Under the pieces are notes generated by a model. It saw only the letters and a list, made by a program, of their open reading frames with translations. It did not search any database and was not told where the DNA came from. From positions 113,195 through 133,194 of IMG/VR virus record IMGVR_UViG_3300011813_000035: 20,000 nucleotides of DNA; one strand, given 5' to 3'. Made by a program: the position numbers and the translations under genes. The stretch is from an uncultured virus (IMG/VR IMGVR_UViG_3300011813_000035) (taxonomy: Duplodnaviria; Heunggongvirae; Uroviricota; Caudoviricetes). Shown here piece after piece: positions 1 through 20,000 of the stretch. Numbering within the stretch: the stretch's first letter is position 1; every line of letters begins with the position of its first letter.

Positions 1-1
1 T

Positions 2-298
2 CATATTTTACGGATTAAAGATTTTATTGTTAGATACTGTGAAGGAGAAGAATATCGTACACTCTTAATTCCAAAGAACAAAGAAGAACTATTAGACGTT
101 AAGGCAAATTATCATTATGAATTGGAATATTCTAAATCATTGGCAAAGTCAACGTGTGATTGGATTAAGGAATATAAAGATGAGTATATGAAAAATAATC
201 CTGTTAAAATTGATGAACGGGCAGAGAATATTATGACAAAGGTAATGACGGATTTGATTACCTTCAGTATAAAACGAGAGGTAAACAACAATGGATAA
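2..298 (+). CDS. C-terminal part of a probable phage nucleotidyltransferase (Pol-beta-like), truncated by the window edge
   Basis: Frame 2 is open from base 2 to TAA 296-298 (HILRIKDFIVRYCEGEEYRTLLIPKNKEELLDVK...), overlapping the next ATG at 291. The HILR..F..RY..G pattern recalls phage nucleotidyltransferase C-termini; the function is inference. Confidence 0.5.
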   Translation, partial: HILRIKDFIVRYCEGEEYRTLLIPKNKEELLDVKANYHYELEYSKSLAKSTCDWIKEYKDEYMKNNPVKIDERAENIMTKVMTDLITFSIKREVNNNG

Positions 299-1184
299 AC
301 CTATATTTAGGATTATGATAGGGCTTTCTGCATCAGGAAAGTCTACCGTTGCAAAAAAGATAGCAAATGAAGATGATTGCGTAATTATATCATCAGATAG
401 TATACGAGGTGAAATATGCGACGGTGGAGTAATCGACCAAACCCAAAATGATGAAGTGTTTAGGATTTTTCATAAAAGAATTAAGGATAATTTGAGGTCT
501 GGTAAAAATGTTATTGCAGACGCTACCAATATTAATATGAAGGCAAGGCGTAGCTTGCTTGAAAATGTAAAGAGCGCTGATTGCCATAAAATTGCCTACA
601 TAGTACCAAAATCAGTTGAGAGGTGTATTGAGGACAATATTTATAAAGAATACCCAGTACCTCATCATGTAATCCAAAAGCAAATGATGAATTTTCAGAT
701 CCCTTTTTTAGAAGAAGGTTTCGATGAAATTCAGATACACAGGTTTAATAAAGAATATGAGTTAGCACTTACTGATCTTCAGATCAAAATGATTGGCTTT
801 AATCAAAATAATCCTTATCATAATATGACGTTGAGCAATCACTGCACATATACCGGTTTATTATTTGCAGATAACTACGGAAGAGATTATAGGGACGCTG
901 CCTATATTCATGACATTGGAAAACTGTTTACACAGAAATTTGATAACAATGGTGTTGCACACTATTATCAACATGAAAATGTAGGTAGTTATTATCTGTT
1001 GAGTAATTACAATAATCTAGATATTGACGAACAATCAATTTTAAATATGTGTTTTCTGCTAAACTACCATATGATGCCGATGTCGTGGGACAGTAATAAA
1101 TCAAAACTGAAATGGAAGAAAAGGTTTGGAGAATATAAATATCAGATGCTTTTAGACTTTAATGAGTGCGATAAAAGCCGATGA
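291..1184 (+). CDS. Polynucleotide-kinase-like P-loop (AAA_33) domain fused to an HD phosphohydrolase domain
   Basis: Walker A GLSASGKST, SSDSIR and DATN motifs; C-terminal HD domain (H...H...HDIGK...HENVG...H...D). Confidence 0.85.
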   Translation: MDKPIFRIMIGLSASGKSTVAKKIANEDDCVIISSDSIRGEICDGGVIDQTQNDEVFRIFHKRIKDNLRSGKNVIADATNINMKARRSLLENVKSADCHKIAYIVPKSVERCIEDNIYKEYPVPHHVIQKQMMNFQIPFLEEGFDEIQIHRFNKEYELALTDLQIKMIGFNQNNPYHNMTLSNHCTYTGLLFADNYGRDYRDAAYIHDIGKLFTQKFDNNGVAHYYQHENVGSYYLLSNYNNLDIDEQSILNMCFLLNYHMMPMSWDSNKSKLKWKKRFGEYKYQMLLDFNECDKSR

Positions 1185-1478
1185 ATTCTGTGTTTCAAAG
1201 AACAGTACTCCCAGAATAGTAATTTGGCGATTGTTATTCTGGTCAACACAAGCACATAAATTCAGTCAATAAATTCATTGAAAACCTCAGAAATAGTTAC
1301 TTTATAAGAGAATATACAGCTATACAACGGTTGAATATCATTATGTTTTACCGTTAAAACTCCGCTTTCATCTGGTGGTCGCGAACACTGGGTTTAAGCG
1401 CAACAATAAAAAATAAGAAAGGTAAAACAGTAAATTCTAGGATAAAGAGAATGCGCATTCCCTGTATATAGGGAAAAT

Positions 1479-2942
1479 TTGAATACAGAAAATAAATGCG
1501 GAGCTTTAAAGACATGGGAGTTAGTAAACTTCTGTGAGTTTGATAAATATGCGGTAAAGAGTTATTGTGCGATACATAATGAATCAGAAGATAAGAACCT
1601 TGGTGATATTACCAAAGTTGATGAAACAAAATTGAATACATTCAATATGGTTGTTGGTGGCAGTCCTTGCCAGGACTTTAGTGTTGCCGGTAAGCAGAAG
1701 GGATCTGTTTGGACTTGTAAGGACTGTGGAAGTGAATATAATCCACTAACGGTTCATTGGAGTAAAAGAAATACATGTCCACATTGTAACAGCGAAAATC
1801 TTGATAAATCGCGTTCTTCTTTGCTTGTAGAATGGCTTCGAGTTATTAGGGGGAACAGACCAAACTTTGGTATCTATGAAAATGTAAAGAATATTGTGGG
1901 AAAGCAGTTTAAAGAAACTTTTAAAATGTTTACGGATGAATTAATAGAGTATGACTATGATGTCTATTGGAAAGTTCTTAACGCAAAAGATTATGGTGTT
2001 CCACAAAATAGAGAACGAGTTTACCTCATCATTATTAAAAAAGAATTTGATAATGGAAAGTTTAAATATCCAACTCCTTTTGATAACGGTATAAGATTGA
2101 AAGATATATTGGAAGATGATGTAGATGAGAAATATTATATTTCAGAAGATAAAGTAAAGAAATTTTTGAATAACTTGACCTTTAATGTTACATCAGATGA
2201 AAACAATCCGAAATTCTTAGGAAATATCAATAGACCTGACTTTGGAACTGGATATGCTGGTGGTGTCTGGGATATAAAAAATATATCACCAACTCTTACA
2301 ACCATGCAAGGCGGAGGTAGACAGCCACATATTATTACATCATTGGTTTCAAATAAGGGTGAGAAATTTGAAAGAGAAACTGAAGTAGCTAACACTTTAT
2401 TGGCTAGAGATTACAAAGGTTTTGGTAATCAAGCAATGAATGCGGTAATTGAAAGAAGTAATCATTCAACCATCGCAGTAAAACAAGCTACAAAAAAAGG
2501 CTACATCGAATGCGAAATCGGAGGAGTTGCGGATTTATCATATCCAGACAGTAAAACAAGACGCGGAAGAGTACAAGATGGTGGCATGATTTCTCCAACA
2601 ATAACAGCTACAGAAACCGGAATTTGCAGAATTGAAAGCCAAATTAAAATAAGAAAATTGATTCCTCTTGAATGTTATAGGCTAATGGGATTTTCAGATT
2701 CAAATTTTAAAGCTGCCGAAAAGGTAGTTAGCAACAGCCAATTATACAAACAGGCTGGTAACAGTATCGTCGTAGATGTTTTATATTACATATTAGTCGA
2801 ACTATATAAGGCAATGCCATATTTATTCAATGACTTAAAACTAGGAAGCTATTTTTCGGGAATTGGTGCATTTGAAACCGCTTTAGATAGACTGTTTGAA
2901 GGTATTAACTCTGGAAATTTTACGCAACCACAAGTGGATTAA
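1479..2942 (+). CDS. DNA (cytosine-5)-methyltransferase, circularly permuted, with a Zn-ribbon insertion
   Basis: Motif IV GGSPCQDFS, VI ENV, VIII PQNRER, IX RKL...ECYRLMGF, X YKQAGNS. Motif I (SYFSGIGAFE) lies at the C-terminus. CKDC...CPHC insert after motif IV. TTG start. Confidence 0.9.
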   Translation: MNTENKCGALKTWELVNFCEFDKYAVKSYCAIHNESEDKNLGDITKVDETKLNTFNMVVGGSPCQDFSVAGKQKGSVWTCKDCGSEYNPLTVHWSKRNTCPHCNSENLDKSRSSLLVEWLRVIRGNRPNFGIYENVKNIVGKQFKETFKMFTDELIEYDYDVYWKVLNAKDYGVPQNRERVYLIIIKKEFDNGKFKYPTPFDNGIRLKDILEDDVDEKYYISEDKVKKFLNNLTFNVTSDENNPKFLGNINRPDFGTGYAGGVWDIKNISPTLTTMQGGGRQPHIITSLVSNKGEKFERETEVANTLLARDYKGFGNQAMNAVIERSNHSTIAVKQATKKGYIECEIGGVADLSYPDSKTRRGRVQDGGMISPTITATETGICRIESQIKIRKLIPLECYRLMGFSDSNFKAAEKVVSNSQLYKQAGNSIVVDVLYYILVELYKAMPYLFNDLKLGSYFSGIGAFETALDRLFEGINSGNFTQPQVD

Positions 2943-2955
2943 ACTCTGCTTGTGG
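2915..2955 (+). promoter_or_regulatory. Putative -1 programmed ribosomal frameshift signal
   Basis: In-frame slippery heptamer A AAT TTT (2915-2921), 6-nt spacer, 11-bp stem CCACAAGTGGA/TCTGCTTGTGG (2928-2938/2945-2955). The -1 frame stays open to 3250. Confidence 0.75.
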
Positions 2956-3250
2956 AGATCAACCAGTATTACTAGGTGGAGTTGGAGAAATAAACTTTGG
3001 GAAGCAATATAGGCAAGGAAATAGGATTTATGATTCAGACCATATTGCAATGTGCCTATTATCTCAGCCGGTGGGGAATACAGGAGGATACAGTTATTTG
3101 TACGCAGTATATGAACCAATTTGTGTAGCTATGAGAGGTAGATACAACGAAGATGGGAAGATTCGGCAACAATTAGAACTAAGACATGATGGTCTGACTA
3201 ACACGCTTACCACTGTAACAAAAGATAATCTTGTCTTAGAACATATATGA
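2921..3250 (+). CDS. MTase TRD-like module, probably the -1 frameshift extension of 1479..2942 (includes track ORF 3050..3250)
   Basis: Frame open from just after TAA 2906-2908: YATTSGLNSACGDQPVLLGGVGEINFGKQYRQGNRIYDSDHIAMCL...MRGR...QQLELRHDGLTNTLTTVTKDNLV. These segments resemble phage C5-MTase variable regions. No good RBS before ATG 3050. Confidence 0.7.
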   Translation, partial: YATTSGLNSACGDQPVLLGGVGEINFGKQYRQGNRIYDSDHIAMCLLSQPVGNTGGYSYLYAVYEPICVAMRGRYNEDGKIRQQLELRHDGLTNTLTTVTKDNLVLEHI

Positions 3251-3289
3251 AATTAAAGATTTATAGCTAGATAGAATAGGAGAACGAGA

Positions 3290-3874
3290 GTGAAAAGTAG
3301 TATAAATTATAGCAATTATATTGGAAGATATTTCAAGCAAAACAAAGACATCAACCACCTTGTGTTTAAAATACTTGGCTATGATGGTAGATACTTTAGA
3401 GCAGAGCAGTATTATTTAGCATTGGGCTATAGCGTAAGACAAGAAAATTGTGGCTATCAAGTCTCTTTTTTAGATGCAGATAATTTTGAGGAAATAACAG
3501 AGAAAGAATTTATGGGTATAGTTAGCTTATGTGATCGTCCATATATAGTCAAATATGACGAAAATGATAAACCTACCTTTTATAATGTAGATGGTAAACC
3601 TATTTTTAAACATATGAAAAAGGAGGATTTTAAAGTGACAAAAAAGTATATGCTTGGTGTTTCTAAAAACGGAATTAGCAGTTTTATATACGAAAAGGGT
3701 AGTGAGTATCTAAAGACATTCGAAAATTATAATCAAGCTTTAGAGGAAAAGAAAAAATTAGGTGACTATGATGATGTGTTTATATACTGTACAAAAATCT
3801 ATATGCCCAAAAGACTTATTCAAATTTTGTTTAGTATTTTATGCAATCTTAAAAGATTGAATTTGAAAGAATGA
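3290..3874 (+). CDS. Hypothetical phage protein (possibly two fused small genes)
   Basis: RBS AGGAG before GTG 3290; second in-frame AAGGAGG (3620-3626) plus GTG at 3635. Confidence 0.7.
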   Translation: MKSSINYSNYIGRYFKQNKDINHLVFKILGYDGRYFRAEQYYLALGYSVRQENCGYQVSFLDADNFEEITEKEFMGIVSLCDRPYIVKYDENDKPTFYNVDGKPIFKHMKKEDFKVTKKYMLGVSKNGISSFIYEKGSEYLKTFENYNQALEEKKKLGDYDDVFIYCTKIYMPKRLIQILFSILCNLKRLNLKE

Positions 3875-3897
3875 TTTCTTTGGTATCTTCAATACAT

Positions 3898-3931
3898 AAA
3901 AATAATTACACCTATATAATGGTGTAATTAT
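3898..3931 (-). terminator. Rho-independent terminator of the minus-strand 97-aa gene
   Basis: 11-bp stem ATAATTACACC (3902-3912)/GGTGTAATTAT (3921-3931), followed on the minus strand by a T run. Confidence 0.7.
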
Positions 3932-3939
3932 AATCATGA

Positions 3940-4233
3940 TTATTTAATAGTAGATAAAGAATATTGAAAGACAGGCATTAATGTATCGTCCTTATAAAGA
4001 CCAAGGCTACTTTTAAAGTTATTCTGATTTTCTTTGCATGAAATAAGTGAGTCCTGAGTAATTTCATTATTGTCGTTTAAAACAATACAAATATGGCCAT
4101 TTTGATAACCATCAAAAGTCCAGGTAAAGAAGTATTTATTATCATCAAGCTTATCAAAGACTAATTCGAACTTTGATAAATTGTCCATGATTTTCTTACC
4201 GGTTTTCACAGAACCGTTTAATCGCATAGGCAT
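3940..4233 (-). CDS. Hypothetical 97-aa moron protein with its own promoter and terminator
   Basis: RBS GAGGTG upstream of ATG; promoter at 4257-4285; terminator at 3898-3931. Confidence 0.75.
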   Translation of the reverse strand: MPMRLNGSVKTGKKIMDNLSKFELVFDKLDDNKYFFTWTFDGYQNGHICIVLNDNNEITQDSLISCKENQNNFKSSLGLYKDDTLMPVFQYSLSTIK

Positions 4234-4256
4234 TTAATCACCTCTTTTTTATTTAA

Positions 4257-4285
4257 AGTATAAACCCAATATTTGCTCATGTCAA
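4257..4285 (-). promoter_or_regulatory. SigmaA promoter TTGACA-N17-TATACT
   Basis: -35 at 4280-4285, -10 at 4257-4262, 17-nt spacer. Confidence 0.85.
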
Positions 4286-4453
4286 TAAAATATGATTTCA
4301 GAATAAAAGGAGAAGATTAAAAAGAGAATACATGATTGAAAACTAAGAATATTAAATTAGGTTTACCAGAGTTAAGATTACAAGTGTTGAGTTATGTTGT
4401 GTTGGGATAACAAAATAAGCTATTAAATGACGATTTCAAAGGAGGATAAATAA

Positions 4454-5584
4454 GTGAGCGAGTGCTACGAATTAACACTAACACAAAATTACGTTTCAGA
4501 TTGGACGTTTTGCGATGCAATTAGAGAACTTATTCAAAATGGCACAGATCAAGAAATATTAGATAATAGTAATGATTTTTCTATAAACTATGATTACAAA
4601 AATGAAATATTAAGATTTACTAATTCTAAGTCAAAGCTAAGTATTAATACTTTACTATTGGGTAAAAGCAGTAAGAGTGACAATGACGATACAGTAGGAC
4701 AATTTGGCGAAGGTTACAAGATAGCCGCACTTGTTTTGAATAGATTAGGAAAAACTTTTACAGTTTATAATAATGAGAAAAACGAAGTGTGGAAATCAAG
4801 TTTTAAAAACAGTGAAAAGTGGAGAGAAAAAATACTCTCATTTTATATTGAAAAATCTCCTACTAAGGACAAGGGACTAGTCATTGAAATTGGTAATGTG
4901 AGTAGTAGGGAGAATAATGATTTATATGACGTATGGCTTGGCTTCTATGACTTTGATGAATCTGAAAGAATCGAAACCACGTACGGAGACATTCTTTTAT
5001 CAGAAGATTTTAAGGATAGGATATTCGTAAATGGACTATCAATAAATTGTACTGAAGAAATGAAATATGGATATAATTTCAAGCCCAAATATATAAAGCT
5101 TGAACGTGACAGGAAAACGTGTGATAGCTGGCAAGCCAGGGATACAACATCGTTAATGATTGCAGAAGCCATGGTAAGAGGAAAAATGGAAATAGAAACT
5201 GTTAAAAGAATGGTCGAGAGTAATGTAAATGATGTTTACAATATGGATTTTAATGGTTACGAAAATAATGTAGTTGAAGTAAAGAATATGCTTATCTCAG
5301 AATTTGACAAACAAAATCCTACATTATATTCAATACCTGTACAATCACAAGAGGATATCAATAAGGTTAAGGCGTATGGTGGAAATCCAGTAGTCGTGCC
5401 ATCAAAGGTAGCGTCCTTACTAAAGCGAGAGACTGAAAAGAGAATAAATGAATTAGTTTCTCTCCCAGTTGAAAAGACACTTTCCCTAAGAGAAAAATTT
5501 CAGAGATGGTATGATATTTACGCTAATAAGCTTGATACAACGCCTAAAAGTGAGTTGTCAGGATTGATTAATGAGATCCAGTAA
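4454..5584 (+). CDS. GHKL (HATPase_c)-type ATPase domain protein
   Basis: N-box RELIQNGTD and G-box GQFGEGYK; RBS GGAGG, GTG start. Confidence 0.75.
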   Translation: MSECYELTLTQNYVSDWTFCDAIRELIQNGTDQEILDNSNDFSINYDYKNEILRFTNSKSKLSINTLLLGKSSKSDNDDTVGQFGEGYKIAALVLNRLGKTFTVYNNEKNEVWKSSFKNSEKWREKILSFYIEKSPTKDKGLVIEIGNVSSRENNDLYDVWLGFYDFDESERIETTYGDILLSEDFKDRIFVNGLSINCTEEMKYGYNFKPKYIKLERDRKTCDSWQARDTTSLMIAEAMVRGKMEIETVKRMVESNVNDVYNMDFNGYENNVVEVKNMLISEFDKQNPTLYSIPVQSQEDINKVKAYGGNPVVVPSKVASLLKRETEKRINELVSLPVEKTLSLREKFQRWYDIYANKLDTTPKSELSGLINEIQ

Positions 5585-5605
5585 TATTGTTGATAGGAGA
5601 AAATA

Positions 5606-5941
5606 ATGAAAACATATATTGATAATAACGTAAAAATTAATGGAAATGATTTCACTGACTACGACAGAGCTATTGAATACATAGGTAAAATAATGAAAAG
5701 AAATAAAAGTTATATATATCAATGTGATTACTGTGGCAAAAATTGTAAACATACTCCGGAGTTCATCCTTCCAGTCATTAAGTCAATTGAAACCTGTGCA
5801 TATGGAGGACATAGAGGAGCTAAGTTGGCAACTGCTGTAGGAAGTATAATGGATAATGAACAGAGAGATATTTGTCCTAGTTGTCAAAAGAAACTTGCAA
5901 GGTTGGCGAGTTTGATACCTAATGTCATTCTTACGGAATGA
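5606..5941 (+). CDS. Hypothetical protein with two CxxC pairs (Zn-binding)
   Basis: CDYC...CPSC; RBS AGGAG. Confidence 0.7.
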   Translation: MKTYIDNNVKINGNDFTDYDRAIEYIGKIMKRNKSYIYQCDYCGKNCKHTPEFILPVIKSIETCAYGGHRGAKLATAVGSIMDNEQRDICPSCQKKLARLASLIPNVILTE

Positions 5942-5973
5942 AAGAGAGGTTTCATGACGGAAGGAGGGTATAC

Positions 5974-6255
5974 ATGTTCATTGAATCAGGAGAAGAAAGG
6001 GTATTGAAACCAATAGATATTGCATATATGACAGGAAAATCTAAAACACCGATCGATTATGATTTTAAAACTGAAAAAGAAATCTTGGATAATCTCGTGG
6101 CTGCTTGGAACGCATTTGTGAAACTTCCGGTTACTCACCCGATGGAATTAGGAGATTTTTGTGATGGAATACATAGATGTCAGTACGTGTTAATGGCGAG
6201 AGAAGCTAGGAGAAGCAGACCGGATATTTATCCTTTTAAAGAAAAAAATGAATGA
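5974..6255 (+). CDS. Hypothetical phage protein (start revised from 5938 to 5974)
   Basis: AAGGAGG at 5961-5967 precedes in-frame ATG 5974; the 5938 start overlaps a boundary motif. Confidence 0.7.
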   Translation: MFIESGEERVLKPIDIAYMTGKSKTPIDYDFKTEKEILDNLVAAWNAFVKLPVTHPMELGDFCDGIHRCQYVLMAREARRSRPDIYPFKEKNE

Positions 6256-6297
6256 TTAACAGATAAAAGCGATGTTTCATGACAGAAAGGAGTTTTA

Positions 6298-6741
6298 ATG
6301 TTTAATAAGTATTACACGGAAAACCACAAAACTACCAATAATACAACAAATATTTTTAATATTCCAGATGAATATATAATACATCATCGAAATCAAAATG
6401 ATGATATTGATAGACTTAAATACTACATCGAAAATGCAAGTGCTGTTGATAGTTGCGCGATATGGCTAGATGTTTTATATCCAATAACAAAGAAAATAAA
6501 GGATAGTGTAACTAATTATATCATGAGGGATTACAAAGGGGAAGAACATACTTTAACGATTTCCGTAAGTGAACCACAATTTGTCACGGCTCTTTCAATC
6601 CCAAAAACAAGAGATTCGATGAGCGTAATTAGTAATAGTATACGAACACAGTTTAACATGAACAATTACATAATGGTAAATACGGATATATTTAACGGTG
6701 ATTTTAAGATTGTAATTAGATTATTAGGTCGGATAGAATAA
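6298..6741 (+). CDS. Hypothetical protein
   Basis: RBS AAAGGAG, 147 aa, flanked by boundary motifs. Confidence 0.7.
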   Translation: MFNKYYTENHKTTNNTTNIFNIPDEYIIHHRNQNDDIDRLKYYIENASAVDSCAIWLDVLYPITKKIKDSVTNYIMRDYKGEEHTLTISVSEPQFVTALSIPKTRDSMSVISNSIRTQFNMNNYIMVNTDIFNGDFKIVIRLLGRIE

Positions 6742-6766
6742 TACATTCAATTAAGAGGGAGATAAA

Positions 6767-7015
6767 ATGTTAAATATTTTTAAAAAAGGTCATGAAACGC
6801 TTACATCTGATATTGATACATGGGTAGTTAGATGGAATAGGAGATATGGAGATTTTAGTGGAAGTTATGAGAAAACAGCACAATTTTTTACAGATAAAAG
6901 TGAAGCTCTTAGATTTCAAGAAGAATTAAAACGTGCCATTAAATTGTTAGGACATACCGCGTCTCACTTAACAGATGTACGGTGTGAAAGAGTTAAGAAA
7001 AACAGTTGTGAATAA
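6767..7015 (+). CDS. Hypothetical protein
   Basis: RBS GAGGAG, 82 aa, flanked by boundary motifs. Confidence 0.7.
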   Translation: MLNIFKKGHETLTSDIDTWVVRWNRRYGDFSGSYEKTAQFFTDKSEALRFQEELKRAIKLLGHTASHLTDVRCERVKKNSCE

Positions 7016-7050
7016 AACAAACCTTTCAAATAGAATGGAGGTGATTTTAA

Positions 7051-7382
7051 ATAGAAGGAGCGTGTAGTAACCAAGTTGTAAAATGCATTATTTATACTAA
7101 TGATTTAGAACTGGGAAGAAGTAAACTGAAAGAAATTGAAAAAGATAAAGGGTCACAGGAATTTATATCATTAAGAAGATCAGATCCCAGTATAACAACG
7201 AGACAATATTCGATGACGGAGAAGAATGGATCACAGTAAAGCCTAACAATGGAGCAAGGGGATATAGGTGGAGAAAAGCATGGATAGATGTCAAGACCCC
7301 TTATGAACAGCTTACAACATGTGTGCTACCATATGGAGATTGGTATAGGTGGGAAGATCCAAAGTATTTTAATTGGGATTGA
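7051..7382 (+). pseudogene. Frameshifted hypothetical gene
   Basis: RBS GGAGGTG then ATA-initiated frame IEGACSNQVVKCIIYTNDLELG...; after ~7150 the coding-like sequence continues in the -1 frame (TGIYIIKKIRSQYNNETIFDDGEEWITVKPNNGARGYRWRKAWID...WD, TGA 7380-7382). Confidence 0.6.
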
Positions 7383-7409
7383 AATCAACATTTGAAAGGA
7401 GAAAATTAC

Positions 7410-7562
7410 GTGAGCAAAGTTAGGTTGGCTGGTATGAGAGTAGGAACTACCGGAATCCTGGGTGCTGTTTTGAATATGTGTAACAAAGGAAAGAGTGTCT
7501 CTGACATTAAAACGTTCTGTGAAACATCATTAAATTTAGACGGTATGAAGGAGGATAAATAA
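7410..7562 (+). CDS. 50-aa hypothetical protein (below the track cutoff)
   Basis: RBS AAAGGAG, GTG start, MSKVRLAGMRVGTTGILGAVLNMCNKGKSVSDIKTFCETSLNLDGMKEDK; ends adjacent to the next ATG. Confidence 0.55.
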   Translation: MSKVRLAGMRVGTTGILGAVLNMCNKGKSVSDIKTFCETSLNLDGMKEDK

Positions 7563-7563
7563 T

Positions 7564-7833
7564 ATGGAATTAAATGAATATTGGTCTGCACAAGCAGTGG
7601 AGGAATATAAAAGCATGTTGTATGAACAGAAAATGCAACACTATGGTTTAGCCTGTGAATTACAGGCACCACACGTAATTCATAATGCAGAAATAAAACA
7701 AGATGGAGATATGTGGTGTTGTATTTTGGGTGATCTGCCTACGGGTGTCGTCGGATTTGGAAAAACTCCGAAAGAAGCATGTGATGAGTTTGATATAGTT
7801 TGGCACGAAGGATATAAGACAACCAAACAGTAA
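7564..7833 (+). CDS. Small protein with a HicB-antitoxin-like C-terminal segment
   Basis: DGDMWCCILGDLPTGVVGFGKTPKEA resembles the HicB N-terminal pattern (D/E-G...PDLPG....G.T.EEA); RBS AAGGAGG. Confidence 0.5.
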   Translation: MELNEYWSAQAVEEYKSMLYEQKMQHYGLACELQAPHVIHNAEIKQDGDMWCCILGDLPTGVVGFGKTPKEACDEFDIVWHEGYKTTKQ

Positions 7834-7851
7834 ATTGAAGGGAGATGCAAA

Positions 7852-8184
7852 GTGGAACAAAGTAGGAATAGGGTTAAAAAATTAAACGATACTTCAGACT
7901 ACAAGTATGCGGCAAGACAATATAAAGATTATTCAATAGCGAAAGAAATTGAGTCGGATCTTAAAGTAATGGTATATGCGATTTTGGGGAGTAAAAAAGA
8001 TATAGACGTTCAAAGCTCAAAGACCCCAAGTTGTTTTGGAGTCGTAGGGAAGGAACCTAAATATTATTGGTTTGCCTATATCAAGCCAGGTGGTTATATG
8101 TTCTTAGCAGAGTCTGAAATCGAATTATATTGTAACATCATTGCTAAAATTGTTGGGAATAGACTGTATATACCATTCAGTTAA
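7852..8184 (+). CDS. Hypothetical protein
   Basis: RBS AAGGGAG, GTG start, 110 aa. Confidence 0.65.
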   Translation: MEQSRNRVKKLNDTSDYKYAARQYKDYSIAKEIESDLKVMVYAILGSKKDIDVQSSKTPSCFGVVGKEPKYYWFAYIKPGGYMFLAESEIELYCNIIAKIVGNRLYIPFS

Positions 8185-8231
8185 TAACGTTAAAACGGAA
8201 GTTTTATAGCTCAACAGGTGACAAGGTAAAC

Positions 8232-8252
8232 AAAAAAGGCGACATGATCGCC
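8232..8252 (-). terminator. Rho-independent terminator of the RT operon
   Basis: Minus strand GGCGA-TCATG-TCGCC-TTTTTT, 3 nt after the RT stop codon. Confidence 0.8.
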
Positions 8253-8255
8253 CAA

Positions 8256-9206
8256 TTATTTTTCTTTAGAAAACTTATATAAATTCTGATATTGACCAGG
8301 ATTGACTTGACGAATGGCAGTTAGTAATCCTTGAAGACGCTTCTTAGATTTTTCTGGATTTAATTTTAGCTCAGTTAATTCATGTATTACCTTAAGGCGC
8401 ATTGAGTTTCGAGGTATGGGATTTCCATTCCTGTCAAGAACAACTCCAGTAATAAGTTTTGGATAATTCTTGGTATACGTTTTAACTTTTGACTTGGAAA
8501 TCATATAATGATATTTTGTTACTATTTTATTAACCATAGTTTTAAATCGATAATTAATTTTATTAGCACAAGAAAATGTTACATCGTCGGCATATATTGT
8601 CATAACTATATTATTTTTAGAAGATAGATTATATAATTCATCAAACATTGGTCTATTTACTAAGTATGATAAAATTGGGCTGGCTGGAGAACCCGTTGCT
8701 AAATGGTTTGAATTTTTTAATTTCTTTTGCATATAAAAACTTTCAACTTTATCAACATTTTTTAAGGGACACAAAGTTAAATCAACTGTTGTTAAGTTGG
8801 TAAGAATATTTGCAATATCAGGGGAGGTTTTGAGTTCATTAATAAAAAATAAATAGACATATTCTCGAGGTATACATGGGAAGAAAGCTGTTAAATCAAT
8901 TTTATATACATACTTATTCCCTTTATGGATTAATGCGTTATCATAATATGATTTACCTTTAACACCTGAAAAAACATAGTTTGGAACTTTTATTTGACTT
9001 AATTGAGATTTGAGCGATCTTTGAATTTGTTTGACACTGTAAGATGGCGCTTCAACCAATCTTGGTTTAGCTTTCGTATCAATGTAGATATTGTATTCCA
9101 TTGCAATATCTTTTTGATTAAAACTATTCTTATTTGTAATCTTTAATAAGTACCTTAAAGATTTTTTTGACTTTAAGTTATATATTTTACAGTTTGTATA
9201 ATTCAT
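8256..9206 (-). CDS. Retron-type reverse transcriptase
   Basis: KIDLTAFF, LATGSPASPILS (variant of PQG..TSP), catalytic YADD, retron region X NALIH (NAxxH) and region Y ITG (VTG-like). 316 aa with no maturase or endonuclease domain. RBS AAGGAG at 9214-9219. Confidence 0.9.
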   Translation of the reverse strand: MNYTNCKIYNLKSKKSLRYLLKITNKNSFNQKDIAMEYNIYIDTKAKPRLVEAPSYSVKQIQRSLKSQLSQIKVPNYVFSGVKGKSYYDNALIHKGNKYVYKIDLTAFFPCIPREYVYLFFINELKTSPDIANILTNLTTVDLTLCPLKNVDKVESFYMQKKLKNSNHLATGSPASPILSYLVNRPMFDELYNLSSKNNIVMTIYADDVTFSCANKINYRFKTMVNKIVTKYHYMISKSKVKTYTKNYPKLITGVVLDRNGNPIPRNSMRLKVIHELTELKLNPEKSKKRLQGLLTAIRQVNPGQYQNLYKFSKEK

Positions 9207-9236
9207 ACAAACACTCCTTGCTTTTTAGTGCTAGTA

Positions 9237-9461
9237 TCAATCCTTAACAATCTCATATAATAACTGGATGAAACGAGATAGGGTTTTAGGATCAACGTGT
9301 GGTGCAATCAGTGATACGATAAGTAAAGCAACAATGAAGAGTAGTAGTGCTACTATTAACTGACCCAAATTAATATTGTAATTATTATTAATGGTACAAT
9401 TGGTCAAGTTGGTCTGATTGTTGCTAAAAATTTGTGGATTTTTATCATCCGGTTTTTTCAT
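9237..9461 (-). CDS. 74-aa Asn-rich, single-transmembrane protein; candidate retron effector/toxin
   Basis: RBS AAGGAGG (9468-9474); NNQTNLTNCTINNNYNIN then hydrophobic LIVALLLFIVALLIVSLIA and an amphipathic C-terminal helix; lies between the ncRNA and the RT. Confidence 0.75.
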   Translation of the reverse strand: MKKPDDKNPQIFSNNQTNLTNCTINNNYNINLGQLIVALLLFIVALLIVSLIAPHVDPKTLSRFIQLLYEIVKD

Positions 9462-9468
9462 AATTCAC

Positions 9469-9523
9469 CTCCTTGTTATTATTGGCTCCATATGGAGTCT
9501 CCCAATCCATTAATAACAAAGAG
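9469..9523 (-). promoter_or_regulatory. SD-sequestering hairpin in front of the 74-aa ORF
   Basis: RNA CUCUUUGUUAUUA (9523-9511) pairs with UAAUAACAAGGAG (9481-9469): 13 bp with one G-U. Inner palindrome CTCCATATGGAG at 9486-9497. Confidence 0.75.
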
Positions 9524-9810
9524 ATACATAACCTTGCATCACTATACTAGCACAAAACTTACTCCCTATTTTTTTCTATAGGAGATTAAAATTTCAAAAC
9601 CAACCGATTACCTTTTCATTGATGACATAGTCCTACGAACAAACACTTCGCACCGCACCTTTTCCGATACCCGGGGGAGGTACAATCATCTCGTCTCCAC
9701 TATTGTCGTCGAAAGGGATTGGGGTTTTAAAAATACTCAGAAGGCTCTGAGTAGCATTCATGTTGGTAGCATGAACCATATTGGGAGAAATCTGGTTATT
9801 ATTCACTGAC
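9498..9810 (-). ncRNA. Putative retron ncRNA (msr-msd)
   Basis: 9-bp inverted repeat at 9780-9788/9498-9506 (a2/a1-like); GG at 9777-9776 just inside; two short hairpins (9757-9775, 9734-9753); long branched stem 9592-9732; further hairpin 9562-9584; promoter immediately upstream. Confidence 0.7.
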
Positions 9811-9816
9811 ATGGGC

Positions 9817-9845
9817 ATTATATCATATTTTGGAAAAAACATCAA
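9817..9845 (-). promoter_or_regulatory. SigmaA promoter TTGATG-N17-TATAAT with extended -10 TG
   Basis: -35 at 9840-9845, -10 at 9817-9822 preceded by TGA; transcription start predicted near 9810. Confidence 0.85.
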
Positions 9846-9872
9846 TTAAAATTGGGATTTTAAAGGAGGGTT

Positions 9873-10406
9873 ATGACAGATAAAGAAAGAATATTAATGA
9901 CAATAATTACTAGAATAATTCCAGGCTTGATGTATTGTGGTAATTCATATGAAAAGAGAGAAGAATATGTTAAATCATATATGCTTGATACGGCTGGACT
10001 CGAAAGTGGAGATCTAGTATTTGCGAATACATCAATCTATCCGAATGATTTTATAGTAGGGTTTATTCACGAAATTAAGCCTGATTGTATCGTCATAAGA
10101 GAAATCGGGAGCGATAGATTGTGTAATTACTATAATGAAATGTTTACAAAAATCAACAAAGACAAACTTGGATATGAGATATTGGAAGGAGTTCAATATA
10201 AAACATATCATAAGGTATTAAAAGCTTTTAGCGATTATGCAAGTTATGCAACAAAGTTTAAATATATTTCATTTGACGAAAACACGTGCACTGTCCAGTC
10301 AAGAATAATGTTTTCAGATGAAATCAAGTATGAAATAAAATTTAAATATGATAGTAAAACCACTATTAAGAGTATTGGAAAACTAATTAAAGAAAAGGAG
10401 GTTTAA
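9873..10406 (+). CDS. Hypothetical phage protein
   Basis: RBS AAAGGAGG, 177 aa. Confidence 0.75.
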   Translation: MTDKERILMTIITRIIPGLMYCGNSYEKREEYVKSYMLDTAGLESGDLVFANTSIYPNDFIVGFIHEIKPDCIVIREIGSDRLCNYYNEMFTKINKDKLGYEILEGVQYKTYHKVLKAFSDYASYATKFKYISFDENTCTVQSRIMFSDEIKYEIKFKYDSKTTIKSIGKLIKEKEV

Positions 10407-11033
10407 ATGGGGTATAAGGATATTTTGGGCAGAGAACTCCACGACGGAGATATTTGTGTCGGAAAAGGAACGGGTAGAGATGTATGTGGAATGGACGTTG
10501 GTATATGGTCTGGCAAATCTATTGCATTTAAGGGCGGAAATAAACGTTCAATGGGAGATGTATTTCTTGTAGTAAATCCAACAGAAGAAGAACTGACAAT
10601 TAAAAGTGATATTGAAAAATCTTTAATTGAAAGCGAGAACAAAAGACTAGAAAGAGATTCTGTAAAAACAATACCACTAAGTAAACTTGAAGTTGGTGGA
10701 ATATATGAATGTAACAATAATTACTTGTACCTGTATTTAGGAAAACGCAAAGTCACATTTAAAAATCTACAGTATAAAAATTCTGATCCTAAAGTTCAGG
10801 AGGGACATTGCTTTGTTTTTGCTTGCGGATCTGATGACGAAAAAATAAAGAAAGATATCGTTGAAATTGGAACGTATCATGGAAATCATAGAATAGAAGT
10901 ATTGAAGGGAAATAAGAAACTCACAAAACTAATTCGCAAGATTGATTTAGAGTTCCCCATGGTTAATGAGGTGCATAGCGAAGGATACCTCAGATATAGT
11001 CCAAATTATCATTATGAATTAACAGTAGAATAG
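10407..11033 (+). CDS. Hypothetical phage protein
   Basis: RBS AAGGAGG; abuts the previous stop; N-terminal KDILGRELHDGD pattern is common in phage proteins. Confidence 0.75.
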   Translation: MGYKDILGRELHDGDICVGKGTGRDVCGMDVGIWSGKSIAFKGGNKRSMGDVFLVVNPTEEELTIKSDIEKSLIESENKRLERDSVKTIPLSKLEVGGIYECNNNYLYLYLGKRKVTFKNLQYKNSDPKVQEGHCFVFACGSDDEKIKKDIVEIGTYHGNHRIEVLKGNKKLTKLIRKIDLEFPMVNEVHSEGYLRYSPNYHYELTVE

Positions 11034-11067
11034 CTTTAAAATTTAACATTCATTCGCGAAGTGGGAG

Positions 11068-11328
11068 GTGACTGTTATTAATTATGAATTATATAGAAGA
11101 CTAATTATGATTGCAATAGACGGGGAAAGGTATGAAATATATCTTTATTGTAACAAATCGGACTTTCATCTGTTTGATGAGATGTTACAGAATTGTAAGT
11201 TCTTGTATGTAAGGGATTTTGAAATACACTACAAAGATCCAAATTATGTTTATAAAATAAATAACACTTCGGGTGTCGTGCAAATAAATATGAATTGCAT
11301 AAGAGAATATTATTATGAACTGATTTAA
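11068..11328 (+). CDS. Hypothetical protein (start uncertain)
   Basis: 86-aa ORF between two boundary motifs; GGGAGG overlaps the GTG, so the real start may be slightly downstream. Confidence 0.55.
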   Translation: MTVINYELYRRLIMIAIDGERYEIYLYCNKSDFHLFDEMLQNCKFLYVRDFEIHYKDPNYVYKINNTSGVVQINMNCIREYYYELI

Positions 11329-11358
11329 AAGTGTAGATTCATATGGAAAGGAGTAGCC

Positions 11359-11586
11359 GTGGTAATTGGAAAAATTGTAAATAAGCAGACTAATCAAGAT
11401 GTATGTCAGAATTACTTAAATAAAGAATTAAGAGATTTTGAAGCAAATATTGGAGAAGATTTAAAAATCATCTACACAAATGGGTCATTCTTTACTCACG
11501 AAAAGGTGTTAGAGTGTGACCAAGATGATTATGGATTTTGGATTGAGACTACTAATAAATTATGGAGAATTGATAACCATACATAA
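11359..11586 (+). CDS. Hypothetical protein
   Basis: RBS AAAGGAG, GTG start, bracketed by boundary motifs. Confidence 0.7.
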   Translation: MVIGKIVNKQTNQDVCQNYLNKELRDFEANIGEDLKIIYTNGSFFTHEKVLECDQDDYGFWIETTNKLWRIDNHT

Positions 11587-11684
11587 ATGCATTGTTTCAT
11601 AAATCTAAGATAAGCATTAATGGCTTGTCGTCTAACAAACAACAATCCCAACAATTTTACAATTAAATATAGGAGGCAAAGAAC

Positions 11685-11885
11685 ATTAAAGGAATTATTT
11701 ACGCCGAAGATTTAGCTATGGAATTATTAAAACATCCCAAGGCTCTGGTTTGTGCTGGCAAAATGGGATCAGATACATATAGAAATGACAGGAAAATAGA
11801 GAATATATTTTTGAGAGACGGAGATACCCTCGTCTTAAGTATTGATGATTATTGTACCAATGGAGAATTAAAATATTTCAAATAG
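11685..11885 (+). CDS. 66-aa hypothetical protein with a non-canonical ATT start (not in track)
   Basis: AGGAGG at 11671-11676, 8 nt before ATT; open to TAG 11883-11885 (IKGIIYAEDLAMELLKHPKALVCAGKMG...). Confidence 0.5.
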   Translation: MKGIIYAEDLAMELLKHPKALVCAGKMGSDTYRNDRKIENIFLRDGDTLVLSIDDYCTNGELKYFK

Positions 11886-11900
11886 AAAGGAAAGTAGTAA

Positions 11901-12485
11901 ATGCAAATAAGCAACGTAAATGTTTATGGATTAGAAAATGCCATTAGGGTTAGCAAGTTTCCTATGGCAGTAAACGTTGAAGACTGTACATGTGAAACAA
12001 TCAAAACAACATCAAAATTAGGGTCGTGCAAATCAGGCAGTGGTCATGATAATTATATAAAAGGGATCATCGTACAGTTTGATATGAGATTCAGTAACAA
12101 GATGTCCGTGGAACTTGAAAGATACCACTTCATTGATTTCATATCTAGTCAGTCAACTATGCATCGTATTACAAAATTCATGCTTGAAGATCAATGTAAT
12201 GAATTTGTAGATCAGAGAGTTATTGATATTGTCCAGGAAATGATTGATGTCTATAACGGATTAGAAGATAAGGGCACTGAATTTGCCAAGGATCTATATT
12301 TAAGAATTTTATATAATATCCCTTCAGGATTTGAATTAACCGCTGGATTCACAACAAATTACCAGCAATTGAAAACAATCTATTGGCAGCGTAGAAATCA
12401 TCGGCTCCCTGAGTGGCGAGCGTTCTGTAAATGGGTAGAAACTTTGCCAAAGTTTGGAGAATTAGTATTGGGAGGTGAAAAATAA
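11901..12485 (+). CDS. ThyX-like (flavin-dependent thymidylate synthase fold) phage protein
   Basis: GHDNY, ELERYHF...SQSTMHR, NYQQLKTIYWQRRNHRLPEW pattern; located in the nucleotide-metabolism block. Confidence 0.55.
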   Translation: MQISNVNVYGLENAIRVSKFPMAVNVEDCTCETIKTTSKLGSCKSGSGHDNYIKGIIVQFDMRFSNKMSVELERYHFIDFISSQSTMHRITKFMLEDQCNEFVDQRVIDIVQEMIDVYNGLEDKGTEFAKDLYLRILYNIPSGFELTAGFTTNYQQLKTIYWQRRNHRLPEWRAFCKWVETLPKFGELVLGGEK

Positions 12486-13013
12486 TTGATCGTTATTTTA
12501 GGAGAGAGTGCTAGTGGTAAATCCACAGTGCAGGATATCTTATGTAAAAATTATGGATATGTAAGACTAATTACATACACAACAAGAAGCCCAAGAGAAG
12601 GCGAAGAAAACGGAGTAGATTATCATTTTATTTCAGAAGATACGTTTGAAGAAATGAGCAGAAAAGGAGAGTTCTGTGAAACGGCAGAATACAATGGTTG
12701 GCACTATGCAACTGCGAAAGCTGATTGTACTGATAATAAAGTAGTCGTACTTACACCCCACGGACTAAGGCAGATGAAAAAATTTGATGAACTTACTCTT
12801 GATGCTTTCTATATTGACGTGCCAAGAAGAGACAGGCTTATTAAAATTTTACAGCGCGGTGACAGCATAGAGGAGGCATATCGGAGATCTCTTTCTGATG
12901 TCGGACAGTTTGACGGTATTAGGGATGAAGTAGATTCTACGTTTTGTAATCCTGGATATAAAAAGAGTCCGGAAGAAGTTGCGAAAGAAATTATTAGTAG
13001 ATTAAGGAGATGA
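12486..13013 (+). CDS. gmk: Guanylate kinase
   Basis: GESASGKST, TTRSPREGEENGVDYHF, YNGWHYAT. Confidence 0.88.
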   Translation: MIVILGESASGKSTVQDILCKNYGYVRLITYTTRSPREGEENGVDYHFISEDTFEEMSRKGEFCETAEYNGWHYATAKADCTDNKVVVLTPHGLRQMKKFDELTLDAFYIDVPRRDRLIKILQRGDSIEEAYRRSLSDVGQFDGIRDEVDSTFCNPGYKKSPEEVAKEIISRLRR

Positions 13014-13044
13014 AAGATGGTTTTCATTTGAGAGGAGATAAGGT

Positions 13045-13257
13045 ATGGTATTTGACCAGAATTGTTTAGCCACATATAAGGGAGAAAATAGTCCTATGGG
13101 TTTTACCAAGGGGCATATTTACGAAGTTATAGTTGAGCAAAGGAAGCATGGTTGTGAATTATCTGTTTATCACGATACCACAATCAACCATGATTTTGTT
13201 AAAGAAAAAATCCCATATGCGAGTGAAAAAAGTTTACAGCACTTTTGGGAGTTTTAA
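13045..13257 (+). CDS. Hypothetical protein
   Basis: RBS GAGGAG, 70 aa. Confidence 0.65.
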   Translation: MVFDQNCLATYKGENSPMGFTKGHIYEVIVEQRKHGCELSVYHDTTINHDFVKEKIPYASEKSLQHFWEF

Positions 13258-13268
13258 GGAGGGATTGA

Positions 13269-13739
13269 ATGAAACATGTTTGGTTATGTGGAGCATCTGA
13301 AAAAGTTAGTTTTGAAGATAGCAATGAGTGGAGAAAGGATTGTGTTACATGGTTTGAAAACAATTCTGACCATCTTAGGGCTTGGAATCCAAATACTTAT
13401 TATAATTACAGCGAGCAGCTTCATCGCACTGATCATGAAATTAATAAATTTTGTAATTACAAAGTTACAGAAGCAGGTGTGATTCTTGTGAATTTAAAGG
13501 ATATCAGGAAATCGGTTGGGAGCATTGCCGAACTTACATTGGCTGATTATATAAGAAAACCAATTGTAGGATTTTTGGAAAATGATGCTTATGTAGATTT
13601 CCATTTGGATGGAGCAGTAGAAGAAGCATTGAAGCGTGAGATACACCCATGGGTTTATGATTTTTGTGGAAGAATTGAAACAGGGTATGATGCAAAATTA
13701 AATGCACTTGAATATATAGAACGATATTATGGAGAATAG
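13269..13739 (+). CDS. Nucleoside 2-deoxyribosyltransferase-like protein
   Basis: VWLCGA...WR...WNP...VILVNL...SVGSIAELTLA...KPIVG pattern of the NDT superfamily. Confidence 0.65.
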   Translation: MKHVWLCGASEKVSFEDSNEWRKDCVTWFENNSDHLRAWNPNTYYNYSEQLHRTDHEINKFCNYKVTEAGVILVNLKDIRKSVGSIAELTLADYIRKPIVGFLENDAYVDFHLDGAVEEALKREIHPWVYDFCGRIETGYDAKLNALEYIERYYGE

Positions 13740-13749
13740 GAGGGAGTGA

Positions 13750-14190
13750 ATGACAGTATTTTTATTATGTTGTTTGGTATTACTTTTCATATCAAGGGTT
13801 AAAGAAACTCCATCGATGCTAAGTGAAAAGCGATACTCCAAAAAAATACGAGATATCATTAAAAATAATGAAGAGTTTCTAAATAACATACCAACTAAGA
13901 AAGGTTTACGCGTTGAGAAGTTAACTAAAATAGCAGTGTATTTATATTCGGCTGTTTTAATTTTAATTTACGCCTTCATTGGTAACTCCATAAATTCACC
14001 ATTTGTTAATTTTTTATCTTTTATCCAGATTTGTACGGTAGTGGTAACTATGCGGTTGCAACGAAATGTAAATCCTATTAGTTTGTACATAGATGATTTC
14101 CGGTTTTATAGATGGTATTTCCTATTTAATGTGGTTCTGGATTATGTGTATTATCCATTGACGTTTGTAATGTTACTGATGAGCTACTAA
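13750..14190 (+). CDS. Membrane protein (about 4 hydrophobic segments)
   Basis: Hydrophobic stretches; RBS AGGAGG. Confidence 0.7.
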   Translation: MTVFLLCCLVLLFISRVKETPSMLSEKRYSKKIRDIIKNNEEFLNNIPTKKGLRVEKLTKIAVYLYSAVLILIYAFIGNSINSPFVNFLSFIQICTVVVTMRLQRNVNPISLYIDDFRFYRWYFLFNVVLDYVYYPLTFVMLLMSY

Positions 14191-14204
14191 AAAGGAGAGA
14201 TGTA

Positions 14205-16397
14205 TTGGTGAAAGTGATAAAAAGAGATCACACAGTAGTTGATTTCGACAAAAACAAGATTAAAAAAGCTATTTTGAAAGCATTTATTGATGTTGATGAT
14301 GAAGAAAGTCCTTACGCGAAAGAAAAGGCAAGAGATATTGCTAATTACATAGAATCTTTAAACAAAAAGATGTCGGTAGAGGAAATTCAGAATATTATTG
14401 AAGAAAAGCTAATGTCTAGCAATCGTAAAGATGTGGCAAGAGCATATATACAATATAGACTCAAAAGAAGTCTCATCAGAGAAAGCAATACAACTGATAA
14501 GAGCATTTTGGAACTGCTTGAAGGAGATAGTGAATACTGGAATACAGAGAATTCTAATAAGAACGCCAAGTTAAATACAACAATCAGGGATTATACGGCA
14601 GGAGTGGTAAGCAAAGACTTGACTGAAAGAATTTTGCTTCCCAAGGATATAGTCAAAGCTCACAACGCCGGTATTATTCACTTCCATGATGAAGATTACT
14701 TTATGCAACTGATGCATAATTGCTGTTTAGTAAATCTTGAGGATATGCTACAGAATGGAACTGTGATTTCTGAGACATTGGTCGAGAAACCCCACAGTTT
14801 TTCAACAGCGTGTAATATTGCAACTCAGATAATTGCACAGGTAGCAAGTTCTCAATATGGCGGACAAAGCATTTCTTTGGCTCATTTAGCTCCATTTGTA
14901 GATATCAGTAGAAAGTCTATTAAAAATGACGTGATTAAAGAGCGAACAATTACAGGAGACGATTTAAATGAAACAAAGATTGATACAACGGTAAAATTGA
15001 GACTTGCTAAAGAGATAAGAAAAGGTATTCAGACTATCCAGTATCAAATAGTGACACTTATGACGACGAATGGTCAAGCTCCGTTTTTAACTTTGTTCAT
15101 GTATTTAGGAGAAACAAAGAGCGAACAGGAAAAGGCCGACCTTGCATTATTAATAGAAGAAACTCTTATTCAGAGTCATCAGGGTGTAAAAAATGAGGGT
15201 GGATCGTGGATCACACCTGCTTTTCCAAAGGTCATATATGTACTGGAAGAAGATAATGTTCGTAAAGACAGTAAATATTGGTATCTTACAGAATTAGCAG
15301 CTAAGTGTTCTGTGAAACGACTTACTCCTGATTACATATCAGAAAAGAAAATGAAAGAGTTAAAAGATGGAAACTGCTATCCTGTAATGGGCTGTAGATC
15401 CGCATTGACTGTTTGGAAAGACGAGAATGGAAATCCTAAGTTCTACGGCAGATTTAATCAAGGAGTAGTAACTCTTAATCTTGTAGATTTAGCGTTATCG
15501 TCAAAAGGTGATTTTGTTAAGTTCTGGGATTTGTTTGAAGAGAGAACTCAATTGTGTCATAGAGCTTTACAATGTAGGCACGAGAGACTTGAGGGAACCC
15601 CGTCTGATGTCGCTCCTATATTATGGCAACATGGGGCGTTAGCAAGACTTGATAAAGGAGAAGTTATAGATAACTTACTTCATGGTGGGTACTCTACATT
15701 ATCACTTGGATATGCAGGATTATATGAATGTGTAAAATATATGACTGGTCATTCACATAGCGACGATGGTATTGGCGAATCATTTGGACTAACTGTAATG
15801 AAGGCTTTAAATGATAAGTGTAATCAATGGAAAGAAGTAGAAAACATTGATTATAGCTTATATGGCACGCCACTGGAGTCAACAACATATAAGTTTTCAA
15901 AGTGTTTGCAGGATAGATTTGGAGTAATTAAAGGGATTACAGATAGGAATTATATTACAAATTCGTACCATATTCCAGTATTTGAAGAAATTGATGCATT
16001 TGATAAACTAGAAAAAGAAGCTAAGTTCCAGAGATGGAGTCCTGGTGGAGCAATATCTTACATAGAATCCCCCAATCTTGATAATAATATCCCAGCAGTA
16101 ATAGAAGTGATTAAATTCATCTATGAAAACAATATCTATGCAGAGATAAACACAAAAAGCGATCACTGTCAGATATGTGGACATGATAAAGAAATTAAAT
16201 TAATTGATAATGATGGCAAACTGATATGGGAATGTCCTAATTGTGGAAATAGAGATGTGAGAACCATGGATATAACCAGAAGGACTTGCGGTTATAAAGG
16301 CACTGCGAGGAATGGTTGGAATCAGGGTAGACTGGGAGACATTCATGACAGAGTTATGCACTTAGATGATATAGAATTAGAAGGAAGTGATTCTTGA
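14205..16397 (+). CDS. nrdD: Anaerobic (class III) ribonucleoside-triphosphate reductase
   Basis: ATP cone (VIKRD...FDKNKI), HNCCL, MGCRS, CQIC/CPNC Zn site, glycyl-radical RRTCGY. Confidence 0.97.
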   Translation: MVKVIKRDHTVVDFDKNKIKKAILKAFIDVDDEESPYAKEKARDIANYIESLNKKMSVEEIQNIIEEKLMSSNRKDVARAYIQYRLKRSLIRESNTTDKSILELLEGDSEYWNTENSNKNAKLNTTIRDYTAGVVSKDLTERILLPKDIVKAHNAGIIHFHDEDYFMQLMHNCCLVNLEDMLQNGTVISETLVEKPHSFSTACNIATQIIAQVASSQYGGQSISLAHLAPFVDISRKSIKNDVIKERTITGDDLNETKIDTTVKLRLAKEIRKGIQTIQYQIVTLMTTNGQAPFLTLFMYLGETKSEQEKADLALLIEETLIQSHQGVKNEGGSWITPAFPKVIYVLEEDNVRKDSKYWYLTELAAKCSVKRLTPDYISEKKMKELKDGNCYPVMGCRSALTVWKDENGNPKFYGRFNQGVVTLNLVDLALSSKGDFVKFWDLFEERTQLCHRALQCRHERLEGTPSDVAPILWQHGALARLDKGEVIDNLLHGGYSTLSLGYAGLYECVKYMTGHSHSDDGIGESFGLTVMKALNDKCNQWKEVENIDYSLYGTPLESTTYKFSKCLQDRFGVIKGITDRNYITNSYHIPVFEEIDAFDKLEKEAKFQRWSPGGAISYIESPNLDNNIPAVIEVIKFIYENNIYAEINTKSDHCQICGHDKEIKLIDNDGKLIWECPNCGNRDVRTMDITRRTCGYKGTARNGWNQGRLGDIHDRVMHLDDIELEGSDS

Positions 16398-16939
16398 TGC
16401 GATATGCGAGTGTTCGCTCTATGGATATCAGCAATGGAGATGGAATAGGAATTTCTTTATTTGTACAAGGTTGTCGTTTCCATTGTAAAAACTGTTTTAA
16501 TGAATCCACATGGGCTTTTAATGGAGGCAAAGAATGGACAAAAGATAAAGAAGATGAGTTCCTAAAGTTGGCAGATAAACAATATATAAAACGAATTAGT
16601 ATCCTTGGCGGCGAGCCTCTGGCAGATGAGAATCTCTCTGGTGTACTTTCACTTGTAAATAAAATACGCCGTTTGTATGGAAACACGAAGAGCATTTGGC
16701 TATACACGGGCTATTATTGGGAATGGATAATGGATAATCAATTTGAAGAACTTGGGAACGGATATTCAAGATGGACAGATCAGGCATTAATTGTATCTCA
16801 ATGCGACATCTTGGTCGATGGAAGATTTATTGATGAGCAGAAAGATTTATCTCTCAGATGGAAAGGCAGTAAGAACCAAAGAGTTATTGATGTTAGAAAA
16901 TCATTTGAATCACGCAGAGTTGTATTGCATTGTGAGTAA
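16394..16939 (+). CDS. nrdG: Anaerobic RNR activating radical-SAM protein
   Basis: NGDGIGISLFVQGCRFHCKNCFN, LGGEP, DGRF, GSKNQR. Confidence 0.96.
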   Translation: MMRYASVRSMDISNGDGIGISLFVQGCRFHCKNCFNESTWAFNGGKEWTKDKEDEFLKLADKQYIKRISILGGEPLADENLSGVLSLVNKIRRLYGNTKSIWLYTGYYWEWIMDNQFEELGNGYSRWTDQALIVSQCDILVDGRFIDEQKDLSLRWKGSKNQRVIDVRKSFESRRVVLHCE

Positions 16940-16973
16940 ATAGTTGACTAATTAGAAAAAAGGAGATTAGAGT

Positions 16974-17405
16974 TTGGAGAAAATTAGAATTAAATATACC
17001 AATCAGATTTTGGAAAGAATCAAGAAAATTAGCATTGGAGACTGGTCGGATCTACGTGCAGCGGAAACAGTAGAAATGAAAGCAGGAGAATTTAGACTAA
17101 TTCCACTTGGAGTTGCTATGGAATTACCAAAGGGATATGAGGCACATGTAGTTCCACGGAGCAGTACGTTCAAGCACTTTGGCATCATTCAAACCAATGG
17201 GATGGGGATTATTGATGAATCGTATTGCGGAGATTCTGATTTTTGGTTCTTTCCTGCATACGCATTAAGAGATACTAAAATTGATATTAACGATAGGATT
17301 TGTCAGTTCCGCATTATTAAGCATCAACCAGAAATAATGTTTGAGGAAGTAGGGATTCTAGGCAATGATGACCGTGGAGGTCATGGTTCAACTGGAACCA
17401 AATAG
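16974..17405 (+). CDS. dut: Trimeric dUTPase
   Basis: [30 protein letters not shown] motifs. Confidence 0.93.
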
Positions 17406-17496
17406 TAACTTTTAAAAATTCTGTGTCCGCGCAAACACAGTTTACATAGATTTAAACCGGATATCGATATCCTCTATAATAAAAAATGGAGGACTT

Positions 17497-18171
17497 ATGA
17501 GGAAATTATTAATAGTAGGCACATTATCATTATGCCTAACCCTTACTATGCCCATGGCAACATGGGCGAATAATATAGAAGAAACCGTAACAACGGCACA
17601 GTTTGAAGAAGCATTACCATATGTAACAGATATGACACCAAAATATACGCAAGCAAATGTAAATATTCGAAAAGAACCAAATGTTAATTCAGAAGTTTAT
17701 GGACAAACGCTACTTAATATGTCAGTAGATGTAATTGTTGAAATTGGTGGTTGGAGCATGATTTACGCTGAAGACTGTGAAAACAATTATGCGTTTATAA
17801 AGTCAGAGTACTTATTAGATACGGAAATTAAATATTCAGAAGAAGATTTATACGTAATGGCTCACTTAATTGCGGGTGAAGCTCAACCATGTGATGATGC
17901 TGAACAAAGATATGTTGCTTCTGTTGTATTAAATAGAGTTAAACACCCTGGGTTTGCTAATACAATTAAAGATGTAGTGTTTGAGAAAGGACAATATGCT
18001 TGCATACCTAAACGAACTTATTACAGAGAACCAACAGAGAGTAATTGGGCTAATGCTAAATGGATACTTGAAAACGGTAGTATTATACCTGATTATGTAA
18101 TTTGGCAGTCTAAAGATAAACAGGGCAAAGGAGTTTATTTGAAGACTAAGTGGCATACATATTGTTATTGA
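17497..18171 (+). CDS. Secreted SH3b + SleB-like (Hydrolase_2) cell-wall hydrolase
   Basis: Signal peptide; VNIRKEPN SH3b motif; AHLIAGEA...VASVVLNRVKHPGFANTIKDVVFEKGQY. Confidence 0.85.
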   Translation: MRKLLIVGTLSLCLTLTMPMATWANNIEETVTTAQFEEALPYVTDMTPKYTQANVNIRKEPNVNSEVYGQTLLNMSVDVIVEIGGWSMIYAEDCENNYAFIKSEYLLDTEIKYSEEDLYVMAHLIAGEAQPCDDAEQRYVASVVLNRVKHPGFANTIKDVVFEKGQYACIPKRTYYREPTESNWANAKWILENGSIIPDYVIWQSKDKQGKGVYLKTKWHTYCY

Positions 18172-18208
18172 ATAAGGAGATGAAGGAATAGGCAATCAAG
18201 ATACGGCA

Positions 18209-19501
18209 ATGAAGGATATGTTGAAAACATTGCTTAAAAATGGTAATATAGGTATTAGCGACATCGTTGGAGTTCTTTTTGACTATAAGGAGAATTCTAC
18301 GATGAATAAAACAAAGATACCAAAACCAACATATCGACCAGAAAAAGATGTCTGGGTGTTAAATGTGCCTAAACATCTAAGTAGAGATGGAAAAAGACAT
18401 CAAGTTAGAGGAAAGACAAGTGAAGATGCAATTACGGAATATAAAAAGTATATTGTGCTACCAGAAGATGGTATTACAGTTGAAAGTTATATGCTATATG
18501 TATTGCTAACTTACTTCTATAAAAATGTCGATAATACAACGTATGACAGATACGAGGGCACCTATTTAAAACATATTGTTGGAAGTATTCTTGGTCAAAA
18601 ACAGATATGTGATGTTACAGGAGATTACCTAACAGAATGGATGAAAACATATACTAGTGGTAATTATCAAAAACAGACACCTGCCCATTTAAAGGTTCTG
18701 ATTAACGAAACATTTTTAAGAGCTGAACAAAACAAAATAATTACTAAGAATGTGTCGGAGTATATGACTATTTCATATAAGCAGTGTAAAAGTAAAAGAA
18801 GTGACAAGGAACTTTTTACATTAGACGAACTCCAAAGAATCGAAACGATAATTATTGACTCTTGGGCTGGAAAAGTAAACGGACATATACACCTTTATCA
18901 TTATTCACCAATCTTTATGATTATGGCGTTAAGTGGAATTAGAATAGGCGAAATGATTGCTCTTAAAAAAGAGGATATTAATCGTGCTGAAAGATATATA
19001 TCCATTAACAGACAATGTGTTGAAGAATATGAAAGAGACGACAAAGGCCACAAATTAAAAAAGATTAAGAGGATTACAGATCCTAAGACCAATACGAGTG
19101 TAAGAATAGTGCCATTATCTGAAAGCGTATTGTACTGGATTGACGAACTTGAAAGAAGGCAAACAGAATTAAAAATCATCTCTGAATTTATATTTACAAA
19201 TAGAAAAGGGAAACACCCTCTTAAGTCAAACATTTACGATATGTGGGCTAAAGTATTAAAAGATGCCAACGTCGATTATCGGCCAAGTCATAAACTGAGA
19301 AAGACTTTTATCACGCTTTCGATTGATGGCGGAGTGGAAATGGCAGATGTTGCAAAAATGGTAGGTCACAAAAATATTACAACGACAATTAACACGTATT
19401 ATAAACCAGTGATTGATAAGGAAAAGCATTTAAAAGATGCTAAAATAATTGATGGTATTTTTGGCAATTCCAATATGAATAAGAGGCATATTTATGGGTA
19501 A
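18209..19501 (+). CDS. int: Tyrosine recombinase/integrase (likely start 18302)
   Basis: GIRIGE (R), PKT (K), HKLRKT (HxxR), GH, YY (catalytic Y); AAGGAG at 18287-18292 precedes in-frame ATG 18302. Confidence 0.92.
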   Translation: MKDMLKTLLKNGNIGISDIVGVLFDYKENSTMNKTKIPKPTYRPEKDVWVLNVPKHLSRDGKRHQVRGKTSEDAITEYKKYIVLPEDGITVESYMLYVLLTYFYKNVDNTTYDRYEGTYLKHIVGSILGQKQICDVTGDYLTEWMKTYTSGNYQKQTPAHLKVLINETFLRAEQNKIITKNVSEYMTISYKQCKSKRSDKELFTLDELQRIETIIIDSWAGKVNGHIHLYHYSPIFMIMALSGIRIGEMIALKKEDINRAERYISINRQCVEEYERDDKGHKLKKIKRITDPKTNTSVRIVPLSESVLYWIDELERRQTELKIISEFIFTNRKGKHPLKSNIYDMWAKVLKDANVDYRPSHKLRKTFITLSIDGGVEMADVAKMVGHKNITTTINTYYKPVIDKEKHLKDAKIIDGIFGNSNMNKRHIYG

Positions 19502-19513
19502 AATAAAAGAAGT

Positions 19514-19635
19514 ATGTTGCTCAGATGTTGCCCCATCATAAAAACCCTTAGTGTTTACGGGCTTCTCAGAGTTTTTAAGAGGAATATACTTATCCTCCCC
19601 TTTTTAATGAGAGAAGTCAAAAACCTTAGTGTTTA
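19514..19635. repeat. Direct repeats downstream of the integrase, probable att-region binding sites
   Basis: ATGTTGC at 19514 and 19525; CCTTAGTGTTTA at 19546-19557 and 19624-19635. Confidence 0.55.
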
Positions 19636-19658
19636 TGTGACTTCTCTCGTTTTTATTT
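19609..19658 (+). terminator. Rho-independent terminator-like hairpin after the integrase
   Basis: GAGAGAAGTCA (19609-19619)/TGACTTCTCTC (19638-19648) followed by GTTTTTATTT. Confidence 0.65.
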
Positions 19659-19761
19659 GCGTCAATATATCCGGAATGATATATAATGCCATATATTGAA
19701 TTACACATGTTGGAAAGAAATAATGAATCGATTCTTCATCAATACAGAAGAGGAGAGAAAT

Positions 19762-19792
19762 AAAAAAAAGACTACTCGAAAGTAGTCTTTTT
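19762..19792 (-). terminator. Bidirectional terminator downstream of csp
   Basis: AAAAAGACTACT-CGAA-AGTAGTCTTTTT with A and T runs on both sides. Confidence 0.85.
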
Positions 19793-19799
19793 AATGTTT

Positions 19800-20000
19800 T
19801 TATGCAAGGTTAACGTTTACAGCCTGTGGGCCACGATTACCATCTGTTACTTCAAATGTTACTGACTGTCCATCATCTAAAGACTTGTAACCGTCCATAG
19901 CAAGACCTGAGAAATGTACGAATACATCATTACCCTGCTCATCACAGATAAAACCAAATCCCTTTTGCGCGTTAAACCATTTAACTGTACCTTTTTTCAT
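19800..20000 (-). CDS. cspA: Cold-shock protein, CspA family (probably a host gene)
   Basis: GTVKWFN, RNP1 KGFGFI, RNP2 VFVHF, GPQA; 66 aa. Confidence 0.95.

What the first reader, a model, noticed from the sequence alone, without database searches (positions are those of the whole stretch)
1182..13026. 17 copies of a 5-6-5 inverted motif punctuate gene boundaries: a possible phage gene-cassette system
Seen: T(A/G)AAA-N6-(T/A)TT(C/T)A at 17 positions, all at gene ends or intergenic. In 8 cases the first 3 nt are the stop codon (1182, 3248, 5939, 7013, 7380, 11326, 11584, 13011), and most copies are followed shortly by the next RBS. Every 6-nt spacer differs. I saw none at boundaries after 13026 (nrdD-nrdG-dut-hydrolase-int). 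Established: inverted arms around a 6-8-bp spacer is tyrosine-recombinase core-site geometry (dif/pdif), and some such enzymes (Tn916 Int) tolerate mismatched spacers. Inference: these sites delimit exchangeable one- or two-gene cassettes, an integron/pdif-like array in a phage. Alternatives are operators of a phage regulator or RNA-processing/antitermination signals. I scanned boundaries more closely than gene interiors, so enrichment needs a formal test.
Basis: partly seen in the sequence, partly recalled or inferred. Interest (0 to 1): 0.85.

Follow-up and report, generated by a model that had tools for sequence, protein, structure and literature searches.

The report
Position-coded junction sites between phage gene cassettes
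A large SPbeta-like prophage separates its small early genes with 16-base sites that share inverted arms but each carry their own 6-base middle, and related phages keep these sites in the same order while the genes between them differ, so the sites look like docking points for swapping gene cassettes.

Summary
The motif T(A/G)AAA-N6-(A/T)TT(C/T)A is real. The window has 13 exact sites, 20 strand matches against 3.4 expected, plus 2 sites with one arm mismatch. All 13 exact sites lie between genes. The excess is specific to a 6-base spacing and to a ~140-kb SPbeta-like prophage; the host genome shows none. The arms do not covary, so this is a double-stranded DNA site, not a hairpin.

The new result concerns the spacers. 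Within a genome each spacer is unique. Between related phages the same spacers recur in the same order while the flanking genes are unrelated: 114 identical cross-genome spacer pairs against 2 expected, and only 5 one-mismatch pairs. Homology blocks between relatives, between SPbeta and phi3T, and in metagenome contigs start or end at site edges. One example is a retron cassette lying exactly between two sites.

Bacillus phage SPbeta has the same motif, and it is distinct from the known SPBRE/MrpR operator.

Best reading: position-coded recombination linkers bounding exchangeable cassettes, likely a tyrosine-recombinase-like mechanism that needs spacer identity. No enzyme was identified. The main rival is a regulator-binding site that doubles as short homology. 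My literature searches found no description of it.

The parts
1182..1197 (.). junction site TGAATTCTGTGTTTCA; its TGA is the stop codon of ORF 291-1184
1355..1370 (.). junction site with spacer CTCCGC, shared with relatives L043 and L044
3248..3263 (.). junction site with spacer TTAAAG, shared with L039 and L043; its TGA is the stop codon of ORF 3050-3250
4423..4438 (.). junction site TTAAATGACGATTTCA (one arm mismatch) with spacer TGACGA, found in 7 of the 8 sequences compared (window plus six relatives) next to unrelated flanks
5939..5954 (.). junction site with spacer GAGAGG, found in 6 of the 8 sequences compared; its TGA is the stop codon of ORF 5606-5941
6264..6279 (.). junction site with spacer GCGATG, not shared with the relatives examined
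7013..7028 (.). junction site with spacer CAAACC, found in 4 of the 8 sequences compared; its TAA is the stop codon of ORF 6767-7015
7079..7094 (.). site with spacer TGCATT, not shared, lying inside a slot with no long ORF
7380..7395 (.). junction site TGAAATCAACATTTGA (one arm mismatch) with spacer TCAACA, at the collinear place of the series
8191..8206 (.). junction site with spacer CGGAAG, found in 7 of the 8 sequences compared; left border of the retron cassette
8207..9846 (-). cassette holding a retron type VI reverse transcriptase (8256-9206), two small ORFs, and its own promoter-like (9845-9817) and terminator-like (8253-8237) sites
9847..9862 (.). junction site with spacer TTGGGA, found in 5 of the 8 sequences compared; right border of the retron cassette
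11037..11052 (.). junction site with spacer TTTAAC; homology of an X2 metagenome contig ends at 11055
11326..11341 (.). junction site with spacer GTGTAG; homology of an X1 contig starts at 11323
11584..11599 (.). junction site with spacer GCATTG, found in 4 of the 8 sequences compared; homology of an X1 contig ends at 11597
13011..13026 (.). last junction site, spacer GATGGT, found in 5 of the 8 sequences compared; the conserved nrdD-nrdG-dut-hydrolase-int block follows without sites
18209..19501 (+). tyrosine-type integrase at the prophage end, one of three tyrosine-recombinase genes of the prophage; no link to the sites was shown

Best explanation
The 16-bp sites are position-coded recombination linkers that bound exchangeable gene cassettes in the variable early region of SPbeta-like phages.

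Shown here:
- All sites share inverted arms, (A)T-R-A-A-A and T-T-T-Y-A(T), exactly 6 bp apart.
- Each junction has its own 6-bp spacer.
- Related phages carry the same spacers in the same order while the genes on one or both sides are unrelated.
- Homology blocks start and end at the site edges.

Inferred:
- The arms bind a dimeric protein, most likely a tyrosine-type recombinase, and the spacer is the crossover (overlap) region, which must be identical in both partners.
- Because every junction has a different spacer, only equivalent junctions of two co-resident phages can recombine. Exchange then stays in register and swaps cassettes, and the genome does not delete itself.
- The left arm often supplies the stop codon of the upstream gene, and each cassette brings its own ribosome-binding site, so the operon stays readable after an exchange.
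For: Real, spacing-specific and prophage-specific motif.

Double-stranded DNA site rather than a hairpin:
- Arm positions 2 and 15 combine as A/T 8, G/C 6, G/T 5 and A/C 8 of 27. This is my hand count from the list, and independence predicts about 8 A/C.
- The palindrome extends symmetrically: A at -1 in 17 of 27 sites and T at +16 in 18 of 27.

Spacer code:
- The window shares 4-9 spacers with each of 7 of 10 close relatives, against 0.05-0.13 expected by chance, always in the same order.
- Genome-wide the prophage shares 18, 18, 15, 6 and 2 spacers with five whole relatives (chance 1.2-2.1), with 15, 17, 13, 4 and 2 collinear.
- Of 155 same-spacer pairs between genomes, 112 have neither 40-nt flank at 60% identity or more, 21 have one such flank and 22 both.
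- Spacer distances are all-or-none: d=0 in 114 pairs (null 1.95) and d=1 in 5 pairs (null 27.5). The arms of same-spacer pairs differ at 1.21 of 10 positions.
- In a pattern-free check, 10 of 12 isolated exact matches of 17 nt or more between the window and its relatives lie on sites, which cover 1.8% of the sequence.
- Only 3 of 22 genes in window 291-11586 have a match in the five relatives' contigs.

Breakpoints at sites:
- A 309-bp block, 100% identical between L043 and L044, is bounded by two sites, and other blocks begin on the first base of a site.
- Between SPbeta and phi3T, homology starts or ends at sites, and 5 identical sites have both flanks unrelated.
- 7 of 23 phage records lose homology to SPbeta 1 nt after site 116415-116430.
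- 6 of 17 records start on the first base of site 117535.
- An X1 metagenome contig carries window 8189-9869, the retron cassette between two sites, at ~97% identity with other DNA on both sides.

Candidate enzymes: two extra tyrosine-recombinase genes keep the R, H-x-x-R, H/W and Y residues.
Against: - No recombinase could be tied to the sites. The Xer-like 344-aa protein (a YomM homologue) is also present in a Staphylococcus SPbeta-like phage whose 44-kb early region has no motif peak.
- Both extra recombinases are only 23-33% identical among relatives that share identical sites.
- Only 5-6 bp per arm are conserved, which is short for known recombinase-binding elements (recalled).
- Many breakpoints between relatives lie at ribosome-binding sites or stop codons without a motif, so the motif is not needed for mosaicism.
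- All the evidence is comparative. No recombination event was observed, and related genomes are not independent samples.
- Grouping sites by identical spacer is partly circular; address this only in part.
Confidence: 0.5

Rival explanations
1. The arms are an operator for a phage DNA-binding dimer, for example a roadblock, silencer or insulator at every gene boundary. The sites become mosaic junctions only because they are the sole short sequences shared between diverged phages. General short-homology recombination (the phage has a Sak4-like annealing protein and a RecJ-like nuclease) plus selection for intact genes then does the rest.
For: - The arms behave as independent half-sites of a double-stranded DNA palindrome.
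- There are about 50 sites per phage, all just upstream of ribosome-binding sites.
- A Sak4-like protein and a RecJ-like protein are encoded.
- Breakpoints also occur at ribosome-binding sites and stop codons without a motif.
- No dedicated recombinase was found.
Against: - A regulator does not need junction-specific spacers kept identical across phages whose shared genes are only 65-85% identical in DNA.
- Variable positions next to the spacer (5 and 12) cut the uninterrupted identity to about 8-12 bp in pairs that evidently recombined. That is very short for annealing-based recombination (recalled).
- Arms common to all sites would favour out-of-register exchange under a pure homology model.
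Confidence: 0.3
2. The motif acts in the mRNA as a processing, stability or translation signal placed ahead of each ribosome-binding site.
For: 19 of 33 intergenic sites lie 10-32 nt upstream of a start codon on the coding strand.
Against: - An inverted-complement motif without pairing constraint (A/C at 8 of 27 sites, more than G/T at 5) fits neither a hairpin nor a dimer on single-stranded RNA (one search list).
- The distance to the ribosome-binding site varies from 1 to 14 nt (one search list).
- An RNA signal does not explain spacers conserved beside unrelated flanks.
- No Rfam family matches.
Confidence: 0.04
3. The array is an integron-like system in which cassettes carry folded single-stranded attC-type sites and are captured one by one by an integron-type integrase.
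For: Small, mostly co-oriented genes are separated by imperfect inverted repeats, and an integrase lies about 5 kb downstream.
Against: - The sites are 16 bp with 5-bp arms and show no pairing covariation.
- The sites stay put while the cassettes change, so they belong to the scaffold and not to the cassette.
- The order is conserved.
- One cassette is inverted and has its own promoter-like site.
Confidence: 0.03
4. The pattern is a by-product of AT-rich intergenic composition: a stop codon, an A-run, a T-run, then the ribosome-binding site.
For: The arms are A/T-only apart from R/Y, and the left arm begins with TAA or TGA.
Against: 27 intergenic sites occur at spacing 6 against 0-3 at each of 14 other spacings in the same intergenic DNA. 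0 of 200 shuffles reach the observed count. The spacers are conserved across genomes.
Confidence: 0.01

Closest known systems
PeSL cassettes of T4-type phages (Arbiol et al. 2010, PMC2839356, abstract read; PMC4122927, search listing only)
   Same: Short conserved intergenic elements in hyperplastic regions full of small unknown genes. Insertions, deletions and replacements between related phages occur at them.
   Different: PeSLs are a strong sigma-70-like promoter plus a terminator stem-loop, and they recombine with one another by homology, even forming mini-circles. Here the sites are 16 bp, with no promoter or terminator signature. Each site is unique through its spacer, so exchange should occur only between equivalent junctions of two genomes.
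pdif modules of Acinetobacter plasmids (recalled, no call)
   Same: Discrete gene modules are bounded by inverted-arm sites with a 6-bp centre, and the same module is found in different contexts.
   Different: pdif sites have 11-bp XerC and XerD arms and depend on the host Xer proteins. Here only 5-6 bp per arm are conserved, the array is in a phage, and the sites are ordered and position-specific.
Integron attC/IntI cassette arrays (recalled, no call)
   Same: An array of small genes separated by recombination-type repeats, with cargo that includes defence genes.
   Different: attC sites are 57-141 bp, fold as single strands and travel with the cassette. Here the sites are 16 bp of double-stranded DNA and stay in the scaffold.
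Heterospecific lox/FRT sites used for recombinase-mediated cassette exchange (synthetic biology; recalled)
   Same: Common arms with differing spacers mean that only like sites recombine, so a segment between two unlike sites is exchanged in register.
   Different: That is an engineered use of Cre or Flp. A natural array of more than 15 such sites has not, to my knowledge, been described, and no enzyme is known here.
SPBRE, the operator of the SPbeta master repressor MrpR (Kohm et al. 2023, PMC10516654, passages read)
   Same: A repeated intergenic element of the same phage family, bound by a protein with a tyrosine-recombinase fold.
   Different: SPBRE is a 15-bp motif at 10 promoter regions. 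The sequence shared upstream of the ten ChAP-seq genes (around CAAATACAAAAAATATGTATAT) is unrelated to TAAAA-N6-TTTTA. SPbeta has 53 junction-type sites, most of them away from those promoters.
Boundary or linker sequences of the modular theory of phage evolution (Botstein 1980; lambdoid phages; recalled)
   Same: Short conserved sequences between modules that allow diverged phages to exchange modules.
   Different: The lambdoid examples are ordinary patches of homology without a common architecture. Here all linkers share one palindromic frame with a coded centre.

Membership tests
Tyrosine-recombinase core-type site (dif/lox/FRT geometry) | Two inverted binding arms around a 6-8-bp central region | tested here: met
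   Fixed 5-6-5 geometry; spacing 6 is the only enriched spacing.
Tyrosine-recombinase core-type site (dif/lox/FRT geometry) | Arms of about 7-13 conserved bp that give specific binding | tested here: not met
   Only positions -1 to 5 and 12 to 17 carry information; positions further out are at background.
Tyrosine-recombinase core-type site (dif/lox/FRT geometry) | The central region must be identical in the two partners | tested here: inconclusive
   Comparative data fit this: identical spacers in 114 cross-genome pairs against 5 with one mismatch, while the arms vary. No reaction was observed.
Tyrosine-recombinase core-type site (dif/lox/FRT geometry) | A cognate recombinase that cleaves at the spacer borders | not testable with these tools
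   Three tyrosine-recombinase genes are present and two were checked for catalytic residues. None correlates with the motif.
Integron | attC sites of 57-141 bp that fold as imperfect hairpins and belong to the cassette | tested here: not met
   The sites are 16 bp, show no pairing covariation, and are retained when cassettes change.
Integron | An IntI-type integrase with attI and Pc next to the array | not tested
   The integrase at 18209-19501 matches only the general Phage_integrase family. The IntI-specific insertion was not examined.
pdif modules | 28-bp sites made of 11-bp XerC and XerD arms around 6 bp | tested here: not met
   The arms conserve 5-6 bp only.
pdif modules | The same module, bounded by sites, occurs in different contexts | tested here: met
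   A 309-bp block at 100% identity lies between two sites in L043 and L044. The retron cassette 8189-9869 occurs in an X1 contig with other flanks.
PeSL (T4-type phages) | A sigma-70-like early promoter plus a terminator stem-loop | tested here: not met
   Promoter-like sites number 79 against 70.5 +/- 8.3 in shuffles, and none of the strong ones lies on a site. No G+C-rich stem is present at the sites.
PeSL (T4-type phages) | Lies in hyperplastic regions and marks indel and replacement breakpoints | tested here: met
   3 of 22 genes are shared, yet most sites are shared. Breakpoints lie at sites.
SPBRE / MrpR operator | A 15-bp motif at about 10 early promoters, bound by MrpR in ChAP-seq | tested here: not met
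   The sequence is different and there are 53 sites in SPbeta, not 10.

The most novel reading that the evidence does not exclude
SPbeta-like phages carry a natural counterpart of recombinase-mediated cassette exchange. An ordered array of dozens of heterospecific sites has common arms read by one phage-encoded (or recruited host) recombinase and a unique 6-bp overlap per junction. Phages too diverged for homologous recombination could then swap accessory and defence cassettes in register during co-infection or prophage-phage encounters.
Probability: 0.35. Interest if true: 0.95.

Novelty: new variant of a known kind. Interest (0 to 1): 0.87.

Why it matters
How phages stay collinear yet mosaic is an old question. 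The modular theory postulated linkers between modules, but defined linkers are rare. Here a 50-year-old model phage (SPbeta) and a distant relative share a simple sequence code that marks module borders at single-base resolution.

This makes the question testable in Bacillus subtilis: change one spacer and see whether that junction stops being used. The slots carry cargo such as a retron, so the sites may explain how defence and counter-defence genes move between large temperate phages. If a recombinase reads these sites, it would be a natural multi-site cassette-exchange system and a ready-made toolkit of orthogonal sites.

Tried and rejected
Searches for relatives:
- Megablast of the whole window against phage records found nothing.
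- A DNA search of 301 genomes of the host's family found only nrdD, dut, methylase and tRNA-like host homologues, and no related prophage.
- The first related-locus scan mostly hit GC-rich phages without the motif; only L033 was of the same kind.

Analyses that led nowhere or were replaced:
- A weight matrix built from the pattern was circular and added nothing.
- An island search with 12-mers was swamped by chance matches; the length-graded count replaced it.
- L045 and L048 lack the motif in the region homologous to the window, but their whole contigs do carry sites elsewhere. Presence/absence profiling therefore could not be used to find the binding protein.

Attempts to find the binding protein or enzyme:
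- Profiling of all prophage proteins against five relatives and SPbeta gave no clean candidate.
- Single-protein checks also gave none: the YomM-like recombinase, the short recombinase, the HU-like protein and a 62-aa YosK-like protein.
- Pfam scans of conserved small proteins gave nothing useful.
- The most conserved protein (window 11901-12485) has no PDB relative, and the Atlas gives only a weak ThyX lead.

RNA evidence:
- Rfam gave no match.
- No RNA holder is listed among public runs, so transcript ends could not be examined.

Literature:
- I found no description of the motif in searches for SPBRE, SPbeta intergenic or inverted repeats, mosaic or cassette terms, or phi3Ts hybrids, nor in the passages read of PMC8270828, 10.1101/2021.11.22.469490 and 10.1101/2020.05.06.055103.
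- The 1999 SPbeta genome paper is not in the library, so I cannot exclude a mention there.
- The yomM/yopP search returned only Yersinia papers.
- The journal version of the hybrid-phage paper is not held and bioRxiv supplements are closed. I therefore could not check whether its single 'nonhomologous recombination site after yosA' is site 116415.

Other:
- The Hyb2 hybrid genome crosses over elsewhere.
- Earlier notes of this scan held nothing for this genome.

Full report
WHAT IS THERE. The window is G000:C1:230580-250579. It lies at the right end of a low-GC island (~33% against 40% for the genome) that spans about C1:112,000-252,000. The island is a ~140-kb prophage. Its late genes lie on the minus strand and a long plus-strand early region ends in nrdD-nrdG-dut-hydrolase-integrase. 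Its 1,357-aa DNA polymerase is 45% identical to YorL of Bacillus phage SPbeta over 99% of its length, so this is a distant SPbeta-like phage.

The exact pattern gives 20 strand matches at 13 positions against 3.38 expected, and 0 of 200 shuffles reach 20. All 13 positions are intergenic or overlap only a stop codon. Two more sites have one arm mismatch, at 4423 and 7380. Seven of the eight stop-codon overlaps are right; none was confirmed at 7380.

The decisive control is spacing. In the prophage, spacing 6 gives 50 sites against 7-27 at the other 14 spacings, and the host DNA has no peak. Within the 6,947 non-coding bases of the early region, spacing 6 gives 27 sites against 0-3 at the other spacings. 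Junctions of 27 nt or more between co-oriented genes in 1182-13026 almost all hold a site. Junctions without one are 21 nt or shorter, except 2942|3050 and 6741|6767. After 13026 there are no sites.

DNA, NOT RNA. The arm positions that would pair (2 and 15) combine as A/T 8, G/C 6, G/T 5 and A/C 8 of 27. This is my count from the list, and it is what independent half-sites give. A/C mismatches outnumber G/U wobbles on the coding strand. The palindrome extends symmetrically by one base, with A at -1 in 17 of 27 sites and T at +16 in 18 of 27. An inverted-complement motif without a pairing constraint is the signature of a dimer on double-stranded DNA. The distance to the ribosome-binding site varies from 1 to 14 nt.

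THE SAME MOTIF IS IN SPBETA. SPbeta has 53 sites at spacing 6 against 10-21 at most other spacings and 37 at spacing 10. Among intergenic sites alone the figures are 35 against 2-7, with 19 at spacing 10. Most are TAAAA-N6-TTTTA, often with TAA as the stop codon of the upstream gene and a ribosome-binding site behind. The phi3T early region has 25 against 2-15.

This is not the SPBRE, the 15-bp operator of the repressor MrpR found at ten promoters (PMC10516654, passages read). The sequence shared upstream of those ten genes is different.

Three whole relatives of the window's prophage have 44-48 sites against 6-22 at other spacings, and two others have weaker peaks of 25 and 22. A Staphylococcus SPbeta-like phage has no peak in 44 kb, 10 against 2-14. 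Sixteen more distant loci that share one gene have no peak either.

THE KEY RESULT: A SPACER CODE. Within the prophage no spacer occurs twice among 56 sites. Between phages the opposite holds.

The window shares 7, 4, 4, 6, 9, 6 and 5 spacers with seven of ten close relatives and 0 with the other three, against a chance expectation of 0.02-0.13. The shared spacers are always in the same order: CTCCGC, TTAAAG, TGACGA, GAGAGG, CAAACC, (TCAACA), CGGAAG, TTGGGA, GCATTG, GATGGT. Further members (TGAAAC, GAATGA, GTAACG, CTGGAC, GTGAAA) appear in the relatives. One shared 'site', GGAATT, lies in conserved coding DNA with relaxed arms and is probably not a real site. Genome-wide the prophage shares 18, 18, 15, 6 and 2 spacers with five whole relatives (chance 1.2-2.1), of which 15, 17, 13, 4 and 2 are collinear.

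Of 155 same-spacer pairs between genomes, 112 have neither adjoining 40 nt at 60% identity or more, 21 have one such flank and 22 both. Random 40-mers average 28% identity, with a maximum of 55%. Spacer distances are all-or-none: 114 identical pairs (null 1.95) against 5 pairs with one mismatch (null 27.5). The arms of identical-spacer pairs differ at 1.21 of 10 positions.

So the part that is free within a genome is the most constrained part between genomes. A pattern-free check agrees: of the 12 isolated exact matches of 17 nt or more between window 1-13200 and seven relatives, 10 lie on sites that occupy 1.8% of the sequence. Meanwhile only 3 of 22 genes in window 291-11586 have any match in the five relatives' contigs. 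SPbeta and phi3T show the same pattern: 19 identical-spacer pairs in collinear order, five of them with both flanks unrelated.

BREAKPOINTS.
- Between SPbeta and phi3T, homology starts on or just before the first base of a site (phi3T 76354, 83280, 84628) or ends in the right arm or the spacer (79566, 80194).
- Among the window's relatives, a 309-bp block that is 100% identical between L043 and L044 runs from the first base of one site to 5 nt past the next, with unrelated DNA outside. Other blocks start at L040/L043 11031, L041/L042 8651 and L039/L044 5597, or end at L040/L042 2257, L042/L043 1318 and 3560, at or inside sites.
- Seven of 23 phage records lose homology to SPbeta at 116431, 1 nt after site 116415-116430.
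- In a second SPbeta stretch, 6 of 17 records begin on the first base of site 117535. Single records end at 117550, 118486 and 118888, at or within 6 nt of site ends.
- In public metagenome contigs, one X1 contig carries window 8189-9869 at ~97% identity, with unrelated DNA before it, 500 other bases after it, and a return to homology at 11644. Further contig ends fall at 11055, 11323 and 11597, all at site edges. These are contigs of other phages, not reads.
- Against a strict role: other breakpoints lie at ribosome-binding sites or stop codons without a motif, and related genomes are not independent.

THE CARGO. The segment between sites 8191 and 9847 is a minus-strand unit. It holds a retron type VI reverse transcriptase (PADLOC RT_VI, E 2.6e-69; Pfam RVT_1), two small ORFs, a promoter-like site at 9845-9817 and a terminator-like site at 8253-8237. 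It is a self-contained defence cassette sitting in one slot.

MECHANISM. Shown: common arms, fixed spacing, junction-specific spacers conserved in order across phages, and flanks replaced at the site edges. Inferred: the arms bind a dimeric protein, and the spacer is the region where strands are exchanged and so must match.

That is the logic of tyrosine recombinases, and of engineered heterospecific lox/FRT sites (recalled). It would make exchange register-specific and protect the genome from internal deletions.

The prophage encodes three tyrosine-recombinase homologues. The 344-aa Xer-like one and the 261-aa one both keep the R, H-x-x-R, H/W and Y residues. Neither can be tied to the sites. 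They are only 23-33% identical among relatives with identical sites, and the 344-aa type is also in the motif-poor Staphylococcus phage. The arms are also short for a recombinase.

The main rival is a regulator-binding site that serves as short homology for the phage's Sak4-like/RecJ-like recombination functions. It explains the arms and the motif-free breakpoints, but it does not explain the strict spacer identity next to variable arm positions. I put site-linked recombination of some kind at about 0.75-0.8, and a dedicated spacer-matching recombinase at about 0.35-0.5.

COMPARISON AND NOVELTY. The closest described system is the PeSL of T4-type phages (PMC2839356, abstract read). PeSLs also mark shuffling points in hyperplastic regions, but they are promoter-terminator units that recombine with each other. 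The sites here have neither signature and are individually coded. Integron attC sites, pdif modules and lambdoid boundary sequences (all recalled) each share one aspect and fail defining features (see the membership rows).

I found no description of the motif in the searches and passages listed under Tried and rejected. The original 1999 SPbeta genome paper and closed supplements could not be checked.

VERDICT. The integron and Tn916 details are not supported, and the enzyme is unknown.

Noticed in passing
window 8207-9846 (minus strand): A retron type VI reverse transcriptase (8256-9206; PADLOC RT_VI, E 2.6e-69) with two small upstream ORFs (9237-9461, 9633-9845). It has its own promoter-like site (9845-9817) and terminator-like site (8253-8237). 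No Rfam retron RNA matched, and the msr/msd RNA was not located.
   Followed up: partly
window 7029-7379: The slot between sites 7013 and 7380 holds no ORF of 45 aa or more on either strand (the longest are 43 aa on the minus strand and 35 aa on the plus strand), plus an extra unshared site at 7079. It may be a decayed cassette or a non-coding gene.
   Followed up: no
window 1371-1394 (within the 294-nt gap 1185-1478): Just after site 1355 lies a stretch, tctggtggtcgcgaacactgggtt, that is conserved in relatives. L044 has it directly after the same site, and L043 has a 16-nt exact match 45 nt further on. It contains a CGAAC half of the Bacillus SOS-box consensus quoted in PMC8270828 and lies upstream of the cytosine methyltransferase gene.
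   Followed up: no
L045 and L048 (IMG/VR relatives), junctions listed: In the region homologous to the window these two phages have no 5-6-5 sites. Several junctions instead carry (A/T)TTGAC(C/A/G)GG 10-20 nt upstream of the ribosome-binding site, and one has a clear TTGACT-17-TATAAT promoter.
   Followed up: partly
prophage C1:150,000-162,000 and C1:210,000-225,000 against G301-G305: Whole functional modules are swapped as well. The replication module (helicase, primase, RecJ-like, polymerase) is 89-96% identical in protein to G301 only. The head and packaging module is 84-96% identical to G303 only. The other relatives carry unrelated modules.
   Followed up: partly
G000:C1:165004-166038 (-) and C1:194935-195720 (+): Besides the integrase, two more tyrosine-recombinase genes have their catalytic residues in place. 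The first is the counterpart of SPbeta yomM and is found in every SPbeta-like record searched. Their roles are unknown.
   Followed up: partly
G000:C1:198553-200601 (+): A 682-aa early protein combines a Sigma70 region-2 match (E 1.2e-5) with a GmrSD_N/DUF262 nuclease-type domain (E 7.8e-9). This is an odd fusion, conserved at 66-68% in two relatives.
   Followed up: no
SPbeta NC_001884 (L009-L011): SPbeta has a second, smaller excess of the same arms at spacing 10: 37 sites overall and 19 intergenic, against 2-7 at most other spacings. This is unexplained.
   Followed up: no
window 11901-12485: This 194-aa protein (PHROG 6721, function unknown) is the most conserved protein of the phage group, at 79-88% identity in all five relatives. 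The Atlas gives a weak lead to ThyX (PF02511 in 18% of one neighbouring cluster), which would fit the nucleotide-metabolism genes around it.
   Followed up: partly

Follow-up and report, generated by a model that had tools for sequence, protein, structure and literature searches.

The cassette at positions 9845-8232 of the window (the whole 20,000-nt stretch of viral DNA that was analysed) is probably an intact Type VI-lineage retron in a two-gene form, ncRNA-SP-RT, that does without the HTH protein and is carried as an antisense accessory unit in a prophage, where, by analogy with Retron-Vpa2, msDNA would trigger the toxicity of a small protein (SP). Its novelty lies in the loss of the HTH protein, in an SP of transmembrane type and in a clade-specific insertion within the reverse transcriptase (RT), and not in the retron type.

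Operon layout and prophage context

The operon is intact and reads, on the minus strand, promoter, leader, SP gene, RT gene and terminator, within a prophage of a low-GC bacterial genome. An earlier, sequence-only reading of the window had listed a promoter, a structured leader, a 74-aa ORF, an RT with NAxxH, YADD and ITG motifs and a terminator, all running antisense to the phage genes; each of these elements was confirmed, as was their orientation, with a leader of about 350 nt between the transcription start (near 9810) and the SP start. That reading had also taken the ensemble for a complete prophage-borne RT/ncRNA/small-protein retron unit, and in this it was right. The features are the following.

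9817..9845, minus strand: promoter, with -35 box TTGATG (9845-9840), 17-nt spacer and extended -10 box TGnTATAAT (9825-9817)
9544..9811, minus strand: retron-like ncRNA domain (fold, alignment, consensus fold, 39-leader duplex, covariation)
9811-9803, minus strand: 5′ strand of the ncRNA, able to pair with IR1
about 9796-9783, minus strand: a1
9778-9776, minus strand: invariant UGG just 3′ of a1 in the alignment, with the candidate priming G
9776-9756, minus strand: hairpin H1
9753-9734, minus strand: hairpin H2, followed by a U-run
9731-9593, minus strand: long variable hairpin, candidate msd template
9592-9570, minus strand: small hairpin
about 9569-9555, minus strand: a2
9557-9544, minus strand: IR1
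9462..9543, minus strand: riboregulator, in which the anti-RBS strand (9523-9507) pairs with the RBS strand (9485-9469; GGAGG at 9473-9469)
9237..9461, minus strand: SP ORF, 74 aa, with a strong GGAGG site upstream
9224..9237, minus strand: IR2, a 14-nt segment next to the SP stop codon that is complementary to IR1 (inverted repeat I2, 14 nt at 93%)
8256..9206, minus strand: RT ORF, 316 aa, with RBS AAGGAG at 9219-9214
8228..8253, minus strand: intrinsic terminator, a hairpin (8253..8237) with a 7-bp stem and a 3-nt loop, then a T-run

The promoter matches the consensus at 10 of 12 positions, has the upstream TG and is the best of the region. Its -10 box can be aligned in all 39 related leaders, and transcription would be expected, from the sequence, to start near 9811-9809. 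A 70-aa ORF at 9845..9633 was considered as a third gene and rejected, as it overlaps the promoter and the ncRNA, has no family match and is not conserved in frame. The terminator is two-faced and could also end the plus-strand gene at 7852-8184. Neither boundary motifs nor target duplications were found around the cassette, and the motifs by which it had been described as bracketed come down to short imperfect repeats (e.g. 15 nt at 80%). Likewise, no similar phage devoid of the cassette was found, the 5.1-kb query returning only five short matches that each covered 4% of its length. For the stretch, three sequencing runs are listed, all of them DNA metagenomes of a single study and none of them RNA.

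The RT belongs to the Type VI lineage

The RT carries the motifs of retron RTs when aligned with five other retron types, that is, NAxxH (N90-A91-H94), a VTG-type motif (ITG, 252-254) and the catalytic YxDD (YADD, 205-208), and each of 20 relatives has N90, A91, H94, Y205, D207, D208, T253 and G254 unchanged. Residues 170-172 read ATG where PQG is usual, as had correctly been pointed out. Canonical Type VI RTs have PTG at this position and the Firmicute relatives ISG or PSG, and the ATG of the window is a lineage trait, its xTG pattern being held in common with canonical Type VI. In profile searches the RT matched Pfam RVT_1 (6.2e-13), phrog_2825 (1.6e-59) and, most strongly, PADLOC RT_VI (2.6e-69; 231.6 bits, next model 136 bits). 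The RT_VI scores were 294-351 bits for five canonical phage Type VI RTs and 218-256 bits for seven Firmicute relatives. The window RT falls with the Type VI group of RT clade 3 at a score below the canonical range. Among the best 25 models, RT_IV and RT_V were absent or below 90 bits for the canonical Type VI and Firmicute RTs, and RT_IV did not appear for the window RT. In the tree, the Firmicute RTs join the five canonical Type VI RTs at 100/99, apart from I-A, II-A, III-A and Ec107-like RTs, a placement that within clade 3 is limited by the tree containing no Type IV or V RTs. A search for Type IV and V reference RTs (PDLC02947 and PDLC02951; 301 genomes each) gave no match at E <= 1e-60, its controls being silent as well. 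Identity to the canonical Type VI RTs is 30-35%, and between motif blocks the Firmicute RTs have some 20 additional aa, a clade-specific insertion absent from the canonical RTs. Motifs, profiles and tree place the RT in the Type VI retron lineage. The proposal of a new or variant retron subtype consequently holds for the variant, but not for a wholly new type, in view of the RT_VI score and the tree support.

Type IV retrons, e.g. Retron-Eco6/Ec48, consist of an RT and a two-TM effector. The window resembles them in that a membrane protein, there the effector, accompanies a clade 3 RT; however, the Type IV effector has two TM segments and lies downstream of, or overlaps, the RT (as described by Mestre et al. 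2020), whereas the protein of the window is single-TM, upstream and within the RNA.

The HTH protein is missing throughout the clade

According to Mestre et al. (2020), Type VI is defined by a Cro/C1-type HTH protein (cluster 2_1; PADLOC HTH_VI) encoded upstream of, or overlapping, the RT gene. The window has no such partner. None of its 36 ORFs matched HTH_VI, the flanking ORFs matched no Pfam family and contain no HTH domain, and the gap between SP and RT is only 30 nt, in agreement with the initial observation that an HTH gene is lacking. Genome-wide, the best HTH_VI match reached 47 bits and lay far from the window, as against 101-120 bits for true HTH_VI proteins, and the control matched non-specifically, in 13 of 14 genomes. 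At 64 related loci, Cro/C1-type proteins made up only 3 of the 121 nearest neighbours. In these sequence comparisons, neither the window nor any of the 86 related loci that have an RT ORF contains the Cro/C1 HTH protein.

These loci, mostly from Clostridia and with RT identities of 37-54%, all retain the conserved leader and a small ORF 23-83 nt before the RT; a lack of the ncRNA or small ORF in homologues, which would have spoken against the proposed retron subtype, is thus not what is seen. At least 86 loci and 387 RT clusters make up the HTH-less clade, mostly Clostridia sampled from gut and fermenters, and several are borne by phages. As reported by Garcia-Rodriguez et al. (2026, 10.64898/2026.04.27.721009), the HTH is present in about 78% of 158 Type VI entries; term searches of that article found no discussion of the HTH-less ones. 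No literature report of an HTH-less or Clostridial Type VI retron was found, and a match for 'retron type VI' actually concerns Type VII.

The HTH is described as essential in both Type VI systems studied, Vpa2 and Sen3 (bioRxiv 10.1101/2025.10.22.683967; 10.64898/2026.04.27.721009), and its loss could accordingly have left a decayed, non-functional Type VI retron. Such decay is very improbable, given that the RT and SP frames are intact, that the HTH-less layout has been held in 86 of 86 loci across the range of RT identities given above, and that compensatory changes in the RNA helices point to continued selection.

The leader is a retron-like ncRNA followed by a putative riboregulator

The leader has the make-up of a retron ncRNA, being closed by the a1/a2 repeats and containing conserved hairpins of msr type besides a variable hairpin as the candidate msd. 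In the alignment of 39 leaders, 94.5% of the cells pair, compared with 31-48% when the partners were slid, and 14 pairs are altered on both sides, a support that none of 500 shuffles equalled; such both-side pair changes amount to 3/3 in H1 and 7/8 in H2. Furthermore, a duplex between the 5′ and 3′ ncRNA segments forms in every one of the 39 leaders, at a mean z of -2.9. Folded as a single sequence, the ncRNA part of the window has a z-score of only -1.2. The structure is supported by the comparison of relatives, through covariation across the 39 leaders, and not by energy alone. Among leaders, the central region differs both in length and in sequence, and the window's own fold gives the same layout. 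No Rfam family reached its gathering score anywhere in the window, the matches in the leader being at chance level (E of 2 or more).

In the riboregulator, the helix that sequesters the RBS corresponds to inverted repeat I1 (17 nt at 88%). The RBS hairpin has a fold z-score of -3.3, with none of 200 shuffles as good, and the helix is invariant or near-invariant in all 39 leaders. Pairing of IR1 with IR2 would close an RNA loop around the SP gene. The two motifs are equally placed around SP in 69 of 83 distinct loci, their core occurs in 15 distinct combinations among the 39 leaders, with at least 9 of 10 pairs formed in 37, and compensatory changes were seen in the window and in loci L001, L017, L039, L046, L048 and L055. 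Moreover, the riboregulator loop holds a copy of GGGAG, the other copy being located in the a2 zone. Across the clade, the repeat common to the two places is 7-10 nt long and co-varies in 38 of 39 leaders, the longest shared word averaging 8.3 nt versus 4.65 nt in shuffles, and in L009 and L055 both copies are changed. The window's own repeat is GGGAG alone (5 nt), which is not above shuffles. The window is the weakest clade member for two RNA features, the repeat and the 5′-strand/IR1 helix, the latter having a C-A mismatch and forming a weak duplex (-13.5 kcal/mol, z -2.0). Being complementary to a1 too, the co-varying repeat may also reflect an alternative RNA-RNA rather than an msDNA-RNA pairing.

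The conservation of the RBS-sequestering helix bears on another view, in which control would be post-translational and similar to that of Sen3 but without the HTH: SP would be made constitutively and restrained by the RT or by an RT-ncRNA/msDNA complex, until a phage factor (e.g. a RecBCD/AddAB inhibitor) released it. Retron-Sen3 is indeed described as a Type VI retron with constitutive ssDNA and SP and with control at the protein level (10.64898/2026.04.27.721009), and the insertion in the Firmicute RTs could provide a new interaction surface. Nevertheless, a helix kept nearly unchanged across 39 leaders argues for translational control, and no antitoxin-like partner is present, which makes this view unlikely.

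A small protein with a transmembrane helix

In SP, an Asn-rich N-terminus predicted to be disordered takes up residues 1-31; a transmembrane helix is predicted at 32-52 and, towards the C-terminus, an amphipathic helix at 58-73. The AF2 model has a two-helix core (mean pLDDT 66.6; helices 74-85). The Kyte-Doolittle maximum over 19 residues is 3.4, compared with only 1.0-1.5 for five proteobacterial phage-borne SPs. No Pfam or PADLOC match was obtained for SP; PADLOC is without an SP model, and the canonical SPs likewise gave none. All 46 relatives of SP are unnamed.

The sequence-only reading held that the partner protein fits no described type. This did not hold up: the RT belongs with Type VI, for which Mestre et al. 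(2020) had already noted small accessory proteins encoded upstream of the RT, and the small protein of Type VI is described as a toxic effector embedded in the retron RNA (Zhang et al. 2025, 10.1101/2025.10.22.683967; Garcia-Rodriguez et al. 2026, 10.64898/2026.04.27.721009). According to the same two reports, SP toxins have a conserved two-helix core and require a hydrophobic C-terminal helix. By analogy, the SP of the window is a putative toxic effector.

SP is short, spans the membrane once and has its RBS sequestered. A small membrane protein behind a sequestered RBS is the typical layout of a type I toxin. It could be argued from this, and from the location of the cassette within a prophage and of seven relatives on viral contigs (profile scan; a scan with the single protein gave 11 viral stretches and no confirmed relative), that the cassette serves the prophage itself, as an RNA-controlled small membrane toxin, type I TA- or holin-like, for maintenance, superinfection exclusion or lysis timing, with the RT in a secondary or regulatory role. 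We regard this as quite unlikely. Most relatives are found on bacterial contigs in the company of defence systems (restriction enzymes, TIR, SIR2, AbiH, GmrSD), as well as integrases or transposon genes, SP was never seen without the RT in the 86 loci, and canonical Type VI retrons of P2- and Mu-like phages are described as defending against other phages.

Proposed mode of action and comparison with known Type VI retrons

In the favoured reading, that of a functional HTH-less Type VI-lineage retron, a constitutive promoter would produce one hybrid RNA consisting of the retron ncRNA and then the SP coding sequence. With the RBS of SP locked in the hairpin and the SP gene looped onto the ncRNA by IR1-IR2, SP would remain untranslated. 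The RT would copy the variable hairpin into msDNA, normally scarce. An infecting phage would let msDNA accumulate. The msDNA 5′ end, as the complement of the a2-zone repeat, is proposed to be capable of base-pairing with the riboregulator loop and would thereby free the RBS. SP would then be made and enter the membrane, and growth would stop before the phage completes its cycle (abortive infection), protecting the lysogen population and the resident prophage.

Retron-Vpa2 of Vibrio parahaemolyticus, as described by Zhang et al. (2025, 10.1101/2025.10.22.683967), is similar in its order of ncRNA, SP and RT on a single transcript (hyRNA), in a 3′ end past SP that pairs back to the ncRNA, in the hydrophobic C-terminal helix of SP and in an RT of the RT_VI lineage. 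For Vpa2, 7-nt repeats common to the msd end and the loop of the riboregulator are proposed, and the co-varying repeat of the clade would be their parallel. It differs in that its HTH represses reverse transcription and is toxic when lost, whereas the window cassette has none; at 74 aa, the window SP is also the longer of the two, its transmembrane helix is a true one, and the host is a Firmicute. With Retron-Sen3/cl2075 (Garcia-Rodriguez et al. 2026, 10.64898/2026.04.27.721009) the window shares the long-range IR1-IR2 pairing with IR2 just past the SP stop, a sequestered RBS, a long internal hairpin whose centre varies, inverted repeats at the ncRNA ends and the two-helix SP core, but the HTH that is antitoxin and central node in Sen3 has no counterpart here. 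The canonical phage Type VI retrons compared (Shewanella phage MuM16-1, Pasteurella phage Pmp14, Yersinia phage vB_YenM_56.17, Peduovirus P22H1 and Klebsiella phage ST147-VIM1phi7.1) are likewise accessory units of temperate phages, with an upstream small ORF and an RT_VI with xTG. In all five, however, an HTH_VI gene of 102-106 aa (101-120 bits) overlaps the RT start, the SPs are of 48-54 aa and amphipathic rather than transmembrane, and the RT is without the insertion.

Both of the Type VI retrons studied require the HTH for viability, so that a cassette lacking it may function in another way, and the Sen3 report indicates that Type VI lineages do differ in mechanism (10.64898/2026.04.27.721009). 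A tentative possibility is that the clade represents a natural minimal Type VI retron without a protein antitoxin or repressor, in which a membrane toxin would be restrained solely by the architecture of its own mRNA, the stronger Watson-Crick IR1-IR2 helix displacing the G-U-rich 5′-end/IR1 helix during transcription, and in which the cDNA would be the trans-acting key that opens the RBS. In that case, Type VI would have msDNA acting as riboregulator at its ancestral core, and the HTH would have been added later. Among retron types, only for Type VI is it proposed that the reverse-transcribed DNA turns a toxin on and does not hold it off, and its two studied members, as described, disagree on the switch mechanism, with the HTH central in both; the HTH-less clade offers a simpler system for the roles of the RNA and msDNA alone. 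To the lysogen, the cassette probably adds a further prophage-borne defence, directed at competing phages. Tools that require RT_VI together with HTH_VI may miss such HTH-less systems in Firmicutes.

The retron cassette and its prophage setting

The cassette forms a single compact operon on the minus strand of the window (9845-8228), and all of the parts described in the sequence-only reading, i.e. promoter, leader, 74-aa ORF, reverse transcriptase (RT) gene and terminator, could be located there:

Features of the cassette and the prophage integrase
9845-9817, minus: promoter, TTGATG-17 nt-TATAAT with an upstream TG, the top-scoring sigma-70-type site of the region
promoter to SP, minus: leader, ~349 nt
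9461-9237, minus: ORF of the small protein (SP), 74 aa, with a strong GGAGG site upstream
9206-8256, minus: ORF of the RT, 316 aa, starting 30 nt after the SP ORF
8253-8228, minus: terminator, a hairpin and T-run at the operon end
18209-19498: integrase, a prophage gene of the window

The cassette is shown to be an intact RT/ncRNA/SP unit of the Type VI retron lineage, in which both proteins and the RNA helices are under selection. As had been described, it runs antisense to the phage genes, both adjoining genes (7852-8184 and 9873-10406) and nearly all others in the window lying on the opposite strand. The window reads as a prophage; besides the integrase, its genes encode a C5 DNA methyltransferase, a polynucleotide kinase-like ATPase, guanylate kinase, NrdD, NrdG, dUTPase and a cell-wall hydrolase. 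Since no repeats bracketing the cassette were found in its flanks, contrary to the boundary motifs claimed earlier, and a search for a related phage without the cassette found none, its insertion into the prophage is suggested by two features only, its opposite strand and the lower G+C content of the RT gene (27%, vs 31-38% in the flanks).

Lineage and distribution of the reverse transcriptase

The RT contains the NAxxH, YADD and ITG motifs reported before, and matches the Pfam family RVT_1 (6.2e-13). Among the PADLOC retron RT models, RT_VI came top (2.6e-69, 231.6 bits, profile positions 2-276 of 279), with RT_III-A as runner-up at 136 bits. For calibration we used Type VI retrons from five phages (Shewanella MuM16-1, Pasteurella Pmp14, Yersinia vB_YenM_56.17, Peduovirus P22H1 and Klebsiella ST147-VIM1phi7.1), in all of which the small ORF, HTH and RT genes follow one another in canonical order. 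Their RTs scored 294-351 bits with RT_VI and 145-153 bits with the second model, and their HTH proteins 101-120 bits with the HTH_VI model. Seven relatives of the window RT gave 218-256 bits with RT_VI and 110-140 bits with the second model; RT_IV and RT_V were absent or below 90 bits among the best 25 models listed for each calibration RT or relative. RT_VI also scores the RTs of other retron types (187-207 bits for the III-A and Ec107-like RTs of G000, the genome of the window), so that rank and margin, not raw score, decide. In a maximum-likelihood tree of 34 RTs (24 Firmicute, five canonical Type VI, I-A, II-A, III-A, Ec107-like and a Staphylococcus phage RT; Types IV and V not included), the Firmicute and canonical Type VI RTs split from the other five with support of 100/99. 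The five canonical RTs formed one clade (100/100) and the Firmicute RTs fell into two groups whose order was not resolved. Two of the checks proposed by the sequence-only reading, RT phylogeny and PADLOC, point to the Type VI lineage. The ATG that it noted in place of PQG is indeed there, but as a trait of the lineage, canonical Type VI RTs having PTG and Firmicute relatives ISG or PSG. Moreover, the Firmicute clade RTs have in common an insertion of ~20 aa between conserved blocks (RT residues ~140-165, window ~8790-8710), around DLTLCPLKNVDKVESFYMQKKLKNS, which the alignment shows neither in the five canonical Type VI RTs nor in four other retron types.

A search of clusters at 90% identity gave 387 RT relatives (E <= 1e-3), no more than three of them exceeding 60% identity (98, 82 and 72%), and the relatives with a named source came from Clostridia and a few Bacilli. 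Of 399 genomes sampled and scored within the class, four, G000 included, carried a close homologue (E <= 1e-60), as did none of 12 in the same family, a patchy spread that fits a mobile accessory system.

Absence of the HTH gene

Type VI retrons are described by Mestre et al. (2020) as combining clade 3 RTs with a Cro/C1 HTH protein of 91-110 aa, and small auxiliary proteins of 75-79 aa are noted for them there. The 30-nt gap between the SP and RT genes leaves no room for an HTH gene, none of the 36 window ORFs matched HTH_VI, and no ORF up to 2 kb away in either direction matched any Pfam family, in agreement with the earlier statement that the HTH gene is lacking. Genome-wide, the best HTH_VI match reached 47 bits, and matches lay on other contigs or far off; as the same search was positive in 13 of 14 control genomes, these are generic XRE proteins. 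The survey of neighbours that had been suggested, covering 64 non-redundant related loci and their 121 nearest neighbours (one per side where present), found a Cro/C1-type domain in three:

Nearest neighbours with a Cro/C1-type domain
L017: 215 aa, opposite strand
L054, 2008-2256, minus: 82 aa, opposite strand to the cassette, HTH_26 1.6e-17
L071, 2059-2298, plus: 79 aa, cassette's strand, upstream of the leader, HTH_3 1.3e-7

With the HTH gene missing at the window and rare at the 64 loci, the two-gene form is the norm of the clade and not an accident of the window. Since the HTH protein, a defining feature of Type VI, was looked for and not found, we do not file the cassette as a canonical Type VI retron but take it as an HTH-less variant of that lineage. 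Of the proposed new or variant retron subtype, the variant stands, within a lineage already known. In the divergent relatives L071 and L054 the small HTH gene lies just upstream of the leader, and either locus may represent an intermediate or a convergent form with three genes.

The remaining nearest neighbours were mutually unrelated, many being defence or mobile-element genes, and neighbours at related loci included integrases, recombinases and TnpV. The flanks of eight loci (L004, L005, L006, L009, L045, L059, L075 and L076) encode MjaI- and MvaI/BcnI-type restriction enzymes, TIR, SIR2, AbiH, GmrSD, a type I R subunit and a CAP12-type TIR. Related cassettes are thus found in defence-island company.

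The small protein

Of the 87 related loci, seven lie on viral contigs and 80, kept out of 91 found, come from species-representative genomes; the RT ORF could be delimited in 86, L026 being cut at its RT end. In all 86 a small ORF ends 23-83 nt ahead of the RT start, as in the window, so that the homologues do not lack it, a possibility raised earlier. It encodes 59-85 aa in 85 loci, the exception being L052 (41 aa, without RBS), and 84 of the 86 have an RBS match of 6-8 letters. Thirty-one small proteins align as one family, with the layout MKKAD-KP, an Asn/Val-rich stretch, a hydrophobic helix and then a CCPELLADFVRW-type helix; the window SP has the same layout at 12-31% identity to other members. 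It matched nothing in Pfam or PADLOC, and a profile search returned 46 relatives, all unnamed proteins. The AF2 model (mean pLDDT 66.6) leaves residues 1-31 unstructured (pLDDT <50) and predicts helices at 32-52 and 58-73 (block pLDDT 74-85), the first strongly hydrophobic (Kyte-Doolittle 19-residue maximum 3.40). The five proteobacterial phage-borne SPs are 48-54 aa, Lys-rich and amphipathic only (maxima 1.0-1.5). In the divergent Firmicute subclade L063-L065 the N-terminal pattern of the window family is joined to a Lys-rich amphipathic tail, a mixed form that suggests, but does not prove, common descent.

Structure of the leader RNA

An alignment of 39 non-redundant leaders, beginning at the -10 box and ending at the SP start, showed conserved blocks on either side of a central region variable in length and sequence, which in the window is predicted to fold into a long imperfect hairpin (9731-9593). 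Rfam has no model for this leader RNA. Pairing in the consensus helices holds for 94.5% of cells, vs 31-48% after sliding the 3′ partners by 1-3 columns; both-sided changes occur at 14 leader pairs (88 cells), and the observed values were reached by none of 500 shuffles. The outer helix of the closing stem forms between the very 5′ end of the transcript and IR1, one of two complementary repeats (IR1 and IR2) on either side of the SP gene; this helix is G-U-rich, with mostly one-sided variation, and adjoins the inner helix formed by strands a1 and a2. The closing-stem segments form a duplex in 39/39 leaders (mean z -2.9), the window being among the weaker (z -2.0), and the UGG directly 3′ of a1 is invariant. 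Both-sided changes affect 3/3 pairs of leader hairpin H1 and 7/8 of H2. The latter (window 9753-9729, minus), which covaries in relatives, is followed by UUUUU and scored as terminator-like; its role could be that of an attenuator or just of an msr-type stem.

The RBS-sequestering hairpin, in the window a 17-nt helix with a fold z of -3.3, is invariant or nearly so in 39/39 leaders, so that the alignment shows conservation, not covariation. A word of 7-10 nt is common to the a2 zone and the loop of this hairpin, both copies changing in step (e.g. L009, L055); the longest such word averages 8.3 nt, vs 4.65 in shuffles. The window's own word is GGGAG only, not above shuffles, and its copy of the cassette is weaker than its relatives for both this repeat and the outer closing helix. 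In the window only, the 9-nt word AAUAAUAAC is duplicated (9803-9795 and 9483-9475, minus). The latter site flanks the SP RBS; the second copy, which lies in the closing stem's 5′ internal loop at a position occupied by GAGCAGU in relatives, could compete for the anti-RBS strand.

IR2 abuts the SP stop codon, so that its pairing with IR1 encloses the SP gene in an RNA loop. Of the helices that the SP-RT spacer can form with the 420 nt upstream, the best falls at this place in 69 of 83 distinct loci. Among the 39 leaders, IR1-IR2 makes 10/10 Watson-Crick pairs in 23 and at least 9/10 in 37, through 15 distinct sequence combinations, with changes compensated on both arms in the window, L001, L017, L039, L046, L048 and L055. 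As the 5′-end/IR1 helix is G-U-rich and IR1-IR2 is Watson-Crick, IR2, once transcribed, should displace the 5′ end from IR1, which would fit a co-transcriptional switch. In most relatives (e.g. L004, L006, L021) IR2 is followed by 4-8 U, the window having an A-run at the same place; the IR1-IR2 helix of those relatives therefore resembles a terminator, which would stop the hybrid RNA short of the RT gene.

Comparison with studied Type VI retrons

Two Type VI retrons have been studied experimentally. According to the report on Retron-Vpa2 (Zhang et al. 2025, 10.1101/2025.10.22.683967), the ncRNA and SP coding sequence lie in one "hybrid RNA", the SP is the toxin and requires its hydrophobic C-terminal helix, and its RBS and start codon are held inside hairpins. 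The msDNA, scarce before phage recombination proteins appear, is required for derepression of SP translation, proposed to act via a 7-nt repeat in the msd and riboregulator loop, and the retron without HTH is toxic. For the Retron-Sen3 lineage, the second study (Garcia-Rodriguez et al. 2026, 10.64898/2026.04.27.721009) describes IR1-IR2 pairing with IR2 just past the SP stop, a sequestered RBS, a variable internal hairpin, and in Sen3 post-translational control with the HTH as antitoxin; it gives the HTH in ~78% of 158 Type VI entries, and the rest are not discussed there. Every RNA feature named in those studies has a counterpart in the window cassette, the short repeat more clearly in its relatives, and the HTH is the feature without one. 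Hence, with an RT of Type VI lineage, the view that the SP partner matches no recognised type no longer holds.

The cassette most likely works like a Type VI retron. The mechanism we favour, by analogy with Vpa2, is repression at the RNA level relieved by msDNA: the SP, a putative membrane toxin, would be held back in the RNA, and msDNA build-up on infection would lift this repression. The main rival is protein-level control as in Sen3, in which case the RT itself might be the restraining partner in place of the HTH antitoxin that has no counterpart here. The invariance of the RBS hairpin and the co-variation of the a2/loop repeat argue for the Vpa2-like mechanism.

Other retrons in the genome and further genes of the window

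A complete Type III-A retron, with all genes on one strand, is encoded on contig C3 of G000 (~5328-9161; PRTase_III-A 216 bits, WH_III-A 72.7 bits, RT_III-A 429 bits). The third retron-type RT of the genome lies on contig C22 (~29008-32802, RT 1378-2358 of the locus), its best model being RT_Ec107-like (474.9 bits), and a 143-aa secreted-looking protein without PADLOC match is encoded downstream. In the window, the C5 cytosine DNA methyltransferase (1479-2939, plus, 487 aa) matches an orphan MTase model (258.8 bits). No restriction enzyme was seen in its vicinity, and it probably serves the prophage as anti-restriction self-protection. A cold-shock gene lying 10 kb from the retron, just past the prophage's integrase end (19800-20000, minus, cut by the window end), matches CSD_V, the PADLOC model of the Type V retron partner (2.5e-17); most likely it belongs to the host and is an ordinary gene of the CspA type.

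Follow-up and report, generated by a model that had tools for sequence, protein, structure and literature searches.

The window, i.e., the whole 20,000-nt stretch of DNA that was analysed, carries on its minus strand a retron that we assign to Type VI, in which a gene-free structured region of about 350 nt (9812-9462) is followed by a small open reading frame (the small protein, SP) and by a reverse transcriptase (RT) gene (Table 1). One promoter is predicted upstream of SP and RT, and the SP ORF lies between the non-coding RNA (ncRNA) and the RT, the unity of the transcript being a prediction. Given the position of this promoter, whose TATAAT block can be aligned in relatives (alignments A2 and A3, see below), transcription on the minus strand is expected to start at approximately 9812-9810. 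Terminator-like sites between the promoter and the RT stop are confined to the second msr hairpin (SL2) and one site inside the RT ORF.

Table 1. Features of the retron locus, in coordinates of the window.
Feature	Position	Strand	Basis
Promoter, TTGATG-17 nt-TGaTATAAT	9845-9817	minus	best sigma-70-like site in 8100-9950; 10/12 matches plus TG motif
Leader helix arm GUCAGUGA, predicted transcript 5′ end	9810-9803	minus	two alternative partners, CDS box and IR1
5′ AAUAAUAAC copy, proposed competitor	9803-9795	minus	bulge between leader and a1
a1 region CCAGAUUUCUCCCAAU, core UCUCCCAAU at 9788-9780	9794-9780	minus	CAGA invariant (47/47); paired with box 1 in the 391-nt MFE
Invariant UGG between a1 and first msr hairpin	9778-9776	minus	alignment A3, columns T45 G46 G47
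msr-like hairpin SL1	9775-9770 / 9762-9757	minus	RNAalifold; 3/6 pairs changed on both sides
msr-like hairpin SL2	9753-9746 / 9741-9734	minus	RNAalifold; inverted repeat I17
Variable msd-like region, presumed cDNA template	~9570-9733 (approximate bounds)	minus	length-variable, poorly alignable between conserved flanks
Box 1 AUAGGGAGU, inner a2 core, family-conserved a1 partner	9569-9561	minus	duplex energies, position
IR1 GUGCUAGUAU	9553-9544	minus	pairs with IR2 or leader; I2
Anti-SD arm, 5′ arm of riboregulator hairpin	9526-9511	minus	folds, alignment, shuffles
Box 2 AUUGGGAGA, box 1 copy, a1-complementary	9506-9498	minus	hairpin internal loop; I13
Inner hairpin CUCC-AUAU-GGAG	9497-9486	minus	stem covaries, 2/4 pairs changed on both sides
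SD arm, GGAGG at 9472-9468	9481-9466	minus	P(unpaired) 0.002 in full RNA
SP ORF, 74 aa, presumed toxin	9461-9237	minus	MKKxD N-terminus, ~20 hydrophobic residues, C-terminal helix
CDS box UCACUGAU inside SP ORF, leader partner	9314-9307	minus	covariation
IR2 AUACUAGCAC, overlaps SP stop codon	9237-9228	minus	covariation; I2
Retron reverse transcriptase, 316 aa, YADD	9206-8256	minus	PADLOC RT_VI, Pfam RVT_1
Terminator-like hairpin and U-run	8253-8237	minus	3′ of RT

The retron is a solitary minus-strand insert among prophage-like genes that all lie on the plus strand, among them those for polynucleotide kinase, a DNA methyltransferase, NrdD, NrdG, dUTPase, guanylate kinase, an endolysin-like protein and an integrase (18209-19501). 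The genome around the window is a bacterial assembly of 4.9 Mb in 44 contigs, from the Clostridia. It encodes both RNase HI and RNase HII, such that RNase H-dependent steps would be possible.

The assignment of the RT to the Type VI retron clade is based on its PADLOC profile score: it matches RT_VI at 2.6e-69 (231.6 bits, model positions 2-276 of 279), with the next family at 3e-40, and Pfam recognizes RVT_1 (6.2e-13). The catalytic residues Y205, D207 and D208 are invariant across 31 aligned RT homologues. The ncRNA has the architecture of a Type VI retron, with terminal inverted repeats (a1/box 1 together with leader/IR1), the covarying hairpins SL1 and SL2, and a variable middle block, the latter resembling the variable internal stem-loop that is described for published Type VI ncRNAs. 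An Rfam scan of 8000-11000 with E values up to 1 returned two chance-level matches only and no retron family. By extrapolation from canonical retrons, we take the invariant UGG at 9778-9776 to provide the candidate branching G. A branching G in the bulge between leader and a1 was also considered, but the window has no G in this bulge, which rules it out.

RT relatives were found in several collections. There were 376 homologues at E ≤1e-20 among 2680 candidates from the protein collection, two loci in species-representative genomes, both from Clostridia MAGs, and 281 metagenomic stretches; in the same class, the RT was found in 4 of 399 scored genomes, its own genome included. No relative was found in the viral contig collection, and a megablast search of the whole 20-kb window against phage records gave no match. 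From the metagenomes, 80 loci were kept for analysis. After removal of duplicates and of loci short of upstream DNA, 30 distinct ncRNAs were aligned in A2, and 47 distinct full RNAs, each spanning the promoter through to the start of the RT, in A3. The closest relative that we saw, and the one informative relative from the sequencing runs X1, X2, X3 and X5, is a 6998-nt contig from run X5 (referred to as X5), which has no coverage of 9238-9369 and 9576-9722. No sequencing run recorded as RNA was listed as containing the stretch.

In 63 of the 64 loci examined, the equivalent place is occupied by an ORF of 61-74 aa, the stop of which is separated from the RT start by 30-38 nt in all 63; the exception, L055, failed the start-codon rule, and hence no SP was called there. 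The 31 distinct SPs that were aligned begin with MKKxDK, followed by a polar stretch, a segment of about 20 hydrophobic residues and, C-terminally, a helix; the Kyte-Doolittle peak over 19 residues is 3.1. The SP matched no Pfam, PHROG or PADLOC family. In combining a hydrophobic core with a C-terminal helix, it resembles the SP toxins as described in both Type VI preprints discussed below, and by analogy the SP is presumed to be a small hydrophobic membrane toxin.

A gap of 30-38 nt leaves no room for the helix-turn-helix (HTH) gene of canonical Type VI operons, which approximately 78% of the entries for Type VI have been reported to encode (Garcia-Rodriguez et al., bioRxiv 10.64898/2026.04.27.721009). 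We further searched the loci by tblastn with the HTH proteins of two Type VI retrons that are carried by proteobacterial phages and have the order SP-HTH-RT, those of Shewanella phage vB_SspS_MuM16-1 (L091, MZ568827.1) and Pasteurella phage Pmp14 (L092, OR544131.1). At E <1e-3, an HTH was matched only in locus L024, where it lies downstream of the RT at a distance of approximately 280 nt. For 62 loci, the ORFs that follow downstream were in addition inspected by eye for an HTH. There is thus a large clade in Clostridia with an SP-RT operon and without an HTH gene in the operon, which is new here.

The RNA upstream of SP contains a hairpin around its Shine-Dalgarno (SD) sequence. In the minus-strand RNA, CUCUUUGUUAUU (9523-9512) pairs with AAUAACAAGGAG (9480-9469), and with its flanks the helix extends to 16 contiguous pairs, three G-U pairs among them (9526-9511 with 9481-9466, inverted repeat I1), burying the GGAGG of the SP ORF. 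The helix is present in both the MFE and the centroid structure, in the 101-nt as well as the 391-nt fold. The 101-nt fold has a z-score of -3.3, equal stability being reached in 1 of 200 shuffles, and when the 117 nt upstream were shuffled, 16 pairs were reached in none of 5000 cases and at least 12 pairs in 25 of them.

The helix is kept in all 47 aligned relatives (14 pairs in A3, 98.8% of cells paired). Seven of these 14 pairs are invariant and four vary on one side, always in a wobble-compatible manner, and two are changed on both sides in eight sequences, by a matched one-base insertion or register shift in both arms (UUCCUUUG with CAAAGGAGG). When the whole conserved structure was tested on A3, neither its pairing nor its covariation score was reached in any of 500 shuffles, and slid controls were only 35-55% paired. 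X5 departs from this picture at the top of the lock, where uncompensated changes at 9480 and 9479 remove the top two pairs; in its inner hairpin, the loop AUAU is replaced by GCAA while the stem is kept. Partition-function folding of 12 representative full RNAs out of the 47 gave a probability of 0.001-0.027 for the SP SD to be unpaired in all 12, and of 0.01-0.60 for the SD of the RT. If the RNA instead begins 3′ of the anti-SD arm, the value for the SP SD rises to 0.15-0.44 in these representatives, and in the window from 0.002 to 0.44. Folding and conservation thus place the ribosome-binding site (RBS) of the SP in a conserved RNA hairpin that is predicted to sequester it. A match between the loop of the msd-terminal hairpin and the SD arm (AACAAG in L026) was rejected as a further contact, because these loops vary from one relative to the next and the arm that carries the SD is A-rich and of low complexity.

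An earlier note on this DNA had described the SD-burying stem as a 13-bp helix with its 5′ arm at 9511-9523, and this stem has proved to be real, though longer. The note had furthermore called the word at 9498-9506 a1-like. The word does lie in the loop of the hairpin, 4 nt from the anti-SD arm, but the label has to be exchanged, since 9788-9780 is the 5′ a1-type arm and 9506-9498 an a2-like copy. A third element, the AAUAAUAAC at 9803-9795, had been proposed to compete for the anti-SD arm. Its identity with 9483-9475 is exact, and it occurs nowhere else in the window, but as a conserved competitor it was rejected: the wider family carries GAGCAGU or AAAUAG in its place (A2, A3), in X5 both copies are altered (the 5′ copy at 9801) such that 6 of 9 positions are identical, and two copies of AAUAAUAAC per 20 kb were reached in 38 of 200 shuffles.

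Beyond the hairpin, the RNA is predicted to form several long-range helices. The leader pairs with the CDS box over 8 pairs, with 100% of cells paired in A3 and 4 of the 8 pairs changed on both sides, and it likewise retains complementarity to IR1, where 98.5% of cells are paired, mostly through G-U tolerance. IR1 in turn pairs with IR2 over 11 pairs (94.2% paired, four pairs changed on both sides), and the window itself contributes compensation to this helix, a G to A change being accompanied by C to U. By the alignment, then, the leader and IR1 each keep two conserved, mutually exclusive partners. A fourth helix, between the CDS box and IR2, was ruled out, with 78.7% of cells paired and one column that is never paired, and the complementarities I3, I5 and I8 of the window were not found in relatives.

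The position of box 2 so close to the lock raises the question of which sequence a1 pairs with when the RT is primed. Box 1 lies directly 5′ of IR1, such that a1/box 1 and leader/IR1 together form a long, bulged a1/a2 stem, and its position corresponds to that of a2 in the Shewanella and Pasteurella phage retrons; in the RNA of the former, a1/a2-type complementarity spanning box 1 and IR1 could be traced by eye, while a1 could not be placed in the latter. The duplex of a1 with box 1 has an energy of -13 to -18 kcal/mol in most relatives. Among 28 distinct sets of a1 and box sequences, it beats shuffles (≤10/200) in 20, and a1/box 2 does so in a single one, which is the window. Of the 28 sets, 20 have the stabler a1 duplex with box 1 and five with box 2, and three are ties. 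In the window, box 2 is a 9-nt perfect complement of 9788-9780 (complementarity I13), a match that is marginally beyond chance (2 of 200 shuffles), and the energy of a1/box 2 is -14.3 vs -12.7 kcal/mol for a1/box 1 (reached in 2 and 4 of 200 shuffles, respectively). In X5, U9504 is changed to A with a1 unchanged, which interrupts the 9 bp and brings the sequence of box 2 into line with that of box 1.

In 46 of 47 sequences, the two boxes have a word of 8-10 nt in common, of which there are at least five lineage-specific variants (among them UGGGGAGU, UAGGGAGA, UUGGAAGUC and (U)GGGAAGUC); in the window, the identity comprises just five contiguous bases, GGGAG. Complementarity to a1 covers only 5-6 nt of this word, and the identity between the boxes reaches 2-4 nt further. 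Box 2 changes with a1 between subfamilies, CUCCC going with GGGAG and ACUUC with GAAGU. The loop box (box 2), the a2 core (box 1) and a1 thus co-evolve. Hybridizing the whole cDNA to the whole riboregulator with RNAduplex gave sprawling, uninformative duplexes, and a sliding 16-mer profile was used instead. In this profile, no match of the ncRNA to the riboregulator's 5′ half is better conserved than the complement of box 1, the mean of which is -15.7 vs -8.1 kcal/mol overall (standard deviation of column means, 2.2).

What does this imply for the template of the RT? The start of canonical retron priming is established for retrons such as Ec86. With UGG as the candidate branch site and a canonical start, copying would begin upstream of box 1 (9569), and the anti-SD arm would not serve as template. 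The conserved a1 partner, box 1, lies approximately 40 nt upstream of the anti-SD arm, and for this reason, too, the arm is most likely outside the copied template.

A link between msDNA and toxin translation has been described for Retron-Vpa2 from Vibrio parahaemolyticus. There, the msr-msd and the SP ORF are reported to constitute one hybrid RNA in which the SP's RBS and start codon lie within stem-loops, such that translation of the toxin is repressed, and removal of the non-coding part results in toxicity (bioRxiv 10.1101/2025.10.22.683967). According to the same preprint, msDNA is necessary for SP translation, full-length msDNA provided in trans is sufficient, and the HTH protein restrains msDNA; in a ΔHTH background, a catalytically dead RT abolishes SP translation, and the complex of RT, HTH and hybrid RNA has no detectable msDNA (bioRxiv 10.1101/2025.10.22.683967). 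The mapped Vpa2 msDNA corresponds to a stem-loop of the msr-msd arm rather than to the riboregulator arm, and the contact is proposed to involve 7-nt direct repeats, one in the msd loop at the msDNA 5′ end and one in the riboregulator loop (bioRxiv 10.1101/2025.10.22.683967).

A different picture is drawn for Retron-Sen3, where both ssDNA and SP are reported to be constitutive and control is post-translational, via an HTH antitoxin that is needed for viability (bioRxiv 10.64898/2026.04.27.721009). The SP RBS is nevertheless predicted to be sequestered, a conserved IR1-IR2 flanks the SP gene, and two alternative conformations are described that reposition the RBS (bioRxiv 10.64898/2026.04.27.721009). 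Since Sen3 is constitutive and independent of msDNA at the level of translation, the Vpa2 logic is not universal among Type VI retrons.

For the locus described here, we favor with moderate confidence the reading that the hybrid RNA of this Type VI retron has in the stem its translational lock, which, by analogy with Vpa2, is opened by the product of the RT. The single promoter would give rise to a transcript with a1, the two msr hairpins, the msd, box 1, IR1, the anti-SD/SD hairpin, SP, IR2 and the RT in this order. In the resting RNA, folding and conservation predict that the SP SD is held in the 16-bp helix and that no toxin is made. If the homology to Vpa2 extends to function, RT-made ssDNA would accumulate upon phage infection, the lock would open, and SP would be translated and stop the infected cell. 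The likely contact point would be box 2, the word that is unpaired in the internal loop of the hairpin and that co-evolves with box 1.

This reading has its difficulties. Box 1 overlaps the a2 core, which would not be copied from a canonical start, and the annealing between the cDNA of the first repeat and the second repeat that is proposed for Vpa2 therefore transfers uncleanly. A contact of 8 nt in the loop cannot by itself open a helix of 16 bp. In the two phage retrons, moreover, the repeated word is found at another place, the loop of the msd-terminal hairpin, and in the window the two boxes agree over five contiguous bases only. Nor does the reading account for a restraint that, without an HTH, would keep basal RT activity from arming the toxin. 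With the HTH gene absent, its role (restraint of the RT in Vpa2, antitoxin in Sen3) would be either absent or taken by the RNA itself.

The outline of the earlier note, namely that RT activity switches the toxin on, fits a Type VI locus and, by analogy, the experiments reported for Vpa2, but the route by which it had the cDNA erase the anti-SD arm finds little support. The note had also mentioned a similar derepression in type VI retrons, which was correct (Vpa2, bioRxiv 10.1101/2025.10.22.683967). It follows that the idea of the RT as an ON switch is already published and not new, and that our finding overall is a variant of the known Type VI mechanism, the mechanism given by the note being mostly in print. 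The prediction that the cDNA starts near 9507 and covers 9511-9523 is poorly supported, with the preference of a1 for box 1 in 20 of 28 sets and the Vpa2 msDNA mapping elsewhere.

One alternative to our preferred reading is a switch that operates without cDNA, either through the alternative long-range pairings or through binding of the RT to the a2-like box 2, the RT reaction then serving another step, e.g., sensing. The leader retains its CDS box partner by Watson-Crick pairing and at the same time its IR1 partner by wobble tolerance, IR1 can alternatively pair with IR2, and the identity of the boxes extends beyond the a1-complementary part, as it would for a common protein or ligand site; the RT-HTH-hybrid RNA complex reported for Vpa2 lacks detectable msDNA, and the Sen3 RNA is described as repositioning the SP RBS between conformations. 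However, the alternative helices overlap neither the anti-SD nor the SD arm, such that a direct coupling to the lock is not evident, and the loss of SP translation that is reported for Vpa2 with a dead RT in the ΔHTH background also speaks against such a switch, which we regard as unlikely.

It is similarly improbable, in our estimation, that in the HTH-less clade the hybrid RNA alone replaces the missing protein, changing, as the leader and IR1 exchange partners, between a retron fold that is competent for priming and an mRNA fold that is closed, and with a1 or the bound RT re-registering from box 1 to box 2 on a trigger and then copying the anti-SD arm. If this were true, re-registration onto the a2-mimic box 2 would make erasure in cis a second, self-arming mode of priming.

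Erasure in cis as such would mean that a1 (9788-9780) primes on box 2, that the RT starts at approximately 9507 and copies the anti-SD arm first, and that the hybrid or RNase H then frees the SD in cis. The window looks inviting for such a scheme, with its perfect 9 bp between a1 and box 2, slightly stabler than a1/box 1, with the rise in predicted SD accessibility once the anti-SD arm is removed, and with RNase HI and HII encoded in the genome, and the 5-6 nt of complementarity between box 2 and a1 are present in every lineage and change together between subfamilies. The relatives argue otherwise: a1/box 2 is stabler in only five of the 28 sets and exceeds shuffles in one, X5 breaks the duplex, and the outer leader/IR1 helix adjoins box 1, as would be expected in a full a1/a2 stem, with a similar arrangement in the Shewanella phage retron. 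For Vpa2, moreover, the msDNA is reported to map to the msr-msd arm and to suffice in trans. We therefore consider erasure in cis decidedly unlikely.

That the hairpin merely damps translation or stabilizes the mRNA, with a low constitutive level of SP that is activated post-translationally or otherwise, has a precedent in the constitutive SP and ssDNA reported for Sen3 despite its predicted RBS sequestration, but it is highly unlikely here, given that Sen3 is reported to need its HTH antitoxin for viability, that the SP-RT gap of the 63 loci does not fit an HTH ORF, that the two phage HTHs match one locus only, downstream of its RT, and that a 16-bp helix with an unpaired probability of 0.002 is a strong block and not a trim.

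We thus return to the Vpa2-like lock. Type VI inverts the usual retron logic, in that the DNA product arms the toxin rather than restraining it, and the clade described here offers a stripped-down natural version of this arrangement, with two genes, no HTH and 47 distinct RNAs aligned. It extends the range of Type VI to gut and fermentation Clostridia and to carriage by a prophage. Next to the HTH-less SP-RT clade itself, the co-evolution of the loop box and the a2 core is new here, as is the transcript 5′ end with its two conserved alternative partners. Because the loop box, the a2 core and a1 change jointly, compensatory mutations can separate annealing in trans, erasure of the template in cis and refolding of the RNA from one another.

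In comparison with the published account of Vpa2, the locus has in common the Type VI RT, the msr-msd together with a hydrophobic toxin ORF, the RBS-locking hairpin, a short direct repeat of which the riboregulator loop contains one copy, and inverted repeats that link the RNA after the ORF to the ncRNA. It differs in the order of genes, SP-HTH-RT in Vpa2 but SP-RT without HTH here, and in its host, Vpa2 belonging to Vibrio and the present locus to a prophage in Clostridia. The upstream copy of the repeat lies in the msd loop in Vpa2, whereas it overlaps the a2 core here, and we find an additional helix between the leader and the CDS box, one that is not known to us from the Vpa2 account. With the Sen3/cl2075 lineage, as described, the locus has in common the Type VI RT, the predicted sequestration of the RBS, IR1-IR2, the alternative conformations and an SP coding region under RNA structural selection, but Sen3 is proteobacterial, has an HTH antitoxin, and its SP is unrelated in sequence to the one here.

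With the Shewanella and Pasteurella phage retrons, the locus has in common its carriage by a phage or prophage. The RTs of these two are only 32-35% identical to that of the window, and they carry a 103-aa HTH that overlaps the RT start, which is missing here. As in the window, their MFE structures combine, ahead of the SP start, an outer stem with an inner hairpin and a loop word that stays unpaired. In the Shewanella retron, UCCU in the outer stem is paired with the SD AGGA, and the loop word AUUGGGCGAGAC is close to AUUGGGAGAC of the window; in the Pasteurella retron, the outer stem stops immediately 5′ of the SD, and the SD is part of a second small stem-loop. As in the window, a2 starts with a UAGGG motif in these retrons. 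In both, the msd-terminal hairpin, situated just upstream of a2, carries a second copy of the loop word in its loop (GGGCGAG in the former, GAGGA in the latter), a placement that agrees with the Vpa2 description of Zhang et al. At this position there is no conserved word in the Clostridia clade, where the repeat appears to have moved onto the a2 core. From their position and from the two phage retrons, box 1 and box 2 may be regarded as the counterparts of the published 7-nt repeats.

A more distant parallel is provided by the hok-like type I toxin mRNAs, which are inhibited by fold-back and in which a small membrane toxin is encoded, the SD is occluded by mRNA structure, and the 5′ and 3′ ends engage in long-range pairing. 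In hok mRNAs and in synthetic toehold or loop-initiated riboregulators, activation comes about when an RNA segment is removed or displaced, or when a nucleic acid acts in trans. The locus here differs from these systems in that the activator would be a DNA made by the RT from the same transcript, that there is no antisense RNA gene, and that the sequences are unrelated.

In one subfamily of the related retrons, characterized by the word GACUUC (L036, for example), UUCUCCGGCAGAAGU at the start of the msd region looks like the anti-SD arm, which pairs with the SD of the small protein (SP), joined to box 2, the word in the loop of that hairpin, with the middle deleted (columns 150-170 and 408-446 in our alignment A3 of 47 distinct full RNAs from promoter to RT start). 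At its 3′ end, a full-length cDNA of this subfamily would thus show partial complementarity to the anti-SD arm. When the cDNA was compared with the riboregulator, columns 112-122 and 162-165 gave second-rank dips. The anti-SD-like msd start is absent from the window. The window itself displays three other complementarities (see table); none of them was seen in the relatives, and their context is AT-rich.

Features of the window in and around the retron
Feature	Position	Strand	Remark
Second msr hairpin (SL2), then UUUUUAAAAC	9734-9753	minus	intrinsic-terminator-like score, within ncRNA
Upper anti-SD arm with AAU-rich stretch of SP ORF	9507-9519 with 9382-9394		complementarity
5′ AAUAAUAAC region with 3′ part of SP	9790-9802 with 9257-9269		complementarity
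Box 2 and spacer with start of msd region	9501-9511 with 9713-9723		complementarity
70-aa ORF over ncRNA	9633-9845	minus	overlaps conserved RNA helices
Two ORFs, 177 and 208 aa	9873-11033	plus	divergent from retron promoter
phrog_6721 protein	11901-12485		prophage-like block
NrdD	14205-16397		prophage-like block
Integrase	18209-19501		prophage-like block

With respect to possible termination within the hybrid RNA, two elements deserve mention. The U-run 3′ of the second msr hairpin is found in relatives too, and hairpin and U-run together could form an attenuator. The other element is the long-range helix of IR1 and IR2, which flanks the SP ORF. In most relatives (including L010, L021, L026 and L033), a U-tract directly follows IR2 (A3 columns 736-745), the longest, of up to 8 U, being that of L010, and this helix therefore could work as a terminator, such that the hybrid RNA would end upstream of the RT gene. 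The window carries UAAAAAG in place of this tract.

The retron lies in a prophage-like block that spans the window (1-20000) and harbors many nucleotide-metabolism genes; apart from the genes in the table, the block encodes NrdG, a dUTPase, a guanylate kinase, a polynucleotide kinase and a DNA methyltransferase. A megablast search of the window against 50,697 phage records gave no match, and the two divergent ORFs belong to no family in Pfam, PADLOC or PHROG. The 70-aa ORF most likely is not a gene.

Among the relatives, L024 alone carries an ORF for an XRE-type HTH protein (118 aa; at L024:2744-2920), approximately 280 nt downstream of the RT; this HTH protein shares 39% identity over 59 residues with the HTH protein of the Type VI retron of a Pasteurella phage.
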